Assembly (NCBI GenBank): GCA_903879985.1
Contig: CAIRNR010000007.1
Coordinates: 465,519 to 529,518 of the forward strand
Length of the DNA stretch: 64,000 bases
Direction of reading: 5' to 3'
Source: an uncultured candidate division WWE3 bacterium
Lineage (GTDB): Bacteria; Patescibacteriota; WWE3; UBA101185; UBA10185
In this document: piece after piece, positions 1 to 64,000 of the stretch
Layout: each line of letters opens with the position of its first letter
Numbering within the stretch: the first letter of the stretch is position 1
Program-made: the position numbers and the translations under genes
Notes under the pieces: model-generated
Database searches by the model: none
What the model was told of the DNA's origin: nothing
The model's input: only the letters and a program-made list of their open reading frames with translations

Positions 1-1422
1 TCAATATCAAATGCAACTTCTACTTGAGGTAATCCACGTGGTGCTGGGGCAATCCCGTCTAAAATAAATCGACCCAATGATTTGTTGTCTCCGGCCATTT
101 CACGTTCACCCTGCAAAACATTAATTTCAACACTGGTTTGGTTGTCGGCAGCTGTTGAAAATACTTGTGATGCGTTTGTTGGAATTGTTGTGTTTCGTTT
201 TATCAATGGTGTTGAAACGCCGCCTAAGGTTTCGATACCTAAGGTTAGTGGTGTTACATCAAGTAACAAAACGTCTTTAACTTCTCCGCCTAAAACTCCA
301 CCTTGAATTGAAGCACCTACTGCAACAACTTCGTCAGGATTAATTCCTTTGTGTGGTTCTTTACCAAAGAATTCTTTAACCAATGTGTTTACTTTTGGAG
401 TTCGTGTCATTCCGCCTACCATAACAACTTCATCAATTTGTTCTTTTGTTAAACCTGCATCTTTTAAGGCGTTTATCATTGGTGTGAGCGTTCTTTGTAA
501 CAAGTCATCAACCAACTGTTCGTATTGCGCACGAGTTAACTTAACGTTCATGTGCTTTGGTCCGGTTTGGTCAGCTGTTATAAATGGAATGTTTATTTCA
601 GTTTCCATTACTGAAGAGAGCTCAATTTTCGCTTTTTCAGCAGCATCTTTTAATCTTTGCAACGCTTGGCGATCATTTAATAAATCAATTCCTGTTTCTT
701 TTTTGAAAGTATCTAAAAGCCAGTTAATGATTTTTCTATCAAAATCGTCTCCACCTAAGTGTGTATCACCGTTTGTAGCCTTAACTTCAAAGACACCGTC
801 GCCGATTTCGAGAACAGAAACGTCAAAAGTTCCGCCGCCTAAATCGTAGACTAATATTTTTTCGTTAGCTTTTTTGTCTAAGCCGTAAGCCAAAGCAGAA
901 GCTGTTGGTTCGTTAATGATTCTTAATACTTTTAAGCCTGCAATTTGACCGGCTTCTTTTGTTGCGGTTCTTTGTGAATCGTTAAAATACGCTGGAACGG
1001 TAATAACGGCTTCAGTTATTGTTTGACCTAAAAACTTTTCAGCGTCAGCTTTAAGTTTAGATAATATTTTGGCTGAAACTTCTTGAGGTGTGTAGATTTT
1101 CCCTTCTACTTCAATAGCTGCAAGTCCGTTTGGGCCTTCCACAATTGCGTAAGGATAGTCTTTTCTAAGTTCTTGTACTTCTGGATCGGTAAACTTTCGC
1201 CCCATTAATCTTTTTACTGAGAATATTGTGTTTTTTGGGTTAACAATTTGTTGTCTTTTTGCAGCAACTCCTACAATATCCTGATTTGGTACAACTATAG
1301 ATGGTGTTGTGTTAGCACCTTCTGCGTTTGGGATAACTTTTGGTTGTCCGCCTTCCATAACAGCCATTGCACTGTTAGTAGTTCCTAAATCTATACCAAT
1401 AATTTTTGACATATGTTTCTTT
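1..1422 (-). CDS. dnaK: Molecular chaperone DnaK (Hsp70), C-terminal part cut by window edge
   Basis: Reverse-strand translation starts [22 protein letters not shown]... and carries Hsp70 signatures ([16 protein letters not shown]). The ATG is at 1420-1422 and the reading frame continues past position 1. Confidence 0.9.
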
Positions 1423-1482
1423 CTTTATGGCGAAAATTACATGCGACCTTGCATATAATTTTTGACATACTTTTGAAGCCTC

Positions 1483-1962
1483 CTACGCTTCCTTTGCGGT
1501 TTCATCAGCTGGCTGATTTGTACCGCCGCCGACTTTAACTCTAGCCGGTCTTAATAATTTATTTTGTAACAAATACCCGGTTAATACCGTTTCTATTACC
1601 TTATTCTTTTCACCTTCAACAACATCGACGGCCTCCATAACCACAGGATCAAACTCTTCACCGTCGCTTAAAATCTCTTCAATACCTTCGTTTTTTAAAA
1701 CCTGCTTAAAATCTTTAATTGTTAAATCCATGCCTGGATCCTTAATATGTGTACTGGCTTTTTGTAAATTATCCAGCACAGGTAGCAAGCTTCTAAGCAA
1801 AGACTCGTTGGCAAAAGTTCGCCAACCTAATTTTTCTTCTTCTACACGTTTTTGTAGATTTCTATAATCGGCGACTGCGTGCTTCCAAAAGTTTTCGAGT
1901 TCAACAATGCGCGTTTCTAATTCTTCAGTTTTTGAATCTGTTTTGTTATCGTTATTGTCCAT
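1483..1962 (-). CDS. grpE: Nucleotide exchange factor GrpE
   Basis: 159 aa with a coiled-coil N-terminus and a GrpE-like C-terminus, sitting between hrcA and dnaK in the classic hrcA-grpE-dnaK order. Confidence 0.8.
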   Translation of the reverse strand: MDNNDNKTDSKTEELETRIVELENFWKHAVADYRNLQKRVEEEKLGWRTFANESLLRSLLPVLDNLQKASTHIKDPGMDLTIKDFKQVLKNEGIEEILSDGEEFDPVVMEAVDVVEGEKNKVIETVLTGYLLQNKLLRPARVKVGGGTNQPADETAKEA

Positions 1963-1999
1963 TTTTAATTTATGTTTGGCTTGAAATTTTTACTAAGAT

Positions 2000-2722
2000 T
2001 TACCAAGAACCGCCAAGCTCTTCCACTAAGTTCTTTGTGTATCTTAAGACAGGTATTGTGGTGGAGTAGTCTAAGCGAGATGGGCCTAGGACTGCAATAT
2101 TTCCACTTCTTTTGCCTGTATTGTAAGGTGCGAAAATAACGGTGCATTGCTTTAGTTTATCCACACCTATTTCTTCTTCTATTAAGCAGCGAATATCTCC
2201 ACCCATTGGTGCATTTTGAAATACTTTGTCTAACAGTTCGTAGTTGTCTAGTAAAATCAATGCGGCTTTTGCAACGTCAATATCCCAGAACTCTTTATGA
2301 TCTAAAACATTTACGGCTCCTGCATAAGTTATATGACCTTCGTTTGTTGTGATTATGGCCAATAACTTTGTTTGTTCAGCTAAGGCAAGTGCGGCTTCGT
2401 GTAAAAGCTTTTCAAACTGAAATCTGTTTGTCCAAAGACGTTGTTTTAAAGCGACTTCCTGCAAAACAGGAACCTCTGCTTCATGCATGATTTCTTCTAG
2501 GTAAAGTCTATATGCTTGGCGGGTAGGTACGCGGCCTGATGATGTATGGAGCATTTCCAAAAAGCCAAGATCAATAAGTTTAGCCATTTCATTTCTAACA
2601 GTTGCAGCTGAGCATCTTAAATTGTATTTGGTGACTATTTCTATCGAACCAACCGGCTCGGCGCTTTGAATATATTCATTAATAATTGCCTGTAGCAACT
2701 GTGTTTGTCTGTCGCTTAGCAT
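2000..2722 (-). CDS. hrcA: Heat-inducible transcription repressor HrcA (short form, 240 aa)
   Basis: An N-terminal wHTH (LSDRQTQLLQAIINEYIQSAEPVGS) and its position upstream of grpE-dnaK support the call. Confidence 0.8.
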   Translation of the reverse strand: MLSDRQTQLLQAIINEYIQSAEPVGSIEIVTKYNLRCSAATVRNEMAKLIDLGFLEMLHTSSGRVPTRQAYRLYLEEIMHEAEVPVLQEVALKQRLWTNRFQFEKLLHEAALALAEQTKLLAIITTNEGHITYAGAVNVLDHKEFWDIDVAKAALILLDNYELLDKVFQNAPMGGDIRCLIEEEIGVDKLKQCTVIFAPYNTGKRSGNIAVLGPSRLDYSTTIPVLRYTKNLVEELGGSW

Positions 2723-2775
2723 ACTTGTCAGAATGATACCACGAGTGCTAAGTGTGTCAAGATATTTTTTTTAGA
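2723..2775 (-). promoter_or_regulatory. hrcA promoter with a CIRCE half-site (TTAGCACTC) between -35 and -10
   Basis: The minus strand reads TTGACAcacTTAGCACTCgtggTATCATtctgacaagtATG: a -35 TTGACA, an extended -10 TGgTATCAT, and a perfect left CIRCE arm. The right arm GAGTGCTAA is not present at the N9 spacing. Confidence 0.35.
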
Positions 2776-2852
2776 TTTTTGATAATTTATTTGACCAAGG
2801 TTATATAATGATGTGAATTCTGTTAATCAAATGAGAGAGAGGAGAAAATAAA

Positions 2853-3215
2853 ATGCCTGTTAAACACGTAACTGCAATACAGTACGTTGTTCCACCCGAT
2901 GAGTGTGTGTCAGATGATGTTGGAACGATGTCGATTCTTGTGCTGGTGATGGTTATTTCCCAGGCGCTTGTTTGCTTGGCCATTGGAATTGTCTGTGCCT
3001 TGTACTTTGGTAAGCACTACTCTTCCTATATTCTTTTACCGATCGGTATTTTCGGGCTGATATTCTTTGTCTTCAACACTGTGTGTCTGATCCGCATGCC
3101 CATCAAAGGTTTTGGCAAATGGATTTTCAACAATGAGATCTGGCTAGGTCCTTCCAGCTTTTTGTTGATTGTATTCTCGTTGGCCAGCGTTATTTTCAGG
3201 CATATTGGTTGGTGA
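2853..3215 (+). CDS. Small polytopic membrane protein (hypothetical), divergent from hrcA
   Basis: 120 aa with a strong SD (gagaGGAGaaaataaaATG), three hydrophobic helices, and a terminator right downstream. Confidence 0.5.
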   Translation: MPVKHVTAIQYVVPPDECVSDDVGTMSILVLVMVISQALVCLAIGIVCALYFGKHYSSYILLPIGIFGLIFFVFNTVCLIRMPIKGFGKWIFNNEIWLGPSSFLLIVFSLASVIFRHIGW

Positions 3216-3237
3216 TTTGTGTTTGTTTTTAGGTAAT

Positions 3238-3280
3238 ACCCTTCTACGGATATAAAAATTTGTAGGAGGGTTATTTTTTT
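3238..3280 (+). terminator. Intrinsic terminator
   Basis: cccttctac-(loop)-gtaggaggg stem followed by ttattttttt. Confidence 0.4.
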
Positions 3281-3312
3281 GCGTAATGTTGCGGTGCTGT
3301 GCCGGCGTATGG

Positions 3313-5124
3313 CTAACTTCCCAAAATTTGTCTAAAAGCTTCCTGTGGAATTTCTACTTTTCCAATACGTTTCATGCGTTCTTTACCTTTTTTCTGTTCG
3401 CCTAAGAGTTTATCTTTACGTTCACGATGTCCCCCTGACATTTTAGCCAAAACATCTTTACGTAATGCCGAAATATCTTCGCGGGCAACAATCTTTCCTC
3501 CAATGGCGGCTTGTAATGAAACCTGAAACTGTTGGCGTGGAATTACATCTTTGAGTTTTTTCAACAAAGCTTTTCCGATTTCAAAAGATTTACTCTTAAT
3601 AACAATGTGTGACAAAGGATCCACGATTTCGTTGTGAACCAGAATATCTAACTTAACTGCGTCAACTTCGCGATAATCCAAAAAGTCGTAATCTAAACTG
3701 GCAAACCCCGACGAGATTCTTTTTAAATCATCAAAAAAGTTATAAACCAATTCGGCTAAAGGCATTTCGTATTCAAACGCAATCGACTTTTCATTTGGAT
3801 ATTCCATTTTTCTTTGGATTCCTCGACGTTCTTCGCAAAGGCTAATAATTTCACCAACGTATTCGGAAGGCGAAATAATGTTCATTAATATTCTTGGCTC
3901 AAGTATTTCTTCTATTCTTGAACGGTCCGGAAGATTTGATGGCGTTCGTACGTAAAGCATTTCGCCTGATGTTAATAACACGTGATATTCAACAGTTGGC
4001 GTTGTGGAAATTAATTCCAAGTTATATTCGCGCTCCAATCTTTCTTGAATGATGTCAGCGTGAAGTAGTCCTAAGAATCCGCATCTAAACCCAAATCCTA
4101 AAGCTGTGTTTGTTTCAGGTTCAAAAGATAAAGATGAATCCGAAAGTGAAAGCTTTTGCAAAGCTTCTCTTAGCTGTGGAAATTTACTGTTGTCGATTGG
4201 GTAAATAGAAACAAAAACAAAAGGTTTAACTTCTTTATATCCTGGTAATTGTTCACATACTTCGCCGTCGATACAAACTGTATCACCAACTTTTACGGCA
4301 CTTATGCTTTTTAAACCTGTGGCAATGTAACCAACTTCACCTGTTTTAAGTTCGGTAACTTTTTGTCGCTGGGGTTTTAGTACACCAATTTCTTCCGGTG
4401 ATGCTGTTTCGTGTGTGGCCATAAACAATACTTTTTTGCGTTGCATAAACGCCTTTTGGGTAAATGTTCCGTCGACTATTTTTATAACGGCTACAACGCC
4501 GAGGTATTCGTCAAAAAAGGAATCAAAAATTAAACCTCGCGTTATGGCTTGGCTGTCGCCACGTGGTGCTGGTACTTTTTTAATTATTTCTTCTAATAGT
4601 GCTTCAACGCCTTCGCCTGTTTTTGCTGATACCGAAAGAATTTCATCGGCCGAAAAACCAAAGGTTGTTATCATGTCTAGCTTTACGCGAGCAACATCGG
4701 CTGCAGGTAAATCCACTTTATTGATTACTGGAATGATTGTTAGGTTTGCGTCCAAGGCTTTGTAAACGTTTGAAACAGTTTGTGCTTGAATTCCTTGTGT
4801 CGCGTCGACAACTAGAACAGCGCCTTCGCACGCGGCCAGTGATCGTGATACTTCGTAAGAAAAATCTACATGGCCCGGTGTATCAATTAGGTTTAGTTGA
4901 TATCCTTTGTATTCCATACGCACAGCCTTTAGTTTGATTGTTATGCCTTTTTCACGTTCAAGTTCCATTGAATCCAACGTTTGTTCTTGCATGTGACGTT
5001 TGTCTATTGTGCCGGTCATTTCCAGAAAACGGTCAGCTAAAGTTGATTTACCGTGGTCGATGTGTGCGATTATGCAGAAATCGCGTATATTCTCTTGTTT
5101 AGTGTTAAACGTTTCTTGCGTCAT
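3313..5124 (-). CDS. lepA: Elongation factor 4 (LepA)
   Basis: 603 aa with G-domain motifs AHIDHGKST, DTPGH and NKVD, and a LepA-specific C-terminus. Confidence 0.95.
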   Translation of the reverse strand: MTQETFNTKQENIRDFCIIAHIDHGKSTLADRFLEMTGTIDKRHMQEQTLDSMELEREKGITIKLKAVRMEYKGYQLNLIDTPGHVDFSYEVSRSLAACEGAVLVVDATQGIQAQTVSNVYKALDANLTIIPVINKVDLPAADVARVKLDMITTFGFSADEILSVSAKTGEGVEALLEEIIKKVPAPRGDSQAITRGLIFDSFFDEYLGVVAVIKIVDGTFTQKAFMQRKKVLFMATHETASPEEIGVLKPQRQKVTELKTGEVGYIATGLKSISAVKVGDTVCIDGEVCEQLPGYKEVKPFVFVSIYPIDNSKFPQLREALQKLSLSDSSLSFEPETNTALGFGFRCGFLGLLHADIIQERLEREYNLELISTTPTVEYHVLLTSGEMLYVRTPSNLPDRSRIEEILEPRILMNIISPSEYVGEIISLCEERRGIQRKMEYPNEKSIAFEYEMPLAELVYNFFDDLKRISSGFASLDYDFLDYREVDAVKLDILVHNEIVDPLSHIVIKSKSFEIGKALLKKLKDVIPRQQFQVSLQAAIGGKIVAREDISALRKDVLAKMSGGHRERKDKLLGEQKKGKERMKRIGKVEIPQEAFRQILGS

Positions 5125-5171
5125 TTGGTGATATTACCATGATATTACACACTTTTGAAAAAAAAATAGGG

Positions 5172-5215
5172 ACCGTTAGACTTAATGTTTTGTCTAGCGA
5201 TCCCGTTGCTTTGTT
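5172..5215 (-). terminator. Intrinsic terminator after receiver-like gene
   Basis: On the minus strand a hairpin gggatcgctagac...gtctaacggtccc is followed by tattttttttt. Confidence 0.4.
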
Positions 5216-5217
5216 TG

Positions 5218-5601
5218 TTACTTTGGTTCCAATCCCAGGGAACTTAAAATGCTGCGGAGTTGCGCGCCCGTTAAGTTCTCGGTGGATTTTTTCCAGATAA
5301 AGGCAGCAGCTCCGGCTTGCAAAAATTTATTGTGTTGGGTTTCTACGGCGGAGATTCCTACAACCTTAATATCCGGCCATTCTTTTTTAATCGCCAAGGT
5401 GCAGGGAGGCCCATGCCAGGTATCTGTGTCGCAAAGAAGTGCAAGGTCCACTCGCGCTCCACATCTGAGATCTGCCAGCAGTTCTCTTTCATAGTCATAC
5501 GTAAAGAACGTAAGCGCCCCATCCGGCAAAGCTTTTTTAAGTGCGTCAATTATTTGCTCTTGTTCATTAAGAGCTTGTACAACAATTCCTATTACTATCA
5601 T
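5218..5601 (-). CDS. Stand-alone CheY-like receiver-domain protein with a degenerate acidic pocket
   Basis: 127 aa that aligns to CheY: a D57 equivalent in LLCDTD, T87 as S in VVGISA, K109 in FIWKK, and QAGAAAFIWK matching QAGASGYVVK. The N-terminal DD pair is replaced by GIVVQA. SD is AAGGAG, 7 nt upstream. Confidence 0.55.
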   Translation of the reverse strand: MIVIGIVVQALNEQEQIIDALKKALPDGALTFFTYDYERELLADLRCGARVDLALLCDTDTWHGPPCTLAIKKEWPDIKVVGISAVETQHNKFLQAGAAAFIWKKSTENLTGAQLRSILSSLGLEPK

Positions 5602-5663
5602 CTCTTGCTCCTTTTCTGTTGATATTATTGCTATTGTTTGGGATTTTACGCTATAGGACCATG

Positions 5664-7319
5664 TTATTCAACTTCTTCAACGGTAGCAACACTAACGCTC
5701 GCGATTTTCGTTTTAAATGGATTGAACTTGGTAACGAATCGATAAAACAATCTAATTTCATAAACATTTAAAAGCTTAGTAAATATAATATATGTGCTCA
5801 TACCGCAGATTCCAGCTATTCCTGTTAAAACTAACAAGTTAAGCGTTCTTGTAGTATCAAACACAATGTTATCCAAAAGTTTGATTGGGAAGTATAAGGT
5901 TACTCCCATCAATAATGTTGAATACGCAATTTTTATAAAAGGTACCAATAATTTTTTAGCATTAAATCCGCCTACTTTATTTCCTAGCAAATACATTTGA
6001 ACGACCATATCGATAATTGATGTTAATGAATAAGAAAAGGCTATAGACCAAACTTCTAGTTTGAAACCCAAAATGAAGATTAATGAAATCACCACGTTAA
6101 TGATTGCCGTAAAGATGCTGACTAAAACCGGAGTTTTGGTGTCTTTTAAAGCATAAAACGCGCGTGTAATTAAAAGGTTGGCACTTTGAGAAAATATGGA
6201 AATACTAAAAAAGGCCAATGCGTAAGATGTTTTTAAAGTAGCTTCCCAAGGAAAATTTGAAACACCGTATACAAGTCTTACCACCGGAATACGTAGAATT
6301 AACAAGATCATACCTAAAGGCATAACCAAAAACATCATTTGATGCAAGGAAGTTAAAAATGTTTCTTTAAACTTTTCGGAATTTTCCTTGTCACTTAGTG
6401 CAGCAAGTGTAGGTAAACTTGCGGAAGCAATTGAAATACCAAATAAATTAACCGGAAATGATTCAAGCTGTGTGGCGAACTTTAAAAATATTACGGAAGG
6501 AGCCGAAACTATAATAGCCAAACTGTTATTTATTGTATCTACGGTATTTGCTAAGAAAACGTTGAGTATTCTTGGAGGAATTAGTGTGGCCACATTTCGT
6601 ACGCCTTTGTCTTTTAAGTTAAGGTTTGGCCAGAACTTAAATCCTGTTTTTGGTAAGGCCGGTAACTGAATGCAAAAGTGTAATATTGCGCCAATCACCA
6701 CACCGTATGCCGGTCCGTAAATACCAAAAATTGGTGATAGCACGACAATTCCGATAATCATTCCTACGTTGTACAAAAGTGGCGCGAGCGCTGGAAGCAA
6801 GAATATTTTAAAACTTTGCAAAATACTGGTAACTAAACTACCTGCTACCAATATTAATTGAGCTGCTAACATTATTCGCATCAAGTTTGATCCTAAGTTT
6901 ATTTCAGCCTCGGTAAACTTTCCAACAGACAACATACGGATAATCCAGGGTGAAATGGCAAATACCACACTGCCTAAGATCAAAAAGAACGTAAGTGTTG
7001 CTGTCATAATAGAGGATGCCGTTTTAAAAGCCTCATCTTTGTTGTGTTTTAAAATACTGGCAAATACAGGTATAAATACTGTGGAAATAGCGCCAACTAC
7101 GAGTACTGAGTAGATTAAGTAAGGAATTCGATCGGCTGTGTAGAATATTGCTAGATCGTTAGATACGCCAAAATACTGGGCCAAAAAACGGCCTTTTAAA
7201 AAGCCTAAACCGGCATTTAATCCCGCCGTTACAGCAAGAATAAAAGCAGCAGATAGTATAGTATTTTGAGTATTAAGTAAGAAGCTTCCGATTTTTAGAT
7301 TTTTGATATCAAACTTCAT
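5664..7319 (-). CDS. murJ: Lipid II flippase MurJ/MviN
   Basis: 551 aa with about 14 TM helices and a MurJ-type N-terminus. Confidence 0.85.
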   Translation of the reverse strand: MKFDIKNLKIGSFLLNTQNTILSAAFILAVTAGLNAGLGFLKGRFLAQYFGVSNDLAIFYTADRIPYLIYSVLVVGAISTVFIPVFASILKHNKDEAFKTASSIMTATLTFFLILGSVVFAISPWIIRMLSVGKFTEAEINLGSNLMRIMLAAQLILVAGSLVTSILQSFKIFLLPALAPLLYNVGMIIGIVVLSPIFGIYGPAYGVVIGAILHFCIQLPALPKTGFKFWPNLNLKDKGVRNVATLIPPRILNVFLANTVDTINNSLAIIVSAPSVIFLKFATQLESFPVNLFGISIASASLPTLAALSDKENSEKFKETFLTSLHQMMFLVMPLGMILLILRIPVVRLVYGVSNFPWEATLKTSYALAFFSISIFSQSANLLITRAFYALKDTKTPVLVSIFTAIINVVISLIFILGFKLEVWSIAFSYSLTSIIDMVVQMYLLGNKVGGFNAKKLLVPFIKIAYSTLLMGVTLYFPIKLLDNIVFDTTRTLNLLVLTGIAGICGMSTYIIFTKLLNVYEIRLFYRFVTKFNPFKTKIASVSVATVEEVE

Positions 7320-7382
7320 GTATATCTTTTATGACAGAATTAGTTGAATTTGTCTGTAAGTATGTTATCATACAAAGCGCTT

Positions 7383-7682
7383 ATGCCAAACAGAAGATCT
7401 ACAAAAAAATCATTAAGAAGTGCCGCACGAAAGCAATTGCACAATTTGTCTTGGAAACGTCGCTACAAGAGTGCCGTAAAAGACTTAAAAGAAACACTTG
7501 CTCTTAAAGATGCCACTCCAGTTGTATTAAACGAAAAGCTTACTTTAGTTCAAAAATTAGTGGATAAAGCAGTTAAAGAAAAAGTCATTCATAAAAACAA
7601 AGCAAATAGAGTAAAATCTACATATGCTAAAAAGATTACTGCTCAATCTAAGAAGCCTACTAAAGCTAAAGCTACCGCTTAA
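7383..7682 (+). CDS. rpsT: 30S ribosomal protein bS20
   Basis: MPNRRSTKKSLRSAARKQ... with VIHKNKANRVKSTYAKKI matching the S20 LVHKNAASRYKS motif. Start is at the internal Met, preceded by a TGtTATCAT -10 (leaderless-type). Confidence 0.85.
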   Translation: MPNRRSTKKSLRSAARKQLHNLSWKRRYKSAVKDLKETLALKDATPVVLNEKLTLVQKLVDKAVKEKVIHKNKANRVKSTYAKKITAQSKKPTKAKATA

Positions 7683-8250
7683 CACTGAACCCACCGCGGA
7701 CTCCGTACCCTTTGGCGTTAGTTCCGATATTTCATCCAACCTTTTACCTGATGCTGCAAATGTCTCTTTATCAGAGCAAGGTCGAACTAAAAACGTTAAA
7801 ATCTTCCAAACTGTTGTTATAGTTTTGTGCAGTATTTTCACTTTTTTACTTGCAATTAACTTTGGGCTTGATTTGGCGCTATCTTCTTTACAGGGCAGAC
7901 AAAATTACCTGGTAGCCACTTATGAACCTCTTATTCCTACAAAGCAAAATCTCCTAGATATACAAAACCGCACATCTTTTTATAAAGGCATTATTTTAAA
8001 ACGAAGTGCTTTGGCCGATAAAGTTACATGTGTAACCTCGGTAATTCCCCAAGAGCTAACGGTAAAATCTTACGACGTAAAAACTGCAGGATTTTCTATT
8101 GTCCTTGATGGAGAAAAAACTATTTATTTCACTAAATTATTGCTGGGATATTTAAATAATACACAGATTAGTGCTGTTACTTTGCAAAGTGCCGTTTACG
8201 ATACCTCTACAAGTACATTTAGAGTTACTGTTGGAGGGACTTTTAAATGA
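7624..8250 (+). CDS. Bitopic membrane protein, PilN-like (pilus alignment-subcomplex-like), hypothetical
   Basis: 208 aa: a short N-terminus, one TM (VVIVLCSIFTFLLAINFGL), then an extracytoplasmic domain. The stop overlaps the next start (ATGA). The 5' end overlaps the rpsT 3' end by 59 nt; there is no in-frame ATG/GTG/TTG between the rpsT stop and the TM segment, so either ATG 7624 is used (overlapping rpsT) or a rare initiation codon is. Confidence 0.4.
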   Translation: MLKRLLLNLRSLLKLKLPLNTEPTADSVPFGVSSDISSNLLPDAANVSLSEQGRTKNVKIFQTVVIVLCSIFTFLLAINFGLDLALSSLQGRQNYLVATYEPLIPTKQNLLDIQNRTSFYKGIILKRSALADKVTCVTSVIPQELTVKSYDVKTAGFSIVLDGEKTIYFTKLLLGYLNNTQISAVTLQSAVYDTSTSTFRVTVGGTFK

Positions 8251-8804
8251 TGACTCAGCTAAATAAGATTTTTAATAATAGCGTCCTTGTAGAACAAATT
8301 AATTTAGTTTTTATGCTTTGTACTTTTGTACTCCTTGGCGTATTTGGAATATGGGGAATATTTCCTATCTTGATAAATAAGGTAGTGCTTATTAGAGATA
8401 TGACGCAAAACAATAATTTGGTTGAAGCTAATGTGGCTACATTAACAGCTGCAAAAACCACGATAGATGCAAATACTGATCTAATAAACAATTTGTATCA
8501 ATCAGCGTCAAATGATTTAAATACACAGAATTATTTGGTGGATTTTTTTGACGTTGCTTCTAAATCCGGTTTTAAAGTAACTAAATTTGTTACCGTGCCT
8601 GTTGAAAACTCCGGCAGTGTTGAAATAAATGCGGAAACCGTTGGAGATGGTGATATTGGCGGATTTATACAACGCTTGGAAAAGTTAACTAGAATTACTT
8701 ATGTAGAGGCTGTTACTTTTTCAAACGATATAAACAATAAACACATAACAACTAAAGTTCGTATATTTAATTATTCAGAAACTCCTGGAGTGGTAACACA
8801 ATGA
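8247..8804 (+). CDS. Bitopic membrane protein, PilO-like, hypothetical
   Basis: 185 aa with an N-terminal TM, a coiled-coil segment and a C-terminal globular domain. It is translationally coupled on both sides. Confidence 0.4.
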   Translation: MMTQLNKIFNNSVLVEQINLVFMLCTFVLLGVFGIWGIFPILINKVVLIRDMTQNNNLVEANVATLTAAKTTIDANTDLINNLYQSASNDLNTQNYLVDFFDVASKSGFKVTKFVTVPVENSGSVEINAETVGDGDIGGFIQRLEKLTRITYVEAVTFSNDINNKHITTKVRIFNYSETPGVVTQ

Positions 8805-8989
8805 AACGATTATTTGTATTAATTGGCGTAGTTGCTTTTGTTTGCTTGCTTTGGGTAATGTCTGGTTTTTGGCGTTTTGACAAGAAAAATTATTTAAATA
8901 ATAAAGTACTTGACATGGCTAGTCCTATAAATGGTAGTATTGACACAGAGTTATTTAAAAGTTTAGTTCCTGCCTATGAACAACAGTAA
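8801..8989 (+). CDS. Small membrane protein (62 aa)
   Basis: N-terminal TM helix; ATGA overlap with the upstream gene and a 14-nt overlap with the downstream gene. Confidence 0.35.
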   Translation: MKRLFVLIGVVAFVCLLWVMSGFWRFDKKNYLNNKVLDMASPINGSIDTELFKSLVPAYEQQ

Positions 8990-9506
8990 TGTAGCAAAAA
9001 ATGGTTTTAAAACCTTCATACTCACTCTCTCGGTATCGTTAATCGTGTTTAGTACGATATATTACATCGTTACTTCCCGCGGAGGATCCGATAAGTTTGA
9101 GGCTTCCACTTCTCAAGTTTCATATGCCGCTCCAGAAGTAACACCAAGTATTGCTCCAACAACCGAACCAGTAGCCGATGCAACCAAAGCAGCCGTTAAA
9201 GGTGCTTCAACAGTTGCCGCAGCTGTTACGCCAACACCAGCTCCAACTGCTTCTACATTTGGTCAATTAGCAGATGCAAAAGTTGTAGCCAAACCTCAAA
9301 TCGCTAAAGGTACTGTTTTAGCCGGTGCCACAGTAAATACCAAACAGACAACTCAAAGTACCAGTCCAAATACTGGTGTTGTTGAAATTACAGCAGGATT
9401 ATTTATATCTCTTGCCTTGTTCTTAGTTGGATTCTACGTAGTATTCTTGAATCCACGAAAAATGGCTTTGATGGATTTCGAAAAATCCGTTATCAAGAAG
9501 CTTTAA
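8976..9506 (+). CDS. A/T/P-rich surface protein with pilin-like N-terminal helix and C-terminal sorting-signal-like tail
   Basis: 176 aa. N-terminus reads KNGFKTFILTLSVSLIVFSTIYY, followed by a low-complexity Ala/Thr/Pro/Val region. The C-terminus reads SPNTG-VVEITAGLFISLALFLVGFYVVFL-NPRK (motif, hydrophobic stretch, basic tail). Confidence 0.5.
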   Translation: MNNSNVAKNGFKTFILTLSVSLIVFSTIYYIVTSRGGSDKFEASTSQVSYAAPEVTPSIAPTTEPVADATKAAVKGASTVAAAVTPTPAPTASTFGQLADAKVVAKPQIAKGTVLAGATVNTKQTTQSTSPNTGVVEITAGLFISLALFLVGFYVVFLNPRKMALMDFEKSVIKKL

Positions 9507-9562
9507 GATTCTAATCTCCACCAATATCTCAGCGTCGTCTCTATTTAGTTTATTCCGTTGTA

Positions 9563-10285
9563 TTACTTCTCGAGCGTTGCTCTTACCAATAACCTTTTTT
9601 GTCTTGTACCAGCTGGCCAGCATGTCATGAGTGTAACAGTGGATTCATTTAGATAATCAGGTTTAAACTCTGCCAAAGGATCTACTGTCACAGGATCTAC
9701 AACTTCTTTAAACTCCACTTTGTAAGTTAACTTATTGTTATTGTAATAAATATAAAATTCATCCCCAGTATCTAAATCTCCAAGCGTGGAAAAAATTGTC
9801 TTATAATTTTTAGGATTAAAAAAGAATGGTAAAACAGAATGGCCGTATATAAAGGTGTTACCTTTTTCTCCTGGAAGAGCCGACCCTATGTAGTGGCCAA
9901 TAGCTGTATCAGGATCTAAATTCGCTGGATTAGTTTCTACAATTCCCTTATCTATTTTTAATTTTGGAATCTGAATGTAAAAGTATTTTGGTACGTTAAC
10001 CTGGGTGTCTTGAGTCTTTTTCTCCCCACTAAGTTCTTTATATTCAAAGTCTGAATATCCTGTGGCAACTCCAAGAACACTCCCGCGCATTGGTTCAGCT
10101 ACATCATCTTGTGTTTTGAAAAATACTAGCGGCATTACAACTTGTGTGCCCAAAACCAAAAAGCCTAAAGCCATTAAGCCTCCGGATAATATTCTAGATT
10201 TAAAGAAGAACCCGTAATTTACGGAATGATAGATAGGATCAAAAGATTCATTTTTTAAGTAAACTTTTTTTCCAGCGTAAGGCAT
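9563..10285 (-). CDS. Sortase family transpeptidase
   Basis: 240 aa with an N-terminal TM anchor, the catalytic triad context FIYGHS (His), TLMTCWP (TLXTC Cys) and RLLVRA (Arg), and an IPKLKID beta-strand. Confidence 0.8.
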   Translation of the reverse strand: MPYAGKKVYLKNESFDPIYHSVNYGFFFKSRILSGGLMALGFLVLGTQVVMPLVFFKTQDDVAEPMRGSVLGVATGYSDFEYKELSGEKKTQDTQVNVPKYFYIQIPKLKIDKGIVETNPANLDPDTAIGHYIGSALPGEKGNTFIYGHSVLPFFFNPKNYKTIFSTLGDLDTGDEFYIYYNNNKLTYKVEFKEVVDPVTVDPLAEFKPDYLNESTVTLMTCWPAGTRQKRLLVRATLEK

Positions 10286-10287
10286 TG

Positions 10288-10986
10288 TTAAGAGTTTAGC
10301 ATTTTTTCTACGGCAAGGGTAAGCATTGTATCGTCAGTAATTTCTCCGGTTTTTACGGCTTTATCTATTTTTTGCATTTCCACAAACATGCTTTTTACTT
10401 GCTCCTCCGTGTATAGCTTCGCAATTTTTTCAGTTTTCATTTTTGCAAAAGGATTCATTTTCGCGCTTGAGGGTGATTGAAATTTAATTGCTGCTAAATT
10501 GCGTAAGCCATAAAGTATGCGATTAAAGATTTCAAACGGGTCTGTGGAGTTCAAAACCTTATCTAATTCTATGTATGCTTTGGTGCGTTGCTTACTAAAT
10601 AAAGCATCCACAAAGTCAAAAACTTTCCCCTCAATTACTTTTTCGTTTACAACTTCCTTAGCCTTAAGTTCTTTAGCGTTTTTAATGAAAATATTGGCCC
10701 TGGAGAGACTTTTATTAGATAGGATGACTATGTTTGCCTCCGCCGGTGCATTTAGTAATTTTTCAAGATGTTTATCCAAATTACTGCGTGCTGCATTTGA
10801 GACATCTATGACCACGTATGGAAAGTTTCCAAAGATATCGGTTGTATTAAGAATATGTACAAGGTGTTCTGGAGTTGTATCTGTTATATCAAGTTCTATT
10901 CGTGAATCCGCGCCAAGCTTTTTTTGTTGGTGCAATATAAGTGTTCGAGATTTTGCGATATCTTCACCATGGACTATGTAAATCAT
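10288..10986 (-). CDS. holA: DNA polymerase III delta subunit (HolA)-like, short form
   Basis: 232 aa. An N-terminal IYIVHGEDIA..FGNFPYVVI (clamp-loader AAA-like) and a C-terminal helical domain fit the HolA pattern. Confidence 0.5.
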   Translation of the reverse strand: MIYIVHGEDIAKSRTLILHQQKKLGADSRIELDITDTTPEHLVHILNTTDIFGNFPYVVIDVSNAARSNLDKHLEKLLNAPAEANIVILSNKSLSRANIFIKNAKELKAKEVVNEKVIEGKVFDFVDALFSKQRTKAYIELDKVLNSTDPFEIFNRILYGLRNLAAIKFQSPSSAKMNPFAKMKTEKIAKLYTEEQVKSMFVEMQKIDKAVKTGEITDDTMLTLAVEKMLNS

Positions 10987-11008
10987 ATTTGTATTCTACC
11001 AGAGGGAG

Positions 11009-12163
11009 TTACTTACTTTTTACGCCAAAGAGATATTTTTGGACGTATGCATGTATTTGGGAGTAGTCGCCTGCTTTTGGTAGTAATACCCAAGCGTTGT
11101 TGTACAAAGTTGAGTCTTGTGGACTATATAATAGTCCGCCTGTTTCAGCGTCGCCACGGTCGTCCAGTACAACTGAAACCATGTTGTGTAAGTCTACTTG
11201 CTGGGAAAGTGTGTAAAATGCTTGAACTGTGGATAAATCGATATTAGTTGCAACGTTATTTGCATATGCGTCGTACAAATCTTTTAGTTTTGATACATTA
11301 AGCAATGTATTTGTGGATAACGCGGCATCTTTAACGGCCATTATTATCTTTTGTTGTCTTTTAGCACGTGCAAAATCGGTTCCTTCGTTATTGTCGCCAT
11401 GTCTGGATCGTGCAAATTCCAGTGCTGTTTTTGCATCCATTTTCTGAGGTCCTGTATCAAAATGAATAGTAATGAATCGGCAAGGAAATACTTCAAGATC
11501 TGACTTTGTTTCTAATTCCTTATTTGCTTGTTCTGCAGATTTGCCGCAAGTGGCAGCTTCATTACCTTCAATAGGATAAGTGTAATCTGTAAAAGCGGTG
11601 TCTACATTTACTGTGATACCTCCCAAAGTGTTTATTATTTGGTCGAATATATCAAAGTTAACTAAAACGTAATAATGAAGTGGAATTCCTAAAACATTTT
11701 CTACACTTTTTGATATAGCAGGTCCACCGCCACCCTTTTGAGCAGCCTCACCCGCTTGGTATACCGCATTTATTTTTGATTGATAGTCTTTAACCCACAA
11801 GTCTCTTGGTAAGGAGATCATGACCACGTCGTTATCAACTTTACTTATTGATGCTATTAAAATAGTGTCAGTCAAAATATGTCCTGATTCGGCGCCATTA
11901 TCTCTCTGATCCGATCCTAGAATTAAAATATTTGTTCTTCCGTCAGTTTCTTTTAAGCTTGCTGTTGAAACGTTTGCTATGACCTCTATAGGATTAAACG
12001 AAGCCTTTATTTTATCTCTAAACAAAAAGAAAGCTCCTCCAAGTACGCCAAGAATAATCAGTACAACAACAATCGCAAACATTCCTGGTGATTTTGCTTC
12101 TGGTTCTCTAATGCTTGATATAGTGCTGGGTATTTTATTTTTACAGAGGTTAACGTATTTCAT
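11009..12163 (-). CDS. LytR-CpsA-Psr (LCP) family cell-wall polymer phosphotransferase
   Basis: 384 aa with an N-terminal TM and the LCP core motifs NILILGSDQRD, TDTILIA and LPRDLWV. Confidence 0.8.
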   Translation of the reverse strand: MKYVNLCKNKIPSTISSIREPEAKSPGMFAIVVVLIILGVLGGAFFLFRDKIKASFNPIEVIANVSTASLKETDGRTNILILGSDQRDNGAESGHILTDTILIASISKVDNDVVMISLPRDLWVKDYQSKINAVYQAGEAAQKGGGGPAISKSVENVLGIPLHYYVLVNFDIFDQIINTLGGITVNVDTAFTDYTYPIEGNEAATCGKSAEQANKELETKSDLEVFPCRFITIHFDTGPQKMDAKTALEFARSRHGDNNEGTDFARAKRQQKIIMAVKDAALSTNTLLNVSKLKDLYDAYANNVATNIDLSTVQAFYTLSQQVDLHNMVSVVLDDRGDAETGGLLYSPQDSTLYNNAWVLLPKAGDYSQIHAYVQKYLFGVKSK

Positions 12164-12174
12164 AGTTTATGGGT

Positions 12175-12831
12175 TTACTCAGCTTTGGCGTAAGCGTCAA
12201 TTATATCAATAAAGTGCTGAGGATCTAAGCTGGCGTTTCCGGGTAATGCCCCGCCAATTTGCGCAATCTTTGTAAGGTTTTCTACGTTGTTTCTGTTAAC
12301 GGATCCTCCGTAAATCAATGCTATATCTTTTGGTAAAGTGTCGCTTATATTTTTTATCCCAGTTTCTATCTCAGCTGGATCTTTTTCACGATACTGCCCG
12401 TTTACTGAAATATTGTTTGGATCTTCCCAAGCTAATAAAACACCCGGCGTATAAAGTTTTACGGCATCTTCAGGTGAAACAAAGCAAATGATTGGTGTAA
12501 TTTTATTGGCTAAACACATATCTCGTTTTTTAAGCACAACATCAATAGGTTCGTGGCGTTCACTATGTCCGACAATGGAATAATTGCAGAACTGTTTTAT
12601 CTGAAATGCGCCAACTTCGCCAGTATGTGCGCCCTTATCCAAAGTTGAAACATCCTGAGAGGCTAATTCGATTCCTGCACTTTTAGCAAATTCGGAAAGT
12701 AAAGGTAAATGTAAAAAAGATGCGGCGATAATAACTTTGTTTTGAGTATCTACTTTTTTGTAACCAGCAATCCACGAAGTGATGCTTGCCAAGTCCATAT
12801 TCATTTTCCAGTTGGCTATTATATATTTCAT
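12175..12831 (-). CDS. tpiA: Triosephosphate isomerase
   Basis: IIANWKMN, GHSERH, and YGGSV near the C-terminus. Confidence 0.9.
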   Translation of the reverse strand: MKYIIANWKMNMDLASITSWIAGYKKVDTQNKVIIAASFLHLPLLSEFAKSAGIELASQDVSTLDKGAHTGEVGAFQIKQFCNYSIVGHSERHEPIDVVLKKRDMCLANKITPIICFVSPEDAVKLYTPGVLLAWEDPNNISVNGQYREKDPAEIETGIKNISDTLPKDIALIYGGSVNRNNVENLTKIAQIGGALPGNASLDPQHFIDIIDAYAKAE

Positions 12832-12855
12832 AGTAATGTTGCCTTTGTTGCTCTG

Positions 12856-13737
12856 TTAGGCGAGCCTCTTTAGCGATTCTTCAATCAAACTTGGTAAGAG
12901 TTCGATATCTTCGTGAGTATAATCATAACCCAAAACGTTGAGACACGAAAAGACAATTCCTAAATCAGAATAGATTTTGTCGGCATATTGGCATGCGACC
13001 AAACTGTGAAGTAAAACATTTCCGCCAATTTCTCCAACTTTAGATTTTCCACAACCCATTGGACAGTTTGCGCACGATGGATAGGATGCTTCAAGCACAC
13101 TGACATCTTCCTTTCGTATCAAAATACTTTTGTATAACTGTTGGTATTTATCGAAATTTACGGGTTTAGCAATTTCTGTTCCCGTTATAACAATGCCTTT
13201 TAGTTTTTTTGCGCGTAATTCGTGTTCAAAATAATCTTCAGGTGTTGTGAAGTAACCATTTAAGCTGACTTTTGTTCTTATGCCGTCTTCAAGAAAGATA
13301 TCGCCCCGTTTTCCCGGCAGACCCAAAGATAAAATATCTGTAATGCCGTCTTTAAATACCACATTTGTATTTTGAATATCCAGTATAACTTCCTGTTCTG
13401 ATTTTCCGTAAATAACAATGGCATCAAGTCCTGCGTATTTTATGCGTAAAGACAGATTACCGCCGATATAAATATCTTCTATTACGCCATCGTTGTTTAA
13501 GACAATTGAAGTTTTTGAAGCGTAAGGAAAAAATCCGTTGAATGGTCCTACCGATAAAACAATTGGTTCTTTATCAAAATGTGATTCCATTAACTTTAGT
13601 CCCAGTCCTACGCCGCCGATGTATTTGTTAAATTCCTTATACGTTTTGGCAACCGCGGTTTGGTCAGTTAAGTTTATTTCTAAAACTTTTTTAGCTGTTA
13701 AATCCACTTGTTTCTCCGTTATCCTCAACCAACTCAA
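12856..13737 (-). CDS. Truncated aldehyde:ferredoxin oxidoreductase (AOR)-family protein: AOR N-domain plus start of domain 2 with a CxxCxxxC motif
   Basis: 293 aa. MSWLRI..VDLT / IGGVGLGLKLM / PIVLSVGPFNG / LRIKYAGLDAIVIYGKSEQEVILDI aligns to the AOR N-terminal domain ([23 protein letters not shown]). CANCPMGCGKS matches the AOR [4Fe-4S] ligand motif CYACPIGCGR. The protein ends about 300 aa before a full AOR would. Confidence 0.6.
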   Translation of the reverse strand: MSWLRITEKQVDLTAKKVLEINLTDQTAVAKTYKEFNKYIGGVGLGLKLMESHFDKEPIVLSVGPFNGFFPYASKTSIVLNNDGVIEDIYIGGNLSLRIKYAGLDAIVIYGKSEQEVILDIQNTNVVFKDGITDILSLGLPGKRGDIFLEDGIRTKVSLNGYFTTPEDYFEHELRAKKLKGIVITGTEIAKPVNFDKYQQLYKSILIRKEDVSVLEASYPSCANCPMGCGKSKVGEIGGNVLLHSLVACQYADKIYSDLGIVFSCLNVLGYDYTHEDIELLPSLIEESLKRLA

Positions 13738-13984
13738 ATACTGCTCTTGGACAAATATTTTTTACTTTTTCTATATCCAGGGAACTTATACGTGGGTCTA
13801 TTTCTATTCCAAATTCTAAGTATTCTGATTTTTCTTTTCGTTTTCTAAAAATTCTGATTGGTGCGCCTTCAAGACCTACTTTTTTAAGTTGACGTTGTGT
13901 TTCAAGAACACAAAGCTCACAACCTATGCAGTTTTCCATGTAAGTAGCTTTTAGGATCTTAGTCATTTTTTGATAAAGCCTCAA
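13691..13984 (-). CDS. Small ferredoxin-like protein (single 4Fe-4S motif)
   Basis: CIGCELC ... CP arrangement. It overlaps pgk at the 5' end and the AOR-like gene at the 3' end; a start at the internal Met (about 13939) would remove the pgk overlap. Confidence 0.4.
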   Translation of the reverse strand: MRLYQKMTKILKATYMENCIGCELCVLETQRQLKKVGLEGAPIRIFRKRKEKSEYLEFGIEIDPRISSLDIEKVKNICPRAVFELVEDNGETSGFNS

Positions 13985-14960
13985 TTCCCGGCAGTGTTCC
14001 GTCAGCTAAAAATTGCAGCATTGCGCCACCACCTGTAGATACGAATGAAAATTTTTGTAATAAACCAAGTTGGTTGCAGGCTGTTATGGTATCGCCGCCG
14101 CCAATCACAGATAACGCTTCGTTGTGTGTTGTTGCCAAAGTAATGGCTTGAGCAATTCCTTGTGTGCCTTCCATGAACTGTGCTGTTTCGTAAGCGCCCA
14201 CGGGTCCGGCCCACAATATTGTTTTTGCTCTGCTAATTACATCGTTAAAACGCAAAACTGTGTTTGGTCCAATATCTTTTTGGTCGTCTGCGTAATCGGT
14301 GGGTAACATTAAATTCTCTGGAATTTCTGAAGTCCAATCAAGTCCAAGCTTTCCCCCAAGTAATACAAAGTCAGCAACTTCTAAAAACTTTGAAACAACG
14401 GGCATTTTACTTTCGAGTTTGGCACCCCCGATTATTACGGTTAATGGTCGTGCTGGTGTGTCTAAAATTTTAGAAAGTGTATCTATTTCTTTTTTAAGTC
14501 TGAACCCTGCGTATGAGGGTAAGTATTTTGTTATTCCTACAATTGATGCGTGCTTTCGGTGAGAAGTCGCAAAACTTTCATTAACATATATGTCGGCTTT
14601 TATAGATAGTTCTTTTGCATAGTTATCGTCATTTGTCTCTTCTCGAGGATCAAAGCGCAGATTTTCAAGAAGTTCAAATTTTTCTTCGCCTAAATGTTGA
14701 TTGAAATAAGGCATTAATTGTTGTGTGCTTAAACGTGGGTTTGGTTGACCGTCAGGTTTGCCCATATGTCCTGCAATTACAGGAATTCCCCCATGTTCAA
14801 TTATGTAGTTGAGTGTTTCCAGTGCTGATTCAATTCTGTATGTTTCACCAAGTGTTCCGTCAGAGTTTACTGGAACGTCGAGGTCGCATCTTACAAATAC
14901 TCGGGTGCCGTTTTTTATGTCGGCCTGTTCGATTGTTTTTATGTTTATCATTGTGTCCAT
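13959..14960 (-). CDS. pgk: Phosphoglycerate kinase (compact, 333 aa)
   Basis: RCDLDVP, LENLRF, YVNESFATSHRKHAS, IGGAKLESK, GGGDT. Confidence 0.9.
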   Translation of the reverse strand: MDTMINIKTIEQADIKNGTRVFVRCDLDVPVNSDGTLGETYRIESALETLNYIIEHGGIPVIAGHMGKPDGQPNPRLSTQQLMPYFNQHLGEEKFELLENLRFDPREETNDDNYAKELSIKADIYVNESFATSHRKHASIVGITKYLPSYAGFRLKKEIDTLSKILDTPARPLTVIIGGAKLESKMPVVSKFLEVADFVLLGGKLGLDWTSEIPENLMLPTDYADDQKDIGPNTVLRFNDVISRAKTILWAGPVGAYETAQFMEGTQGIAQAITLATTHNEALSVIGGGDTITACNQLGLLQKFSFVSTGGGAMLQFLADGTLPGIEALSKND

Positions 14961-15049
14961 TTTATCATTATATTGGGTCTTATTGCTTTGACCCAGCTAG
15001 TGTGGTTAAATCGACTAGATTTTCAAATACACGAAAAGAGGAGGAAAAA

Positions 15050-15223
15050 ATGAGTTCGCAAAGTCGTAGATTTCCACGCATGGATGGCGGCACCAAACAT
15101 GCTTATGGGAAAATGTCTAAACGGTCCAAACCGCGCAAAGGTCTCATAATTGTCGGCGCTACTTTGCTTGTGATCCTGCTGGCGTTTATGATCTTCGTCG
15201 CGTTTGTGCCAATGCCTCACTAA
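15050..15223 (+). CDS. Putative small membrane protein (57 aa) antisense within gap-pgk intergenic region
   Basis: Near-ideal SD (aaAGAGGAGGaaaaaATG), a basic N-terminus, then one TM (IIVGATLLVILLAFMIFVAFV). I consider the longer ORF-track version starting at 14813 spurious. Confidence 0.3.
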   Translation: MSSQSRRFPRMDGGTKHAYGKMSKRSKPRKGLIIVGATLLVILLAFMIFVAFVPMPH

Positions 15224-15345
15224 CCAATTCCTTTGTGCATTTTGCCGAATTTGCACAAAACCCGGATTTCTTTTACAAAAAAGGAGTCCGGTTATTTTTT
15301 TATGCCGCGTTATTTATTTTTTAGTTGGAAATTACGGATATTACT

Positions 15346-16425
15346 TTAGCCTTGCATCAACAAACCCATCTCGACCAATCTATTGCTGTAACCCCATTCA
15401 TTATCGTACCAGGCCAAAACTTTAACTAAATCCCCGTCGACAACTTTAGTCATGCTTAAATCGACGATTGCTGAATAAGATGTGCCTATAATATCGGAAG
15501 ATGTTATTGGTTCAAACGTTGCATCTAAAACACCTTTATATTTTGGAAGTTTCATAGCTTCCATAAATGCATTGTTAACTTCGTCGACTGTAACTTTCTT
15601 ACTCAGTACCATTGTTATGTCCGACAGAGATCCGGTAATGATAGGAACGCGCACCGAAATTCCGTCAAATAATCCTGCGAGTTCAGGAATAACTTGCGTA
15701 GTTGCTTTTGCCGCTCCTGTTGTTGTTGGCGACATGTTGTACCCCGCAGCACGGCATCTTCGCATATCAATGTCATCTCCAAATGGGGCACTATCAACAA
15801 CACTTTGGTTGTTCGTTAACGCATGGATTGTAGTCATTACTGATTTCACAACTTTAAATTTGTTATTCATTACAGCTATAACAGGACTTATACAGTTTGT
15901 TGTGCATGATGCGTTTGAAATAATATTTTGTCCCAAATAGGAATCATCGTTTACGCCGCGTAAAAATGTTTGAACTGTGCCGCCTTTTGTTGGTGCGGAA
16001 ACCACAACTTTTTTAGCTCCGGCTTTAATGTGCACTTCTGCTGTGTTTTCTTTAACAAATCTTCCCGTGCATTCCAAAACCACATCAACATTTAAATCTT
16101 TCCATGGTAATTTTTCAGCATCTTTTTGTGCGATTACTTTTACTCTGTGCCCGTCGACAATGAGGTAATTTTCAGTTCCACTTTTTGAAAAGAATTCTTT
16201 ATCCCCAAGATTTTCTTCAAGTCCAAATGTTTTGCCGTCTTCTTCAATGAGAATTTCTTTATCGTAACCTCGGTAGGCTGTGTCGTATTTTAATAAGTGT
16301 GCCAAAATTCTGGGATTAGTAAGGTCGTTTATTGCAACAACTTCAGCTTCGGGCTTCGTAAGTGCAATCTTAAAAGATGCACGGCCAATTCTTCCAAAAC
16401 CATTAATTGCAATTCTTGTGGGCAT
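15346..16425 (-). CDS. gap: Glyceraldehyde-3-phosphate dehydrogenase (type I)
   Basis: NGFGRIGR, SNASCTTNC, WYDNEWGYS. Confidence 0.9.
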   Translation of the reverse strand: MPTRIAINGFGRIGRASFKIALTKPEAEVVAINDLTNPRILAHLLKYDTAYRGYDKEILIEEDGKTFGLEENLGDKEFFSKSGTENYLIVDGHRVKVIAQKDAEKLPWKDLNVDVVLECTGRFVKENTAEVHIKAGAKKVVVSAPTKGGTVQTFLRGVNDDSYLGQNIISNASCTTNCISPVIAVMNNKFKVVKSVMTTIHALTNNQSVVDSAPFGDDIDMRRCRAAGYNMSPTTTGAAKATTQVIPELAGLFDGISVRVPIITGSLSDITMVLSKKVTVDEVNNAFMEAMKLPKYKGVLDATFEPITSSDIIGTSYSAIVDLSMTKVVDGDLVKVLAWYDNEWGYSNRLVEMGLLMQG

Positions 16426-16462
16426 TTATGTAATTATGCTTATTTATTACTCTGCGGTCAAG

Positions 16463-16726
16463 TTAAATACTTTTATCTAACCAGCTTTTTAAAACTTCTT
16501 TTGGCATTGCGCCGGTTTTTCTGTCTATTTCTTTTCCGTCTTTAACCAAGACAAAAGTTGGTATACTCATAATCCCGTATTTTGATGCTGTTTCTCCCTC
16601 TGCTTCAACATCTATGCTTTTGAATTCAATTTTTCCAGCATAATCTTTTTCTATCTCTTTAAATATTGGAGCCATTATTTTACAAGGCCCGCACCAGTCC
16701 GCAAAAAAATCTAATAGTTGTACCAT
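16463..16726 (-). CDS. trxA: Thioredoxin (short, 87 aa)
   Basis: WCGPC active site. I set the start at the internal Met, preceded by a GGAGG SD; the longer ORF-track N-terminus is not Trx-like. Confidence 0.8.
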   Translation of the reverse strand: MVQLLDFFADWCGPCKIMAPIFKEIEKDYAGKIEFKSIDVEAEGETASKYGIMSIPTFVLVKDGKEIDRKTGAMPKEVLKSWLDKSI

Positions 16727-16799
16727 TTTTATTCCTCCAAATTTAATTAGACTAGGAAAGACAGACAATATGATAACATAATTCCACATTTCAAAAGTT

Positions 16800-17837
16800 A
16801 TGTATCATCATCACATCACTTTAGAAAATAATACCATTTTCAGACGACGTCAAACCTCAAAATTTAACGCCGGTAAATTCTTGCTTATTTTTATTCCGGT
16901 TATTTTATTTGCAGGTTTTTTATTACTTCACCGCGGTAAGTCCCAAAAAAATAATGTTTTACCCGAAGCACCACCTTCGGCTGAAGAATTAATCTCGCAA
17001 CATTACTACAACACTTTAACTCACAAACCCTCTGACGAAACTCCATTTGTTTTAACAACCGAAGAAAGCACTGCAGACGAACCAATAATTTCTGGTAAGT
17101 CCGCAATAGTTGTTGAAAAGGATAATGGCAAGATTTTATTCGATAAAAATTCCAATGAAAAACTAAAACTTGCAAGTTTGGCTAAGATTATGACGGCAGT
17201 CGTGGTGTTAGAACATAAAGATTTAAATGAAAAAACTACTGTGTCGGAAAAAGCTTCAAGCATCGGAGAAAATATTATGGGAATAAGTGCAGGAGAAACT
17301 TATACGTTAAATGAATTAATGTATGGTCTATTACTTAACTCAGGTAATGATGCCGCGTACGCTCTTGCCGAAGATGTTTCTGGGGATTCAGACACTTTTG
17401 TTTCGTGGATGAATTTAAAAGCTGTGGACTTAGGTTTAAATGACACACACTTTTCTGATCCCAGTGGCTTGGACGATGCCTCTTACACTACTACGCGTGA
17501 TTTAGTTGTATTAACTGAATATGCTATGCGTTTCCCTGAGTTTAGAGAAATTGTCGGTACATTTTCAAAGGAGCTTCCTTACAGCGACGAGCACAAGTAT
17601 TTATATTTGGAAAATCAAACAAACTTGTTAACAACCTATCCTGGCGATATTGGTGTTAAAACAGGTTATACCGAGGAAGCAGGTTTGTGTTTGGTAAGTT
17701 ACGCTGTTAATGGCGGAAAAGAAATGATTGGCGTTGTGCTGGATAGTCAAAATCGCAAGGGGGATATGGTTCTACTTTTGGATCATGGTTTTGCTGCAGC
17801 GGGCGTTAAAATTGCGCATCCACGTTTAACTTTTTAG
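16800..17837 (+). CDS. D-alanyl-D-alanine carboxypeptidase (PBP5/DacA family), membrane-anchored
   Basis: SLAK (SxxK), LNSGND (SxN) and VKTGYT (KTG) motifs, plus an N-terminal TM. Confidence 0.8.
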   Translation: MYHHHITLENNTIFRRRQTSKFNAGKFLLIFIPVILFAGFLLLHRGKSQKNNVLPEAPPSAEELISQHYYNTLTHKPSDETPFVLTTEESTADEPIISGKSAIVVEKDNGKILFDKNSNEKLKLASLAKIMTAVVVLEHKDLNEKTTVSEKASSIGENIMGISAGETYTLNELMYGLLLNSGNDAAYALAEDVSGDSDTFVSWMNLKAVDLGLNDTHFSDPSGLDDASYTTTRDLVVLTEYAMRFPEFREIVGTFSKELPYSDEHKYLYLENQTNLLTTYPGDIGVKTGYTEEAGLCLVSYAVNGGKEMIGVVLDSQNRKGDMVLLLDHGFAAAGVKIAHPRLTF

Positions 17838-18289
17838 TTTACCTTTATTTCCATTGTGTCGCCGATGTTCACATTATTTTTTTGAGCCCACCCGGCATTT
17901 ACTTCTAATACATATTTTGCGAGGCCTCGAGGGATATAAGTTTTACAAGTTGTTGTTACACATGGTTGTGCAGTTTGAATATCTACAATCTTCTTATTTT
18001 CATCGACCCAAAGCATATCCAGTGGAATAAGTGTGTTCTTCATCCAAAATGCGTACGCGTTAACTTGGTCAAAAACAAAGAGCATGCCTGAATATTCTGG
18101 CAAACTTTTACGGTTCATTAATCCTAGTTCTTGTAGCGCGGGTGTGTTTGCTACTTCTACTTTTATCATTTTGTTATTTATGATTACGTAGGTGTCGCGG
18201 GCAGGTCGATTTACTAAATAAAAAATCCCAATTATAAGTAACATTGTTGTGGCGATTATTAAGCCTAGGATAGTTAGTTTTTTATTCAT
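17834..18289 (-). CDS. DUF192 (COG1430) family protein
   Basis: An N-terminal TM, then ANTPALQELGLMNRKSLPEYSGMLFVFD...LIPLDMLWVD, typical of DUF192. I chose the start at the internal Met after the TM. Confidence 0.6.
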   Translation of the reverse strand: MNKKLTILGLIIATTMLLIIGIFYLVNRPARDTYVIINNKMIKVEVANTPALQELGLMNRKSLPEYSGMLFVFDQVNAYAFWMKNTLIPLDMLWVDENKKIVDIQTAQPCVTTTCKTYIPRGLAKYVLEVNAGWAQKNNVNIGDTMEIKVN

Positions 18290-18344
18290 TGATAGATTAT
18301 ACAAGTTAGTTTTGGGTAATGTGCGCGTGTGATAGAATTCCACC

Positions 18345-20354
18345 ATGCCAGACGAAACAAAAGTTGCCAAAGAAGACTCAGAATTTTTTAAAAATCTTAA
18401 TCCACAACAAATAGAAGCAGTAAAACACTTTGAAGGACCTGCACTTGTTGTTGCCGGTCCGGGTAGTGGAAAAACACGAGTACTTACAAATCGTGTGGCT
18501 TATTTAATTCAACAAAAACAAGTTCCCGAGTTAAATATTTTGTGCGTAACTTTCACAAACAAAGCTGCCGAAGAAATAAAAAATCGTGTAAAAGCCTTAT
18601 TAGGAACAAAAGTTTCTATTCCTTGGAGTGGAACTTTTCATTCTATTTGCGCACGAATTTTACGAAAAGATGGTTACCTAATTGGTATCCCAAAATCGTA
18701 TGTTATTTACGATGGTGACGACCAAGAAAAATTAATAAAAGGAATCGTTAAAGACTTTGGTATGGATCCTAAAAAGTTTAGTGCTCGCACAGTTTTGGGA
18801 ACAATCTCAAGTGCCAAATCCGAGCTTATTGATCACGAAAGTTACTTTGGTTTCGCACAAGGTTATTATCAAAGATCTATCGCAAAGATTTATCCTGAAT
18901 ATCAAAAGAGATTACGTGCAAACGACGCTTTAGATTTTGACGATCTTTTGGTTGAAACAGTAAATTTGTTTTTAAAAGTTCCTGAAATGTTAATTAAATA
19001 TCAAGATTTATTCCGTTACATTTTGGTTGATGAATATCAAGATACAAATAAAGTGCAATACGTTTTAACAAAAACTTTGGCCAGCGCTTACAAAAATTTA
19101 TTTGTAGTTGGTGATATGTCTCAAGCAATTTATTCTTTTCGAGGTGCAGACTTTAGAAACATTTTAAATTTTCAAAATGATTATCCGGATGCAAAGATTT
19201 ATAACCTCGAACAAAACTATCGTTCAACACAAGTAATCTTGGACGCTGCGAAAAACGTAATCAAAAATAACACAACACACATTCCTTTAGATTTATGGAC
19301 TGAAAACGGAACCGGAGAAAAAATCATTTCGTATACCGGAACATCCGAAACAGATGAAGCTCGTTTTGTTGTAGACGAAATTGTGGCCGCGCTTGATGCC
19401 GGAAAAACACACAAAGAAATCGCAGTTTTATATAGAACAAATGCTCAGTCAAGAACAATCGAAGAAGCTTTAATTCGAAATAATATTCCATATAGAATTA
19501 TCGGCGGTCAGCGATTTTATTCACGAAAAGAAGTTAAAGATGTTGTGGCATTTTTAAGAGTTATTCATAATCCAAAAGACACGGTGAGTTGGGAGAGAAT
19601 TATTAACGTACCACCTCGCGGAATCGGCCAAAAAACTGTTGAACGTTTAGCAGAAAATAAATGGGATTTAACGGAGGTTGAGTCGCGATCGAGTTTGCCA
19701 ATAAAAGCGTGGATTGCCTCAAAGGAAACTTTGTCCACATTGGAGTTAATGGAAAAAATTATTGAGGACTCCAAATATTTATCTTGGTTAAACGATGGAT
19801 CTGAAGAAAACATTCAACGAATTGAAAACATAAAAGAGTTACGTTCGGTGGCAGCACAGTTTGTAAGTCTCGAAGAATTTTTGGAAAACGTCTCATTAAT
19901 TGAAAGCAGCGATAAACCTCGTGCCGACTCCTTTAACGCTGTTACTTTAATGACTGTTCACGCGTCAAAAGGTTTGGAATTTCCACTAGTTTTTATTATC
20001 GGCATGGAAGAAGGTTTATTCCCACACAACCAATCTATGATGGACCTAACCGAACTCGAAGAAGAGCGCCGATTATGTTACGTGGCAATCACGCGTGCGA
20101 TGTCTAAATTATTTTTAACAAATGCTAGATCGAGATTATATTTTGGAACTGTTCAATCCAATTTACCCAGCAGGTTTTTAAGTGAAATACCTGAAGAATT
20201 CTTGGAGCTTCGTGAAAATGAAGCAGCAAAAAATGTTGGGGGCAGTAATGGCTTTGGAGGACATTCTCGTTTGAGATCCCCACTTAGCACTCGCGCCACA
20301 ACAGACTTTTTAGACGAACTTGACTACGACCGCGGCAATTTTAGCTGGGATTAA
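18345..20354 (+). CDS. uvrD: UvrD/PcrA-type SF1 DNA helicase
   Basis: 669 aa with Walker A AGPGSGKT, DEYQDTN, and VTLMTVHASKGLEFP. A TGaTAGAAT -10 sits 6 nt before the ATG. Confidence 0.9.
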   Translation: MPDETKVAKEDSEFFKNLNPQQIEAVKHFEGPALVVAGPGSGKTRVLTNRVAYLIQQKQVPELNILCVTFTNKAAEEIKNRVKALLGTKVSIPWSGTFHSICARILRKDGYLIGIPKSYVIYDGDDQEKLIKGIVKDFGMDPKKFSARTVLGTISSAKSELIDHESYFGFAQGYYQRSIAKIYPEYQKRLRANDALDFDDLLVETVNLFLKVPEMLIKYQDLFRYILVDEYQDTNKVQYVLTKTLASAYKNLFVVGDMSQAIYSFRGADFRNILNFQNDYPDAKIYNLEQNYRSTQVILDAAKNVIKNNTTHIPLDLWTENGTGEKIISYTGTSETDEARFVVDEIVAALDAGKTHKEIAVLYRTNAQSRTIEEALIRNNIPYRIIGGQRFYSRKEVKDVVAFLRVIHNPKDTVSWERIINVPPRGIGQKTVERLAENKWDLTEVESRSSLPIKAWIASKETLSTLELMEKIIEDSKYLSWLNDGSEENIQRIENIKELRSVAAQFVSLEEFLENVSLIESSDKPRADSFNAVTLMTVHASKGLEFPLVFIIGMEEGLFPHNQSMMDLTELEEERRLCYVAITRAMSKLFLTNARSRLYFGTVQSNLPSRFLSEIPEEFLELRENEAAKNVGGSNGFGGHSRLRSPLSTRATTDFLDELDYDRGNFSWD

Positions 20355-20396
20355 TTTTCTCAGTTCCAAAATAATTGAACTTTGGTATAGTTAAGT

Positions 20397-22067
20397 ATGC
20401 TCAATCAAAATTCCAATAAACCAACTAAATATATCTTTGTATCTGGCGGTGTTATTTCTGGCCTTGGAAAAGGAATAATAATGTCGTCGTTATCTTTACT
20501 TTTAAAACAAGCGGGTTATACCGTTTCGCCAATGAAGGCTGACATGTATTTAAACATTGATGCCGGCACAATGAACCCTTTGGAACATGGCGAATCTTTT
20601 GTTACTGAAGACGGAAAAGAAACTGATTTAGATTTAGGTCACTACGAGCGTTATTTAAATATCGATTTACATGCAAATAATTACATGACGATGGGTCAAA
20701 TATATTCTGAAGTTTTAGCAAAGGAGCGCGCTTTGGAATATCACGGTAAATGTGTAGAAGGTCATATTCATATTCCAGAAGCAATTATTGAACATATTGA
20801 AAGAAATAATAAAGACGCTGAAGTTGTCTTAATAGAAATTGGTGGCACTGTTGGGGAATATCAAAACATTTTATTTTACGAAGCCGTTCGTCGTTTTAAA
20901 CAGAAGCATAAGAACGATACTATTTTGGTTCACGTAGTTTACTTGCCGGTTCCAAAGTTTTTAGGTGAAATGAAAAGTAAACCTGCTCAAGCTTCTATTT
21001 ACGAATTATATAAGCTTGGTGTTTCTCCTGACTTTGTTATTTGCCGAAGTGAAGACGCTGTTGATGAAAAACGTCGTGGTTCTATTTCGTTTAACACGGG
21101 TGTTCCTGCAGATCACATTATTTCCAGTCCTGATGTCGATACTGTTTACAAAGTTCCGCTTGTTTTACAGGCGCAAAATTTTGAAATGTTAGTTCAGCAA
21201 GATTTAGGGTTATCGGAACCAAAAAAATCTGATCTAAGTTCTTGGCAAGCAAAGATAGATAAGATTAATGCTTTAACTGATTCTGTAACTATTGGTATTG
21301 CAGGAAAATATTTTGTTTCAGGAAATTTCAGTTTAGAAGATTCATACGTATGCGTTATTGAAGCTATTAAACACGCTTGTTGGTCCCTCAATTTAAAACC
21401 AAACATTAAATGGTTCGATGTTGAAAATTTGGATAAAGAAGAAGTAGCAAAATGTGACGGCATTATAGTTCCACAAGGTTGGGGTTCACGTGGCGTTGAA
21501 GGAAAAATCGAAACAGTTAAGTTGGCTCGCGAAAAACAGATTCCATATTTGGGACTTTGTTTCGGTATGCAAATGGCTGCCATAGAATTTGGTCGCGATG
21601 TTTTAGGTTTTGAAAAAGCAAATTCGGCCGAGGTAGACGAAAAAACAAAATATCCAGTTATTCACGTTATGCCAAACCAAGAAGAATTGTTAAAGAAACA
21701 TCAATATGGTGGAACTATTCGACTTGGTGCATGGCCTTGCTTAGTTCAAAAAGGTTCGTTGCTTGAGGAATGTTATAAAAAATGGGGAGGTAGCCGACTT
21801 GATGAAAATAATATCGCTATGGAACGTCATAGACATAGATATGAGTTTAATAACGAATATAAGGTTCAATACGAAAAAGCAGGTATGGTATTTAGTGGCA
21901 CATCTCCCGATGGAGAAATAGTTGAAACAATGGAGTTGCCAAAAGATAAACATCCATTCTTTTTAGGCACGCAGTATCATCCTGAATTTAAGTCTAGGTT
22001 TGAGTCGCCACATCCAATTTTTGTTGGTTTTATTGAGGCGAGCCGAAAAAACCAGAAGCGCGCCTAA
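20397..22067 (+). CDS. pyrG: CTP synthase
   Basis: KYIFVSGGVISGLGKG N-terminus and a glutamine amidotransferase C-domain (GLCFGMQ). Confidence 0.95.
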   Translation: MLNQNSNKPTKYIFVSGGVISGLGKGIIMSSLSLLLKQAGYTVSPMKADMYLNIDAGTMNPLEHGESFVTEDGKETDLDLGHYERYLNIDLHANNYMTMGQIYSEVLAKERALEYHGKCVEGHIHIPEAIIEHIERNNKDAEVVLIEIGGTVGEYQNILFYEAVRRFKQKHKNDTILVHVVYLPVPKFLGEMKSKPAQASIYELYKLGVSPDFVICRSEDAVDEKRRGSISFNTGVPADHIISSPDVDTVYKVPLVLQAQNFEMLVQQDLGLSEPKKSDLSSWQAKIDKINALTDSVTIGIAGKYFVSGNFSLEDSYVCVIEAIKHACWSLNLKPNIKWFDVENLDKEEVAKCDGIIVPQGWGSRGVEGKIETVKLAREKQIPYLGLCFGMQMAAIEFGRDVLGFEKANSAEVDEKTKYPVIHVMPNQEELLKKHQYGGTIRLGAWPCLVQKGSLLEECYKKWGGSRLDENNIAMERHRHRYEFNNEYKVQYEKAGMVFSGTSPDGEIVETMELPKDKHPFFLGTQYHPEFKSRFESPHPIFVGFIEASRKNQKRA

Positions 22068-22076
22068 CGCTTGGAC

Positions 22077-22170
22077 GCGATACATCAGCGCAGCTGTTCT
22101 GGCGTAATCGCCCGATCAGCGCAGCTGATATAACACCAACGTGATACATCAGCGCAGCTGATATAATGTA
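22077..22170 (+). promoter_or_regulatory. Three tandem copies of a promoter/operator module (gatacATCAGCgcaGCTGAT-ataat) ending in the rsmA extended -10
   Basis: Repeat units start at 22081, about 22112 and 22143. The last one ends TGaTATAAT, 6 nt before the rsmA ATG. The core is the palindrome ATCAGC-N3-GCTGAT. Confidence 0.5.
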
Positions 22171-22173
22171 CCC

Positions 22174-22959
22174 ATGTTTGCGCCTAAAAAAGAACTAGGT
22201 CAAAACTTCTTAAGTGATCCTGAAATTGCCACAAGCATGATCTCAGGCCTTGATATTACCGCCGGAAACGACGTTATTGAGATTGGTCCGGGCCGTGGGT
22301 TTTTAACCGAGCAACTTGCCAAAAAGGCTGTAGCCGAAGAATTTGATTTTTACGCTGTCGAACTGGATAAACGCTTTTACGAGCACCTCCAACGAACCTT
22401 TGTCGACAATCCAAATGTGCATATCGTAAACGCAAACATCTTAGATTTCCTTCCAAAGTACACAAAACCTGAAAACAAAAGTGTGAAAATACTTGGTTCT
22501 TTGCCTTATTACATAACTTCGCCAATCGTTCACCAAATTATACGTATGGCGGTCAGTCAACCAGATGAATGCGTGTTGTTGATACAAAAGGAAGTAGCCG
22601 AAAAAATTGTAGCACCCGCGCCAGATTCTTCTTATATGTCTGTTTTTGTACAAACTTTTTTTGAGGTTACATATCTTTTTACCATTCCACGCGAAAAGTT
22701 TAGTCCTGTGCCACAAGTTGATGGAGGAGTAATTAAGCTGGTTAAACGCAGTGAACTTGGTAAAGAATTTGGTGTTGATTTAACCCGAGAATTTGTCACT
22801 AAATATGAAGGTTTTTTGCATAAAGCCTTTAAGAATCCTCGCAAAATGATGAACAAACCTTTTAGCCAGGAAGAATTAGATCGCGCAGGAATATCTGCAA
22901 GTTTGCGCCCTCAAAATTTAAATTGGAAAGAATGGTTGAATTTCTATTTAAAGTTTTAA
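22174..22959 (+). CDS. rsmA: 16S rRNA (adenine1518/1519-N6)-dimethyltransferase RsmA/KsgA
   Basis: KKELGQNFL N-terminus, an EIGPGRG SAM motif, and a NLPY-type region. Confidence 0.9.
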   Translation: MFAPKKELGQNFLSDPEIATSMISGLDITAGNDVIEIGPGRGFLTEQLAKKAVAEEFDFYAVELDKRFYEHLQRTFVDNPNVHIVNANILDFLPKYTKPENKSVKILGSLPYYITSPIVHQIIRMAVSQPDECVLLIQKEVAEKIVAPAPDSSYMSVFVQTFFEVTYLFTIPREKFSPVPQVDGGVIKLVKRSELGKEFGVDLTREFVTKYEGFLHKAFKNPRKMMNKPFSQEELDRAGISASLRPQNLNWKEWLNFYLKF

Positions 22960-23681
22960 ACTTTTACCTTTGCTGATTTTCTCTTAAATCTTGGTAGTGA
23001 GTCTGAAATTACTCTGTTAGTATATTTAACGCTTGCGAAATTAATAATATTTCTAAAGATGTTTAAGGCTTTAATACCTTTGTATCTTCGGCAAGAAATC
23101 AGATTTTTAAACTCCCAATCGACTTTTATTTTTCCATATTTACTTATTCGTGTAGTGATGATGGAATCTTCGTAGAATTTATAGTTTTTAAGTAAAAATC
23201 CGCCACAGGCAAGTGTTTCCTTTGTTTTCATAGCCATGTTGCAGCCCATTAAGGAATTTTCTCTTGGTATACGTGCTAAATAATAGCCTGCATAACCAAT
23301 AACATCGTTAACAAAAACATTAGAGTCGTAAGCAAAAGATGGTCCGGTTACGCCAACTACTTCGGGATCGGCATCAAAGTCAGCTTTTGCAACCTTAAGC
23401 CAATTTTCAGGAACACGCGCATCGGCATCTGTTGTTATATAGTAGGTGCCTTTGGATTCTTCTAAACCACGTTGGCGGGCGAATGTTATTCCTTTTTTTG
23501 GTTCGTGAATGACTTTGAATCCGTATTTTTCAACGATTTCTACGCTTTTATCAGTGCTTCCATTATCAACAATCAACACCTCATACTTATCTTTTGGGTA
23601 ATCCAGCTTTTTTATGCTTTCCAAAAAAGGTGGTAAATTTTCTTCTTCATTTAGGACCGGTATAACTACGCTAAAATCCAT
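22956..23681 (-). CDS. Family 2 glycosyltransferase
   Basis: FSVVIPVLNEEENL, LIVDNGSTD, and a TTDADARV (DxD) motif. Confidence 0.8.
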   Translation of the reverse strand: MDFSVVIPVLNEEENLPPFLESIKKLDYPKDKYEVLIVDNGSTDKSVEIVEKYGFKVIHEPKKGITFARQRGLEESKGTYYITTDADARVPENWLKVAKADFDADPEVVGVTGPSFAYDSNVFVNDVIGYAGYYLARIPRENSLMGCNMAMKTKETLACGGFLLKNYKFYEDSIITTRISKYGKIKVDWEFKNLISCRRYKGIKALNIFRNIINFASVKYTNRVISDSLPRFKRKSAKVKV

Positions 23682-23999
23682 ATGTCTGTCTATTTTATCA
23701 TGTTTAGAAAATGCTTGTTTTTGTTGGGAGAAATGGCGTTTAAGGTGTCGTATAAATTAGTAATCCGGACAAATATCCCGTTGTGGTTATACTTGTCCGG
23801 ACGTATCCGAAGCAAGTTTCTACTCCTGCTTCGCAGTACCTCTTATTTTTACCCCGTCCCTTACGGAACGAAATACAAGATGTACTTGAACGTTATCGTA
23901 TTGTTACGGTTTAGTCAAATTTAGTCCGCGGAGGCGTCATTTATGTGTTATATTGTCGGCAATTAGTTTTAATCAAACAATAAAAAAGGAGTTGAGTTT

Positions 24000-24629
24000 A
24001 TGCCTGATAATACTGTAGCTCACAGCTTACGTAGACTGGTGGCGGATATTGCTTTTCATGAGTTGCCCACGCGGGATATTGTTCCTAAACAAGCCAAGCT
24101 ACTCTTATATTATATCGATGCGTATTTGGGACTTAACACTGTCTTGCAAAATGCAATTGCAAATCCCAACTGTGCTAAATTTGGCAATTGGCTTTGCACC
24201 ATGAGCGCCGCCTGGGCTTTTCTATTGGCCGGACGTCCTTACGGAACAAAGTATGCTGTCGAGGATCCTGAAATCGCGTTAGAAGAAGAGCTGGTTTGTA
24301 TGCATGCGTTTTTCCTCACGCTTGTTCCCCATAAAACGGCGGACTGGTGTTTGGCCAACTACGGTGAGGCAATCAAGGATCGTACTCAACAAATGGGATT
24401 GGCTACACGTCGTTCAGATCTTTTGAGCTTGCGTAAATCGTTCAATGCTATTTGTCGGGAACATGATTTTAAATTGACTTCAGGGGAAATGGCCACGCTA
24501 AAATTGCATGCCCAGCTGGTTGTTTCTGCAAAAGACAAAACACTTATGGAACCGGCTATTATGCTTTTCGCCGCATACTTTCTTGAAATACGCGAAAAGT
24601 ATCGTCGCATGCCCGCAAAAGCAACATAG
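24000..24629 (+). CDS. Hypothetical protein (Cys/Trp-rich, GC-elevated)
   Basis: 209 aa with a strong SD (aaAGGAGttgagtttATG). I recognise no family. Confidence 0.5.
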   Translation: MPDNTVAHSLRRLVADIAFHELPTRDIVPKQAKLLLYYIDAYLGLNTVLQNAIANPNCAKFGNWLCTMSAAWAFLLAGRPYGTKYAVEDPEIALEEELVCMHAFFLTLVPHKTADWCLANYGEAIKDRTQQMGLATRRSDLLSLRKSFNAICREHDFKLTSGEMATLKLHAQLVVSAKDKTLMEPAIMLFAAYFLEIREKYRRMPAKAT

Positions 24630-24703
24630 CTCTTGTTGTACATGCTAAAAGGTCAGATAAATAAAATTGTCTGGCCTTTATTTTTTGGTGATATACTAGC
24701 CCT

Positions 24704-25639
24704 ATGTCAACACATTTGGCTCAGTCACACTTGTGGGGAAAATTCAAAGAGGAATATGGAACTCCTGTAGTGTATGCAGGAAACGTTATGTATACAAAGC
24801 ATAAAATCCCTTTTACAGGTTCTTTTTATGCATATTGCCCGCGTGTTAATCCTTCCGATGTTAACTTTGAAGAATTAAAAAAATCCATGGAAGAAAACAA
24901 TTGTATTGCACTTCACTTTGACGTTCCTAATGTAGCCAAAGATTCTCCCGAGGCAGAAACCGCATTGGCTATTTTAGAAAAGTATTGTGAGAAATCCCCA
25001 CGCGCTGAGTTTGCAAAAGGAAACTTTATTATTGACCTAACTAAATCGGAAGAAGAATTACTCGCTGGAATGCACAACAAGCAACGTTACAACATGGGAT
25101 TGGCACAGCGCAAAGGTGTAACAGTTAAGGAAGGTTCCGCTGACGAAGATTTTGATGTCTTTTTTGAGATTTATAAACAAACGGGCATGCGTCAAAAGTT
25201 TTATTACCGTCCAAAAGCTTATTTGCACGAGGTTTTTAAATCATTTCGTTCCGACGGTTTAGCTTATATTTTAACAGCGTATTACGAGGGAAAACCTTTA
25301 GCATCTTGGATGTTATTAAAATACGAAGATGTTTTATATTATCCCTACGGTGGTTCCACAGAAGAATTTAAAAATGTGTTTGCCAGCACGCTTGTTGGTT
25401 GGGAAGCTATTAAACTTGGTAAGCGCTTAAACTGCACTTTGTTTGATATGTGGGGAGCGACAGAAGATATGAGCGATACTACGGATACATACTACGGCTT
25501 TTCCTTATTTAAACAAAAGTTTGGGGCTAAACATATTCAATATATTGATTCTTACGATTTTATAATTAACCCATCACTCTACAAAATGTTTAATATGGCC
25601 AACGGTGTTCGTTGGAAGATTTTGAATGTTTTACGATGA
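24704..25639 (+). CDS. FemAB-family aminoacyl-tRNA-dependent peptidyltransferase (paralog 1)
   Basis: 311 aa with a FemX-like pattern (HNKQRYN, LYYPYGGS). TGaTATACT sits 6 nt before the ATG (leaderless type). Confidence 0.7.
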   Translation: MSTHLAQSHLWGKFKEEYGTPVVYAGNVMYTKHKIPFTGSFYAYCPRVNPSDVNFEELKKSMEENNCIALHFDVPNVAKDSPEAETALAILEKYCEKSPRAEFAKGNFIIDLTKSEEELLAGMHNKQRYNMGLAQRKGVTVKEGSADEDFDVFFEIYKQTGMRQKFYYRPKAYLHEVFKSFRSDGLAYILTAYYEGKPLASWMLLKYEDVLYYPYGGSTEEFKNVFASTLVGWEAIKLGKRLNCTLFDMWGATEDMSDTTDTYYGFSLFKQKFGAKHIQYIDSYDFIINPSLYKMFNMANGVRWKILNVLR

Positions 25640-26538
25640 AGCACGCGCTTGATATTAGACAAACGGACGAATGGGGAAAATATTTAGCATCAATGGGTTG
25701 GAAGCAGTTTAGAACTGCGCGAGGCATTGGTGTTGTTGTTAAGAAAATGTTTTTTGGTAGTGTTATAAAAGTGCAACGTCCCCAAGATGTAGTTCTCCAA
25801 GATTTACGCGATATAGATGAAATTTGTGTAAAGAATAAAGGTTTGTTTATTAAGTTTGAACCCGATTTTAAACAAGATTTAAGTATTTTTAAAACCGCCG
25901 GCTACGAATTCAGTTATAGTCCATTGTGTCCTCCAACAACTATTTATATTGATCTCACAAAAAGCGAGGAAGAGTTATGGGCCGCAGTTTCTCATAGTGG
26001 AAAATATTCTATTAATCGTGCTCGTCGTGAAGGTGCGCACGTTAAATTTTTTCCACGCCCCGACACCGAAATTTTAAAAAAATACCATGCAGTGAATGTT
26101 GAGACCGGAAAGCTAAAAAAGTTTTATGTACAGCCTTTTAAAGAGCAATTAGCTAAGGTTGCGGCGTTTGGTGACAACTGCGTGCTAGCCGCTGTTTACG
26201 ATGCGGATGAAAACATGGTTGGCGGAAAAATATTTTTAGGCGGTGGTGATATGGTTTTATACAACACAGGTGGCACGACAGCTAAGGGGCGTCACCAGAA
26301 GTCTGGATATTTGTTAGTTTGGGAAACATTTTTATATTTTAAAAAGCTTGGTTATTCAGTTATGGATCTCGAAGGTAAAGACGACAAACGCTTTCCTTTA
26401 TTTACAGGAAATTGGGGGGGTTTTAGTCACTTTAAGGAAAAGTTTAACGGTGAAACTGTAGAATTTCCTATTCCTTACATTAAGTTTTTGAGTCCTGTTA
26501 TGGAAATTATGGCGAAGGCTACGCCGATGGGGCTTTAG
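25636..26538 (+). CDS. FemAB-family peptidyltransferase (paralog 2)
   Basis: 300 aa from the internal Met, which forms an ATGA overlap with paralog 1. The domain pattern is the same (SGKYSINRARREG, VLYNTGG). Confidence 0.7.
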   Translation: MKHALDIRQTDEWGKYLASMGWKQFRTARGIGVVVKKMFFGSVIKVQRPQDVVLQDLRDIDEICVKNKGLFIKFEPDFKQDLSIFKTAGYEFSYSPLCPPTTIYIDLTKSEEELWAAVSHSGKYSINRARREGAHVKFFPRPDTEILKKYHAVNVETGKLKKFYVQPFKEQLAKVAAFGDNCVLAAVYDADENMVGGKIFLGGGDMVLYNTGGTTAKGRHQKSGYLLVWETFLYFKKLGYSVMDLEGKDDKRFPLFTGNWGGFSHFKEKFNGETVEFPIPYIKFLSPVMEIMAKATPMGL

Positions 26539-26569
26539 TTTTTACCTATTACCCTATACCCTATAGCAT

Positions 26570-26598
26570 TTGACCAATTAGGTTTTGGCCTGTATAAT
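26570..26598 (+). promoter_or_regulatory. Canonical sigma-70-type promoter TTGACC-N17-TATAAT
   Basis: TTGACC at 26570-75 and TATAAT at 26593-98, with a TG immediately upstream of the -10. Confidence 0.5.
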
Positions 26599-26644
26599 CA
26601 ACCTATTCAAGATTAAGACTACGATATATTAGGGAAAAGGGTGA

Positions 26645-26866
26645 TTGATCATGTGGAATAAACTCGCAAGTGGATGGAAGGCTCTGTGGATATATGTGCA
26701 CATCATTCTGGAAACCGATGTTCGCGCGTATGATGATCCGTTTTGGCTCCTTGGTTGCTCTCCTGCACCTGAGACTCGCAAGATGTTAAAGGCAGGACGA
26801 ACTCGTGCGCTGGGTAAAAGTAAAACCCGGAAGATTAAACCTATGCGGCATGGTCTTGGAATTTAA
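26645..26866 (+). other. Orphan transcription unit: 73-aa basic ORF or structured small RNA (about 310 nt from promoter to terminator)
   Basis: GC is clearly above the local background. It is bracketed by the promoter above and the terminator below. The ORF has a weak SD (AAGGGTGA). I detect no RNase P, tmRNA or SRP signature motifs. Confidence 0.3.
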
Positions 26867-26885
26867 TCAGCTTTAGCCGCAGTAA

Positions 26886-26928
26886 TCGCCATGTGAATTT
26901 CAAATTCCCGTGGCGATTTTTTTACCCC
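26886..26928 (+). terminator. Intrinsic terminator (plus strand)
   Basis: atcgccatg...cgtggcgat stem followed by ttttttt. Confidence 0.6.
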
Positions 26929-29798
26929 TTATACGCAAAAGGACACAAATCTCTATAATCACACCAACTACAATGCATCCCGGGAGTAGCTGTAAAGTTG
27001 GCCTTTTTCAATTCTTCCATAACATTAAATATTTGATCGCGTTGTTCCTCTAGTTGCAAAGGTGTACGGGTGGTGGATAACTTTTCGCCGCTTTCTACAA
27101 AATAATAACTTAGCAAAGTTGGGTTAAGTCCAAATGCTTCTTTTGCGGCTATAGCGTAAATGGAAACCTGTGCGTCCTTATCAACATCTTTTTGAGTTTT
27201 GGTTTGGCCTGTTTTGTAATCTATAATTTCCACGCCACCGTCAGGTGCTGCGTCGATACGGTCAATTTTTCCATAAAACTTAATTCCGTTTAGACGTAAC
27301 GTAAAAGGTTTTTCCAAACCAATGTGTTTAACGTGAAGTGGATTATTTTTTTCATAATATGCGGTAAGCAGTTTTTTTCCGTTCTCAAAATATAAGTTGC
27401 GGTGATTTTCATCCATGTAGCCCAGCGGTTGCCATTTTTCTTCATACACCTGCATAAGTTGTTCTAAAGATAAGTCTTCGTCAAACATTTTTTTCAAATG
27501 GAATTCACGCAAACTTTCGTGAATTGTTATACCAAAACTTAACGCGTGGTTTGGTGCTGTTGGAATTCGGAGAACATATGAAAATTTATATTTTAATGGA
27601 CAAGTTAAAAACGTATCCATTTGTGTAAAACTCAATGAGTCAGGTTTAAAAGATTTTATTATTGGTGTGGTGTCAGGATTTCTAAAACCGGAATCTACGC
27701 CAAATAATCCAGTTTGTGTTTGTCGATTTTTAATATCTTCGGCCGAAATTTCTTCAGGTTTAATTCCTGTTTCCTGAAGGTAACCACTTGGAGTTTTGTC
27801 ACGTTTACCGCCGTAATTTTTACCGTGAGTTAAATACAAATATTTGCATGCGCGGGTCATACCAACGTAAAAAAGTCTGCGCTCTTCTTGGATGTGCTCG
27901 TCACCTGTAGGAAGTGTTTCTTTGATTAACTCGTTTGGTATTTCAATAACGTCAGATTTATTTCTTGTTGGGAATCTGTCGGCAACAAGGTTAACTAAAA
28001 ATACAACTGGAAACTCTAAACCCTTTGATGCATGAACAGTCATTAAGTTTACCGTGTCTATATCTTCTATTTCGGCTTGAGCTGGGTTATCTCCGGCATC
28101 TATTATCAAATCTAAATAGTCCACAAAGTCTATTAATGTAGGTAAGTTTTTGTTTTCCTCGTGGTAATCAACTTCGAATCTTTTTATGATCCCCAAAAAT
28201 ATGTCCAAGTTTTTTATGGCCATTGAATTCTCAATTGATTCTTCTTGAGTGAACTGGCTCACATATTCAATTGATGTAACTAAATTAAAGACTAATTGTG
28301 TGGGCGATGTTTTTGTTATCTCCGCTTGATATTTTCTTATTTTCTCTTTAAGGGAAATGACTTCTGCATTTTGAGATTCGTTAATTGTTTCCCAAAGATC
28401 TTGTTTTTTGTAACGGGAACTCGTGAGAAGATTTGAGATTTCTTCAAAAGGAATGTTTAAAGTACTTATGTTTAGTGTGCGATATAAACTTATATTGTCT
28501 TTTGGATTTAAAACAACTTTTAGAAGTGCAATAATATCTCGAATTTCGTCCTGATCGTATAAACCTCGGTTTCCAACTAATTGATAAGGAAGCCCATATT
28601 TTCTAAGCGCCAACATAAATGGATCTAAATGGCTGTTTGCTCTTGCCAAAATTGCGATGTCTTTGTAAGTATACTGAGGTTCTTTTGCCAAAATATCCTG
28701 AATCTCTTTTACAACAAACTCAACTTCATCTTCCAAAGTTTCGGTATGAATAATGTGTGGTGCGTCTCCTGTTTGATCGGCTTTACTTATTAACTTTTTT
28801 GAGATTCCCAAGCGCGATTCTAAAGTATCCGGGTTATTGTTTTGAATTAGCTTGTACGATGGATCCAATATTTTTTGAGTAGAACGATAGTTTTCCAATA
28901 GTGTAATCATCTCGGCTTTTGGATAATCTTCCATGAATTGTAAAATATTTGAAACGGCAGCTCCACGAAATTTGTAAATTGATTGTGAGTCATCTCCGAC
29001 GGCAATTAAACTTCTTTCGCCCATTTCTTGCGGACACATCATTTTTATTAATTCGTATTGGGCATAGTTGGTATCTTGAAACTCGTCGAGCAGTACGTGT
29101 TTAAATTGATCCTGATATTTCTTTAGTATGTTTGGCCTTTGTTTAAAAAGTTCTATTGTCCAAGTTATTAAGTCGCCAAAGTCCATGCGCGAGTTTGCCA
29201 TTTTAAGCTCAGAATATCTTTCGTAAATGTAGGCAAGTTCTTTAAATCTTTTGGTTTCTTCTTCGGATTCAAAGGTTGATGTTTCCACAAACTTTGTAAA
29301 GTCTGTTGGCATAATATTTTCATCTTGAAGTCGTGACATGAACTTTAAAAAGGCGCCGATAAATTTTGTTGGGTTACCCAGCGGCCTAAAATATTGAAGA
29401 TTTAATTTAAAGATATTTCTTCTTAGCAAGATCCATTGATCAGGTCCGGAAAGTATTTTGTATCCTGGGTCTAATCCAATTTCGATTCCTTCAGATCGTA
29501 GCAATCGGTCGGCAAAAGAGTGGAATGTGCACACCCAAGGTTCTTCGTAACCTAAAGGCATAACATCGCTTAATCTATTTAGCATTTCGGCCGCAGCTTT
29601 TTCGGTAAATGTTAAAGCTAAGATTTCTTTTGAGTTTACGTTTTCATTTGTAACAAGATTTTTTATACGTTCCGTAATAACGCGTGTTTTTCCTGTGCCT
29701 GCTCCCGCCACAACTAATAAGGGACCTGTTTTATGTAATACTGTTTTTGATTGATTTTCGTTTAGTTCAAATGTTGTCTTGGTTTTTTTAGCAGTCAT
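26922..29798 (-). CDS. Single-polypeptide helicase-nuclease: UvrD-like SF1 helicase fused to a C-terminal PD-(D/E)XK (RecB/Cas4-type) nuclease with a Cys cluster
   Basis: 958 aa. Helicase motifs: Walker A AGAGTGKT, DEFQDTN, LMTVHASKGLEFP. Nuclease motifs: GKIDRID...EIIDYKTG. Cys residues in CPLKYK and CSWCDYRDLC give a C...CxxCx5C pattern. Confidence 0.75.
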   Translation of the reverse strand: MTAKKTKTTFELNENQSKTVLHKTGPLLVVAGAGTGKTRVITERIKNLVTNENVNSKEILALTFTEKAAAEMLNRLSDVMPLGYEEPWVCTFHSFADRLLRSEGIEIGLDPGYKILSGPDQWILLRRNIFKLNLQYFRPLGNPTKFIGAFLKFMSRLQDENIMPTDFTKFVETSTFESEEETKRFKELAYIYERYSELKMANSRMDFGDLITWTIELFKQRPNILKKYQDQFKHVLLDEFQDTNYAQYELIKMMCPQEMGERSLIAVGDDSQSIYKFRGAAVSNILQFMEDYPKAEMITLLENYRSTQKILDPSYKLIQNNNPDTLESRLGISKKLISKADQTGDAPHIIHTETLEDEVEFVVKEIQDILAKEPQYTYKDIAILARANSHLDPFMLALRKYGLPYQLVGNRGLYDQDEIRDIIALLKVVLNPKDNISLYRTLNISTLNIPFEEISNLLTSSRYKKQDLWETINESQNAEVISLKEKIRKYQAEITKTSPTQLVFNLVTSIEYVSQFTQEESIENSMAIKNLDIFLGIIKRFEVDYHEENKNLPTLIDFVDYLDLIIDAGDNPAQAEIEDIDTVNLMTVHASKGLEFPVVFLVNLVADRFPTRNKSDVIEIPNELIKETLPTGDEHIQEERRLFYVGMTRACKYLYLTHGKNYGGKRDKTPSGYLQETGIKPEEISAEDIKNRQTQTGLFGVDSGFRNPDTTPIIKSFKPDSLSFTQMDTFLTCPLKYKFSYVLRIPTAPNHALSFGITIHESLREFHLKKMFDEDLSLEQLMQVYEEKWQPLGYMDENHRNLYFENGKKLLTAYYEKNNPLHVKHIGLEKPFTLRLNGIKFYGKIDRIDAAPDGGVEIIDYKTGQTKTQKDVDKDAQVSIYAIAAKEAFGLNPTLLSYYFVESGEKLSTTRTPLQLEEQRDQIFNVMEELKKANFTATPGMHCSWCDYRDLCPFAYKG

Positions 29799-29860
29799 CG
29801 TTTTTGTATTATATCGCAGGAAGCGTTAAAATAGGCGTACAAATTCAGTAGGAGGTACTA

Positions 29861-29989
29861 ATGGACGTAGTTGGCTTAGTGATTAGTGGCGTGCTGCTTA
29901 TTGCAGGTTTACTCACTCTGGGGCATTACTTTGTCGCGAATTCAAGTCCGGAGGAACTTCAACAAATGGGCATCTCTCTGAAACAATAA
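29861..29989 (+). CDS. Putative 42-aa membrane peptide
   Basis: Perfect SD taGGAGGTactaATG and a single TM (VVGLVISGVLLIAGLLTLG). It falls below the ORF-track length cutoff. Confidence 0.35.
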   Translation: MDVVGLVISGVLLIAGLLTLGHYFVANSSPEELQQMGISLKQ

Positions 29990-30056
29990 CCACCGTCGTC
30001 GTTTTTCATCGCTAAGGGTCTTCAAGTTTGCACGTTGAAACTGAGGACCCGTTTTT

Positions 30057-31148
30057 TTAGTCGATTAACTTTGTTTGGCCTGTTCCTGGTTCAAGTTCTT
30101 CCTCAATGTCTTGTTCTATTTCACTGGCGTGTTCGATTTTTCCAAACAGCTTTGTGAATTTACCTCTAACAAAATCCATTGATTTGAAACTGTTTGAAAT
30201 ATGTCGCTCAAGTACCCCGAGGTCTTCGCCAAATTTTTCGGCTTCAATTCTAATTCCCGACAAAGCTTTTAATATTTCACCAGCATGTTTTTGTAATGTT
30301 TGTTGCTGATAGGCGACAAGCAAAACCTTTAAAAAGTAAGTTAATGTATTTGGTGACGCCATAATTACATTTTTCGCTTTGCAGTAAGCTTCAAGGTCCG
30401 GTGTATTTACAATAAGTTCGTAGTAAACATTTTCCGATGGAATGTACATGATTGCTTGTTCTGTTGTATGTTCGGCAGGCAAAATATATTTTGACGAAAT
30501 TTCATCAACTCTTTTTTTAACGTCAGACAAAAATGTTTTTTTGTATTTGTCGCGTAATTCTTGCGTTTCAGCGTTTAACATTGCAGCAAAGTTTTCCATT
30601 GGAAATTTAGAATCAATTGGAATTAAACCTCGGTCGGTAATAACAACAGCGTCGCAAATGTTTCCATCTTTAAATTTATATTGAGTCTTAAATAAATCTT
30701 TGGGTAAAAAGTTTTCCAAGATTTCGTACAACAATTGCTCACCAAGTCCTCCACGTAATTTTGGAGAACGTAAGATATTTGCTAAATCTTTCATGTCAGT
30801 TCCAAACTCCTGTAAACCTCCCAATTGTTTTTGTACGGCTCTGACAATTTCTTGTGAAGCATCTAAGCGTTCCCAAATTAATTTTGTTTGTGCATTCATT
30901 GCCTCGCGTTGTGTTTTCATTTGAACTTCCAATGTTGTACGCTGATCTTTCAGTTGTCGTTCAATAACGTCAGAATTTTTATCAACAGAACCTTTCATGT
31001 CTTTCAACCATTCCATTAAAACTCCTGAGTCATCTTTTTTTAATTCGGTTTTTAGATTTTTTATTTGTGAAAGTAATATGTACGCAATTAATCCAAAGAA
31101 AGCTATTATTCCTACAAAGGCTATGATTATTATTTGTGTTTCAGGCAT
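30057..31148 (-). CDS. rmuC: DNA recombination protein RmuC
   Basis: An N-terminal TM, a long coiled coil, then the RmuC C-terminal nuclease-like domain. The start is placed at the Met before the TM. Confidence 0.75.
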   Translation of the reverse strand: MPETQIIIIAFVGIIAFFGLIAYILLSQIKNLKTELKKDDSGVLMEWLKDMKGSVDKNSDVIERQLKDQRTTLEVQMKTQREAMNAQTKLIWERLDASQEIVRAVQKQLGGLQEFGTDMKDLANILRSPKLRGGLGEQLLYEILENFLPKDLFKTQYKFKDGNICDAVVITDRGLIPIDSKFPMENFAAMLNAETQELRDKYKKTFLSDVKKRVDEISSKYILPAEHTTEQAIMYIPSENVYYELIVNTPDLEAYCKAKNVIMASPNTLTYFLKVLLVAYQQQTLQKHAGEILKALSGIRIEAEKFGEDLGVLERHISNSFKSMDFVRGKFTKLFGKIEHASEIEQDIEEELEPGTGQTKLID

Positions 31149-31198
31149 GAGAGTAGGATAGCACGGCAGGTGTTTATACGCCATGATACAATCAAAGC

Positions 31199-31558
31199 AT
31201 GCCAAAGTTCATCTACTCGGTTTACTTATTTATGGCACTTAGCTGGGCCGCTGTTATCTTTGTAATTTTCAATACCAAACCTACTTCAACTCCCGCTATT
31301 ATGCTTTTTCTCTTTTTTCTTTTCTTTGCACTTGGGTTTACTCTTTCCGTACCAACCTTTATCGGCTATCAAAAGCTACATCCAACATTCACCGCCCAAC
31401 GTGGTTTATATCGTAAAGGTTTAAAGTGGGGATTTTACTTATCCTTTGGAATTACAGGTTTGTCGTTACTAAAAGCTTTTGACCTTTTGCAGGTTATAAA
31501 CATCGTACTGTTTGTGCTTTTTTACATATTACTTTCCACGCAGTTACGGGGAAGATAG
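31199..31558 (+). CDS. Membrane protein, hypothetical
   Basis: 119 aa with 3-4 TM helices. Confidence 0.45.
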   Translation: MPKFIYSVYLFMALSWAAVIFVIFNTKPTSTPAIMLFLFFLFFALGFTLSVPTFIGYQKLHPTFTAQRGLYRKGLKWGFYLSFGITGLSLLKAFDLLQVINIVLFVLFYILLSTQLRGR

Positions 31559-31598
31559 CTAAAAAGTGGCACGCAGGTGATAAAATATCCCTAGCCGT

Positions 31599-33026
31599 AT
31601 GAAAAAGACCAAATTACTTATTACAACTGCAATAGACTACACAAACGATGTTATTCACATTGGGCATGCCTACCAAAAGGTTTTGTCTGATTGCTTAGCG
31701 CGTTATTATCGCCATACGTTTGGTCCTGAAAAAGTATATTTCTTAACCGGTACAGATGAGCATGGTTCTACCAACGAAAAAGCCGCCAAAGCGCGCAATA
31801 TTTTACCCCTTGACCATGTAACCGAAATATCAGCCAAAGATAAAGAACAACTCGACGCCCTAAATCTCTCTTATAATCGTTTTATTCGTACAACTAATGA
31901 GGATCACAAAAAAATTGCTCAAGATTTCATGCAGAAGTCCTTTGATAATGGAGATATATATTTAGGTAAGTACGAAGGTTTGTATTGTGAAGGCTGTGAG
32001 TCGTATAAAACCCTTTCTGAGTTAAACGATGACGGGCAATGCTTGTTACATCCAACACGCCAGATCCAAAAAATTGAAGAAGAAAATTACTTTTTTAGAT
32101 GGAGTAAATACGTTGATTTCCTAAAGGATTTATTATCCGAGCACGGTTTTGTTTATCCCGAAGGTAAGCGAAAAGAAATGTTAGCCCTTGTTACACAAGG
32201 TTTAGAAGATTTGCCTGTAAGTCGCCCAAAATACAAAGTTTCTTGGGGAATTGATGTCCCATTTGATCACGAACACGTTATTTATGTTTGGTTTGATGCT
32301 TTGATTAACTATTACACCGCGGGTGTTCAAAACGGATTTTGGGATGACGAAACAGAAATTATTCATGTTTTAGGTAAAGATAATGCTAAGTGGCATGCGG
32401 TTTTATGGCCTGCAATGTTAAAGAGTGCCGGATATCGTTTGCCAGACACAGTTTATGTTCATGGATTTATAAACCTGGATGGAGAAAAGATCAGTAAATC
32501 TCGTGGAAATGTTATAAGACCAACTGAATTGACTGAAAAGTTTGGTGTTGATCCCGTAAGATATTACTTTTTAAAGCAAGGTCCCATTGTTGAAGATGTA
32601 AACATAAGTTTAGATCAGTTTAGAGAAGTTTATAATGCGGATTTAGCGAATGGTTTAGGTAATACGGTGGCACGTTTAGCCAAGTTGGCTGAAAAATCCG
32701 GAGAGACACTAAACATTTGTATGCCGGCACAAGAAGTTTGGACTGAAACTTGGTCAGACTCGTTTAAAGAATTTCGTGTTGATTTAGTTTTACAAGGTGT
32801 GTGGGCAAAACTTTCGGAAATTGATAAACATATCAACGATAACGAACCATGGAGTATTAAGGACAAAGCAAAGTTAAAAGAAGTTTTAGAATTTGAAATC
32901 ACTAAACTAATGGAAGTGGCCGTTATACTAGAGCCATTTATGCCTGCGACTTCTGAAAAAATAGTAAGTCAGTTTGAGACGGGAAAAGTGATTGCCGAGA
33001 CGCCGCTGTTTCCTCGAATATCTTAA
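31599..33026 (+). CDS. metG: Methionyl-tRNA synthetase (core, 475 aa)
   Basis: HIGHAY (HIGH) and KISKSRG (KMSKS) motifs. Confidence 0.9.
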   Translation: MKKTKLLITTAIDYTNDVIHIGHAYQKVLSDCLARYYRHTFGPEKVYFLTGTDEHGSTNEKAAKARNILPLDHVTEISAKDKEQLDALNLSYNRFIRTTNEDHKKIAQDFMQKSFDNGDIYLGKYEGLYCEGCESYKTLSELNDDGQCLLHPTRQIQKIEEENYFFRWSKYVDFLKDLLSEHGFVYPEGKRKEMLALVTQGLEDLPVSRPKYKVSWGIDVPFDHEHVIYVWFDALINYYTAGVQNGFWDDETEIIHVLGKDNAKWHAVLWPAMLKSAGYRLPDTVYVHGFINLDGEKISKSRGNVIRPTELTEKFGVDPVRYYFLKQGPIVEDVNISLDQFREVYNADLANGLGNTVARLAKLAEKSGETLNICMPAQEVWTETWSDSFKEFRVDLVLQGVWAKLSEIDKHINDNEPWSIKDKAKLKEVLEFEITKLMEVAVILEPFMPATSEKIVSQFETGKVIAETPLFPRIS

Positions 33027-34411
33027 TGACTAATTTACCCGAGAATTTTAAAAAAGCACTGATAATTATTTCCACCAAATTAAAAGATTATCCTTATGCA
33101 ATACGTGGTACGTCTAGCTTGGTTTTGCAAGGATTTGAAATGAACGCTGATGATATTGATATATTAGGGGACGAAAAAGTTGCTGGTGTTGCCAACGAAC
33201 TTTTTAAAGAATATTTAGTTGAACCTGTTGAATATAAAGAATCTGATAAATTCATTTCTCATTACGGGAAATTCGATATTGAAGGCGTGCAAGTCGAGTT
33301 TATGTGTGATTGGAAGATCAAAGATACTAAGGGAAATTGGACAGAAGCCTATACCGCAGTTGAAAGAAAACCTATTGATTTGGAAGGCCATGAAATTTAT
33401 GTAACCACACCCCAGCTTGAGTTAGAATTTTTCACAAAAATGGGCCGTTGGAATGCCTTTCACAAATTAAGAAAGCAACTTCCTACTCACGAGAAAATGT
33501 TGGTCATAGACACCTTTAATATTATGCATCGTGCTTACCACGCGATTCCCGCGACTTTTAAAGACCTTGAAGGAAATCCCACCAACGCAATTTACGGTGT
33601 CACTTCAATGATTATAAATTTACTCGATCAAGTTAAACCTCAATATTTTGTAGCAGCCATCGATGGAGAAAAACCCGTATTTAGACACGAAGATTTTACT
33701 GGTTACAAAGCACACCGTCGTCCTGTCGAAGATGATTTGTCCGTACAAATTAAAAAGGTTTTCGAAATACTTGAGGCTTTTGGTATCAAACAAATTCAAG
33801 TTGATGGTTACGAGGCAGACGATATTATTGGCACGTTATCTACAAAGTTTGTCGGAGAAGTTGACGTTATTATTAATTCTAACGATCGTGACTTGTGGCA
33901 GTTAACTGGGGAAAATGTTTTTTTACTTGTACCCAGCAAAGGTGGAGATTTAGAATGGCTTGGTCGCAAAGAAGTTACAGCCCGCCTAGGTTTTAGTCCC
34001 GAGCAAGTTCCCGACTATAAAGGTTTGCGAGGTGATCCTTCTGATAATATTCCCGGAGTTTTTGGTATTGGCGAGGTTACAGCTACTAAATTAATAAAAG
34101 AATTCGGCTCTGTTGAAGAGATTTATAAAAATATTGAAAAGGTGCAGCCCGAAGCATTACGAGAAAAACTACTTAATTGCTACGAACAGGCAGTTATGAG
34201 CAAAAAGCTGGCACAGATTATTTGTGATGTTCCTATGCACGTAGAGCTGGCCGAATGTAAGTATAGTGATTACAATCGCACTAAAATTCGAGATGTTTTG
34301 CAAAAGTATGGTTTTAAATCTTTGATTAAGCGTTTAGGTTTTGATACCGAGGGGAAGCCCAGTAAAGCTAGTAAGACCGTTGTAGCGGAAGATCAGTTGG
34401 CCCTGTTCTAA
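33026..34411 (+). CDS. Fusion: N-terminal Pol-beta-superfamily nucleotidyltransferase-like domain plus 5'-3' exonuclease/FEN (Pol I N-terminal type)
   Basis: Residues 1-155 carry RGTSSLVLQGFEMNADDIDILGD (the G[ST]...D.D NTase signature, Lnu-like). Residues 158-461 carry the FEN acidic clusters (IDT, AAIDGE, DGYEADDIIGT, SNDRDLWQL) and an H3TH. There is no stop between the domains, and the start overlaps the metG stop (TAATG). Confidence 0.7.
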   Translation: MTNLPENFKKALIIISTKLKDYPYAIRGTSSLVLQGFEMNADDIDILGDEKVAGVANELFKEYLVEPVEYKESDKFISHYGKFDIEGVQVEFMCDWKIKDTKGNWTEAYTAVERKPIDLEGHEIYVTTPQLELEFFTKMGRWNAFHKLRKQLPTHEKMLVIDTFNIMHRAYHAIPATFKDLEGNPTNAIYGVTSMIINLLDQVKPQYFVAAIDGEKPVFRHEDFTGYKAHRRPVEDDLSVQIKKVFEILEAFGIKQIQVDGYEADDIIGTLSTKFVGEVDVIINSNDRDLWQLTGENVFLLVPSKGGDLEWLGRKEVTARLGFSPEQVPDYKGLRGDPSDNIPGVFGIGEVTATKLIKEFGSVEEIYKNIEKVQPEALREKLLNCYEQAVMSKKLAQIICDVPMHVELAECKYSDYNRTKIRDVLQKYGFKSLIKRLGFDTEGKPSKASKTVVAEDQLALF

Positions 34412-34429
34412 TTAGCGTAAACTATACAC

Positions 34430-35089
34430 ATGACCATTAGCAAAACTCAACAAAATAAATTACAAAAGCATGCTGAGCAGATTGCCCAAATTCTGCAAAA
34501 AAACTATCCTTCTCCAAAAACCGAACTTAATTTTAAAGACGAATACCAACTTGCAGTCGCGGTTATGTTATCCGCACAAACTACCGATAAAAAAGTAAAT
34601 CAGGTTACTCCCGCACTTTTTGAAAAATATGCTAAATGGTCCGATCTTGCCTTAGCAACCCCTGCCGATATTGTGCCCATTATTCGCGCAGTAAACTTTC
34701 ATATCGGAAAAGCTGAACGCTTAGTTAAGGCTGGTAAAGTTGTTACCTCTCTTTTTGGCGGACAATTACCTCATGAACTAACAGAGCTAATTAAGATTCC
34801 TGGGGTAGCACGTAAAACAGCCAATGTTATTTTGCAGGAACTTTGGGACATAACTGAAGGGATTGTAGTGGACACTCACATCACCCGCGTATCGCAGCGT
34901 TTAGGTTTGACTACAAATGATGATCCAAAAAAGATTGAAAAAGATTTAATGTTATTGTTACAGCAAAAATATTGGAGAAATTATTCTGGCGCGGTTGTAT
35001 TGCATGGACGTTATATTTGCACAGCAAGAAATCCGAAATGTGAAGAATGTGTGTTGCATACTGTTTGTCCGAGTGCTTTTAAAATCTAA
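34430..35089 (+). CDS. nth: Endonuclease III (Nth)
   Basis: HhH-GPD fold (LPGVARKTANVIL) and a C-terminal CX6CX2CX5C 4Fe-4S loop. Confidence 0.9.
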   Translation: MTISKTQQNKLQKHAEQIAQILQKNYPSPKTELNFKDEYQLAVAVMLSAQTTDKKVNQVTPALFEKYAKWSDLALATPADIVPIIRAVNFHIGKAERLVKAGKVVTSLFGGQLPHELTELIKIPGVARKTANVILQELWDITEGIVVDTHITRVSQRLGLTTNDDPKKIEKDLMLLLQQKYWRNYSGAVVLHGRYICTARNPKCEECVLHTVCPSAFKI

Positions 35090-35098
35090 ATCTATTAT

Positions 35099-35683
35099 TT
35101 ATCGTGCTTGATTGTACGTAAAAATATTTCCAAAATCCGTAGAGCTGCCTGCTTGATAAGAGAATAGTCCTATTTTATACATTTGCATTGTATAAGACTG
35201 TCCTGGGGCTATTGCGATTGGCGATTCAAATTCTGAATATATATAGTTCACTTGGCGAAGAACCAACGGATTACTCGTTTGGTTTGTCCATCTAACTGTT
35301 TGTGAAAGTTTTGTAGTAACTGTTTGTGGCACGAATCCGTTAGCGGTGTAATTTATTTGCACTTCATTTTTAAGTGCATCGTTTGGACTTTGTGCTATTT
35401 GTTGAAAAGGAGTAGCTGGGGGTGCCGTAGAGCCTGCTGTTGTATTGGTAGTCGTACTAGTGGATTCTTCTGTTTGGGCTACCTTATAAGGCGCACTACC
35501 GTCTGTACCTGTATCGCTTGTTGCCATATCATTAGCTGTTACCTTAACTAAATTAGCTGTTTGTGTTGGTTTTCGTGTTTGAGCTACAACTATTATTGCT
35601 AAAAATACTAGCAGTGTAACTACACCAACAAGAATTACAGGTTTATTTTTTGATGCAAAGTTTTTAATCGTATTTATATTCAT
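35099..35683 (-). CDS. Secreted/membrane-anchored hypothetical protein with Thr/Ser-rich linker
   Basis: 194 aa with an N-terminal TM, a low-complexity STT linker, and a C-terminal beta-rich domain. Confidence 0.5.
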   Translation of the reverse strand: MNINTIKNFASKNKPVILVGVVTLLVFLAIIVVAQTRKPTQTANLVKVTANDMATSDTGTDGSAPYKVAQTEESTSTTTNTTAGSTAPPATPFQQIAQSPNDALKNEVQINYTANGFVPQTVTTKLSQTVRWTNQTSNPLVLRQVNYIYSEFESPIAIAPGQSYTMQMYKIGLFSYQAGSSTDFGNIFTYNQAR

Positions 35684-35694
35684 TTAAGAACATT

Positions 35695-36693
35695 CTAAAC
35701 CAAAGAGGTTATTTTTGTATCTGTTAATTCTTTGTTAACCAAATATCTCGGTGGTTTTTTATTTATTAATACGTCCACAACGTTTTCAGCCGACATTCTT
35801 GCCATTTGAATTCTTGCTTCCCAAGTTGCGCTACCTATATGCGGCGTTAAGACGACATTTTCCAGCTTTAATAATGCGGGATGGATTTTAGGTTCTTCCT
35901 CAAACACGTCAATTCCTGCACCTGCAATATATCCTTCGGTTAATGCCGCTACAAGTGCGTCTTCGTCAACAATCGGGCCGCGTGCAGTATTTATTAAGTA
36001 AGCCAAAGGCTTCATTTTGTGAAATTCCTTTGCGCTTATCAAATGTCTTGTTGCTTCACATAAATTGCAATGAATTGAAACAATATCGCTGTTTTCTAAT
36101 AAATAATCTAATTCAACTTTTTCTGCGTCCAATAAACTTTCACCTTCTGGATGAGGCATTACATCGTTGTAAAGTATCCGCATATTCAAGCCATACTTAG
36201 CCATGCGCGCAAAATGTTGGCCTATGCGTCCAAAACCTACAATGCCTAAAGTTTTACCCATTAATTTTGGGCCAATCATAGACAGTGGATCCCAATATTT
36301 ATATTCCTTAGCTCTACAGAATCTATCAGCTTCGGCTGTGCGCCTCGTGACACTCATCATTAAGGCAAAAGCATGTTCCCCAACGGCTTCTGTTAAGTCG
36401 CCCGGAGTATTTGCAACGAATATACCTTTTTTGGTTGCTGTCGCTATATCAATGTTGTCATAACCAACAGAATATGTTGCTATTACTTTTAAATTCTTTC
36501 CAGCAGCCGTAATTATTTCTTTTGAAATGTCATCAGGTATTACCGGAATAATTGCGTCTACACCTTTAACAGCTTCCATAAGTTTTTCTTCTGTTAATGG
36601 TTTCCCTTGACGGTAATCTATTTCTATTTCACGGTATTGTTGCAAAATATTAATGCCTGCTTGTGGAATTTCTCTCGTGATTAAAACTTTCAT
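35695..36693 (-). CDS. D-isomer-specific 2-hydroxyacid dehydrogenase (glycerate/hydroxypyruvate reductase-like)
   Basis: NAD-binding GIVGFGRIGQ, a catalytic R/E/H pattern, and a 332-aa length. Confidence 0.85.
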   Translation of the reverse strand: MKVLITREIPQAGINILQQYREIEIDYRQGKPLTEEKLMEAVKGVDAIIPVIPDDISKEIITAAGKNLKVIATYSVGYDNIDIATATKKGIFVANTPGDLTEAVGEHAFALMMSVTRRTAEADRFCRAKEYKYWDPLSMIGPKLMGKTLGIVGFGRIGQHFARMAKYGLNMRILYNDVMPHPEGESLLDAEKVELDYLLENSDIVSIHCNLCEATRHLISAKEFHKMKPLAYLINTARGPIVDEDALVAALTEGYIAGAGIDVFEEEPKIHPALLKLENVVLTPHIGSATWEARIQMARMSAENVVDVLINKKPPRYLVNKELTDTKITSLV

Positions 36694-36695
36694 AT

Positions 36696-37562
36696 TTAAA
36701 TTCTACCAGAACTTCCAAAAAGTTTTATTTTGTATTCAACAACTTTTTGAACAGCCGCGATAGGTTTTTCCATAAATTTGTAAACGGCAATTTCGTTAGA
36801 AGAATTAATAACTTCTTGTAACGTCATTTTAAAAGCTATTCTCATTTCTGAGTTTACGTTTACCTTAATAATGCCCAGTTTTATAGCTTCCGTAACATCT
36901 TCATCAAAAATTCCCGAACCCCCGTGCAATGATAGGTATGTGTGTGGCAGTAATGATTTAATTTCGTGTAATCTTTCAAGATCTAAATGTTTTTGGTTAG
37001 CGTAAATGCCGTGAAGGTTTCCAATAAAGCTGGCGAATACATCAACGCCTGTAGCTTCAGCAAATTCTTTTGCTTTTTCAGGTTTAGTAAATAATTCGCT
37101 CTTTGCGTATTGAGAAGTATTTTCTGCAGTATGATCGGCTGAGCTTCCTTCGATATGATCCATTTCACCTTCGACCATTACGCCACGTTTGTGCGCGTAT
37201 TCAACAACTTCCCGTGCCAGCTTTACATTTTCATCAAATCCAAGTTTTCCGCCGTCAAAGTGAACATAGTCAAAGCCTTCGTCGATGCCTTTTTTTAACA
37301 CATCTACATCTGTGCCGTGATCTAAGTTTAATATTATAGGAATTTGAAGTTCTTCCTCGTAGGTTCTTACCAGTCGCACAAGTTGTTTTATACCAACGTA
37401 CTGTACTTCACCCGGGGAAGCTTCTATTAGTACTGGTGATGAAAGTTTTTTAGCCGCGTTTGTAATAGCTTTAATTGTTTCTAAAGACGCTGAGTTAAAT
37501 GCACCGATAGCGTATTTGCCCGCATTGGCTTTATCAAATAATAGTTGTGCTTTGTTGGTCAT
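36696..37562 (-). CDS. fba: Class II fructose-bisphosphate aldolase
   Basis: PVLIEASPGE, LNLDHGTD, LHGGSGI. Confidence 0.9.
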   Translation of the reverse strand: MTNKAQLLFDKANAGKYAIGAFNSASLETIKAITNAAKKLSSPVLIEASPGEVQYVGIKQLVRLVRTYEEELQIPIILNLDHGTDVDVLKKGIDEGFDYVHFDGGKLGFDENVKLAREVVEYAHKRGVMVEGEMDHIEGSSADHTAENTSQYAKSELFTKPEKAKEFAEATGVDVFASFIGNLHGIYANQKHLDLERLHEIKSLLPHTYLSLHGGSGIFDEDVTEAIKLGIIKVNVNSEMRIAFKMTLQEVINSSNEIAVYKFMEKPIAAVQKVVEYKIKLFGSSGRI

Positions 37563-37566
37563 ATAT

Positions 37567-38526
37567 TTATTTAAGAGTTTTCACAACTTCTTCTATTTGA
37601 GCTTTTGTGAGAACGCCTTTAGTTGCTCCTATAACTTTAACATTTGCTCCGGAATTTACAGTGCCCCAAAGTAGGGCTTCATGCATGTCTTTTCCGTATG
37701 TTATTGCTGCTAAAAATCCTGCAGCAAAGGAATCGCCAGCTCCTGTTTTATCCAGCACAGGTCGGGAGTCAGAATAAATTGGTACATTTAGGGTTTCGTT
37801 TCCGTCACTGGCGCTTGCTCCGTTAGCTGCTTCGGTAATTACGCTCATTTTTACGCCTAACTTGTGAAGGCCTTCATGTAATTTTGGTATTTCGTAGTCT
37901 CCAACTATCTGTTTTGCTTCTTCAACGTTTAAAAATAGAATATCTGTGTATTTTAGAAACTCTTTAAAAGACTCTAGGCCAGTCTTAAGTTGATATGTTC
38001 CTGGATTGAACGCCACGCCTATGTTTTTCCCGGCGGGAGACGCGAGATATTGTATAAATTGTTTTTGAAATTCCTCGAACCCATAGCCCATGGATGAGTA
38101 ATAAATCCATTTTGGCTTTTCCCAATCTAAAACTCGGTAGTTTCTCTTTTCATGGTAGGAAAAAATCGTTCTTTCGCCGCCGTATACGATTACGGTGTGC
38201 ACATTGGTAGGAGATCCGGGATTTTTAAGGCAGTACTTAGTGTCCACGCCTAAGGTTTTGAGTTCGGACACTATTCTTTCCCCGTTGCTATCATCTCCAA
38301 GCTCGGTGTATATGGAAGTTTGCAAACCTAAAAGCTGACAGGAGACCCCAACATTTAGCGAATTTCCAGCAATCGACGTCTCAAAGTGCTCGACGGGTAT
38401 TTTAGACCCGTGGTAAAAGCATATTCGTGGGTTTCCTGCTTTATCGGAGGCCGCAAGTTCATTGTTGTCAGCGATTTTCATATATAAGTCGATGTCAACA
38501 TCGCCTATAGTTAATAGGTCTATCAT
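37567..38526 (-). CDS. PfkB-family sugar/sugar-phosphate kinase
   Basis: A GG N-terminal motif and DKTGAGDSFAAGFL (the PfkB signature 2). Confidence 0.8.
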   Translation of the reverse strand: MIDLLTIGDVDIDLYMKIADNNELAASDKAGNPRICFYHGSKIPVEHFETSIAGNSLNVGVSCQLLGLQTSIYTELGDDSNGERIVSELKTLGVDTKYCLKNPGSPTNVHTVIVYGGERTIFSYHEKRNYRVLDWEKPKWIYYSSMGYGFEEFQKQFIQYLASPAGKNIGVAFNPGTYQLKTGLESFKEFLKYTDILFLNVEEAKQIVGDYEIPKLHEGLHKLGVKMSVITEAANGASASDGNETLNVPIYSDSRPVLDKTGAGDSFAAGFLAAITYGKDMHEALLWGTVNSGANVKVIGATKGVLTKAQIEEVVKTLK

Positions 38527-39515
38527 TTACTATTTACCTTTTCTAAAAATTTTAACGTTTCTATCACAATATGCTGCGAACTCAGCCCATATTTATCTTT
38601 TAATTCCTGATAACTACCGGATTCCCCAAAAGTGTCTTGAACGGCCATGATTTTTTGAGGAGTAGGAAGATTTTCGGCTAATATTTCGGCCACAGCGCTT
38701 CCAAAACCTCCATATTTCTGATGTTCCTCGATGGTTATTATTTTTCCGGTCTTTTTTACAGAGTTTATTAAAGTTTCTTCGTCCATAGGTTTTATTGTTG
38801 GAAATGCCAGAACTTCAACTTCAATATGGTGCTTAGCTTTCAGCTCTTTTGCCGCCTGTAAGGCTTCATAAACGATTGGTCCTGTCGCGGCTAGTGTTAG
38901 AGCCTCGCCTTCAACTAACACTTGAGCTTTTCCTATTTCAAAAGGCGTATCTGCTGACGTAATTATTGGCGTTTCTTCTTTGGATACACGGATATACACA
39001 GGTCCTACGTGTTTTATTGCCATTTCCACGGCCTTTTGTGTTTGCCAATAATCAATAGGGTTAAGCACAGTCATATTTGGAAGCACACGTACAAGGGCAA
39101 TGTCCTCAAGAGATAACGCAGCGCCTCCGTCTGGCCCGTTAGATAAACCTGAATGTGATCCGATAAGTTTTACGTTAGCGTTTGAAAAGCATACTGAAAG
39201 CCTTAGTTGTGCCCAATTTTGTGAAGGTTGGAAGTTAGCATGTGTACAGCTAAATGGGATTTTTCCGGACAAGGCTAGTCCTGTGGCAATACCTGCCATG
39301 TTTTGTTCTGCAATTCCAACTTCAATAAAACGCTCGGGATAGGCTTTTGCAAATTTGTCTAATTTAAGTGACTCTGTTAAATCGCAGGTTAATGCAATAA
39401 TGCGTGGGTCTTTACCAAATTCCACCAAAGCATCCCCAAAGCCTTGTCTTGTGGATTTTAACTCCACATCCTTTAAAAATATCTCTTCGTTTAAATGCAG
39501 CTTCGGGTTTAACAT
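38523..39515 (-). CDS. Transketolase, C-terminal (pyrimidine-binding + C-domain) subunit
   Basis: FIEVGIAEQNMAGIATGLA, plus transketolase Pyr and C domains. Confidence 0.85.
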   Translation of the reverse strand: MLNPKLHLNEEIFLKDVELKSTRQGFGDALVEFGKDPRIIALTCDLTESLKLDKFAKAYPERFIEVGIAEQNMAGIATGLALSGKIPFSCTHANFQPSQNWAQLRLSVCFSNANVKLIGSHSGLSNGPDGGAALSLEDIALVRVLPNMTVLNPIDYWQTQKAVEMAIKHVGPVYIRVSKEETPIITSADTPFEIGKAQVLVEGEALTLAATGPIVYEALQAAKELKAKHHIEVEVLAFPTIKPMDEETLINSVKKTGKIITIEEHQKYGGFGSAVAEILAENLPTPQKIMAVQDTFGESGSYQELKDKYGLSSQHIVIETLKFLEKVNSK

Positions 39516-39543
39516 TGGGCAGTTAGTTTTTAATCCTTACAAT

Positions 39544-40128
39544 TTACTTAGTAGGTTGTGGTTGCGTGCTATCTGATGATTGATTACTGTTATCACTGCT
39601 ACAGTCCGCAACTTTCTTTACACGATCAAAGTTAATCTCGTAGTCTGTTTTGGATATTGCAACTGCGTCGGCTGTAATATTTGATTCTTTATCAACTTTA
39701 CAGTTAGCCCCTGCTTCTGTTTCTTCAATTGAGATAGACAGTGTTTTGTTTGCCTTGTCTTCGTATATTTTTTTGATCTGGATTTTGTGTCCACTTTCGG
39801 TTTGTGTGTCGCTTGATACAGCTAGAATGTATTCTTTATTAAAATCTACAGGACTTCTTACTGTGGTCATGCCTGTTGGGTCAATAGAGTTCAAAAACGT
39901 TGCAAGTTCTGCCTGGCTTTTTACAACCAGTCTTTGTTTTTGCATAACTTTATCCGTAACAATAGCTGTTGGAAAACCATCTAATCTTCTAATTTGTGGT
40001 CCTTTGTTAAATTGAGGAAGTTTAATTTCGCCTTGTAATAAAAAGTAACCGGCCCCAAGTATTAGACCAATAATTATTACTAATGGTATCAAACTCATTC
40101 TTAAAGTTGCTCTTTGATTATTAGTCAT
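39544..40128 (-). CDS. Membrane-anchored hypothetical protein inserted between the two transketolase halves
   Basis: 194 aa with an N-terminal TM and an extracytoplasmic domain carrying two Cys. Confidence 0.5.
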   Translation of the reverse strand: MTNNQRATLRMSLIPLVIIIGLILGAGYFLLQGEIKLPQFNKGPQIRRLDGFPTAIVTDKVMQKQRLVVKSQAELATFLNSIDPTGMTTVRSPVDFNKEYILAVSSDTQTESGHKIQIKKIYEDKANKTLSISIEETEAGANCKVDKESNITADAVAISKTDYEINFDRVKKVADCSSDNSNQSSDSTQPQPTK

Positions 40129-41011
40129 ATTCTGATTTTATTTTACCTTGTAAAGATCTAAGGCTTTTAATTGCCTTAAGGGCTTGATCTTTATTTGGAG
40201 GCTTACCATGCCATTCAAATTTATACTCCATAAAGTCTACACCCTTACCTGGTATAGTATGTGCGATTATTGCGGTAGGACGTTGCGCCACCGATTTAGC
40301 CATTCTACATGAATTTATAATTTCTTCAAAGTTATGGCCATCTATCTCTACAACGAACCAATTGAAACTTTCAAGTTTATTTCTAAGATTTTCTAGGGGC
40401 ATTACATCTTCGGTTTGGCCATCAATCTGAATATTGTTTCGATCGATTATCCACGTTAGGTTATCCAGCTTTTTATTTGGAGCAAACATAGCGCCTTCCC
40501 ATATTTGACCTTCTTCAAGTTCGCCGTCACCGGTCATGACATAAACTCTGTTGCTTTGTTTATTTATTTTTGCTGCTAACGCCATACCTAACGCTTGTGA
40601 AAATCCTTGACCTAAAGAACCGCTTGAATTTTCTATTCCAGGCAGCTCGTTATATTTTGGATGTCCTTGTAACGGGGAGTTAATTTTTCGTAGTTTCCAC
40701 AAAAGAGATTTATCAAAATAACCTCGTTCCGCTAATGTTGCGTAAAGTATCGGACAAATGTGTCCGTTTGATAAAACAAAAATGTCGCGGGTTGGGTCTG
40801 TTGGGTTTTTTGGATCGATATTTAAAATATGAAAGTATAGTGCTGTGAATATATCAGCTGTTCCAAGTGAACCGGCTGTATGCCCTGATTTAGCCTCAAG
40901 TAACATCTTTATTACAGTTTCTCGTAAAGTTTCAGCTGTCTTTTCAAGCGCTTCTAGATTTATATTGTTGGGCATTACACAAAGTATATTTTTTTTAGAC
41001 AAAATTTTCAA
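40121..41011 (-). CDS. Transketolase, N-terminal (TPP-binding) subunit
   Basis: GHTAGSLGTADI, SNGHICPILY, GDGELEEG. Confidence 0.85.
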   Translation of the reverse strand: MKILSKKNILCVMPNNINLEALEKTAETLRETVIKMLLEAKSGHTAGSLGTADIFTALYFHILNIDPKNPTDPTRDIFVLSNGHICPILYATLAERGYFDKSLLWKLRKINSPLQGHPKYNELPGIENSSGSLGQGFSQALGMALAAKINKQSNRVYVMTGDGELEEGQIWEGAMFAPNKKLDNLTWIIDRNNIQIDGQTEDVMPLENLRNKLESFNWFVVEIDGHNFEEIINSCRMAKSVAQRPTAIIAHTIPGKGVDFMEYKFEWHGKPPNKDQALKAIKSLRSLQGKIKSEYD

Positions 41012-41341
41012 GGCGGTTGACAGTAAATGCGAATTAAGATATAAGTTAAAGGCTTCTGAATTGGGTTGGTCGTTTTGTGTTTCGCACTAGGTTGAGTAAA
41101 TTTCCTCTAACCTGAAATACATACTACCTTCTCAGCGTCTCGGCATCCGGCTCTAGCCTCTTTCGTTTGGTTGAAGCCACCTCCCTCCTTTCACGGCGGG
41201 CAAGTTGTTCAAGATTTTTTTGACGGCTTGCTCGCTACTTTTTTGCACTTTTCCTGGGTTTGACATAACCTATAATAATGTGTTATAAAAGTGGGCATAA
41301 GTCAACGATATCAACAGTGCGCTTGAGGAAGGAGGAAAATA

Positions 41342-41515
41342 ATGCACATCGAATTCTGCTTTTTTGTTGAACGGCCGAGCTTTTGGGATGATATTTGCAA
41401 CATAATTGCACTCCCACATCGCTTTTCAAAAGGAGCAGTTTGCGGAGTTACAATGGGAAAAAAGCTTGTCACAAACAATGTCCCAAAGTTTCGTCCGCGT
41501 TTGAATATTAAGTAG
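41342..41515 (+). CDS. Putative 57-aa ORF with strong SD in a 600-bp intergenic region
   Basis: gaAGGAGGaaaataATG, a possible upstream TTGACA-N18-TATAAA promoter, and the terminator downstream. Confidence 0.25.
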   Translation: MHIEFCFFVERPSFWDDICNIIALPHRFSKGAVCGVTMGKKLVTNNVPKFRPRLNIK

Positions 41516-41559
41516 TTCCTTATTGATTTCGCTAAGCATAAGGCACTGGAACTGGTAAC

Positions 41560-41601
41560 GGTCGCAACTGAATAAACTTCTTTTGCGACCGTATTTTTTT
41601 T
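41560..41601 (+). terminator. Intrinsic terminator (plus strand)
   Basis: ggtcgcaa...ttgcgacc stem followed by gtattttttttg. Confidence 0.55.
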
Positions 41602-41614
41602 GCTTGGAAAATAT

Positions 41615-42856
41615 TTAACTCAGACTTTTTATAATATCTAAAACTTCTTGTGGTGTAGTACAGACTTTTAAAATATCGCGTTCGCCGGCTGGAATTAACA
41701 TCGTTTCTTCAATAGTATCCAACAGTTTATTCCAAAAGGCACCGTACAATACTATTGTTTTACTGTTAGGCTCATGAATCCATGATGACACCCATGTCAT
41801 ACCAAATTCACTTAACGTACCAATGCTTCCCTTAAAAACAATATGAACGTCTGCATTTTGTAGCATAACTTTTGTTCTGTCAAAATAATCGAGTGTAAGT
41901 ATTTCCTCATCAAAATCATTTCCTTTACCAACACCCTCGTAATGTCTTTTTGGTTTGTTTGGATGATAGGTTATTGCTAATGCTCTTTTACCGGCAGCAT
42001 GTGCACCTTTTGTAGCTGCTTCCATAACGCCTGGGCCGCCTCCATTAACTACTTCGTAATTGTTTGCGGCTAAGACTTTTGCAACTTCAAAAGCATCTTT
42101 ATATGGTTGATCAGTACTTTGCCATGAAGCTCCTCCCAAAAAAGCAATTTTCTTAGCAAGTATTGGTTTAACATCGTATAAAGAACTTATTTGGTTTGCG
42201 TCAGTTGTTTTAGTCATATTTGTAAATTCCAAATACTTTTGTCTTGGGTTTGTATCTCTAACTATAGCAGAACCAATTACGGCACTGTCAATTCCTGTTT
42301 GCAACAATTGTTTAATATTTTGTTCCTTAATTCCGCCATCAACCTGTACCGGCATTTCGGGATACTTTTTTTTAAACTGTGTGATTTTTGTTAATACTTC
42401 AGGCAAAAATGGATGACCTTGTCCGCCCGGCTTCACACTTAAAAACTGAACGTAATCGGCCGCATCCATAACTTTATCCAGTGCTTCCAAAGGTGTTTCA
42501 GGATTTATAGCTACACCTGCAACATATTTAAGTTCGTGTGCGCGTGATAAAAATTCTTTAATATCATTATTTTCAATATGTGCGCAAATTTTAATAACAT
42601 TTGGTATTGCTTGTTTCAGGTAATCCATTGGATTTTCAACCATCAAATCGACTTCAAAAAATTGCTCAGAAAACATGGAAATCTTTTCTATTTCTAAAAA
42701 GGTTTTACCCTCAACAAACTGTCCATCAACAATATCAATTTGAACGAGTGGCGCGTCTCCGGCAAGTAGACTTAGTTTTCTTTCCACTTCGGCAATATCG
42801 GGCTCAAGTATGGTTGGGATTATTTTAGGAAAGAAGTTTTGGGCAGTTTTATTCAT
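41615..42856 (-). CDS. Fusion: ribulose-phosphate 3-epimerase (N) plus LOG/TIGR00730-family Rossmann domain (C)
   Basis: N-terminal half: IDIVDGQFVEG, VDLMVENP, LSVKPGGQGHPF, VQVDGGI (Rpe). C-terminal half: NGGGPGVMEAATKGA and FKGSIGTLSEF (LOG family). Confidence 0.75.
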   Translation of the reverse strand: MNKTAQNFFPKIIPTILEPDIAEVERKLSLLAGDAPLVQIDIVDGQFVEGKTFLEIEKISMFSEQFFEVDLMVENPMDYLKQAIPNVIKICAHIENNDIKEFLSRAHELKYVAGVAINPETPLEALDKVMDAADYVQFLSVKPGGQGHPFLPEVLTKITQFKKKYPEMPVQVDGGIKEQNIKQLLQTGIDSAVIGSAIVRDTNPRQKYLEFTNMTKTTDANQISSLYDVKPILAKKIAFLGGASWQSTDQPYKDAFEVAKVLAANNYEVVNGGGPGVMEAATKGAHAAGKRALAITYHPNKPKRHYEGVGKGNDFDEEILTLDYFDRTKVMLQNADVHIVFKGSIGTLSEFGMTWVSSWIHEPNSKTIVLYGAFWNKLLDTIEETMLIPAGERDILKVCTTPQEVLDIIKSLS

Positions 42857-42864
42857 TTTTGTTT

Positions 42865-43305
42865 TTATTCCAAATAGCTGGAAATTTCGGCTAGCCTTCT
42901 TAGATGGCGTTCACTACAACTGAATGGCGTTTGCAACCAAGCTTCAACAGTTTCACAGGCGTTTTGATCAGAAATATAATCGGATGGAAGTGCCAATACA
43001 TTCGCGTCGTCGTCGGCTCTTGAAGATATAGCGTGTTGTGGGTTCCAAGAAAGGGCCGCGCGTATGTTTTTATATTTATTAGCAAACATACTTACGCCCA
43101 CACCATTTCGGCAAATTAAAATACCTTTTGATTCAGGATCGTCTTTCATTTTTTCGGCAAGATTTGCAACATACTCCGGGTAATCGTCACCTTTTTCAAG
43201 ATCGAAAGGTCCTAAGTCTTCTACGTCGTACCCTTTATTTGTTACAAATTGGATAATTTTATTTTTTAGTTCGAAACCACCATGATCCGATGAAATATAT
43301 AGCAT
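42865..43305 (-). CDS. rpiB: Ribose-5-phosphate isomerase B
   Basis: ISSDHGGFELK and CRNGVGVSMFANK (RpiB/LacAB fold). Confidence 0.85.
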   Translation of the reverse strand: MLYISSDHGGFELKNKIIQFVTNKGYDVEDLGPFDLEKGDDYPEYVANLAEKMKDDPESKGILICRNGVGVSMFANKYKNIRAALSWNPQHAISSRADDDANVLALPSDYISDQNACETVEAWLQTPFSCSERHLRRLAEISSYLE

Positions 43306-43966
43306 ATATAAAAACCAGTATAGAGATTGTTTGTGCGATGTTCAAGCCAAAAACTGTCCACGGGTTTATGCGCAAGAATTCCAGAGAAAACCTTATTAAT
43401 GAATATCCTGCTAAGTATGCAGCAAAAAAGATTCCGGGTTTAACTTTGCCTGAGTATTTTTTATAACAACAATATAGCGTTGTGAATAAACAAAGGTTAA
43501 GGATAGCTTCGTAAGCAAATAATGGGTGGTGATATTGTGCGGTTTTGTTTATGTAAATTCCCCAAGGTAATGTGGTGGCCTTGCCGTAAAGTTCTTGATT
43601 GAAAAAGTTTCCAAAACGACCGACTGATTGTGCTAGTGGAAAAACTACGGCTGCCACGTCAAACCATTTTAGGACTGATTTTTTATGAAGCTTTAAGTAA
43701 ATAATGGCAGTTATAAATCCTCCGGCAATTGCTCCCCAAATACCAAGTCCGCCGTTTCTTAAGTCTAAAATTAAGATTGGATTTTTAGAATATAACCAAA
43801 AGTAATCTATAACGTGATATAACCTTGCACCTACAAGTCCGCCAATAATTCCCCAAAATGAGAGTTCCCATAATGTATCTTTTTCTTGCTTTTCCACCAA
43901 TGACTCAGCAATTAAGAGAGCACAAAAAATTCCTAATGATATTAGAATTCCGTAAATTGAAAACAC
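43259..43966 (-). CDS. lgt: Prolipoprotein diacylglyceryl transferase
   Basis: GRFGNFFNQELYG and LPWG motifs, with multiple TM helices. Confidence 0.85.
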   Translation of the reverse strand: MFSIYGILISLGIFCALLIAESLVEKQEKDTLWELSFWGIIGGLVGARLYHVIDYFWLYSKNPILILDLRNGGLGIWGAIAGGFITAIIYLKLHKKSVLKWFDVAAVVFPLAQSVGRFGNFFNQELYGKATTLPWGIYINKTAQYHHPLFAYEAILNLCLFTTLYCCYKKYSGKVKPGIFFAAYLAGYSLIRFSLEFLRINPWTVFGLNIAQTISILVFIYAIYFIGSWWFRTKK

Positions 43967-44515
43967 TTAAAAAATAGTTAGGCAAAATATTAGAACTGCA
44001 ATTAAAACAAAAGTATAGGCAATAACACCGTTTTTGTCCGGTTTAGATTTGAGTGCCCAAAACCATTCGTTACCCGAACCACTTTGAAAATACGTTTCTA
44101 ACATTAAATAAATAGAGCTTGCATATACCGAAAATGCCATTGCTTTAATAAAATAGGCTGTAGTAGCGTATGAAATATAAATGACTATGCCAACAAGAAT
44201 TAACTGAAAGAGTGCGCTATTTAAAGCTTTGTCTTTTAATTCGTTTTTGTGATATTGGATAAATTTAAAAGTTCCAAAAATGTCTTTGTGTTTGATATAA
44301 GCTTTCAGGTTTACTGAAAATTCAGCTTCAGGTTCAAAAAAATATGCATGGATAAAATATTCTAAATCTAATAGGAAAGTTCCAAGCAATGCCCCAAGTG
44401 CCATAGTTGCCATTTCAACGGGACCGCGCGCAACTTTTAAGGCTATTACTATAATGGCTACGACGATTGAAATGAGAATTTGTGTTTTATACGATGAGGC
44501 AACTTTGTTATCCAT
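43967..44515 (-). CDS. Polytopic membrane protein, hypothetical
   Basis: 182 aa with 4-5 TM helices. Confidence 0.45.
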   Translation of the reverse strand: MDNKVASSYKTQILISIVVAIIVIALKVARGPVEMATMALGALLGTFLLDLEYFIHAYFFEPEAEFSVNLKAYIKHKDIFGTFKFIQYHKNELKDKALNSALFQLILVGIVIYISYATTAYFIKAMAFSVYASSIYLMLETYFQSGSGNEWFWALKSKPDKNGVIAYTFVLIAVLIFCLTIF

Positions 44516-44529
44516 TGGTTATATGATAT

Positions 44530-44853
44530 TTACTTTTGAGGTAAATGTAAATCAGGGGTTTCAACTTTCTCCTTTGCTTCCTTTTCTTTTTGTTTTGCTT
44601 CTTTTTTTAATTCGCCCAACTTCCACATAAATAGTCGGCCACGCGTCACGGCATGTTCAGATGCTTTTATATAATCACGTGCGCGTTCCAATAAAACTCG
44701 GTCAGTTGATTTTGCTAGTTTTATATATAAAGAACGATGTGGCACGTCTCCGAGTTCATCGGCTAACAAATTGCCGTATGCTTGAAATTCGTAACTGTTA
44801 CGGCGATCACCTTTAAGACTTTTCTTTTTAATAATATCTTTTATATCTTGCAC
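44530..44853 (-). CDS. Hypothetical protein with a Lys/Glu-rich C-terminal tail
   Basis: 107 aa; I recognise no family. Confidence 0.4.
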   Translation of the reverse strand: MQDIKDIIKKKSLKGDRRNSYEFQAYGNLLADELGDVPHRSLYIKLAKSTDRVLLERARDYIKASEHAVTRGRLFMWKLGELKKEAKQKEKEAKEKVETPDLHLPQK

Positions 44854-44904
44854 TGTTTGGATTCTATCAGCTTTGTATTTGGGTAGCTATGGGTGAGCAA
44901 CTAT

Positions 44905-44950
44905 TTGTAATGGAAAAAAAGAAGCGCCTGTTAGTTTTTTTAACAGACGC
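44905..44950 (-). terminator. Intrinsic terminator for the upstream minus-strand membrane-protein genes
   Basis: gcgtctgtta...taacaggcgc stem followed by ttcttttttt on the minus strand. Confidence 0.5.
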
Positions 44951-44973
44951 TTTGGTGTTTGCTTTTTTTGCGA

Positions 44974-45333
44974 TTAATTTAAAGTAAACAATTTCACCAG
45001 GAAAATGGTGCAGGTAAAAAATTCTACGACTATTACGGCGCTAAGGGCTTTTCTATTAATTTTATTAGCCATCAGCATATTTATTGCAATGCGGTCGCCT
45101 ACAAATATTCCACCAACTATTACCCAGGTGAGTATTTCATTCATGTGAAGTAAGCTTCCCGTGTATAGAATAAGTACCATGTGAATTACGCATAAAATCG
45201 CTCCCAACACCTCACGTACTATTTTCAAGGTTACGCTTGGTTTAAAGGTATATGCGTAAGTGAAGCCTAATATGCTAAGGAAAATCCCTAGTAACCACAT
45301 GCCTCCTACTACATTAAACGTCTGAACGCTCAT
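44974..45333 (-). CDS. Small membrane protein
   Basis: 119 aa with 3 TM helices. Confidence 0.4.
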   Translation of the reverse strand: MSVQTFNVVGGMWLLGIFLSILGFTYAYTFKPSVTLKIVREVLGAILCVIHMVLILYTGSLLHMNEILTWVIVGGIFVGDRIAINMLMANKINRKALSAVIVVEFFTCTIFLVKLFTLN

Positions 45334-45346
45334 TTTTTTGCTCCTT

Positions 45347-45700
45347 TTATAAGCTTAAGATTATGCCGTAAGCACCAAATATAGCTGCTAGGGCAGTTAG
45401 CAGGATTATGCCGATGTAAGCAAATATTTTTCTCTTACTGTAAACGTAGGCAAATTTGCTGGCGCCAATGATTAAAGTAGTCAGCATAAGGATATCTTTT
45501 GTGATTCCGTCGATTAAAAAAGCTGTGCATGTAGTATTGACTATCGCCAACGTGCACAGTAGCACCAAACCAGCGGAACACATTTTTAGTAATTTCGCCA
45601 AAAACGTTTTATTATCCAATAAATAGGCCATGCCCCACATTCCCAGAGAGAATACCAACGTCCAGAACATACATATTGTAATTATCAATAACTTATCCAT
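45347..45700 (-). CDS. Small membrane protein
   Basis: 117 aa with 3-4 TM helices. Confidence 0.4.
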   Translation of the reverse strand: MDKLLIITICMFWTLVFSLGMWGMAYLLDNKTFLAKLLKMCSAGLVLLCTLAIVNTTCTAFLIDGITKDILMLTTLIIGASKFAYVYSKRKIFAYIGIILLTALAAIFGAYGIILSL

Positions 45701-45788
45701 CTCCGCTCCTTTTTCTGTAATTGCCGAGATTATACCCCATAGCAGTATAAAGGGTCAAATAACGCTGTAACTGTGCTTTTTATTGGAT

Positions 45789-47576
45789 TTAATGTCTTTG
45801 AGTATTAAATAAAGTAATAACTTCGCTCACGGTTGTTGCTTCCGTTGCTTTTTTATCGTCTCTAAACTTTAATAAACGAGGAAATCTTAAGGCGTAACCG
45901 GCCGTATGGTTTTGGGAAATACTTATTTCGTCGGCGCCAATTTCCACAACAATTTTTGGCTTAACAAGTACGTCGGGGAGAAGTGGTTTACTAATGTCTA
46001 CGTTTGCTGGAAGTTTTTCTATTTTAAGTTTGTCGGCCATCTTTTTAAGCTTAATCCAATCATCTTCTTTTAGTCCTGTGCCTATTTTTGATACTGTTTT
46101 AAAGGAATCACTTTTTTCGTCATACACGCCAACCATAAATCCTCCGATACCAAACTTTGATCTAACACCTTTGCCGTTGTAATAACCTAACACCACGCAA
46201 TCAATAGAATCTCTCAATAACTTTTCGTCAGCTTTTTTAAGCTTTATCCATGAGTATGACCTTGCTCCGGCTTGATAAGGATCTTCAGGACTTTTAACGA
46301 GCAAACCTTCCAATCCTTTTTCCTTGGCAATTTCAAAGTATTCAAGTAAATCTTCAAACAAACTTGTTTCCATATGTTCATCAACAACAATTGTGTCCCC
46401 AGGTTTTATTACTTTACTTAGAATTTCACGCCTTTCCCGTAACGGTAAATGGATCAGAGATTTACCGTTTAAGTACAAAATATCAAAAACAAAATATTTT
46501 AAAGGAATGTTTTTGGCTGTCTCCGCAACATCATGCTTTCGTTTACGCGTAATAGTTTCTTGAAATGGTAAAAAAGCCCCGGTTTCTCGGTTGTATCCAA
46601 TTGCTTCGCCATCCAAGATAATTGAGTCGGCATCAATTTGTTTCATTGCCGCGTCAGTTAAGTCTGGGTATTGGTGAGTAGACTCTTCGAGATTCCTGGT
46701 AAATGTTTTAATCAGGTATTTGTTCGAATCTTTTTTCTCGGCTTCAAATAAACCTACAGCTTCCTCTTCTTTTGTAGTGTGTTTTTTGTTTTTATCAAAA
46801 TGAAGTTGTACGCGGGTGCCGTCAAATTTGAATTCGGCCCAAACGTTTTTAATTCTTTCCATGGCTTCTTCCATTCCGCTTACTCGTTGTGCTTTTTGAG
46901 AGAGCACTGGAACTCCTGTTTCGATTCTTATTTTAGCCAGACCTTCGATTCCGTTTTCCTTTATACTTTTGGCTACTAAACCAATGTCGGGATGAATGTT
47001 GTAAACAGCTTCAATATCTTCTGCGATAGTTTTGTTTTCCAAAAACTGTGCAAGCGCGGCTATAATAGTAAGCTCGGTAAATCCTAATCTGATAGTGCCT
47101 AACATTATTCTTACAGCGTATTTGGTGGATATTTTGTCGAGTAACTTAAGTAGATCTGCAGCTTTTCGCACTTTACTGTCAGTAGATCCCGTTCCGCTGG
47201 TTTGTGCCAGTACCATTAATTTTTCGTATACATCGCTAATACTTAGATTCTTTCCACGTTGGTCTGATTGTAACTGTTCGGCCACATTTCCTAGATCGCC
47301 TTCTTGAGCATAAAGTTTTGAAATTCTGTCGGCAATATTAGTTTCTTGGGCACTGGCAAAAGTGTATTCCAAAACCTTGGCTACCATTTTGTCCGCGATG
47401 TTAAAGTTTTCAGATTCAAAAGGTGCTTTTAAATATCCAGAAGCCAAATAAATAGCTTTGTCAGTTTCTTCTGGTTCAAGTTCTTGGATTAATTCGGTAA
47501 GAATACTGGTTATCTCTAGTCGTTTGGAAGTTTCTTCTAGGCGTTGTAAGTATTTAGCGAATTTGGAGAAATGCAT
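45789..47576 (-). CDS. ATP-dependent DNA ligase (archaeal/eukaryotic type)
   Basis: 595 aa with the KxDG adenylation motif AEFKFDGTRVQL, a DNA-binding N-domain and an OB domain. Confidence 0.9.
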   Translation of the reverse strand: MHFSKFAKYLQRLEETSKRLEITSILTELIQELEPEETDKAIYLASGYLKAPFESENFNIADKMVAKVLEYTFASAQETNIADRISKLYAQEGDLGNVAEQLQSDQRGKNLSISDVYEKLMVLAQTSGTGSTDSKVRKAADLLKLLDKISTKYAVRIMLGTIRLGFTELTIIAALAQFLENKTIAEDIEAVYNIHPDIGLVAKSIKENGIEGLAKIRIETGVPVLSQKAQRVSGMEEAMERIKNVWAEFKFDGTRVQLHFDKNKKHTTKEEEAVGLFEAEKKDSNKYLIKTFTRNLEESTHQYPDLTDAAMKQIDADSIILDGEAIGYNRETGAFLPFQETITRKRKHDVAETAKNIPLKYFVFDILYLNGKSLIHLPLRERREILSKVIKPGDTIVVDEHMETSLFEDLLEYFEIAKEKGLEGLLVKSPEDPYQAGARSYSWIKLKKADEKLLRDSIDCVVLGYYNGKGVRSKFGIGGFMVGVYDEKSDSFKTVSKIGTGLKEDDWIKLKKMADKLKIEKLPANVDISKPLLPDVLVKPKIVVEIGADEISISQNHTAGYALRFPRLLKFRDDKKATEATTVSEVITLFNTQRH

Positions 47577-47592
47577 GAGCCTATTTTAGCAC

Positions 47593-48585
47593 TTAGCTTA
47601 ATTCATACCTCGATGATTTTGTGCTTCCGGACTTTTGAACAATACCCTTATCAAGCAATACTTTTAAATCTCTCAATACTGAGTCTTCGGAAACGTTGGG
47701 GAACACAGTTGTAAAATCTTTATTTTGTAATATTCCATAATCCTGCAAGTATTCCACGATTCTTTCTTGTCTTTGAGATAAACGCACGCGACCTGTGGCT
47801 TTAGCAATTTTAGTATCACGAACAAGCAACTTAACTTTTTCAGATACATTTGAAACTTCGTAGCTTAATCCTTCGCAAAAATATCCGGTCCATGCAGAAA
47901 AGTCTGTGTCTATTTCGGTTGATTCGTTTAGGTTCTTTTCATAGTCACGTTTGGTTTTATAATAGTAATCTTCTAAAGATATATAACTTTTGAATCCATA
48001 ACCTTTTGATTTTAAAGTTGTATATACAATTAAATTTGCCACGGTTTCGTTGTAATTTTCAAATGGTTTAATTGTTTCCAATCTAGCTTTAAGTATTGAA
48101 GCCGTAATTATTGGGTGAGTTTCGCGAGCATCCATCGAGTTGTACCAGTCAAAGAGTTGAACAATTTCGGCCAAAATTTCCACAGGATCTGTTTTGTTTG
48201 TTTGACGTGTAGTTCTGTAGGAACCTTGCTTTGTCTCCGACAACATTTTTTGTGTAAGTATTCTATGGAACTTTTTTAGTTCCTCTTCGTGAAGCTCGTT
48301 GCTTGTAGAAATAATATTGGTTTCGTTAAGTGCTGTTTGTAGATTAGATATAAAAGGTGATTCTGCCTTTGCCATTCCATCAACAATTGATTTAACTGTT
48401 TGTGTGTCTAGGTTTGTTCCAAGTGAGGCAAGCGTATTTTGCAAGGTTTTGATTATTGCGTCTTTTTGAAGTTGTTTTTCCCAAACTGGCAGAATTGTAG
48501 TGTTATCAATTACGGCTTTTCCGTATTCAACGCTGCTGATGCTGGAAAGGATGCTTGCAGTAATTGTGTATTCGGGGACGAACAT
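47593..48585 (-). CDS. Fic/DOC-fold protein with degenerate active-site motif and C-terminal wHTH
   Basis: KPFENYNETVANL aligns where the canonical HPFxDGNGRxxR lies: His is Lys and GNGR is YNET. The C-terminus carries a winged helix (RIVEYLQDYGILQNKDF...). Confidence 0.65.
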   Translation of the reverse strand: MFVPEYTITASILSSISSVEYGKAVIDNTTILPVWEKQLQKDAIIKTLQNTLASLGTNLDTQTVKSIVDGMAKAESPFISNLQTALNETNIISTSNELHEEELKKFHRILTQKMLSETKQGSYRTTRQTNKTDPVEILAEIVQLFDWYNSMDARETHPIITASILKARLETIKPFENYNETVANLIVYTTLKSKGYGFKSYISLEDYYYKTKRDYEKNLNESTEIDTDFSAWTGYFCEGLSYEVSNVSEKVKLLVRDTKIAKATGRVRLSQRQERIVEYLQDYGILQNKDFTTVFPNVSEDSVLRDLKVLLDKGIVQKSGSTKSSRYELS

Positions 48586-48619
48586 ATATAGATAATTCTC
48601 GCATATTTACCGCAGAAGT

Positions 48620-48695
48620 GAAGCTTTAAAAAAGCAAAAAAAGAAGGTAACAAACGTTGACGTGGTGTGCCTTTTTCGTTTGTTACCCGATTTTA
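48620..48695 (-). terminator. Intrinsic terminator after the recF-downstream gene
   Basis: Perfect 11-bp stem ggtaacaaacg/cgtttgttacc followed by a T-run on the minus strand. Confidence 0.4.
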
Positions 48696-48697
48696 AC

Positions 48698-49051
48698 TTA
48701 CTTGCGTTTCTGAGGTAGCGTTAATAGAACCATATTGGTTGGATAGCCACTTATTGTAAAAATCTTAACCTTTGCTGTGGGTACGCGCAGCATAGAGTAT
48801 GTCCATTTAACATCTCTCCATGGTTTTCCCTCCCCAATTTCGATGATGTTTGGGTAATCGATTTTTCCTAAACGTGCCGCCTGCTGTTGTGCCTGCATAT
48901 TAAAGTAAGCGTCCAGCGTTTCCAACGTGGCTCTAATAAAAGGGCCTGCTATTTCACGTTCCCGCATGCATCTTACAACATCACCGTATCTTTCGGTTAA
49001 GGGTAATAGCATTTCTGTTTCATATAGAAACAACGATATGAGTATTCCCAT
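48698..49051 (-). CDS. Hypothetical protein downstream of recF (in the position DciA/DUF721 usually holds)
   Basis: 117 aa from the Met preceded by a GGAGGAG SD. I recognise no family. Confidence 0.45.
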   Translation of the reverse strand: MGILISLFLYETEMLLPLTERYGDVVRCMREREIAGPFIRATLETLDAYFNMQAQQQAARLGKIDYPNIIEIGEGKPWRDVKWTYSMLRVPTAKVKIFTISGYPTNMVLLTLPQKRK

Positions 49052-49124
49052 TTTCTCCTCCAATCTATCTATTTGTTTATCTGCGGATTGTATTTACTTT
49101 ACTATATACTGTCAAACTTTTGGT

Positions 49125-50192
49125 CTATTTTTTTGCCAACGAAATTCTTTCAAAATGCTTTCCGTCCAAAAAATCCAACTTTTCGGCACTGGTAATAATT
49201 GTTTGTTGGTTTTCAATAACATCCATAACGGCACGTCTGTGGTTGTCGTCAAGTTCCGAAAAAACATCGTCTAAAAGTAAAACAGGGCGTTCGCCTTTTT
49301 CGTGTTCAATAAAGTTAATCTCAGCAAGTTTAAGAGCTAAAATAATACTTCTTTGCTCCCCGCGAGAACCAAACTCACCTATGTTTTTGCCGCCAAATAA
49401 AATCTCAAAGTCATCTCGATGTGGCCCGATTAAGGTAGTTTTTGCGGCAATTTCTCGTTGGATAGTGTCATCAAGCTTTGCCTTTGTTAGCAAACTTTTT
49501 TTATAGTTAAGGTTCGCGTAAGGCTTTTCGGGATTTAGTTCGGCAGCAATTCTTATTAATTCAACTTCCAGTTTTTCTATGGCGTCTTTACGTTTTTCTT
49601 GAATGTACAGACCTTGCTCTAAAAGTTGGTGTGTCCAAAATTCTATTTCGTCCCAACCCCTGTTTTCGTTATGTAACTTTTCTAATATTTTATTTCGTTG
49701 TCGGAGAGATTTTGTGTAAGCCGAGTGTGCCTTTTTGTATTTAGGATCAGTCTGAACTAAAACTGAATCTAAGTAGCGTCGTCGCTCTGATGGAGAACCT
49801 GTTATTAGTTGAATATCTTCTGGTGTAAATAAAACAGAGTTAAAGACTCCGCAAAAGTATGCAATTGTTTTTGGAACTTTGTTAACTTTAACTTTTTTTG
49901 TTGATGCGTTCTCAAAGGCTTCACTTTTTATTATTTGCATGTCCAACATTAAGCTATCGTCTTTGGTTTCTGCATGTGCGGCTAGTGTCGCAAAACCAGA
50001 ATTGTATTCAATTAAATCCTTGTCGTATTTTGCTCTTGGAGACTTTCCTGTAGATAAAACATAAATGGCTTCCAAAATGTTAGTTTTGCCAATACCGTTT
50101 GGACCTTCAATCAAAGTTATGTTGCTATCAAAAGTGAAGCTCGCTTTTTTATGGCTTCTGAAGTTTGTAAGTTTTATATCTGTGATTTTCAT
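49125..50192 (-). CDS. recF: DNA replication and repair protein RecF
   Basis: Walker A GPNGIGKTNILEA and an SMC-like signature/Walker B (LLLDDVFSELD). The ATG overlaps the mutM stop (ATGA). Confidence 0.9.
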   Translation of the reverse strand: MKITDIKLTNFRSHKKASFTFDSNITLIEGPNGIGKTNILEAIYVLSTGKSPRAKYDKDLIEYNSGFATLAAHAETKDDSLMLDMQIIKSEAFENASTKKVKVNKVPKTIAYFCGVFNSVLFTPEDIQLITGSPSERRRYLDSVLVQTDPKYKKAHSAYTKSLRQRNKILEKLHNENRGWDEIEFWTHQLLEQGLYIQEKRKDAIEKLEVELIRIAAELNPEKPYANLNYKKSLLTKAKLDDTIQREIAAKTTLIGPHRDDFEILFGGKNIGEFGSRGEQRSIILALKLAEINFIEHEKGERPVLLLDDVFSELDDNHRRAVMDVIENQQTIITSAEKLDFLDGKHFERISLAKK

Positions 50193-51010
50193 TTTAACGG
50201 TTGGCAGTTGGGGCAAATATAAGAACCACGCCCGCCAATGCTTTTTACTTCAACCTTTGTACCACATGTGGGGCATGCCTTCTTCATGAAAATTCTGAAA
50301 AAGTTTTGTTGTGTTCCGGCGTTTCCAAATATATCCACATACATTCTATCCGAAAGTGTGGAACCGCGATGTGCAATTCCTTCTTTTAAAACAGTGCGTA
50401 GTGACTCTAATAGATTTTCAGCATCCTGTTGGGTTAACTGTTGTGTGGTTGTTTCAGGATGAATCTTTGATAAAAATAAGGCGTCGTTGGCATAAATATT
50501 TCCAATTCCCGCTACGAGAGATTGTTCTAAAAGTGCTTTTTTAATATTTGTTTTTTTCTTTTGAAGAATATTTAAAAATTCTCGCGCGGTAAGTCCTTCG
50601 TCTAAGGGCTCTGGACCGTACTTTTTATATAAGTCTTCTATATCGTGGTCTTGGGCGTACGCAAGTTTTCCAAAAGCGCGCATGTCGGTGAAGATTAAAT
50701 TTTTTCCATTATCTAAAACAAACACAGCTTTAACCCATTTATCCGTTTTAACATCGGGATCGCGCAACAAAACTTGTCCGGTCATAGCCAAATGAATAAT
50801 CATAGAGTCGCCGGTTTCAAAATCGATCACAATGTTTTTGGCAATACGTCTGGCACCTTTAACTTTTTTACCTTTAACATTTGCTACAAACTCATCGGCG
50901 GTAGGTTTAATATTGTAAGTCTTTGCGACTACAACCTTTTTAATAGTGCAACCGGAAATATGTTTATTTAAATCTGATGCTATTGTGTGTACTTCAGGAA
51001 GTTCTGGCAT
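50189..51010 (-). CDS. mutM: Formamidopyrimidine-DNA glycosylase (Fpg/MutM)
   Basis: MPELPEV N-terminus with the catalytic Pro2, and a C-terminal zinc finger CPTCG...CPNC. Confidence 0.85.
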   Translation of the reverse strand: MPELPEVHTIASDLNKHISGCTIKKVVVAKTYNIKPTADEFVANVKGKKVKGARRIAKNIVIDFETGDSMIIHLAMTGQVLLRDPDVKTDKWVKAVFVLDNGKNLIFTDMRAFGKLAYAQDHDIEDLYKKYGPEPLDEGLTAREFLNILQKKKTNIKKALLEQSLVAGIGNIYANDALFLSKIHPETTTQQLTQQDAENLLESLRTVLKEGIAHRGSTLSDRMYVDIFGNAGTQQNFFRIFMKKACPTCGTKVEVKSIGGRGSYICPNCQPLK

Positions 51011-52127
51011 GATCTTTTTGGTGCTGTTCCCATTTTTCCATGACAAAATCGTAATATTCTTTTTGGAATCTTTGCTTTGAGAACTTTTGCACGCTTTCTA
51101 TAATCTTTTCTGAATTATATACACCTTTTTTAATGGCTTCTTCAAACTCTAGTACTTTTCCTTTTAAACATTCCACGGTGACTTCGTCAAATAACATTCC
51201 GTTTTGACTTTCGAACACGGTTTCTAAATGGCCACCTGACTTATGTACTAATACAGGTTTTCCCTGAGACATTGCTTCTATTGGAACAATTCCAAAGTCT
51301 TCATCATCAACGGCGTTTATAAGTCCTACTGAGTTTTGGATTAAGGCTTTCTTTTCTTGGTCGCTGGCGTTTGATACAAAAATAATATTTTCTTTGGCAA
51401 GGCTTCGTAGCTTTTCTTCTTCAATACCTCTTCCTACTACAACTAGAGTTTTGCCTAATTCATTAAAAGCTTTAATTACCACGTCAAAATGTTTGTAAGC
51501 AGACATGCGACCGACAACAATAAAATATGGTGTGTCTATTTTTAATGCGGGTTCTTGTTTTTTGTATTCAATTTCTACTGGGGGGTATATTACAACCGAG
51601 TCTCGTTTATAAAACTTCTTAATTCTTTTTTGAATTTCAAAACTATTTGCGACTAAAAAGTTTGGTCTTTGCGCCGCGGCAAAATCCCATACACGTAATA
51701 GTGCATCGAGCACAGGAATAACTGGTTTAAAATACCATTTGTCTCTTTTTGCACTTTCCACACTGTATTTATATAAAAACCTTGGTGGTGTATGTATAAA
51801 ACTTATATGCAGTTGTGAAGGTTTTGTTAATACACCTTTTGCCCAACAGGCGCTGTCCGAAAGTATTAAGTCGTATTCGCGTAGGTCAAAGTTTTCAAAA
51901 ACAAATGGCATTAAAAAAGTAAGATACTTTGGAAATGTTCGAATCAATGCATTTTTAAGGTAGTGAATTTTACGATTATTTATTTGTGCCGATAGTCTTG
52001 TTGGTTCGTATAGGCTTGTATACACTTCGGCGTCGGGGAATAGTTCTGAAATAGCCTCGAATGTTTTCTCAGCTCCGCCATATTGATTTAGGTAGTCATG
52101 TATAAGTGCAACGCGTGGTTGTGCCAT
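50994..52127 (-). CDS. Family 4 (GT-B) glycosyltransferase
   Basis: EDFGIVPIEAMSQGKPV (the E-x7-E GT4 motif). Confidence 0.8.
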   Translation of the reverse strand: MAQPRVALIHDYLNQYGGAEKTFEAISELFPDAEVYTSLYEPTRLSAQINNRKIHYLKNALIRTFPKYLTFLMPFVFENFDLREYDLILSDSACWAKGVLTKPSQLHISFIHTPPRFLYKYSVESAKRDKWYFKPVIPVLDALLRVWDFAAAQRPNFLVANSFEIQKRIKKFYKRDSVVIYPPVEIEYKKQEPALKIDTPYFIVVGRMSAYKHFDVVIKAFNELGKTLVVVGRGIEEEKLRSLAKENIIFVSNASDQEKKALIQNSVGLINAVDDEDFGIVPIEAMSQGKPVLVHKSGGHLETVFESQNGMLFDEVTVECLKGKVLEFEEAIKKGVYNSEKIIESVQKFSKQRFQKEYYDFVMEKWEQHQKDHARTS

Positions 52128-52249
52128 ATACCCATTCTATCAGCTTCGTCTCGCGTTCGCTATGTGGCAGAGGATGTTTTCTATTTCTAATAGAGAAGTT
52201 ACGCCTTTTATTCTTGACATACCATGAAAGATATGAGTTCATAAATATC

Positions 52250-52753
52250 ATGAACAAAGGCTTTAGTTTGCCCATAGTTTTAATAGTTGCTTTGTTTATA
52301 TCACTGCCCGTGATGTTCTTCTTCTTTTCCACACGTGCTACAGCGCCAAACGTAAAAGGTGCATTTACAACTGCAAATGTTGGTTTTGATGTTCAGATAA
52401 GTTCAAATAAAGGTACATGGGATTTGTTTGAATTTTTATGTACAACAAAAGAAGAATGTACCACTTCATTAACAGGTGGAAAAAGGCTTGAAACAATTGG
52501 TGGTGGTCAAGTTAAAACATACGATGTAGTCGTTGAGCCCGATCAAGCGTGGAATGACTACAAATTTATTAAACTTTTTGTTAAATCAGGTTGGGGATCT
52601 CCATTTAGAACATTTTCTGTTTCAGATCCAGCACAAATTCCAGGGGCCGAAGTTACAAAAATAACTGAGGGCTTAAGTGATTACAATATAATTTTGCTGC
52701 CTATTACTTCTGTCCAAAATAGTTTTTACACCTCCATCAACTTCACAGACTAA
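52250..52753 (+). CDS. Secreted/anchored hypothetical protein
   Basis: 167 aa from the internal Met, with a signal/anchor segment (FSLPIVLIVALFISLPVMFFFF). Confidence 0.45.
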   Translation: MNKGFSLPIVLIVALFISLPVMFFFFSTRATAPNVKGAFTTANVGFDVQISSNKGTWDLFEFLCTTKEECTTSLTGGKRLETIGGGQVKTYDVVVEPDQAWNDYKFIKLFVKSGWGSPFRTFSVSDPAQIPGAEVTKITEGLSDYNIILLPITSVQNSFYTSINFTD

Positions 52754-52770
52754 TCTGCTATCATTAATCA

Positions 52771-53271
52771 ATGCAAGTTATAGATAGGACTTCCACGCTT
52801 TGGCAATATATCAAACCTGAGATTCGTGAGCTTATTGAAGATGGTGAAATTATTTTAAATTTTGTTTACAAATATCACGAAAAAGAAGAAATATCGGACT
52901 ATTCATTTTTAGTTTTTCCATTTTCAAAAGCTTATGAAGGTTTTTTAAAAGGATTTTTTTTGGATTTAGGTTTGATAAGGGAAGAAGAGTATTTCAGTGA
53001 TGATATAAGAATTGGTCGTATATTAAACCCGTATTTTACTCACGAAAAGGCAAATGTTTTTAACAAAGTTTGTGGTGGAGGAAAAGCCGGTACTGAAGTA
53101 GCTCACAGACTTTGGAATATTTGGAAACGCGGACGAAACTTAGTTTTTCATTATTTTCCGCACAACTATCGACGGTTAGGCTACGATGAAGCTTTGGATA
53201 TTATTAACGAAGTTATTGGCGCAATGAATACGGCGGTTATGCACTGCAATGTTGACGGCAAGAAGCATTGA
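52771..53271 (+). CDS. Hypothetical protein with HEPN-like Rx4H motif
   Basis: 166 aa, predicted helical, with RGRNLVFHYF (R-x4-H) near the C-terminus. Confidence 0.4.
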   Translation: MQVIDRTSTLWQYIKPEIRELIEDGEIILNFVYKYHEKEEISDYSFLVFPFSKAYEGFLKGFFLDLGLIREEEYFSDDIRIGRILNPYFTHEKANVFNKVCGGGKAGTEVAHRLWNIWKRGRNLVFHYFPHNYRRLGYDEALDIINEVIGAMNTAVMHCNVDGKKH

Positions 53272-53345
53272 TTTCTATCGCACCGCGATACATCATCAAA
53301 GCTGTTCTATCGCACCGCGATACATCAGCGAAGCTGATATAATAG
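53271..53345 (+). promoter_or_regulatory. Two tandem copies of the same promoter/operator module seen at 22077-22170, ending in the mnmA extended -10
   Basis: ctatcgcaccgcgatacatcatcaaagctgtt / ctatcgcaccgcgatacATCAGCgaaGCTGATataat; TGaTATAAT sits 8 nt before the mnmA ATG. Confidence 0.5.
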
Positions 53346-53351
53346 GCCAAT

Positions 53352-54431
53352 ATGGTGGAAGTATCTTCAGAAAATACAATTAAACAACGCGTAGCAGTTG
53401 GCTTAAGTGGCGGAGTTGATTCTTCGGTTGCTGCACTATTGCTCAAAAACGAAGGTTACGAAGTTGTTGGCGTATATATGCAATGCTGGGATATAAAGGA
53501 AGAAGGTTGTGCTGCCGATGAGGACAAAGCCTATGCCGTTCAAACTGCGGCTAAGCTTGGAATAAAGTTTGAAGCTTTGGATTTTAGAGAAGCTTACAAA
53601 CAGAGAGTTATTCAATATTTTTTCGACGAATATTCTAAAGGACGTACTCCAAATCCCGACGTTATGTGTAACAAAGAAATTAAGTTTGGAATATTTTTTG
53701 ATTGGGCAATGGAACATGGTTTTGATTTTATTTCCACTGGACATTATGCTCGGGTTAATAAAACTGGCGCCGGTTACGAATTATTAAAAGGAATAGATAC
53801 CGGCAAAGACCAATCCTACTTTTTGTATCGATTAGGTCAGGAACAATTGAGCAAAACTTTGTTTCCGGTCGGCGGTTTCAAAAAACCACAAATCAGGGAA
53901 TTGGCCAAAGAGAATATGTTACCTGCATATAAACGACCCGAGAGTATGGGCATATGTTTTATTGGTGAAGTTGATATTAAGAATTTTTTAGAGCAACGTA
54001 TTGAACATAAAAATGGAAATGTTTTAAATACTCAGGGCGAAATTATTGGTGAGCACGATGGCGTTTGGTTTTTAACAATTGGTCAGCGCCACGGATTTAA
54101 AGTTAATAAGTACACAGGAGTTCCTTTGTATGTTGTTAATAAAGACGCTGAAAAAAATGAAGTAGTTGTTGGTGTGTATGAGGAAGCTTTGCGAAATCAG
54201 TTTGTTGTTACGGATTATAGTTGGATTTTGAATGATCCCTTTGGAGACAATAATGAACTTGCATGTGATGTAAGAATTCGCCATTTGGGAAAAATGAACA
54301 ACGTCACGTTAACTAAAGTTGGAGATACTATAAATGTAAAACTTGAAAATTCTATTTTTGGTGTAGCGTCCGGACAAAGCGCTGTGTTTTATATTGACGA
54401 TTTAACTTTGGGTGGCGGTATTATTTTGTGA
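53352..54431 (+). CDS. mnmA: tRNA-specific 2-thiouridylase MnmA
   Basis: PP-loop VAVGLSGGVDSS and catalytic Cys contexts (YMQCWD, MGICF). Confidence 0.9.
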   Translation: MVEVSSENTIKQRVAVGLSGGVDSSVAALLLKNEGYEVVGVYMQCWDIKEEGCAADEDKAYAVQTAAKLGIKFEALDFREAYKQRVIQYFFDEYSKGRTPNPDVMCNKEIKFGIFFDWAMEHGFDFISTGHYARVNKTGAGYELLKGIDTGKDQSYFLYRLGQEQLSKTLFPVGGFKKPQIRELAKENMLPAYKRPESMGICFIGEVDIKNFLEQRIEHKNGNVLNTQGEIIGEHDGVWFLTIGQRHGFKVNKYTGVPLYVVNKDAEKNEVVVGVYEEALRNQFVVTDYSWILNDPFGDNNELACDVRIRHLGKMNNVTLTKVGDTINVKLENSIFGVASGQSAVFYIDDLTLGGGIIL

Positions 54432-54460
54432 GTATTCGCGAACAAAACATCGCATTAGCG

Positions 54461-56764
54461 TTATTCAGTAAGAAATTCGGCATTAATGATTTTAAGCTTT
54501 TTTGTCCAATGATTTTGTGCGTTTATACAAATAACCTCTGTTTTGGTATCTTCTAAATTTTCATAAATATCTTCCGATTTATATGAAATTCGAAAAATCC
54601 CGTCACGGGAAATTGTAAATGGTTCTGAGTATTGTTGCCAATCTTCATTATTAATTTTATAAAATATATTCTTTATTTCGGTGTTTTCAGGATCGATAAC
54701 TGTAAGTGTGATTGTTGGCCAATTCGTGTACCAAACATCGTTTTTAGTTCCTAGCACTTCAATAGAAGTTTCCGGAGGATTTGAATCTATTCTATTTCCC
54801 GTTACGGCAAAATGTGAAAAATGATTTGTAAATGCAGTTATCGTGAGGCTAGTTGTATCAAAAATCGAATCCAACGAAATCCACTTTTGTTGTGCCTCGT
54901 CGAAGTAAATAATTTTCAAGCTCGCGCGTAGAATATTTTTTAGATCTTCTTCCGAAAGATTTATTGTAATTTTCACTTGATCCGTAAAAGTTCCGACTTT
55001 ATTTTTTAGATAATCAAAAGCTTGAATTACAAATGCTGTGTTAGAAATATATTTTAGTGTTGGTTCTATGGGAGGTATATCGTTTTTTAAAATTATCGTT
55101 AATGGGTTATCCACTTGATTCAACGTTACCTCTTTATTTTCCAATTTTACCTTTGTGTTTGGTTCAATCGTTTGTGTAATTCCCGTCATGGGAAATTTCC
55201 ATAAATATTGGCTATACGCCCCGTGATGAATTCCTGAGGTATCTGTCCAAATAAAGTTAGCCCAGGGATCTACATATTCTGTGCTTTGCCAACCATACGG
55301 ATCTATGCGTCCGTCAGGAAAGACTCCTTTCGAAACTTCAAAATGCAAATGTGGCCCCGACGTGTTACCGGTCATTCCAACTTTACCTATTGTATCGCCT
55401 TCTTCTACAATAACTGGTCCTGTTGAATTTGTGGCAATTAAACTGTTACCTTGCAAATGTTCATAAATTGTCTGTAGGCCGTTAAGATGTTGTATCTTTA
55501 TCGTGTTTCCACAGGCGTCACAATAATAGTATGATGCAGTTCCGGCTGCTGCCGCCTTTACTGGCGTTCCGTAGTCGAGATCATAATCGTATCCGCTGTG
55601 AGAACTGTAATAAATGTTTGGCGGCTTATCTTTTTCGCCTAAATAATTCACAACGCTTTGATTTTCGTTGGAAGGTTCAGCAAATAATGTGTACCCAAGT
55701 AGCGGGTATTTATGGTCGAATACAGAAGTTATTCTATCTAAAACCTCACTTTCATTGGTGTAACCCCAAGGAATGTTCAAAAATTGATTTGTATTTACCT
55801 GTTTTGGAATTTCTCGCCGATAAAGTCCTCCAGATCTTGTAGCTGCAAAAATATACGGTTTGCTTGAATAAACCCAGGCACTATCTACTACTGACGCAAA
55901 TGATGGAGCTTCTAGTCCTGTATCTGTCCATGTTTCTCCCAAGTCGTCACTTTCATAAACTGTGTTATATAAGTTGTCGGTATTTATTTTTGACGCAAAA
56001 ATTCTATTATCGAAAATAGTAATAGCCCCTGCAGTCGCTAGTCCAAAAGTTGATATCCAATTCCATGTAGCACCACTATCGTAGGAAATGTACATTTCGC
56101 TTGTATTGTTTGGCTCTGCAATGGCGTATTTATCATCAATATAGTAGAAATTAAAAAAACTTTCTGTTAATTCCTTAACCGGTGTCCATGTTGTACCGTG
56201 ATCAATGCTTTTATATGTTTGATTGTTTATGTCTGCCAGTGCCAAATTGTTTGAACTTACTATATTCTTTACGCTCCAGCATTCGGTTGTTTTTTGAGTC
56301 CAGTTTTGACCATTATCTTGGCTTATCCACAAACCTTGTAAATATGATCCCAGATAAATATTGTTCCCATCGCATGCCACTGTTAAAGCAGGTAGGTTTG
56401 GTCCTAGATGCTCCCAGGTGAGTCCTTTGTCACTAGAGCTAAACAAACCTGCTCCCTCACCCAAATCAAGAAAACTTGTTGCATATAGTTTCAGGTTACA
56501 TGATTTGATATCCGTGATTAGTCCGCCTTCAAGTCCGCTTTTTTGCCAAGTTACGCCAAAGTCTTTTGAAACAAAAATTCCGTTATAGGGTTGTTGCCAA
56601 AACATATAATTATTTTCTCCGGCATAAAGCCCAAAAATCGTGCTTTCGATTGTAGATATTTCCGTAGATGGGAAGTTTAACTTTTCCCACGCTTGTGCAT
56701 GGGCATATTTTGTAGCCATTACGATTAAGACTAAATATACAATCACTTTTTTAACCCCCGGCAT
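54461..56764 (-). CDS. Secreted BNR/Asp-box beta-propeller protein fused to an M23 (LytM-type) peptidase
   Basis: Signal peptide, then six S-x-D-x-G-x-T-W repeats (SKDFGVTW, SSDKGLTW, SQDNGQNW, SIDHGTTW, SYDSGATW, SDDLGETW). M23 motifs HSGYDYD and GPHLHFEV follow, then a C-terminal beta-rich region of about 250 aa. Confidence 0.8.
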   Translation of the reverse strand: MPGVKKVIVYLVLIVMATKYAHAQAWEKLNFPSTEISTIESTIFGLYAGENNYMFWQQPYNGIFVSKDFGVTWQKSGLEGGLITDIKSCNLKLYATSFLDLGEGAGLFSSSDKGLTWEHLGPNLPALTVACDGNNIYLGSYLQGLWISQDNGQNWTQKTTECWSVKNIVSSNNLALADINNQTYKSIDHGTTWTPVKELTESFFNFYYIDDKYAIAEPNNTSEMYISYDSGATWNWISTFGLATAGAITIFDNRIFASKINTDNLYNTVYESDDLGETWTDTGLEAPSFASVVDSAWVYSSKPYIFAATRSGGLYRREIPKQVNTNQFLNIPWGYTNESEVLDRITSVFDHKYPLLGYTLFAEPSNENQSVVNYLGEKDKPPNIYYSSHSGYDYDLDYGTPVKAAAAGTASYYYCDACGNTIKIQHLNGLQTIYEHLQGNSLIATNSTGPVIVEEGDTIGKVGMTGNTSGPHLHFEVSKGVFPDGRIDPYGWQSTEYVDPWANFIWTDTSGIHHGAYSQYLWKFPMTGITQTIEPNTKVKLENKEVTLNQVDNPLTIILKNDIPPIEPTLKYISNTAFVIQAFDYLKNKVGTFTDQVKITINLSEEDLKNILRASLKIIYFDEAQQKWISLDSIFDTTSLTITAFTNHFSHFAVTGNRIDSNPPETSIEVLGTKNDVWYTNWPTITLTVIDPENTEIKNIFYKINNEDWQQYSEPFTISRDGIFRISYKSEDIYENLEDTKTEVICINAQNHWTKKLKIINAEFLTE

Positions 56765-56802
56765 ATTTTTAAAATATACCGATTTGTGTTTGTTTAAAGA
56801 TA

Positions 56803-58176
56803 GTGACGTCTATTAATCATGGAGAAACGGCCATATGCTTACGGACGTTGTATAATGACCTCGTGTCTACTCTAATAGAACAACTACAACTCAGAAACCA
56901 AGACCTTTCAATTGCCGAGGTGTCCGGAATTCTATTTATATTAGTAAACCAAGCTACTACAACAAATAATGAACTAGTTCGCTTTACAGGGTTACCAAAA
57001 GAAACATTAAAGAAGTTTAAAAACACGTTAACTACCTTTTTAGATGATTCAAATGAAGATTTAGTGACATTTACTCAAGAAGGTCGCACGCAAATTGCTG
57101 CTGCTAAACCACAACCATATGCTTGGTCTCTTAAGGAATACTCAAATCCTGCACTAGAAGAAAAAATTGAGGCAATCCGTAAAGAGATGAACGCAACGGC
57201 CGAAAGAAGCTTTGACCAATTTTATGCAACTTCAAAGACTACGGTTTCCAAAGTCATGTTATTAAATGATAAAGGTCAAATTACAAACAAACGTATCGCT
57301 GTTTTAGGCGATGATGACCTAGTAAGTATTTGTCTGGGTCTTGCCGATGATACATATAACAGTATTACTGTGTTTGAAATTGACGTTAACTTAATCGAAA
57401 AACTTAAGCATATTGTTGAAAAGTATGATCTAAAGAACATTAAGTTTGAACAATATGATGTTAGAAAAGAATTAAAGAGCACTTTTGTGGGGACTTTTGA
57501 TGTGGTTATAACAGACCCTCCTTATACAAAGTCGGGAATAAAGCTGTTTTTAAATCGCGCTGTTGAATTGATTGATAAGAAAAGTACTGAGGGTGCAATA
57601 TTTTTATATTACGGAAATAGTTTTAAATCGCCTGAAAAGTGGATAAAAATTCAGGAAATAATAACTTCGTTTGGATTAGTCATCGAGGACAAGATTAACA
57701 AGTTTTCCAAATATTTTGGGGCGGAGTCAATTGGAAGTACCAGTTCTGTTTATGTTTTAAGACCTACAAAAGCAACAGCTTCTAAACCTGAAATTGCCTT
57801 ATCTACTCAAATTTATACTTTTGAAGATACAAAAGAAGAAAAGTTTCCATTCGTGGATCATGTTGTTGTTAAGGTTTTTAAGGTGTCTACCACAATATTA
57901 AATTCTAAGCGTGTATTGCTCTCAAAGCTCCAAGATCTTTGTACTAGCCACAAATTAAAGGTAGTTGATACCAAGATTACTTCGTTTAGCCCAAAGGGAT
58001 TGTCTATTACATATATTCTTTCAAATTCTAACCTTGTGATTCATACTTGGCCGGAGTTTAATGCTCTTCATATAGATTTAGTGACTTGTGCGCCTATTTA
58101 TAACAAGGAAGCTTTATCTAAAACCATTTCTGATTTATTCGGCACGAAATACATTGAAATCAGCTTCGTAGAATGA
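56803..58176 (+). CDS. Fusion: BpsA/DUF43-like aminopropyltransferase-like domain plus class-1b S-adenosylmethionine decarboxylase (SpeH) domain
   Basis: Middle region carries GDDDLVS and DPPYT motifs. The C-terminal 110 aa align to SpeH (ILSNSNLVIHTWPEFNALHIDLVTC versus [25 protein letters not shown]). Confidence 0.6.
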   Translation: MTSINHGETAICLRTLYNDLVSTLIEQLQLRNQDLSIAEVSGILFILVNQATTTNNELVRFTGLPKETLKKFKNTLTTFLDDSNEDLVTFTQEGRTQIAAAKPQPYAWSLKEYSNPALEEKIEAIRKEMNATAERSFDQFYATSKTTVSKVMLLNDKGQITNKRIAVLGDDDLVSICLGLADDTYNSITVFEIDVNLIEKLKHIVEKYDLKNIKFEQYDVRKELKSTFVGTFDVVITDPPYTKSGIKLFLNRAVELIDKKSTEGAIFLYYGNSFKSPEKWIKIQEIITSFGLVIEDKINKFSKYFGAESIGSTSSVYVLRPTKATASKPEIALSTQIYTFEDTKEEKFPFVDHVVVKVFKVSTTILNSKRVLLSKLQDLCTSHKLKVVDTKITSFSPKGLSITYILSNSNLVIHTWPEFNALHIDLVTCAPIYNKEALSKTISDLFGTKYIEISFVE

Positions 58177-58469
58177 TCCGGAAGTCTTGACTTTACCCAT
58201 TTATATTGATATTAATACAACACTAGTGTAATATCACTTGTCGTACGTTGATAACTAAATAGTTAAGAGCAAAAAAGCACAAATCTTTTTAAATCGCTTT
58301 AGCCGGCGATGTACAAAAGATACAATTTATTGCCACGTCCCAAGTGGTAGTAAATAAAATTGCCATAGCCAATATGGCGACTTTCAATTCGCAAGAATCG
58401 AAAGGCAAGAAGAATCGACCAAACCAAAACGTTTATACGCTATTGACGCATTAATAAACGTTTTTTTCT

Positions 58470-59906
<1,437 letters not shown>

Positions 59907-60310
59907 CTAAGGGAGAAAATCCGTATTTTTGATTGAAGGACCATTGATCTAGTACTTGCTATTAGGAAATGCCTTTGAAATATAAAGTACACTCAACATT
60001 GGATTAGCTCTAAAATGTTGTTTTAATTAGCTGTCGTCAAAACGCCTTTAGACAGCAGAGTAGGTTTTAAAGCGAGCCTAAACTTTTACAACCGGAAGAT
60101 CCTTCTTGCCTTTTGGCACTTGAAATTGAAATTTGTGTAATTAACTCTTAACTTGAATTTAGAAAAAAGCATCCTTAATTGGATGCTTTTTTTTTGAGCT
60201 TTAGCGAGAAAAACGTCAGCAGACATTTTGTGGCTATTATTGAAAACCAGCTGTTCTGGTGGTATAAACTTATTCTTGATACAAAAATCTATGTGAGGAG
60301 GAGAGCGATA

Positions 60311-60943
60311 ATGGAAAAAAACAATTTGCCTGTAGACGAAGCAGCTGGTTTGGTAACGAGAATAATAGAGCAGATAAAAGGAGCAAAGGGCGCGGCTTTC
60401 ACGTATGGAAATATCCGGAAATACCAGGCGCAAGCGGGTATTGGCCACACCGGCGCAAAATTCAATCGAACCGAATGGGAATGTGCGTGGCGGACAGTGT
60501 TGGATATGCCTGATATTAAAATCCTGTGCGGTAGCGGTCTTCACGCCAGTGTTTATTACTTACCTGGGGCTAAGGATGCTACCAAAAATGGTAAAAATGG
60601 CAAAATTATCCAACCGGCTGTTGATATGACTCCGGTTATCGAGGCTCAACCCCCAGCCGCTAAGCAAGAATCAGCGCCTACGGTTGCAGTTCCTGCACGT
60701 CGCCCATTGGTTGAAAAAAGGCAGCCCACGGTTAAAACCAAACGTGCGGTGGTAACAAAGAAAGATCATGTAATCCTGTCCGGCGTGCAAGTAACGTGGG
60801 AAGGCACCATTCCTCTGACGCTGTCGCTGGAAAAAGGACAAACAATCCAGGTGGAGCAGCACAATAGAGATGGGGAAAGTCTTGGCATGTTTACACTAAA
60901 TGGTCCATGCACGATTACTCTGAAAAAAGTTATCCGGGAATAA
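60311..60943 (+). CDS. Hypothetical protein, GC-rich (about 50%) gene lying between 16S and 23S
   Basis: 210 aa from the Met preceded by a GAGGAGG SD, with a terminator downstream. I recognise no family. Confidence 0.5.
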   Translation: MEKNNLPVDEAAGLVTRIIEQIKGAKGAAFTYGNIRKYQAQAGIGHTGAKFNRTEWECAWRTVLDMPDIKILCGSGLHASVYYLPGAKDATKNGKNGKIIQPAVDMTPVIEAQPPAAKQESAPTVAVPARRPLVEKRQPTVKTKRAVVTKKDHVILSGVQVTWEGTIPLTLSLEKGQTIQVEQHNRDGESLGMFTLNGPCTITLKKVIRE

Positions 60944-60969
60944 TTTAAAATCTGGTTAACAATCAATAG

Positions 60970-61008
60970 GCGGTCGCTTGTTTTAATAACATCCGGCCGC
61001 TTTTTTTT
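60970..61008 (+). terminator. Intrinsic terminator
   Basis: gcggtcg...cggccgc stem followed by tttttttt. Confidence 0.5.
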
Positions 61009-61021
61009 GTGTTTGGGTAAA

Positions 61022-61098
<77 letters not shown>

Positions 61099-61158
61099 TC
61101 ACCCGTGAATAGTACGTGCATGATAACATAAAACTAGGGTCGATGGTATACTGGTGGC

Positions 61159-61800
61159 ATGAAATCAGGCAAGCACTATGCTCTAAATTTCTTAATTGTT
61201 GCGTTATTATTAGTGGCTTTTTACTTGTGGTTTAACCAATCGTTAAAACAACAAACCCTAAAGAATTATTCCAAATACAAAATACAGGAAGCGTTGTTTA
61301 CCGCAGATTGCACGATTGCCGTAAAAATAAAGGATGAAACTTTGTCCCTAAAAACAGGTTATCAAGATCTTGGAATTTCATGTTTAGATCCAAAATTTAT
61401 CGTTAAAATTTCTCCTTCCGGGAAATATTTGGCTCATGTTGATATAGCAGGTAGTGCACCACAATTGCGTACATTTTTTACAGAGAAAACTAAATATCCT
61501 ACTTCCGATGTTTTCCTAACCTTTCCACCAGATACCGATTACGACTTTTCCTTACTGCCGGGCGATAAATTGGCTGTTTTGACTAGAGCTACAGCAACTA
61601 TTCCCGCTAAACTTACGGTTTACGATTTACCCTTAAGTTATAAAAATTATCCCAATGTGTTTAATACTCAAACAATTGTTCAAGAGCAGAATTTTCCTAA
61701 ATCAGCTAGCACCTACTGGTATGTTGAAACTGTCGACAAAACGAGTATAAGAATATTAGATAAAAACAAAGTCCCACTTGCCCAAATAAAACTAAACTAA
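61159..61800 (+). CDS. Signal-anchored hypothetical protein
   Basis: 213 aa with an N-terminal TM (ALNFLIVALLLVAFYLWF). Confidence 0.45.
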   Translation: MKSGKHYALNFLIVALLLVAFYLWFNQSLKQQTLKNYSKYKIQEALFTADCTIAVKIKDETLSLKTGYQDLGISCLDPKFIVKISPSGKYLAHVDIAGSAPQLRTFFTEKTKYPTSDVFLTFPPDTDYDFSLLPGDKLAVLTRATATIPAKLTVYDLPLSYKNYPNVFNTQTIVQEQNFPKSASTYWYVETVDKTSIRILDKNKVPLAQIKLN

Positions 61801-61801
61801 T

Positions 61802-62806
61802 ATGAATAAAAAAGTAAATCCTAGAATAGTTACTGTCGGTGGAGGTACCGGTACTTTTGTTGTTTTATCCGGACTCAAAGATTATCCCCTAAATTTGTCA
61901 TCTATTGTTACTATGATGGACTCTGGTGGGTCTACGGGTAGATTACGTGATCAGTTGGGTGTTTTACCGCCTGGTGACTTGCGACAAGCCTTGGTAGCGC
62001 TGTCAGATTCAAAAGAGATATGGCGCAAGCTTTTTACTTATCGTTTTGAGAGTGGTGACTTAAAAGGTCACAACTTTGGAAACATTTTTATTTCAGCTTT
62101 AGAAAAAATAACTGGTTCAACTGCAGAGGCTATTAATTTGGCAACCGAAATTCTGCAAACAAAAGGAAATGTTTATCCTGTGACACTTTCAAATTGCACA
62201 TTGTGTGCCGGCTATGCAGATGGTTCCGTGGTTGAAGGTGAATCTAACATTGAAGAAATAGTTAAAGAGGGAAATAAGATTACACGCATGTACTTAACTC
62301 CCTCCGCTGTAATGAATTTGGAGGCTAAAAAAGAGCTGGAAAACGCCGATTTCATCATATTTGGCCCTGGTGACCTGTACACAAGTATTATTCCAAATCT
62401 ACTGGTCGAAGGCATGCCAGAAGTTTTGGCTTATTCCAGGGCAAAAAAGATTTTTATATTAAATGTTATGACTCGGTATGGACAGACCGATGGTTTTAAA
62501 TCTACAGATTTTATTTTCGAACTGGAAAGATATTTAGGAGGTATTTCATTAGATTATATTTTCATTAACGAAACTCGCCCAAGTCAGGAGGTTTTAGACT
62601 GGTATAGAGAGGTAGATAAGGCTCATTTTGTAGAAGATACAACTTTTGGAGGCTATTTTGACAATAGAAAGATACTAAGAGGTGATTTTTTGTCCAAAAA
62701 TAGGGTCGTTCAAGCGGCAAACGATCATGTAAAAAGGAGCCTAATTCGGCATGATCCAGACAAGATAGCAGAGGCTATTTATAAGCTTGTTGACAGAGAA
62801 TTTTAA
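61802..62806 (+). CDS. YvcK/CofD-family (UPF0052, gluconeogenesis-factor-like) protein
   Basis: IVTVGGGTGTFVVLSGLK, MMDSGGSTGRLRD, LPPGDLRQALVAL. Confidence 0.8.
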   Translation: MNKKVNPRIVTVGGGTGTFVVLSGLKDYPLNLSSIVTMMDSGGSTGRLRDQLGVLPPGDLRQALVALSDSKEIWRKLFTYRFESGDLKGHNFGNIFISALEKITGSTAEAINLATEILQTKGNVYPVTLSNCTLCAGYADGSVVEGESNIEEIVKEGNKITRMYLTPSAVMNLEAKKELENADFIIFGPGDLYTSIIPNLLVEGMPEVLAYSRAKKIFILNVMTRYGQTDGFKSTDFIFELERYLGGISLDYIFINETRPSQEVLDWYREVDKAHFVEDTTFGGYFDNRKILRGDFLSKNRVVQAANDHVKRSLIRHDPDKIAEAIYKLVDREF

Positions 62807-62991
62807 TAATGGTACATATGTATTTACCTTTTAGGAATTCAACTTCCTCAGGACTTAGGTCCATTTCTTGGAGTCACAAAACTTCAAGGAAGCTCTGAAT
62901 ATCCAAGTCAAACGTGAAATATAAATAAGTTAGTAAATGCGCCTTGATGTATAAGCTTAGTGCTGATAGACTGTGTAAGCTTTATGCGTCG

Positions 62992-63068
62992 GGGCCGTTA
63001 GCTCAGTTGGCTAGAGCGCTACATTTGCAATGTAGAGGTCAGGAGTTCGATTCTCCTACGGTCCACCA
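62992..63068 (+). tRNA. tRNA-Ala (anticodon UGC), CCA encoded
   Basis: GGGCCGT-TA-GCTC-AGTTGGCTA-GAGC-G-CTACA-TTTGCAA-TGTAG-AGGTC-AGGAG-TTCGATT-CTCCT-ACGGTCC-A-CCA, including the G3:U70 Ala identity pair. Confidence 0.85.
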
Positions 63069-63404
63069 AAAAGGTTTCGATTTTTTGTTTTGAAAACGCA
63101 CTCGCAAAGCTCGCGAAGTTTTCTTCAACAAAAAATCTACGCCACTGTGTTAATGCAGGTTAGTGAAAAATGCTTTGTTTAAGATTCCGTACGGTGAGGT
63201 TTAAATACTTTGCCATACGAAACTTTAAACAAAGTTGCGATACATCGCAGCTCAAAGTTTCGACTACGTCGAAGCTTTGCCGCTCGCTATGCTCGCAGCA
63301 AAGTGGATCTTTGAAAACTGAACAGAAAGTATCCAACAATTGAAAAACTCACAAACTTGAGGATCATCTCCCAGCCTTGGCGAGATGGTCTGTAGGTTTT
63401 TTAG

Positions 63405-64000
<596 letters not shown>

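Follow-up and report, generated by a model that had tools for sequence, protein, structure and literature searches.

An rpsT-led operon of PilN- and PilO-family proteins in WWE3 bacteria: a possible relocated platform of the type IV pilus machine

The episymbiosis and DNA uptake of CPR/Patescibacteria are believed to depend centrally on type IV pili, and the assembly and anchoring of the pilus machine in a monoderm wall are poorly known. The type IVa pili of Pseudomonas aeruginosa, Myxococcus xanthus and Thermus thermophilus, like those of Saccharibacteria TM7x, use a PilM-PilN-PilO module, with pilP and pilQ downstream in diderms; PilP is a lipoprotein that binds PilN-PilO via a disordered region. 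In the GspL/GspM pair of type II secretion (EpsL/EpsM, XcpY/XcpZ, PulL/PulM), GspL carries a large cytoplasmic actin-like domain. PilN and PilO share a layout of a cytoplasmic N-terminus, one transmembrane helix (TM), a coiled coil and two alpha-beta-beta motifs, and a conserved N-terminal motif of PilN is bound by PilM (PMC5805733). In TM7x, pilM, pilN and pilO are kept together in pilus loci (PMC11623550), and WWE3 genomes also encode type IV pili, pilT included (PMC3812714). Sortases, in turn, recognize C-terminal signals of the LPXTG type, or of the (S/P)PXTG type in the case of Clostridioides difficile SrtB, for which SPxTG is a proven motif (PMC4155245).

The window analysed here is a 64-kb stretch of DNA from a WWE3/Katanobacteria (CPR) bacterium, an organism of the epibiotic monoderm type that an earlier, sequence-only reading had expected. 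Five plus-strand genes in it run toward a sortase gene, with the following features:

7383..7682, plus strand: rpsT (ribosomal protein S20; Pfam Ribosomal_S20p, E 3.8e-15), heading the coupled gene string
7624..8250, plus strand: orf1, PilN-type bitopic membrane protein, 208 aa
7738..7749, plus strand: NLLP motif, orf1 residues 39-42, counterpart of the N-terminal PilM-docking motif of PilN
8247..8804, plus strand: orf2, PilO-type bitopic membrane protein, 185 aa
8801..8989, plus strand: orf3, single-TM protein, 62 aa
8976..9506, plus strand: orf4, two-TM hairpin protein, 176 aa
9363..9377, plus strand: SPNTG pentapeptide just before TM2 of orf4, sorting-signal-like
9450..9503, plus strand: C-terminal cytoplasmic tail of orf4, NPRKMALMDFEKSVIKKL, predicted to be helical
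9563..10285, minus strand: sortase, membrane-anchored, TLMTC, 240 aa (Pfam Sortase, E 4e-23)

The DNA itself shows ATGA overlaps between orf1 and orf2 (8247-8250) and between orf2 and orf3 (8801-8804), and a 14-nt overlap between orf3 and orf4 (8976-8989), so that the translational coupling of these four ORFs was correctly described in the sequence-only reading, as was the convergent sortase gene with its bona fide TLMTC active site, whose stop codon lies beyond a 56-nt gap (9507-9562). The sole usable start codon of orf1, at 7624, sits 59 nt within the 3′ end of rpsT, and the two genes overlap by 44-158 nt in 29 of the 29 loci that have both; because the start of orf1 falls inside rpsT and this overlap is kept in every related locus, the coupled unit begins with rpsT. 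The start of rpsT at 7383 (MPNRRSTKK) was picked by eye, gene callers giving 7362 or 7383. The rpsT/orf1 overlap had gone unnoticed in the earlier reading.

The conservation of the four genes with the sortase, which had been put forward as a check, was found throughout: the order MurJ, rpsT-orf1-orf2-orf3-orf4, sortase-holA-LCP is kept in 25/25 related genome loci from different species, as well as in several metagenome contigs. Across these loci, orf1 and orf2 overlap by 4 nt in most cases, and orf3 and orf4 by approximately 10-19 nt. Since the five-gene order and the overlaps recur so widely, the arrangement is not due to chance. In addition, orf3 and orf4 are always co-inherited with orf1 and orf2, including in L038, the only locus among the contigs running past orf4 that has no adjacent sortase. 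The surroundings form a long synteny block in which holA, genes of glycolysis, LepA and HrcA-GrpE-DnaK are found as well. No pilM, pilB, pilC, pilD or pilT was found in the gene and Pfam tables of the whole window, which extends the earlier remark that PilM, PilB and PilD are absent nearby, and neither pilM nor any other pilus gene lies within approximately 6-10 kb of any related locus. Promoter and terminator scans of 7200-10400 gave signals no better than shuffled sequences, and no Rfam RNA element was found in the region. In public gene calls, orf1-4 are all "hypothetical" and carry no Pfam family, and an NCBIfam search with them returned no match.

Homologues of orf1 and orf2 were gathered from the syntenic loci and by an exhaustive phmmer run, word-indexed searches with either protein having returned self-hits only. 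The orf1 of the window has no direct Pfam match; PilN (PF05137) is matched by 6 of 81 members of its family (best E 6e-6), and PDB sequence searches with orf1 profiles and with an operonic PilN gave coiled-coil noise only. In a structure model built from an alignment of rep-library hits, orf1 has a cytoplasmic N-terminus of approximately 58 aa, a TM, a long coiled coil and a core of two alpha-beta-beta motifs, which is the PilN fold, and among solved structures those of PilN and PilO come closest to it. The phmmer search of 1.8 billion proteins matched the orf1 family to P0118 (E 3e-4), a distant member encoded in locus L039 directly after pilM and before a PilO-like gene, in an operon that also contains pilB, pilT, pilC, pilD and GFTLIEL pilins. 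P0118 begins with GINLLP, and INLLP is what we take to be the exact consensus of the PilM-binding motif of PilN. A [S/G]-P-N-L-L-type internal motif recurs across the orf1 family. Judging from its sequence, the NLLP-type motif of orf1 may dock PilM; the only family member that adjoins pilM is the distant one in L039, as neither the window nor any WWE3-type locus contains a pilM gene. The orf1 family grades into operonic PilN, and profile, fold and gene context together identify orf1 as a PilN-family protein. An FtsL/DivIC-type divisome reading, which had as its sole support one DivIC match (E 0.011) among the scanned family members, was rejected.

For orf2, the Pfam PilO profile (PF04350) covers residues 61-173 of the window copy with E 0.012 and 16.2 bits, under the cut-off of 22, and a TM is present; both the profile coverage and the TM agree with the PilO layout. 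The same profile matches 14 of 26 orf2-family members (best E 1.8e-6) and is carried by the homologues in L040, L041 and L036, and the top two PDB structures hit by the orf2-family profile are both PilO (M. xanthus 3jc8, E 1.2e-4; P. aeruginosa 2rjz, E 6e-3). On this profile evidence, orf2 is assigned to the PilO family, and the view that the first two products are bitopic PilN- and PilO-like proteins holds for both. Their order, with its 4-nt overlap of stop and start codons, is the canonical pilN-pilO order.

The explanation that we favour, with a probability of roughly 55%, is that rpsT-orf1-orf2-orf3-orf4 constitutes the relocated PilN/PilO alignment platform of the WWE3 type IV (or DNA-uptake) pilus machine. 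On this view, the locus represents a modified form of a known system, to which two new proteins have been added as accessories, and not a system of a new kind. A distinct filament or adhesin module outside the type IV pili, as had been suggested, is less likely than a displaced part of an ordinary pilus machine, because a relative of orf1 serves as pilN in a canonical operon that includes pilM. The PilN/PilO module would have moved away from pilM, pilB, pilC and pilD into a housekeeping neighbourhood. The orf1 and orf2 products would pair via their coiled coils and core domains, and the cytoplasmic NLLP-type motif would dock an actin-like PilM encoded elsewhere, thereby connecting the envelope with the PilB/PilT/PilC motor. 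Compared with the PilM-PilN-PilO module of type IVa pili, the layout of orf1 and probably that of orf2, the gene order of the pair and the NLLP-type motif are alike, whereas there is no pilM in cis, the pair lies in an rpsT-led operon far from pilus genes, the N-terminus of orf1 is longer and bears an additional conserved MLEKxLP motif missing from canonical PilN, and two unrelated small membrane proteins replace pilP and pilQ downstream.

These two proteins, orf3 with one helix and a short external motif, and orf4 with a helical hairpin and a disordered external loop, may join the platform complex as lineage-specific subunits. In orf4, a highly conserved TM1 is followed by an Ala/Thr/Pro-rich disordered loop with the short conserved motifs VFG.LA and VLAG, a TM2 and a conserved cytoplasmic helix; in family alignment (21 homologues), TM1 and the C-terminal tail are the best-conserved parts, as expected of a resident membrane subunit. 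No Pfam or NCBIfam family matches it. It is tempting to speculate that orf4 is a functional analogue of PilP, since it occupies a gene position after pilO (as does orf3) and is anchored in the membrane, with short conserved motifs in a long external segment that is disordered; by analogy with PilP in diderms, the orf4 loop may bind the PilN-PilO pair. However, orf4 has no sequence or fold similarity to PilP and lacks both a lipobox and a beta-domain, and a secretin to which it could bind is missing.

A different use of the same fold is conceivable, in which a PilN/PilO-fold pair was recruited to act with MurJ, the sortase and LCP in an envelope process unrelated to pili (wall synthesis, display of surface proteins or division), while the true pilus machine has its own PilN and PilO, which would make the pair seen here a paralogue with a different task. 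The invariant neighbours MurJ, sortase and LytR-CpsA-Psr, the lack of pilus genes, the MLEKxLP extension and the surface-protein genes inserted into the operon in L037 would fit such a process, as would the fact that the fold is common to GspL/GspM. The actin-like domain of GspL is absent here, no secretin, GspE/F or pseudopilins lie nearby, and the host is a monoderm CPR bacterium. Against recruitment, the neighbourhood carries little functional signal, since MurJ, the sortase and LCP share the block with holA, genes of glycolysis, LepA and HrcA-GrpE-DnaK; orf1 retains its PilM-docking type of motif in a family that merges with operonic PilN, and we know of no wall-synthesis or division system that uses PilN/PilO proteins. 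We consider this recruitment quite unlikely. Still more improbable is the proposal of the sequence-only reading that the genes form a sortase-dependent surface filament or adhesin module with orf4 as a pilin-like subunit. It drew on the sorting-signal-like tail beside a sortase and on the order of parts in orf4 (NG followed by FKTFILTLSVSL, an Ala/Thr/Pro-rich middle, SPNTG, a hydrophobic stretch and NPRK), and the N-terminus, MNNSNVAKNG followed by FKTFILTLSVSLIVF, does have the pilin-type trait of a hydrophobic helix preceded by a short, basic leader with Gly-Phe at its end, with G10 and F11 at least 90% conserved. Nevertheless, position +5 is Ile instead of Glu, position +2 is Lys, and N_methyl (PF07963) matches neither the window copy nor any of 21 homologues, whereas the genuine pilins of the related organism of L039 read GFTLIELLVV. 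In the AF2 model, helices span residues 4-34, 94-99, 134-158 and 160-175, with no beta sheet; residues 35-133 are disordered except for the 6-residue helix, so that the globular alpha-beta head of a pilin is absent and no folded domain lies between the two membrane helices. The sortase falls under the cut-off for class C, the pilus class, and the pilin-motif Lys and isopeptide domains are absent. The pilin and filament reading of orf4 is thus largely refuted.

The tail of orf4 requires closer consideration, since the same platform could exist with orf4 cut by the neighbouring sortase after the Thr of (V/S)PxTG and its loop joined to peptidoglycan, TM1 staying in the membrane, which would make a covalent membrane-to-wall tether that, in a monoderm, takes the place of the link between PilP and PilQ. 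The sortase carries the catalytic residues of its family: H149, C222 (of TLMTC) and R231 are invariant in 24 homologous sequences, and the protein passes TIGR01076, with the class models A-F all far under cut-off (class C, the best, at 75.6 bits against 160; E, D and F lower). It adjoins the operon in 25/25 genome loci and in L006-L008, L036, L037 and L041; however, this adjacency is weak evidence, because the sortase heads its own convergent sortase-holA-LCP-tpiA string within the long-range conserved synteny block, and the L038 operon does without it. The traits of a sorting signal claimed for orf4, a pentapeptide, a hydrophobic stretch and basic residues (VVEITAGLFISLALFLVGFYVVFL-NPRK), are real, and the layout of xPxTG, approximately 24 hydrophobic residues and PRK occurs in most of 46 distinct homologues, with VP[EDAQST]TG as the majority pentapeptide; xPxTG, TM and basic tail are conserved too well for chance. 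SPxTG as a proven C. difficile motif, and a weak Gram_pos_anchor match of the L040 orf4 (E 0.023), also point this way. In L037, two surface proteins encoded next to the sortase, one with a PKD and one with an FN3 domain, end in KTETG and TPETG, respectively, plus a TM and a short basic tail, and the C-terminal half of the orf4 profile is matched by the one with FN3 (E 1.4e-7); therefore, the signal of the lineage, as judged from this one relative, tolerates a non-Pro second position. These two are the sole further sorting-signal proteins across all related loci examined, and there are none among all ORFs of the window besides orf4. On the other hand, the Pro becomes Leu or Ile in approximately 12 of approximately 46-50 homologues, and the Thr becomes Gly (VPDGG, VPNGG, TPEGG) in about five lineages, and at least five, while lineages that lose either residue keep a sortase with an intact catalytic triad. 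Within the 18 aa that follow TM2, five residues never vary (P160, R161, A164, F168 and E169), a conservation that is atypical for a discarded sorting-signal peptide. No Gram_pos_anchor match was obtained in 10 VPxTG homologues (E<=10) or in the window orf4 (E<=1), no folded passenger domain is present, and the N-terminus resembles a TM helix that stays in place rather than a signal peptide that is cut off. Thus, orf4 is unlikely to be a sortase substrate of the classic type; its link to the sortase is at most putative, and the tether is rather doubtful. An extended version, in which orf4 is a pilin-like-headed tether with its N-terminal helix in a PilN/PilO/PilC platform and its loop joined to peptidoglycan by an unclassified sortase that reads a relaxed x-x-[E/D/x]-T-G, appears unlikely. 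Under the relocated-platform explanation, the sortase would be a conserved neighbour in a separate transcription unit, most likely serving other surface proteins, and the xPxTG tail may be a relic or look-alike of the sorting signal of the lineage, unneeded for the function of orf4.

If the relocated platform is real, WWE3/Katanobacteria have split the PilN/PilO platform genes off from the other pilus genes and chained them translationally to rpsT, which suggests constitutive, housekeeping-level expression. Two unannotated, family-less membrane proteins travel with them as candidate lineage-specific platform subunits, and recognizing orf1-4 closes an annotation gap. Should orf4 be sortase-processed after all, no earlier description would exist of an element that anchors the type IV pilus machine of a monoderm in the wall, and type IV pili and sortases, two envelope systems that are regarded as independent, would for the first time be functionally connected; the released conserved C-terminal peptide could then have a role of its own.

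As for orf3, which is present in all loci and has no Pfam or NCBIfam match, the protein combines a single TM with an external motif that is conserved, LD..P..v.ID.EF...L.PAYE. The PilO homologue of L036 ends in this C-terminal motif of orf3, as a fusion, evidence that is weak because it comes from one short contig; orf3 is probably a lineage-specific partner of orf2.

The gene cluster downstream of rpsT (the S20 gene, 7383-7682) and the convergent sortase gene are arranged in the window as follows.

7624-8250, plus strand: orf1 (ORF table and DNA reading)
8247-8804, plus strand: orf2 (ORF table and DNA reading)
8801-8989, plus strand: orf3 (ORF table and DNA reading)
8976-9506, plus strand: orf4 (ORF table and DNA reading)
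9563-10285, minus strand: sortase, 240 aa (Pfam E 4e-23; TLMTC)

ATGA overlaps at 8247 (orf1/orf2) and 8801 (orf2/orf3) and a 14-nt overlap at 8976 (orf3/orf4) join the four ORFs, and 56 nt separate the end of orf4 from that of the sortase ORF. The ORF table and DNA reading agree here with the sequence-only reading, which had described four overlapping, translationally coupled ORFs but missed the overlap of orf1 with rpsT (S20 by Pfam). The orf1 start, ATG 7624, sits 59 nt within rpsT; no alternative ATG, GTG or TTG was found in the orf1 frame upstream of the membrane helix by DNA reading, and only with ATG 7624 does orf1 acquire a cytoplasmic N-terminus.

A search with the orf4 family across species-representative genomes identified 25 loci, whose sources include candidate division WWE3, “Patescibacteria group,” mislabelled “Saccharibacteria” MAGs and the complete genome CP006914. 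By HMM-based annotation, the gene order is identical in all loci: MurJ(-), rpsT, orf1, orf2, orf3, orf4, sortase(-), holA(-) and LCP(-) (LytR-CpsA-Psr). Metagenome contigs in which orf1 is only ~25% identical keep that MurJ-to-LCP order. The 4-nt orf1/orf2 overlap is found again in most loci, the orf3/orf4 overlap is kept across loci at ~10-19 nt, and rpsT and orf1 overlap by 44-158 nt in every related locus (n=29). Given this recurring order and these overlaps, orf1-orf4 are all real, co-inherited genes. The wider neighborhood (LepA, HrcA-GrpE-DnaK and glycolysis genes) is also syntenic; thus, the mere presence of the sortase next door argues only weakly for a functional link.

A word-indexed search with orf1 recovered no homologues, and an exhaustive phmmer search gave 104 cluster representatives, 81 of which were aligned for an AlphaFold model. 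The model is confident (pLDDT 87.6) and predicts a long TM and coiled-coil helix, a second helix, two strands, a helix and two strands. Pfam PilN is matched by 6 of the 81 family members (best E 6e-6), and hhalign matched the orf1 profile with that of orf2 across 147 columns (E 8e-5), as expected for the paralogues PilN and PilO. The decisive evidence is the gene context of P0118, a significant orf1-family match: it directly follows a PilM_2 gene in the last part of an operon that also carries pilB, pilT, pilC, pilD and several GFTLIELL pilins, its N-terminus is MNNTGINLLPPKK, and a PilO-like gene comes next. The orf1 family therefore merges gradually with true operonic PilN, and orf1 is PilN-like. 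The PilN motif bound by PilM has the consensus INLLP. Most orf1-family members contain an internal [S/G]PNLL-type motif ~20 residues ahead of the membrane helix (SSNLLPD in the window) and an additional N-terminal M-L-E-K-x-L-P; PilM binds a conserved N-terminal motif of PilN (PMC5805733). This conserved N-terminus (MLEKxLP) is encoded within the 3′ end of rpsT, where the two genes overlap out of frame (7624-7682, 59 nt; 4683-4741 in the related locus L010). The dual-coding segment is conserved and unusually long, and it links a gene of the pilus platform to one for a ribosomal protein.

The window orf2 itself falls under the Pfam threshold for PilO (E 0.012); 14 of 26 orthologues match this family (best E 1.8e-6), and those in the related contigs L040, L041 and L036 also do so in precomputed or fresh searches. 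Solved structures of PilO from M. xanthus (E 1.2e-4) and P. aeruginosa (E 6e-3) are the top two matches of the orf2 family profile. Judged from these profile matches, orf2 is PilO-like, and the PilN/PilO assignment previously proposed for products 1 and 2 holds for both. The single-pass orf3 product (62 aa) has a conserved external motif ending PAYE, which is fused to the end of a PilO homologue in one short contig (L036), a hint of orf2-orf3 contact. That homologue (L036 738-1388, 216 aa) ends with the orf3 C-terminal motif (TIDLDFIRSL...PAYE) without the orf3 TM helix, and is either a natural fusion or an assembly artefact of the 2.2-kb contig.

Sortases, LPXTG-type proteins and type IV pili (including pilT) are reportedly encoded in WWE3 genomes (PMC3812714). 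Saccharibacteria keep pilM, pilN and pilO together within their pilus loci (PMC11623550), whereas orf1 and orf2 are accompanied by no pilus gene in the 64-kb window. The locus most likely holds a pilN-pilO platform module of the type IV pilus machine that has been relocated and coupled to rpsT, together with two lineage-specific membrane partners. A separate surface-filament or adhesin module, as initially envisaged, is less likely than an ordinary pilus system that has been split.

Comparison of orf4 with 21 database homologues and the locus copies placed most of the conservation in TM1 (GFKTFILTLSVSLIVFS.IYY), two short loop motifs (VFG.LA and VLAG), TTQST..xPxTG immediately ahead of TM2, and the tail (NPRK.AL..FEK..LK). 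AlphaFold predicts only helices 4-34, 94-99, 134-158 and 160-175, the remainder being disordered. The earlier suggestion of a pilin was rejected, because orf4 has no Glu5, no family member matches N_methyl and the model contains no head domain.

Whether orf4 is really processed by the sortase is doubtful, and the link between the two is best regarded as a possibility. The layout of pentapeptide, ~24 hydrophobic residues and PRK is conserved, and SPNTG fits the SPxTG motif proven for a sortase of C. difficile (PMC4155245). In addition, the divergent relative L037 carries three extra genes (7529-10692) that separate orf3 from the sortase.

Cys-rich protein, 201 aa
PKD protein, 652 aa; C-terminus DKTETG, TM, KSGRK
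FN3 protein, 199 aa; C-terminus TPETG, TM, KLLKN

Of these, the FN3 protein aligns with the orf4 profile over the C-terminal half of the latter (E 1.4e-7). The PKD and FN3 proteins look like genuine substrates of this sortase family; their tails indicate that a non-Pro second position is tolerated and are the best available clue to its recognition motif. On the other hand, the pentapeptide Pro is replaced by Leu or Ile in ~12 of 46 distinct orf4 homologues, and the Thr by Gly in at least five lineages whose sortase stays intact. Past TM2, orf4 continues in a long tail with five invariant residues, and Pfam Gram_pos_anchor matches neither the window orf4 nor any of the 10 VPxTG homologues tested. 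Moreover, the related locus L038 retains rpsT-orf1-4 without an adjoining sortase, and its orf4 reads VPNGG. The sortase has an invariant His/Cys/Arg triad (24 homologues) and fits no defined class; its specificity is therefore not inferable. In L038 (6177-9535), a Fic-like gene (435 aa), leuS and mutL/mutS stand after MurJ-rpsT-orf1-4 in place of sortase-holA-LCP.

Elsewhere in the window, a 767-aa protein (54461-56764, minus strand) combines BNR/Sortilin-type repeats with an M23 peptidase domain. It may be an enzyme of the cell surface or one that attacks the host wall, and it showed no sorting-signal-like tail. The rRNA operon (58466-64000) is interrupted, with 3.5 kb between 16S (58466-59906) and 23S (from 63409); the following features lie in this gap.

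61028-61104, opposite strand: tRNA-Ile
61159-61800: family-less 213-aa ORF
61802-62806: CofD-like gene
62992-63068: tRNA-Ala

Within the glycolytic gene string, an AFOR_N-domain protein and a small ferredoxin-like ORF (12856-13984, minus strand) are located between tpiA and pgk, an arrangement kept across WWE3 loci.

What the first reader, a model, noticed from the sequence alone, without database searches (positions are those of the whole stretch)
12856..13984. Truncated AOR-family (tungstopterin oxidoreductase) N-domain protein plus ferredoxin embedded in the gap-pgk-tpiA operon
Two genes sit between pgk and tpiA, on the same strand and tightly packed with the glycolytic genes. The 293-aa product aligns end to end with the N-terminal domain of aldehyde:ferredoxin oxidoreductases (LRIKYAGLDAIVIYGKSEQEVILDI versus [23 protein letters not shown]) and keeps the AOR [4Fe-4S] motif CANCPMGCG. 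It stops about 300 aa short of a full AOR, so the pterin-binding domains and the fourth Cys ligand are missing. Immediately upstream is a small single-cluster ferredoxin-like gene. The only AOR-family enzyme acting on a glycolytic intermediate is GAPOR, and here the fragment lies exactly between gap/pgk and tpiA. The gene could be a decayed GAPOR, or a repurposed stand-alone AOR N-domain working with ferredoxin. I know of no described family of roughly 300-aa AOR N-domain proteins, so the latter would be new.
Basis: partly seen in the sequence, partly recalled or inferred. Interest (0 to 1): 0.65.

Follow-up and report, generated by a model that had tools for sequence, protein, structure and literature searches.

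The report
Pterin-less mini tungsten-enzyme relative with ferredoxin
Between the glycolysis genes pgk and tpiA, this candidate-phylum (WWE3) bacterium encodes a conserved, half-size relative of tungsten aldehyde oxidoreductases that has lost its whole tungsten-cofactor pocket but kept its iron-sulfur site. It is always paired with a tiny ferredoxin-like protein, so it is a working but uncharacterised iron-sulfur protein and not a broken gene.

Summary
The two genes are real, on the minus strand and tightly packed between pgk and tpiA. True sizes are 283 aa (GTG 13707) and 91 aa (ATG 13966). The larger protein belongs to the AOR/WOR family by Pfam AFOR_N (E 1e-20) and by fold.

It is not a C-terminal truncation. 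Internal deletions removed the tungstopterin pocket, including the positions of all four second-shell residues.

The family is about 280 aa in at least 65 species-level WWE3/Patescibacteria genomes. In every locus the single-cluster ferredoxin-like gene lies directly upstream, usually overlapping, and tpi lies directly downstream. dN/dS is about 0.23, the same as pgk. Sister lineages carry a roughly 540-aa AFOR_N+AFOR_C protein with the same small partner in the same slot after pgk.

The best reading is a reduced WorS/WorL pair that survives as a two-cluster iron-sulfur module and not as an aldehyde oxidoreductase. Its physiological role is unknown. The decayed-pseudogene, assembly-artefact and simple split-gene readings are not supported, and no specific affinity to archaeal GAPOR was found. 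Databases already name the family generically, so this is a new variant of a known kind, of moderate interest.

The parts
12856..13707 (-). Gene for the 283-aa reduced AOR/WOR-family protein ('mini-WorL', P0001), GTG start, TAA stop
   Evidence: ORF. Identical 283-aa protein is called on 12 contigs. AFOR_N E 1.1e-20. Foldseek hits with E<=1e-3 are all AOR-family structures.
13051..13074 (-). Codons for Cys212-x2-Cys215-x3-Cys219 (CANCPMGC), equivalent to PfAOR Cys288/291/295, three [4Fe-4S] ligands
   Evidence: Read from the sequence. Invariant or nearly invariant in A1 and A3. Aligned to 1AOR via P0216 and directly.
13024..13044 (-). Junction of the main internal deletion (GKSKVGEIGGN). About 160-180 residues of the pterin-binding domains 2 and 3 are missing here relative to full-length relatives.
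   Evidence: hmmsearch gives separate collinear matches for the flanking parts (profile 204-217 to P0216 264-277, weak; profile 228-267 to P0216 444-483, E 3e-9). tblastn of P0216 matches window 13707-13051 and 13035-12901 only. E-INS-i alignment.
12991..12993 (-). Codon for Cys239 (SLVAC), equivalent to PfAOR Cys494, the fourth [4Fe-4S] ligand
   Evidence: Short family aligns SLVAC to P0222 SLVIC. P0222 SLVIC aligns to 1AOR DSAGLC494. Invariant in A1 and A3.
12943..12945 (-). Codon for Cys255, a fifth Cys that is nearly invariant in the short family only; role unknown
   Evidence: Not conserved in the long forms.
13691..13966 (-). Gene for the 91-aa single-cluster ferredoxin-like protein ('mini-WorS'). 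Its ATG overlaps the pgk stop (ATGACTAA) and its stop lies 17 nt inside the next gene.
   Evidence: Sequence. 50 homologs of 77-100 aa. Invariant C13, C16, C19, C72-P73. Model pLDDT 83 with ferredoxin-type Fe-S subunits as best, non-significant, fold matches.
13959..14960 (-). pgk (phosphoglycerate kinase, 333 aa), immediately upstream
   Evidence: Pfam PGK E 2.6e-87.
12175..12831 (-). tpiA (triosephosphate isomerase, 218 aa), 24 nt downstream
   Evidence: Pfam TIM E 1.1e-37. tpi follows the short gene in every locus with enough flank.
15346..16425 (-). gap (type I GAPDH, 359 aa), upstream of pgk but separated from it by a 385-nt spacer
   Evidence: NCBIfam TIGR01534 E 6e-111. Spacer.
16463..16789 (-). 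Thioredoxin gene at the head of the conserved block
   Evidence: Pfam Thioredoxin E 1.1e-25. Conserved position.
11009..12163 (-). LytR/CpsA/Psr-family gene, next downstream. It is part of the same conserved collinear block, which shows that the synteny extends to functionally unrelated genes.
   Evidence: Gene calls with PF03816. tblastn synteny.

Best explanation
The 283-aa protein is a functional, strongly reduced member of the AOR/WOR (tungsten oxidoreductase) family. It keeps the beta-sandwich domain 1 and the complete four-cysteine [4Fe-4S] site, equivalent to PfAOR Cys288/291/295/494. Internal deletions removed the helical domains that hold the tungstopterin, and with them the positions of the second-shell residues Thr243, Glu313, Tyr427 and His448 and the DxxGLD pterin motif. 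It therefore cannot be a canonical aldehyde or GAP oxidoreductase.

It is co-translated with a 91-aa protein carrying one CxxCxxC...CP [4Fe-4S] motif. I read the pair as a minimised WorS/WorL heterodimer with one cluster in each subunit. It would act as a low-potential electron-transfer or redox-sensing module expressed together with pgk and tpi.

It descends from a two-domain WOR-like protein of about 540 aa, with the same small partner, that occupies the same position after pgk in sister WWE3 lineages. The ancestral enzyme may have been a ferredoxin-linked triose-phosphate (GOR-like) oxidoreductase.

Shown: family membership, the architecture, Cys retention, pairing, synteny and purifying selection. 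Inferred: cluster binding, heterodimer formation, absence of pterin and the electron-transfer role. The physiological partner is unknown.
For: Family and fold:
- AFOR_N E 1.1e-20.
- PDB sequence hits to WOR5, FOR and AOR.
- The nine Foldseek hits with E<=1e-3 are all AOR-family, E 1.6e-12 to 3.6e-10.

Architecture:
- The A1 profile matches 538-588-aa relatives in separate collinear pieces. The C-terminal piece (profile 228-268) matches their residues about 444-494, E 3e-9 and 5e-9.
- tblastn shows the same split.
- 1AOR numbering was verified from its sequence. Alignment shows the four Cys kept and T243, E313, Y427 and H448 deleted.
- No AFOR_C hit.

Conservation:
- 290 homologs, and the best 120 listed are all 278-309 aa.
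- 43 clusters at 50% identity with E<1e-30; the complete ones are 270-324 aa, then a jump to proteins of 538 aa and longer.
- Cys212, Cys215 and Cys239 are invariant and Cys219 nearly invariant down to 26% identity.
- dN/dS is 0.23 for this gene and 0.24 for the small gene, against pgk 0.23 and tpi 0.32.

Pairing:
- The small gene lies directly upstream in 72 of 72 loci and overlaps in 59, with -17 nt the commonest spacing.
- It has invariant CxxCxxC...CP.
- Its best fold matches are ferredoxin-type Fe-S subunits, including the WOR5 and AorA small subunits.

Origin:
- Proteins of 538-550 aa with AFOR_N+AFOR_C and a 78-100-aa CxxCxxC...CP partner sit in the same slot: (gap/pgk)-small-AOR-lytR-holA. 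Some are labelled WWE3.
- The nearest non-CPR relative checked has a Fer4 protein overlapping its start, the WorS-WorL order.
- Class II WORs, including bacterial GOR, are WorL+WorS (PMC13328260).
Against: - No biochemical data exist. Cluster binding is inferred from motifs only.
- The AlphaFold model is unreliable for residues 202-283 (pLDDT below 50), exactly the region that carries the cysteines.
- The small protein fails the Pfam Fer4 thresholds (E 0.05-0.5). It has no significant PDB sequence or fold hit.
- Two long-form orthologs (P0215, P0218) have lost all four cluster cysteines yet remain in place with their partner. The conserved function of the lineage may therefore not need the large-subunit cluster.
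- The whole block of about 12 kb, including lytR, holA and sortase, is collinear across these genomes. Position between pgk and tpi is therefore weak evidence for a glycolytic role.
- A GOR or GAPOR origin has no sequence support. There is no hit to NCBIfam GAPOR_Arch, and no GOR reference sequence was available.
- Absence of pterin biosynthesis genes in the genome was not checked.
Confidence: 0.6

Rival explanations
1. Non-redox structural or regulatory protein. The AOR-derived fold is kept as a scaffold or sensor, for example binding PGK, TPI or GAPDH, or sensing oxygen or redox state through a labile cluster. Electron transfer as such is not its job.
For: Long-form positional orthologs P0215 and P0218 have lost all four cluster cysteines but are still conserved with their small partner. 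The most conserved parts shared by short and long forms are domain 1 and the helix after Cys494, not the catalytic pocket. The gene is tightly coupled to pgk and tpi.
Against: Within the short family the four cluster Cys are invariant or nearly so down to 26% identity. The partner keeps a canonical ferredoxin Cys pattern. No interaction data exist.
Confidence: 0.2
2. Ferredoxin-dependent thiol/disulfide reductase, analogous to ferredoxin:thioredoxin reductase. The exposed [4Fe-4S] cluster plus the extra conserved Cys255 would reduce thioredoxin or the catalytic cysteine of GAPDH.
For: A thioredoxin gene heads the conserved block, and in L079 it lies directly upstream of the pair. A fifth Cys is nearly invariant in the short family only.
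Against: FTR chemistry needs a redox-active Cys pair next to the cluster, and only one spare Cys is conserved. There is no similarity to FTR. Long-form loci L076 and L077 lack an adjacent trx. A TrxB-like reductase gene is present near one locus.
Confidence: 0.06
3. Still part of a pterin enzyme. The missing pterin-binding domains are supplied in trans by another gene elsewhere in the genome (split enzyme), so the complex remains a GAP or aldehyde:ferredoxin oxidoreductase.
For: Only 64 kb of this genome and about 10 kb around the orthologs were examined.
Against: The deletion is internal and both flanks are fused in one ORF, which is not how split genes look. No AFOR_C-like sequence occurs elsewhere in the window. 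The published analysis of the complete WWE3 genome mentions only a 'ferredoxin oxidoreductase-like protein' and no tungsten or molybdenum metabolism (PMC3812714).
Confidence: 0.05
4. Decaying relic (pseudogene in progress) of a GAPOR/GOR-type enzyme, or an assembly artefact, with no current function.
For: Large loss of sequence relative to AOR. Location next to gap and pgk.
Against: The identical protein is found on 12 independent contigs and the family is in a complete genome. Length is conserved at about 280 aa in at least 65 species. The frame is intact, residues are invariant, and dN/dS is about 0.23, the same as pgk.
Confidence: 0.03

Closest known systems
Class II tungsten oxidoreductases (WorL + WorS): P. 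furiosus WOR5/ASOR (PDB 6x1o, 6x6u) and bacterial GOR of Caldicellulosiruptor bescii
   Same: The large subunit belongs to the same family: AFOR_N domain, same fold, same four Cys for one [4Fe-4S] cluster. A small Fe-S protein is encoded immediately upstream, in WorS-WorL order. GOR acts on glyceraldehyde-3-phosphate, the substrate of the neighbouring gap gene (PMC13328260).
   Different: No AFOR_C domain, no pterin pocket and no second-shell catalytic residues. The small subunit has one Cys motif instead of four clusters and is 91 aa instead of roughly 150-170 aa. Sequence affinity to GOR itself could not be tested.
P. furiosus aldehyde:ferredoxin oxidoreductase (PDB 1AOR), the family archetype
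   Same: Domain 1 aligns: GPLxG, the basic residue at Arg76 (Lys65 here), GG, and (A/T)G(L/Y)DA(I/V)V(I/V)xGK. CxxCPxGCG and the Cys494 helix also align.
   Different: 283 aa against 605 aa. About PfAOR 229-280, 298-478 and everything after about 540 are absent, plus two small deletions inside domain 1. Asn93 is replaced by an invariant Tyr.
The AOR-like proteins of about 540 aa in WWE3/Patescibacteria (P0216, P0220, P0331, P0215, P0218), uncharacterised
   Same: Positional orthologs. They sit after pgk or gap, are preceded by a 78-100-aa CxxCxxC...CP protein and are followed by lytR-holA. They are the closest full-length relatives by profile score, 93-117 bits.
   Different: They keep AFOR_C. 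Some keep Thr243, Glu313, Tyr427 and the four Cys, but His448 is Leu and Lys450 is Asp. Others have lost all four Cys. tpi does not follow them.
Small single-[4Fe-4S] ferredoxins (for example Thermotoga or Pyrococcus type), physiological partners of AORs
   Same: Size class and the CxxCxxC...CP ligand pattern. The predicted alpha/beta fold most resembles ferredoxin-type Fe-S subunits.
   Different: Scores below all Pfam Fer4 cutoffs. A conserved insert of about 50 residues lies between the third and fourth Cys, with its own motif (CELCVLEAQRQLKKVGLEG). It is found only next to these AOR-like genes.

Membership tests
AOR/WOR family large subunit (WorL) | N-terminal domain AFOR_N (PF02730 / IPR013983) | tested here: met
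   E 1.1e-20, 74.6 bits against a cutoff of 29.8, but only profile positions 2-128 of 199. The fold matches AOR-family structures at E 1.6e-12 to 3.6e-10.
AOR/WOR family large subunit (WorL) | C-terminal domains AFOR_C (PF01314 / IPR001203), required together with the N domain in the 2026 WOR classification (PMC13328260) | tested here: not met
   No PF01314 hit at E<=1. Only a segment of about 55 residues, equivalent to PfAOR 486-540, remains.
AOR/WOR family large subunit (WorL) | Four Cys ligands of the [4Fe-4S] cluster (PfAOR Cys288, 291, 295, 494) | tested here: met
   Cys212, 215, 219 and 239 align to them. Cys212, Cys215 and Cys239 are invariant and Cys219 nearly invariant across the family. 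Actual cluster binding was not tested.
AOR/WOR family large subunit (WorL) | Second-shell active-site residues Thr243, Glu313, Tyr427, His448 (PMC12096430, PMC13328260) | tested here: not met
   All four positions fall inside the deleted segments.
AOR/WOR family large subunit (WorL) | Pterin-binding DxxGL(D/C) motifs at PfAOR 338-344 and 489-495 (motif definition recalled from Chan et al. 1995; residues checked against the 1AOR sequence) | tested here: not met
   The first motif is deleted. The second is HSLVAC, with only the Cys kept.
AOR/WOR family large subunit (WorL) | Bound tungsten or molybdenum bis-pyranopterin cofactor | not testable with these tools
   Needs metal and cofactor analysis of the protein.
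Archaeal GAPOR | Match to the NCBIfam equivalog NF040818 (GAPOR_Arch, cutoff 1300 bits) | tested here: not met
   No hit at E<=1 for the 283-aa protein. Long relatives score only 18-34 bits, below their generic AOR score.
Bacterial GOR / Class II WOR | WorL accompanied by an adjacent WorS subunit with four [4Fe-4S] clusters | tested here: not met
   An adjacent small Fe-S gene is present in 72 of 72 loci. It has only four conserved Cys, enough for one cluster, in 91 aa.
Bacterial GOR / Class II WOR | Phylogenetic placement with C. bescii GOR (clade 20) | not tested
Bacterial-type [4Fe-4S] ferredoxin (small protein) | CxxCxxC...CP cluster-binding pattern | tested here: met
   C13, C16, C19 and C72-P73 are invariant in 20 sequences.
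Bacterial-type [4Fe-4S] ferredoxin (small protein) | Pfam Fer4-type domain above gathering score, or a significant ferredoxin fold match | tested here: inconclusive
   Fer4 families at E 0.05-0.5, below their cutoffs. Foldseek best hits are ferredoxin-type Fe-S subunits at E 0.24-0.6, probability up to 0.85, TM about 0.55.

The most novel reading that the evidence does not exclude
A tungsten enzyme has been stripped to its iron-sulfur core. The resulting two-protein, two-cluster module has acquired a new dedicated role in triose-phosphate metabolism of WWE3 bacteria. One possibility is a ferredoxin-linked redox switch or partner for GAPDH, PGK or TPI. Another is a new cofactor-free Fe-S catalyst that uses the cluster face exposed where the pterin used to sit.
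Probability: 0.15. Interest if true: 0.7.

Novelty: new variant of a known kind. Interest (0 to 1): 0.45.

Why it matters
Current classifications of tungsten oxidoreductases require both the N- and C-terminal domains (PMC13328260), so they exclude this family by design. It is a natural minimal version of the enzyme: domain 1 plus the [4Fe-4S] site, without the cofactor pocket.

It also comes with a series of related forms in related genomes. These run from roughly 580-aa relatives with a multi-cluster partner, to roughly 540-aa forms with altered active-site residues, then either to 540-aa forms without cysteines or to the 280-aa form.

Three things could follow. It could show which parts of the WorL fold are needed to hold the cluster and dock ferredoxin. 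It illustrates how reduced-genome CPR bacteria recycle cofactor-dependent enzymes. It flags a conserved unknown redox component expressed with core glycolysis genes in a whole class of uncultivated bacteria. It does not by itself solve a long-standing question.

Tried and rejected
- The search for related loci with the divergent alignment A3 failed because it had no conserved stretch. A1 was used instead.
- The literature search for 'AFOR_N' returned only irrelevant name matches. Searches combining AOR with WWE3, CPR or Patescibacteria found no description of the family.
- A PDB profile search for the small protein gave only chance-level hits. Its Foldseek search gave no hit with E<=1e-3.
- AlphaFold modelling of residues 202-283 was low-confidence, so the geometry of the four Cys could not be checked.
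- GAPOR affinity was looked for and not found.
- A displaced AFOR_C half was looked for in the 64-kb window and not found. Whole genomes could not be searched.
- dN/dS values are rough because dS is near saturation, about 1.7. I use them only relative to the neighbouring genes.
- Rfam found no RNA element in the operon region.
- Promoter and terminator scans were at background level, apart from the hairpin at 15262-15291.
Full report
**What is in the window**

On the minus strand lie trx (16463-16789), gap (15346-16425), pgk (13959-14960), a small Cys-containing ORF, an AOR-like ORF, tpiA (12175-12831) and a LytR-family gene (11009-12163).

Reading the sequence with the ortholog alignments and existing gene calls gives these boundaries:
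- The small gene starts at ATG 13966. The ATG overlaps the pgk stop as ATGACTAA. The product is 91 aa.
- The AOR-like gene starts at GTG 13707, 17 nt before the stop of the small gene. The product is 283 aa and is identical to database protein P0001.
- tpiA starts 24 nt after the AOR-like gene's stop.

GC content is uniform across the region.

gap is not contiguous with pgk here. A 385-nt spacer holds an opposite-strand 57-aa ORF with a GGAGG ribosome-binding site and a 13-bp hairpin followed by a T-run. The likely transcription unit is therefore pgk, the small gene, the AOR-like gene, tpi and onward.

**Checking the observation**

- Pfam AFOR_N is hit at E 1.1e-20, but only over residues 17-130, profile positions 2-128 of 199. 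AFOR_C is not hit.
- Sequence search of the PDB finds WOR5, FOR, WOR83, AOR and BamB over the same N-terminal stretch.
- An AlphaFold model built from 31 family members is confident for residues 1-200 and poor for 202-283.
- Foldseek against the PDB returns nine hits with E<=1e-3, from 1.6e-12 to 3.6e-10. All nine are AOR-family enzymes.
- The motif CANCPMGCG aligns with PfAOR C288-Y-A-C291-P-I-G-C295-G.

**The architecture is not a truncation**

A profile search of 1.84 billion representative proteins finds 43 clusters with E<1e-30. All are the same family. The complete ones are about 270-324 aa and the shorter entries match only part of the profile. The next hits are full-size relatives of 538-604 aa.

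I aligned the family profile to five of these relatives (P0215, P0216, P0218, P0220, P0222). It matches in separate collinear pieces:
- The N-terminal part matches their residues 1 to about 225.
- The CxxCxxxC motif matches at about 264-296 (weakly).
- The last part of the profile (positions 228-268, ...SLVAC..IY.D.G.VFSCLN.LGY.YTHE...) matches their residues about 444-530, with E 3e-9 and 5e-9 for P0216 and P0215.

tblastn of these proteins against the window shows the same two collinear pieces in this one gene, and nothing else in the 64 kb.

P0222 aligns end to end with 1AOR (E 6.6e-64). Its SLVIC aligns with 1AOR D489-S-A-G-L-C494. I rebuilt the 1AOR sequence from that alignment and confirmed the numbering of R76, N93, C288/291/295, E313, D338-D343, H448, K450 and C494.

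An E-INS-i alignment of 1AOR, the long forms and the short forms shows what the short family lacks:
- about PfAOR 137-148 and 160-167, inside domain 1;
- about 229-280;
- about 298-478;
- everything beyond about 540.

All four [4Fe-4S] cysteines are kept. The four second-shell residues that reviews list as conserved in aldehyde-oxidising members are Thr243, Glu313, Tyr427 and His448 (PMC12096430, PMC13328260). All four, and the first DxxGLD motif, fall in deleted segments. 'Stops 300 aa short' also misdescribes the gene.

**Conservation**

- The word-index search finds 290 homologs. The best 120 listed are all 278-309 aa and come from WWE3/Patescibacteria where named. NCBI calls them 'aldehyde ferredoxin oxidoreductase N-terminal domain-containing protein'.
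- In 31 sequences there are 57 invariant residues, including five cysteines: 212, 215, 219, 239 and 255.
- Adding members down to 26% identity, Cys212, Cys215 and Cys239 stay invariant, and Cys219 and Cys255 nearly so.
- The identical protein is read on 12 independent contigs.
- A scan of one genome per species finds the short form in 65 genomes, including the complete chromosome CP006914 (RAAC2_WWE3_1).
- Rough pairwise dN/dS is 0.23 for this gene and 0.24 for the small gene. It is 0.17 for gap, 0.23 for pgk and 0.32 for tpi. dS is near saturation.

This excludes an artefact or a decaying gene.

**The partner**

The small protein has 50 homologs of 77-100 aa, all unnamed or loosely called ferredoxin or PreA. 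Invariant residues include C13, C16, C19 and C72-P73, the classic single-cluster ferredoxin pattern, plus a family-specific stretch.

It fails the Pfam Fer4 cutoffs and has no significant PDB sequence hit. Its model (pLDDT 83) has no Foldseek hit at E<=1e-3. Eight of its nine best matches (E 0.24-0.6, probability up to 0.85) are ferredoxin-type Fe-S proteins: NdhI, FwdF, FdhB, PsrB, the WOR5 small subunit and AorA. 'Ferredoxin-like, one cluster' is a reasonable but not proven call.

The small gene lies directly upstream of the AOR-like gene in 72 of 72 loci. It overlaps that gene in 59, most often by 17 nt.

**Synteny and origin**

In all short-form loci with enough flank the order is (trx)-(gap)-(pgk)-small-short-tpi-lytR. 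Deeply divergent members at 28-39% identity keep small-short-tpi-lytR, preceded by gap, trx or pgk.

Proteins of 538-550 aa with AFOR_N+AFOR_C occupy the same slot in related genomes: (gap or pgk)-small(78-100 aa, CxxCxxC...CP)-AOR-like-lytR-holA. No tpi follows them. This long clade has at least 40 clusters at 90% identity, and one member is labelled WWE3.

Among the long forms:
- P0216 and P0220 keep the four Cys and Thr243, Glu313 and Tyr427. His448 is Leu and Lys450 is Asp.
- P0215 and P0218 have lost all four Cys.

The nearest non-CPR relatives are proteins of about 580 aa from Firmicutes, Treponema and Desulfo- bacteria. In one Peptococcaceae genome such a protein is preceded by an overlapping 127-aa Fer4 protein and is not in a glycolytic context.

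The short gene is thus the positional ortholog of a WorS/WorL-type pair that was already placed after pgk in the common ancestor of these lineages.

**How it most likely works**

The pocket that holds the tungstopterin is gone. The large subunit's four cluster ligands are strictly kept, and the partner keeps a ferredoxin pattern. I therefore read the pair as a minimised WorS/WorL heterodimer with one [4Fe-4S] cluster per subunit, acting in electron transfer or redox sensing and not in aldehyde oxidation.

WWE3 bacteria are described as fermenters with PFOR and a group 3b hydrogenase (PMC3812714). One divergent locus lies next to such hydrogenase genes. Reduced ferredoxin is therefore available.

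An ancestral ferredoxin-linked GAP oxidoreductase would explain the position beside gap and pgk. Bacterial GOR is a Class II WorL+WorS enzyme (PMC13328260). I could not test sequence affinity to GOR, and the archaeal GAPOR model is not hit.

Two cautions apply. First, the whole block of about 12 kb, including lytR, holA and sortase, is collinear in these genomes, so the position is weak functional evidence. Second, the Cys-less long forms show that the lineage's function may not always need the large-subunit cluster.

**Rivals**

- Non-redox scaffold or sensor: about 0.2.
- FTR-like disulfide reductase using the fifth Cys and the neighbouring thioredoxin: about 0.06.
- Trans-split pterin enzyme: about 0.05.
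- Relic or artefact: about 0.03.

**Comparison with what is known, and novelty**

The protein meets two defining features of WorL: the AFOR_N domain and the four Cys. It fails three: AFOR_C, the second-shell residues and the pterin motifs. It should be described as derived from the AOR/WOR family, not as a member enzyme.

The most recent WOR classification selected sequences that have both domains, so it did not cover this family. The only literature trace found is the phrase 'ferredoxin oxidoreductase-like protein' for the complete WWE3 genome. Databases already carry generic names.

I rate it a new variant of a known kind, of moderate interest (0.45). Its main value is as a natural minimal WorL and as a conserved unknown redox component next to core glycolysis genes in a large uncultivated lineage.

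Noticed in passing
window 15050-15223 (+) and 15262-15291: An opposite-strand 57-aa ORF sits in the 385-nt spacer between gap and pgk. It has a basic N-terminus, one predicted membrane helix and a strong GGAGG site 6 nt before its ATG. A 13-bp hairpin with a T-run follows it. tblastn finds the ORF only in contigs of the same organism (L001, L002). In most related genomes gap and pgk are about 30-80 nt apart.
   Followed up: partly
L076, L077 (proteins P0218, P0215): These AOR-like proteins of 550 aa have AFOR_N+AFOR_C but have lost all four [4Fe-4S] cysteines and Thr243. They are still preceded by a small CxxCxxC...CP protein in the conserved slot. This looks like a second, independent route of cofactor loss in the same lineage.
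   Followed up: partly
P0222 and about 75 further relatives of about 580 aa; L081: This is an uncharacterised AOR-family group of about 580 aa in Clostridia, Treponema, Peptococcaceae and Desulfo- bacteria. NCBI gives it only 'domain-containing' names. In the one member inspected (P0222), His448 and Lys450 are replaced while Thr243, Glu313, Tyr427 and the four Cys are kept. One member is preceded by an overlapping 127-aa Fer4 protein.
   Followed up: partly
window 58466-64000: The 16S rRNA gene (58466-59906) and the start of the 23S gene (63409) are 3.5 kb apart. The spacer holds three protein-coding ORFs, one a CofD-family protein (61802-62806), and two tRNA genes on opposite strands.
   Followed up: partly
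window 35695-43305 (-): A sugar-phosphate gene cluster: rpiB, ribulose-phosphate 3-epimerase fused to a LOG/lysine-decarboxylase-like domain (413 aa), split transketolase (N and C genes), a PfkB-family kinase, class II fructose-bisphosphate aldolase and a D-2-hydroxyacid dehydrogenase. It matches the cluster described for the complete WWE3 genome in PMC3812714.
   Followed up: partly
window 12175-12831 and 13959-14960; related loci: TPI (218 aa) and PGK (333 aa) are shorter than typical bacterial enzymes. tpi follows the AOR-like gene only in lineages with the short form. In the four long-form loci examined, lytR follows directly and tpi must lie elsewhere.
   Followed up: partly
L080 804-4622: In a deeply divergent short-form locus, the pgk-small-short-tpi block is immediately preceded, divergently, by a four-gene NiFe hydrogenase cluster: a Fer4 protein, an FAD/NAD-binding protein, and the small and large subunits.
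   Followed up: no

Follow-up and report, generated by a model that had tools for sequence, protein, structure and literature searches.

Palindromic units upstream of rsmA and mnmA

The window analysed here, a 64-kb (64,000-nucleotide) stretch from a Patescibacteria/WWE3-like bacterium with 38% G+C, carries two co-directional plus-strand genes, pyrG (CTP synthase; 20397–22067; NCBIfam NF003792/TIGR00337, E ~1e-190) and rsmA/ksgA (22174–22959; TIGR00755, 183.5 bits against a cut-off of 171), that are separated by three copies of the core ATCAGCgcaGCTG at 22084, 22115 and 22148 (31 and 33 nt apart). The first unit begins 8 nt beyond the pyrG stop codon (TAA, 22065–22067). This distal unit (22076–22100), CGCGATAC-ATCAGCgcaGCTGTT-CT, has its right arm broken at the junction, terminates in GCTGTTCT on direct reading of the sequence, and has no -10. 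The second unit (22101–22134) runs from a small GGCG-taat-CGCC palindrome into a perfect 6-3-6 palindrome, ATCAGCgcaGCTGAT (22115–22129), and on to the hexamer TATAAC (22129–22134), having lost the 'gatac' flank; a T-to-C change at the last -10 position is established as disabling, and this hexamer is probably a dead copy of the -10. The promoter-proximal unit (22135–22167), ...CGTGATAC-ATCAGCgcaGCTGAT with its palindrome at 22148–22162, contains the sole full 25-mer of the locus, GATACATCAGCGCAGCTGATATAAT (22143–22167), and is joined to an extended -10, TGaTATAAT (TG 22159–22160, TATAAT 22162–22167), which ends 6 nt before the rsmA ATG.

The second locus lies upstream of mnmA (53352–54431, plus strand; NF001138, 417 bits), whose co-directional upstream neighbour encodes a 166-aa protein (52771–53271, plus strand; stop TGA at 53269–53271). 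Two exact-period units of 32 nt fill the space between them. The distal unit (53274–53305), TC-TATCGCaccGCGATA-c-ATCATCaaaGCTGT, combines a perfect first palindrome with a degenerate core, ATCATCaaaGCTGTT, while the proximal unit with its -10 (53306–53343), TC-TATCGCaccGCGATA-c-ATCAGCgaaGCTGA-TATAAT, has a perfect core (unit 53306–53337) whose final base doubles as the first T of the hexamer (TG 53335–53336, TATAAT 53338–53343). The palindrome TATCGCaccGCGATA, perfect and additional to the core, is present in both units, which differ from each other at three positions. The mnmA ATG lies 8 nt past the -10. The 166-aa gene is the second of two adjacent genes of ~166–167 aa without assigned function (52250–52753 and 52771–53271) that are syntenic upstream of mnmA in all relatives, and it has weak, sub-threshold matches to the RnlA toxin DNA-binding domain and to RNase LS-like HEPN domains.

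The initial annotation, made from the sequence alone, had described a palindromic unit repeated three times before rsmA and twice before mnmA; these copies were read directly from the sequence and were matched in 0 of 100 shuffles. The identities it gave to pyrG, rsmA/ksgA and mnmA hold, with NCBIfam matches above curated cut-offs, as does the duplication of the 32-nt unit at mnmA (TRF period 32, 2.0 copies, 93% matches). Its description of the rsmA copies as tandem needs qualifying: three copies are present at near-regular spacing, but TRF calls no array there because the inter-core segments differ. Similarly, the core that was said to be a perfect inverted repeat is perfect in only three of the five copies in the window and imperfect in the other two.

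A dispersed repeat family

All five copies of the ATCAGC-N3-GCTGAT unit in the 64 kb lie at these two promoters (three at rsmA, two of 32 nt each at mnmA), with none of the scatter through the window that would mark a generic repeat. In scans of the window, ATCAGCNNNGCTGAT gave six matches at ≤2 mismatches against 1.35 expected, a number equalled in 0 of 100 shuffles, and the 25-mer at ≤3 mismatches matched only the two promoter-proximal copies (0 expected). The family ranks top among the repeats of the whole window, and mismatch scans, repeat ranking and profile HMMs found no further copies in the rest of it. If one mismatch is allowed, each arm of the palindrome reaches 9 nt (TACATCAGC/GCTGATATA). 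The best gapped alignment between the rsmA and mnmA loci covers 60 nt at 76.7% identity and the best ungapped one 31 nt at 90.3%, while the flanking coding sequences (pyrG and rsmA versus the 166-aa gene and mnmA) are non-homologous. The rsmA and mnmA loci belong to one dispersed repeat family that is specific to this lineage.

The anatomy of this family was drawn from 11 cores at five loci, in ~72 kb of this species (five cores, two loci) and 42 kb of its closest other species (six cores, three loci), hereafter the sister species, whose RsmA and MnmA are 71% and 74% identical, respectively, and in which gene order is kept. The sister modules were found with a profile of the five window units. 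The unit, ~32–34 nt long, consists of two short palindromes, one variable (A) and one conserved (B). Palindrome A reads (T)ATCGC-N3-GCGAT(A), (A/G)TCGC-N3-GCGA(T/C) or variants. Palindrome B reads ATCnnC-RNA-GnnGnT, typically ATCAGC-GCA-GCTGAT, with the positions ATC..C..AG..G.T invariant among the 11 cores and an R-N-A loop that is closed by C:G and always ends in A. One to three units occur per locus, head-to-tail and all in gene sense, in the slot between the upstream stop codon and the downstream -10 (five loci), and their flanks (GATAC... and ...TTCT) place every unit in direct, gene-sense orientation. After a non-terminal copy comes (T/A)TCT and next an A palindrome, and after a terminal copy (A/G)TAnAAT. 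Centre-to-centre spacings are 31, 33, 32, 32 and 34 nt, with one further spacing of 60 nt that is out of helical phase, and in multi-copy arrays the degenerate copies are the distal ones. The 14-mer GATCAGCGCAGCTG is identical in both species amid intergenic DNA that is otherwise unalignable, and an 18-mer variant, CCGATCATCGGAGATGAT, is identical at two sister loci. Every module-bearing gene has a co-directional upstream neighbour (5/5 solid loci).

Two other promoters in the window may hold old, single units, although the evidence for them is borderline. On the minus strand, the promoter of a GT4 glycosyltransferase gene (50994–52127) carries a possible older, diverged unit 6 nt before the ATG (52134–52171; TCTG-CCACATAGCGAACG-CGAGACgaaGCTGA-TAGAAT) in which the left arm of palindrome B is gone; its local alignment scores to the family are 22–27, compared with 231 background promoter pairs whose scores reach 21.4 at the 99th percentile and 24 at most. 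A weaker and more diverged candidate, CATAGC-N13-AAGCTGATAGAAT (44861–44891, minus strand), lies 7 nt before the GTG of a 107-aa gene (44530–44853, minus strand). The two promoters have AAGCTGATAGAAT and an upstream CATAGC in common in the same register, but profile HMMs of the unit recovered the known copies only and detected neither the GT4 promoter nor that of the gene at 44530.

Extended -10 promoters close to the start codon

The short distance from -10 to start codon at both loci is a recurrent feature of the window. The pattern TGnTAnnnT ends exactly 6 nt ahead of the start codon in 11 of 68 ORFs and at 5–8 nt in 15 of 68, against ~0.08 expected per offset; examples lie at 10992–11000 (minus strand), 18330–18338 (plus strand) and from 35699. 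The usual distance between a -10 and the transcription start is ~7 nt, and from this distance and the layout at 11 of 68 ORFs we therefore infer that rsmA, mnmA and many other genes in the window are probably transcribed as leaderless mRNAs. A literature search for leaderless transcription in CPR bacteria found no paper describing it. The extended -10 TGATATAAT stands 6 nt before the rsmA ATG and 8 nt before that of mnmA, which matches the window-wide layout, and the assignment of the promoter at the last copy is therefore well supported. A consensus scan found no -35 at either locus.

Other genes in the window have clear GGAG Shine-Dalgarno sites, and the 3' end of the 16S rRNA retains CCUCC (59900–59906). 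The rRNA genes themselves are unlinked (58466–64000), with 16S at 58466–59906 and 23S starting 3.5 kb further on at 63409. The intervening stretch holds ORFs at 60179–60943 and 61159–61800, a CofD-like gene (61802–62806), tRNA-Ile(GAT) on the opposite strand (61028–61104) and tRNA-Ala (62992–63068); in relatives, LAGLIDADG-type ORFs occur in the same region (L093 10547–11464, L094 17556–18104). Elsewhere, hairpin and T-run terminators directly adjoin the extended -10 of the next leaderless gene, as at window positions 24650–24703 and before the sister rsmA (L050 3940–4003), a packing of terminator against promoter that leaves no spare spacer.

Comparison with the sister species and other relatives

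Neither rsmA nor mnmA bears the module in the sister species. The sister mnmA reads stop TGA-TT-TATAAT-acccgat-ATG, with 7 nt between the -10 and the ATG and a slot of only 2 nt between stop codon and -10, and the window locus corresponds to this sequence plus exactly 64 nt (2 x 32) between TGATT and TATAAT. At the sister rsmA, a canonical terminator hairpin with a T7 tract adjoins cacacTGTATAAT-gtgcat-ATG (6 nt). The surroundings of rsmA also differ: pyrG lies directly upstream in the window (22068) but is missing from that place in the sister (L050/L096), where the order is pcrA, a ~380-nt gap with a small antisense ORF, and rsmA. This places the rsmA module at the junction of a rearrangement.

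Modules in the sister species were instead located at an ATP-dependent DNA ligase gene (three cores; ...G ATCAGCgcaGATGTTCT ... G ATCATCggaGATGATCT GTCGCataGCGAC CG ATCAGCgcaGCTGG-TAAAAT-aacctc-ATG), at pgk (two cores) and at an addA-like helicase-nuclease gene (one core). All are in gene sense, and the last GnTG takes the place of the TG in an extended -10, 6–9 nt before the ATG. The window orthologues of these three genes lack the module and have the -10 hexamer and/or the downstream bases in common with the sister, for example TGCTAAAATaggctcATG here versus TGGTAAAATaacctcATG in the sister for the ligase promoter, and TATAATacaaaaacgATG versus TAGAATacaaaagcgATG for addA. The module-bearing genes are unrelated in function, and the sets differ completely between the two species. 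The small regulon for rRNA and tRNA modification that the initial annotation had proposed is contradicted by this distribution, while its fallback, a mobile promoter cassette, agrees with the comparative data.

The comparison also alters the view of the promoter itself. The last copy had been credited with supplying the extended -10; the position of this element 6–8 nt from the ATG, in a leaderless layout, stands, but the copy does not supply it. The hexamer and the bases up to the ATG are ancestral and common to module-free orthologous promoters, and the module gives at most the TG(A). Promoters that carry the module and those that lack it have orthologous -10 and downstream bases, which makes the unit a lineage-specific insertion placed immediately upstream of the ancestral -10. 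The comparison leads to the conclusion that there were at least five gains, in two lineages and at promoters that are not orthologous, every one of them adjoining an ancestral -10 on its 5' side.

Some neighbouring genes differ between the species as well. The sister AddA-like helicase-nuclease (L096 14462–18445) has 1327 aa and contains Hint/intein-splicing domains, while its window orthologue (26922–29798; 958 aa) has no intein. Upstream of the window DNA ligase gene, a gene on the minus strand (47593–48585) encodes a Fic-domain protein whose C-terminal part weakly matches a DeoR-type HTH. The sister has an extra 690 nt between the Fic and ligase genes (L079 2964–3651), comprising the module and ~570 nt without a Pfam match; an IS remnant was considered for these 570 nt and discarded, as no sign of one was found.

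More distant relatives (MnmA 68% and 65%, RsmA 58% identical; 37 kb read) have no module, the spacers before mnmA and ligase being short and free of it. In strains of the same species that are 97–100% identical to the window, the modules are identical, with no copy-number change and no SNPs where ~2 at most would be expected; in the 97% strain, 70 nt contain 0 SNPs where ~2 are expected, a difference that is not significant. This 97% strain has lost 3 nt immediately behind the mnmA start codon (ATGGTGGAAG versus ATGGAAG, 359 versus 358 aa; window 53352–53360 versus L077 4096) and carries G in place of A at one site in the 8 nt that separate the mnmA -10 from the ATG, with the 64-nt module unchanged. 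Searches further afield returned only background: GATACATCAGCGNAGCTG gave 40 single matches in unrelated taxa, about the number expected by chance, among 185,579 species-representative genomes, and ATCAGCGNAGCTGATATAA gave 24 single matches with unrelated flanks in JGI metagenomes, the source loci being among the matches in neither case. Four patterns searched in viral contigs (IMG/VR) gave chance matches or none, with no sign of a phage origin.

A proposed propagating promoter-upstream unit

We lean towards reading the module as a propagating and locally amplifying palindromic unit of promoter-upstream DNA, akin to REP/BIME sequences or mobile promoters, and not as an operator that couples rsmA to mnmA. 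The promoter-proximal unit ends in ...GCTG-(A/G) right before the ancestral TAnAAT, and because of this ending its last TG would fill the TG position of an extended -10 (TGnTAnAAT), a type of promoter that should need no -35. RNA polymerase would then start ~7 nt past the hexamer, on the A of the ATG or a base adjoining it, to give a leaderless mRNA. Distal units, ending in GCTG-TTCT or TATAAC, have no usable -10 and more decayed palindromes and are predicted not to fire; they are probably older copies displaced upstream by local duplication or repeated insertion. Spread to new promoters may have involved some copy mechanism, either hairpin-dependent transposition in trans or recombination, with slippage as a plausible source of local amplification. 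In so compact a genome the slot between stop codon and -10 may be almost the sole place that tolerates insertion, and a unit that restores the TG would keep the promoter working, so that selection could explain the fixed register.

Several observations weigh against the propagating unit as so described. A passive promoter spacer does not account for a B core that is perfect across species, and the fixed -10 register could equally be that of an operator that must overlap its promoter. Conservation this strict implies that selection acts on the sequence of the B core, and the candidate readers of that core are an enzyme that copies it, a regulator that binds DNA or some process at the RNA level. 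A Pfam/NCBIfam scan of the ~60 window proteins found no transposase domain, whether Y1/RAYT or other, and no target-site duplication could be demonstrated, the TG/TGA at the mnmA junction being ambiguous.

A regulator reading the core is a possible though rather unlikely alternative, in which palindrome B would be the operator of a dimeric helix-turn-helix global regulator. A repressor bound to B, which is centred near -19/-20 and covers the TG with the start of the -10, would occlude RNA polymerase, tandem copies ~32 bp (three helical turns) apart would bind cooperatively, and the site would have spread to assorted housekeeping promoters as regulon membership turned over between species. The perfect 6-3-6 palindrome, extensible to 9-nt arms and overlapping the promoter, is what such a site would look like, as are its symmetric conservation (ATC..C / G..G.T invariant in 11 copies from two species), a core identical across species despite ~28% protein divergence, the five spacings of 31–34 nt, and the -10 register fixed at all five loci. 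Classical dimeric repressor operators likewise place a dyad of 15–21 bp near -20 over an extended -10, with auxiliary copies about three helical turns off. Unlike their targets, however, those of the module are unconserved between sister species, which have no locus in common, and rsmA, mnmA, ligase, pgk and addA are functionally unrelated. The arms also change jointly (ATCATC/GATGAT, ATCGGC/GACGAT, and the G.T pair ATCGGC/GCTGAT), which a protein reading both half-sites would not favour, and the distal copies have broken arms, with one spacing out of helical phase. The initial annotation had suggested looking for a co-occurring HTH regulator, but none adjoins either locus, the DNA-binding candidates of the window being HrcA and the Fic protein. 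A literature search for ATCAGC/GCTGAT operators found none, the one top match examined having the strings only in PCR primers.

Known operators were also compared. An hrcA-grpE-dnaK cluster is present (2000–2722, minus strand); a CIRCE/HrcA site was rejected as an identity for the module, since the window has no CIRCE-like inverted repeat at ≤3 mismatches and only a half-site, TTAGCACTC, in the hrcA promoter. The sister modules at ligase and addA prompted the idea of a LexA box, which the module motif does not appear to resemble.

A more specific proposal, which is speculative and which we consider unlikely, is that the module is a minimal (~30 nt), hairpin-based, non-autonomous element of Patescibacteria that inserts at the TG/-10 of leaderless promoters, or else that the B hairpin is the site of a global factor specific to leaderless promoters. 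The TG|A junction at mnmA, with a possible duplication of 2–3 nt, and the proximal copy being the youngest, would fit repeated insertion at a hot spot.

A role in RNA or single-stranded DNA appears improbable. In such a role, REP/BIME-like hairpins would serve the upstream gene (pyrG or the 166-aa gene) as its 3' UTR, stabilising the 3' end, or stopping or insulating read-through so that the downstream leaderless promoter is not occluded. REP sequences do stabilise mRNA and terminate transcription (PMC8049555 and references therein), the intergenic RNAs here fold better than shuffles (z = -3.1 and -2.5), and the A and B elements each reach about -4 kcal/mol as DNA. The B stem shows compensatory or G.U-compatible changes (two pairs, three cells; A-T to G-C or G.T, and G-C to T-A) around its constant R-N-A loop with invariant A and C:G closure, the upstream neighbour is co-directional at all five solid loci, and a canonical terminator fills the same slot before the sister rsmA. 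However, the stems are short and weak and are followed by TTCT or ATATAAT instead of a U-tract, and a plus-strand terminator scan found nothing in either region. The covariation is only suggestive, being reached by 37 of 500 shuffles with 11 copies and by 231 of 500 with eight, and is not significant. The unit is absent from every convergent gene end in the window, where 3'-end stabilisers would be expected, and a 3'-UTR role leaves the exact fusion of TG and -10 unexplained. Rfam 15 returned nothing at gathering score, only sub-threshold chance matches.

Finally, it is highly improbable that the repeats are functionless slippage duplications of promoter DNA made alike between loci by occasional gene conversion. 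In favour of such a process, rsmA copy 2 clearly duplicates the core together with a -10 (TATAAC), identity within the 2 x 32 nt array is 93%, and the 97–100% identical strains show neither copy-number change nor SNPs, in a comparison where ~2 SNPs at most were expected. However, it cannot account for five non-orthologous loci in two species that share 14–18 nt of identical core and one architecture amid unalignable DNA.

Relation to known repeat families

The propagating unit can be set beside several described systems. [quoted passage not shown] Like REP/BIME, the module consists of dispersed palindromes in two-type mosaic arrays with short linkers, is locally amplified and dispersed, and has a lineage-conserved core. 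In contrast, its units are head-to-tail without the inverted doublets of REPINs, its stems are only 5–7 bp, and it lacks the GT[AG]G head of the REP family. No RAYT gene, the single-copy partner of REPINs, turned up in the sequence read, and where REP sequences occur at gene 3' ends, each module copy keeps one register relative to the -10 of the leaderless gene to which it is fused.

Correia repeat-enclosed elements (CREE) measure ~100–155 bp, carry long inverted repeats at their ends and duplicate a TA target. The module, by comparison, is 32 nt and tandem, has no terminal inverted repeats and no demonstrable duplication, and gives at most the TG, not the -10. It resembles CREE as a small non-autonomous repeat with inverted symmetry whose end is joined to the flank at a promoter; in Neisseria, the CREE end and flank together form a promoter that alters expression of the adjacent gene (PMC2649163).

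Putative mobile promoters (Matus-Garcia, Nijveen and van Passel 2012, PMC3488235) are near-identical stretches of upstream DNA before non-homologous genes of one genome whose adjacent coding sequences cannot be aligned, and they have been read as the propagation of regulatory DNA. The module is similarly shared before genes with non-homologous flanking coding sequences, and it falls narrowly short of the mobile-promoter threshold of ≥50 nt at ≥80% (60 nt at 77% gapped, 31 nt at 90% ungapped; PMC3488235). Unlike a mobile promoter, its shared part leaves out the ancestral -10 and is a repeated 32-nt palindromic unit, with no single long promoter. As the module departs from the defining features of REP/REPIN, Correia elements and mobile promoters, it is therefore assigned to no named family and is filed with small dispersed palindromic repeats and mobile promoters as a variant of that kind.

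Implications for promoter evolution in Patescibacteria

Patescibacteria (CPR) have tiny, gene-dense genomes with few repeats or regulators, and because these organisms are uncultured the evolution of their promoters is essentially unknown. For annotation, the present case is a warning that shared upstream palindromes in one genome window do not justify calling a regulon. If the module is indeed a minimal element that inserts at leaderless promoters, it would rewire or boost promoters in genomes with almost no other non-coding DNA. The conserved 15-nt hairpin core offers a handle for finding the factor that copies or binds it, and a family held in fixed register on different housekeeping promoters in sister species would exemplify the turnover and propagation of promoters in this group.

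Follow-up and report, generated by a model that had tools for sequence, protein, structure and literature searches.

A 383-nt gap between converging genes (26539 to 26921) in the 64-kb window, the whole stretch of DNA that we analyzed, is filled by a promoter-to-terminator unit that is probably a monocistronic gene for a 71-amino-acid (71-aa) small protein of a very rare, unnamed family, inserted in one lineage. Upstream lies a femAB-family (femB-like) gene on the + strand (25612/25636 to 26538; Pfam FemAB and Acetyltransf_6), which is the second of a tandem femAB-family pair and ends with the TAG stop codon at 26536 to 26538. Downstream, the gene for a 958-aa UvrD-helicase/PDDEXK_1 helicase-nuclease occupies the − strand from 26922 to 29798, with its stop codon at 26922 to 26924. 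The original prediction had named these same neighbors, and it had described the interval as an orphan GC-rich transcription unit for either a small RNA or a 73-aa basic protein. Every feature that it listed (promoter, terminator, raised GC content, and open reading frame [ORF]) is present, and the sequence supports a self-contained transcription unit with a promoter, a Shine-Dalgarno (SD) site, an ORF, and a terminator. Of the two proposed products, the small protein found support and the structured or 6S-like RNA did not.

The small-protein reading draws on a collinear homolog in a clearly translated context, on the best codon score among the six frames, and on a usable SD site. We infer that the ORF is transcribed and translated and that the unit arrived by horizontal insertion. 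The gene would have its own sigma-70-type promoter, a 5′ untranslated region (UTR) of ~46 nt carrying the SD site, and an intrinsic terminator that would also stop transcription entering the converging helicase-nuclease gene. In this lineage alone, the ~380-bp unit would have inserted where the stop codons of femB and the helicase gene had abutted, and its source would probably have been higher in GC and related to a three-gene island beside a tRNA gene in another low-GC genome.

Expression signals and coding capacity

The sigma-70-type promoter, TTGACC-N17-TATAAT on the + strand at 26570 to 26598, lies exactly where it had been predicted, matches the consensus at 11 of 12 positions, and ranks first among 31 promoter-like sites in the surrounding 14 kb (20000 to 34000). 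A scan of the whole window found six sites with at least 11 of 12 matches, compared with 2.15 ± 1.4 in Markov-simulated sequence, and three of the five further sites are directly upstream of genes in the correct orientation. Because the consensus is enriched and most of these other sites precede genes, a sigma-70-like consensus appears to be genuinely used by this organism. The usual spacing would place the transcription start of the unit near 26605. Elsewhere in the window, a 1.27-kb stretch of the − strand (44516 to 45788) has no ORF of ≥120 aa and carries a second promoter, TTGACC-N18-TATAAT at 45758 to 45729, which precedes two SD-led small hydrophobic (membrane-protein) ORFs of ~110 aa (45758 to 44970, − strand). 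These ORFs are followed by a hairpin plus T run and then by another small basic ORF, and the small genes of this stretch are probably genuine.

The SD site GGGTGAT (+ strand, 26639 to 26645) is separated by a 5-nt spacer from the ATG at 26651. As RNA, all 7 nt of GGGUGAU can pair with the canonical 16S tail GAUCACCUCCUU found in the window, where the 16S 3′ tail GGATCACCTCCTTTCT lies at 59891 to 59906. The site had been called only weak, which with 7 pairs and this spacer it is not especially. The 16S rRNA gene itself (58466 to 59906) covers model positions 1 to 1533 in 1,441 nt, ~90 nt under the bacterial consensus. The layout of the rRNA operon is atypical in that the 16S-23S spacer (59907 to 63408) is 3.5 kb long and contains protein-coding ORFs, namely a CofD/YvcK-family gene (61802 to 62806; Pfam CofD, E 8e-83), a 213-aa ORF, and a 254-aa ORF, together with tRNA-Ile(GAT) at 61028 to 61104 (− strand) and tRNA-Ala(TGC) at 62992 to 63068 (+ strand).

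The intrinsic terminator (+ strand, 26884 to 26923) consists of a hairpin at 26884 to 26918 and a run of seven T's at 26917 to 26923 that overlaps the stop codon at the end of the convergent helicase gene. The hairpin has a 10-bp lower stem, a 1×1 mismatch, a 5-bp upper stem, and a 3-nt loop (15 pairs), with a ΔG of −17.2 kcal/mol (z −4.72), and none of 200 shuffles folded equally well. A 9-bp stem plus T7 had been placed at 26886 to 26928; the terminator and its T7 stand, with the stem and coordinates only approximate. Our pattern scan for terminators passed over this hairpin because the upper stem was counted as loop.

Between these signals, the ORF (+ strand, 26651 to 26866) encodes 71 aa plus a stop codon (MWNKLASGWKALWIYVHIILETDVRAYDDPFWLLGCSPAPETRKMLKAGRTRALGKSKTRKIKPMRHGLGI), as supported by public gene calls, by the homolog P0005, and by its codon score. 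The predicted 73-codon frame is indeed open, and the start is better placed at the ATG at 26651 than at the TTG at 26645, since public gene calls use the ATG and the N terminus of the homolog aligns there. At least 22 public contigs carry the ORF as an annotated 71-aa protein (P0001). These contigs are all 100% identical to the window over 26400 to 27000 and hence represent one population, with no information on selection. Samples in which the genome occurs include ERR4195937, ERR4413528, and the BUCK21-1 series. The unit is found in every contig of the window species that bears the neighboring femB. Its UTRs are short (~46 nt at the 5′ end and ~17 nt at the 3′ end), there is no pseudogene debris within it, and the ORF accounts for 68% of the predicted transcript.

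Under a codon model whose training set was 30 long ORFs of the window, the ORF frame scored +0.016 per codon, the best of the six frames (the other five ranged from −0.19 to −0.86), and it is the only one of the six that is open. This score is well above that of out-of-frame sequence (−0.80 ± 0.29) and far below that of resident genes (0.30 ± 0.09), among which no 71-codon chunk scored as low. The ORF also shows GC1>GC2>GC3, as real genes do. A recently imported gene would look like this, although the profile falls short of proof.

The product is predicted to be a basic, helical small protein that does not span the membrane. Its pI is 10.35 (~10.4), its 18-residue tail (LGKSKTRKIKPMRHGLGI) is very basic (pI 12), and it contains the peptides LASGWK, ALWIYVHIILETDVR, and AYDDPFWLLGCSPAPETR. 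AlphaFold, run on the two-sequence alignment of this protein and its homolog, gave an all-helical model of low confidence (mean pLDDT 64) with helices at residues 2 to 21 and 40 to 59, two short turns at the conserved DDPxWL, and a disordered tail at residues 60 to 71; Foldseek found nothing in the PDB that resembled this model. Kyte-Doolittle means over 19 residues peak at 0.74 for the ORF and at 0.33 for P0005, so that no transmembrane segment is predicted, and the N-terminal helix of P0005 is strongly amphipathic (μH ~0.6). Neither protein matched a family in Pfam, NCBIfam, PHROGs, PADLOC, or the PDB, the best match being phrog_6410 (E 0.048; unknown function). These features fit a small soluble or interface-binding protein and argue against a type I membrane toxin. 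The Trp-rich N-terminal helix, the conserved D-x-R-A-x-D-D-P-x-W-L-x-G turn, the second helix, and the basic tail suggest that the product may be a small soluble or peripherally membrane-associated accessory protein, whose role would be binding, to a partner or to nucleic acid, and not catalysis.

The homolog P0005 and its locus

A homology check of the peptide, as suggested with the original prediction, turned up one collinear small-protein homolog. This protein, P0005, was the fourth non-self match in an exhaustive HMMER search of the ORF product against 1.84 billion cluster representatives and the one homolog that we accepted. It is a hypothetical protein of 59 aa encoded at 490 to 669 of Logan contig SRR22388223_255941 (L021), and it gave a single-stretch match between query residues 1 to 53 and target residues 3 to 55, with 38% identity and an E value of 3.2e-4, which we read as significant, not overwhelming, evidence of homology. 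The three matches that scored above it (P0002 to P0004) were spurious; they are long repeat proteins in which 4 to 8 weak repeat matches were summed, and they are mutually unrelated (an uncharacterized repeat, a TPR/STAND protein, and a cadherin-like/fn3 protein).

BLASTP aligned P0001 and P0005 without gaps (20/53 identities), and 23 columns of the alignment are invariant. The motif common to both is W-x6-WK ... D-x-R-A-x-DDP-x-WL-x-G-x2-P-x2-ET-x-KM. The aligned 159 nt of the two ORFs are 49% identical, with identities of 0.51, 0.55, and 0.42 at codon positions 1, 2, and 3, and the alternative frames of this segment carry stops. Word-indexed protein searches, with the ORF and with a profile of the ORF plus P0005, returned only P0001 and P0005, and back-translated pattern scans of JGI metagenome and IMG/VR viral contigs yielded no relatives. 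A degenerate DNA pattern for D-x-RA-x-DDP-x-WL-x-G had 8 matches, all on contigs of 64 to 68% GC and with no further similarity, and a promoter-box pattern had 3 unrelated matches in viral contigs; we attribute both sets to chance. The unit had no blastn match in phage and plasmid collections. By the exhaustive HMMER and pattern searches, the family has two members.

The homolog resides on a 2.8-kb low-GC contig as the middle gene of a compact trio whose products are 106, 59, and 121 aa long, and every gene of the trio has an AGGAG site ahead of it. The trio comes just after the 3′ end of a tRNA gene and is followed by an MFS transporter gene. No useful family, PDB, or viral relatives were found for its 106-aa and 121-aa neighbors. 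The contig starts with the tRNA 3′ end and an encoded CCA (GGTTCGAGTCCTCCCGGGAGAGCCA), and the promoter headed by CCTATAGCA follows four nucleotides on. This region (1 to 1265) resembles a small island at a tRNA gene, with no integrase visible on the contig.

The best promoter-like site of the L021 contig is TTTACA-N17-TAAAAT at 45 to 73, and the sequence leading into it recurs in the window. Upstream of the window promoter, a box (CCTATACCCTATAGCATTTGAC; + strand, 26553 to 26574) aligns without gaps to positions 28 to 49 of that contig at 18 of 22 nt, with the −35 hexamers in register; this similarity was noticed post hoc and is singly marginal (local-alignment p ~0.03). The box contains the 9-mer CCTATAGCA, which is identical at both loci, lies immediately 5′ of the −35 hexamer in each, and occurs once in the window. 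Because the promoters align in register and the proteins match, homology of the units is more credible than it would be from the protein E value alone. The 3′ flanks of the window unit and the L021 operon share no similarity, and none to the L021 flanking genes is left in the window unit.

P0005 and the window ORF are thus alike in being collinear from the N terminus, similar in size, GC-elevated relative to a low-GC host, and preceded by promoters in register. They differ in genomic setting, P0005 belonging to an operon by a tRNA 3′ end and the window gene being solitary. In P0005 the basic 18-residue tail is also missing, and the N-terminal helix has a charged, amphipathic character, whereas that of the window ORF is hydrophobic.

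The GC content of the ORF is 0.479 and that of the unit 0.448 (16S rRNA, 0.536). Chunks of 213 nt from the long ORFs of the window have a mean GC content of 0.373 ± 0.034, and 0 of 161 reach the value of the ORF, which is 3 standard deviations above host genes. The claim that the unit is richer in GC than its flanking genes therefore holds (0.45 to 0.48 versus 0.37), and the accompanying reading of raised GC as a mark of structured RNA is the less likely one. The operon of the homolog is likewise GC-elevated relative to its host (0.443 versus 0.352 for the MFS gene), so that foreign origin is a likelier cause of the raised GC content than RNA structure.

The femB/helicase junction in relatives

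A scan of the helicase protein against one genome per GTDB species identified seven syntenic loci, labeled as Saccharibacteria or WWE3 metagenome-assembled genomes, with helicases that are 52 to 65% identical to that of the window. The names attached to these genomes and to homologous femB proteins point to a bacterium of the WWE3/Patescibacteria type. At five of the seven (L010, L011, L013, L015, and L016), the femB-like and helicase genes end 0 to 25 nt apart, and at the other two (L012 and L014), 2.7 to 3.4 kb of unrelated genes lie at the junction. The inserts at these two loci (L012, 7869 to 10616; L014, 7860 to 11289) encode secreted or membrane proteins. Since two relatives carry unrelated genes at the same place, we interpret the femB/helicase junction as a recurrent site of gene gain or loss in the clade.

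The closest relative, L030, was found through the femB protein (69% identical) and has the same gene order, RrnaAD-GT2-hyp-femA-femB / helicase-RmuC. At its junction nothing separates the femB TAA from the helicase stop (...ATGTAA/TTACCCTTTATACGC). Its orthologous helicase-nuclease gene (5946 to 9929 of ENA ATLA15-1 scaffold_44) encodes 1,327 aa, compared with 958 aa in the window, and has Intein_splicing and Hint Pfam matches, indicating an intein insertion that is absent from the window gene. Some ENA assemblies (L007 to L009; proteins P0006 and P0111) call the femB-like gene as 326 aa with its TAG read as Gln, a call that runs to the TAA at 26614 to 26616, across the promoter (...PMGLQFLPITLYPIAFDQLGFGLYNQPIQD). 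We regard TAG recoding in this gene as an artifact of gene calling with an alternative genetic code; the L030 ortholog ends at the same residue with TAA.

The spacer had no blastn similarity to the relatives or to the rest of the window, in which it is single copy. It is flanked by a 13-nt direct repeat, whose left copy (TTTTTACCTATTA; + strand, 26539 to 26551) immediately follows the TAG of the femB-like gene and whose right copy (TTTTTACCCCTTA; + strand, 26919 to 26931) overlaps the last codons and the stop of the helicase-nuclease gene on the − strand. The copies are identical at 11 of 13 nt and spaced 380 nt apart, and they share an exact 8-mer, TTTTTACC, whose repetition is marginal (p ~0.03 to 0.05 versus shuffles and genomic controls) and was noticed post hoc. 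Deleting one copy of TTTTTACC together with the insert gives ...GGGCTTTAG-TTT-TTACCCCTTATACGC (TAG-TTT-TTA), which is essentially the arrangement of L030. Because the spacer is absent in L030 and most relatives, is flanked by a direct repeat, and can be conceptually excised to leave a junction like that of the relatives, we interpret the ~380-bp unit as a lineage-specific insertion that is not ancestral at the locus.

By eye, 26539 to 26568 could also pass for a longer, degenerate copy of the end of the helicase gene; only the 8-mer (11/13) holds up. A short tandem duplication (26549 to 26566; TTACC-TA-TTACCCTATA-CCCTATA) is found between the left direct repeat and the promoter and could represent a decayed remnant of the helicase 3′ end (TTACCCCTTATACGC), an interpretation that is statistically unsupported.

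In its 380-bp length, its marginal 8-bp (11/13) direct repeat, and the ancestral-type junction left by conceptual excision, the unit resembles MITE-like elements, miniature non-autonomous insertions that create target-site duplications. It is unlike them in lacking terminal inverted repeats, in occurring once in the 64-kb window, in carrying a complete gene, and in having no copies in the phage, plasmid, viral, or metagenome scans. Apart from the terminator hairpin, which is strong, its inverted repeats (I2 to I4) are internal and weak. It is doubtful, with only a slim chance in its favor, that the unit from the CCTATAGCA box onward is a tiny mobile cassette without its own recombinase, moving between low-GC Patescibacteria-type genomes. 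Such a cassette would insert at gene or tRNA ends and leave an 8-bp duplication, and its Trp-rich basic protein would give an accessory function, e.g., by interfering with a phage or with a process that involves the host surface or DNA.

Alternative explanations and significance

The product could instead be a noncoding RNA of ~320 nt (a riboregulator or a 6S-like RNA) in which the ORF is incidental, which we consider quite unlikely. A strong promoter and terminator do bracket a GC-elevated stretch, and the codon usage of the ORF is atypical for the genome. The unit also resembles the genes for 6S RNA, RNase P RNA, tmRNA, and signal recognition particle (SRP) RNA in standing alone with a promoter, a terminator, and a GC content above the genome mean; unlike them, it has no covariance-model match, no rod-like or unusually stable fold, and no conservation of its locus. 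In a cmscan search against 4,227 Rfam families, only rRNA and tRNA reached the gathering score in the window, and even at an E value of ≤10 there was no match on the + strand of 26400 to 27100; a snoR113 match at this threshold is a chance match on the − strand inside the helicase gene. ARAGORN found only tRNA-Ile and tRNA-Ala in the window and no tmRNA, so the earlier failure to see RNase P, tmRNA, or SRP features agrees with both programs. Structure prediction was equally unfavorable. The minimum free energy (MFE) of the predicted transcript, −84.9 kcal/mol, is no better than that of dinucleotide shuffles (−86.3 ± 5.7 kcal/mol; z +0.24), 58 of 100 of which fold equally well, and the MFE structure is multibranched, with the terminator as its sole exceptional structure, whereas 6S RNA (RF00013 and clan) is a double-stranded rod with a central bubble. 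Since the interval is absent from L030 and five of the seven other relatives, it is not a conserved housekeeping RNA locus. Together with the lack of an Rfam match and the unremarkable fold, this absence tells against the suggested 6S-like RNA or riboregulator. The sole detectable relative is similar at the protein level and sits inside an SD-led operon, and the ORF takes up most of the predicted transcript.

Two further explanations accept the ORF and differ over what it does. It may be intact and functionless, an inert leftover of a larger inserted island like that on the L021 contig or the inserts of 2.7 to 3.4 kb in L012 and L014. This is unlikely, though not negligible. In its favor, the homolog is within a three-gene operon and the window gene is alone, the femB/helicase junction is variable among relatives, codon adaptation is poor, and the identical contigs show no sign of selection. 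Against decay, the unit keeps a complete promoter, SD site, ORF, and terminator in a compact arrangement with short UTRs and neither pseudogene debris nor similarity to the L021 flanking genes, and the unit accompanies femB in every contig of the species. A type I toxin-antitoxin-like module, in which a small toxic peptide is under antisense RNA control, would account for a small, basic, Trp-rich protein encoded by a stand-alone, horizontally acquired unit, and we nevertheless find it extremely improbable. Hok/Fst/TisB-like type I toxins have a hydrophobic transmembrane helix, and this protein, by the hydropathy values given above, has no transmembrane segment; the N-terminal helix of its homolog is charged and amphipathic. 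A consensus scan of 26500 to 27000 found no promoter-like site of at least 9 of 12 matches on the − strand, PADLOC returned no match, and the homolog is an internal operon gene.

The preferred reading, a small-protein gene inserted in one lineage, makes the unit fairly ordinary, a small gene of restricted taxonomic range whose insertion history is unusually easy to read. Orphan (taxonomically restricted) small-protein genes are abundant in Patescibacteria/CPR genomes. The window gene is like these in being short, in belonging to no Pfam, NCBIfam, or PHROG family, and in having an atypical composition, a patchy distribution, and its own expression signals. It is unlike them in having one distant homolog and an insertion scar, so that it is neither a strict singleton nor a de novo ORF. 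Background literature includes PMC9132574 and PMC4888513.

A candidate missing structured RNA is in this way replaced by a well-delimited orphan small-protein gene, whose importance is modest and whose insertion scar is directly readable against relatives. Judging from the signals around it, a WWE3-type genome appears to use canonical sigma-70 promoters, SD sites, and intrinsic terminators. Should expression be demonstrated, the gene would become a tractable candidate for small-protein work, with no pointer to a new mechanism, and its two-member unnamed family joins the large pool of unknown Patescibacteria genes.
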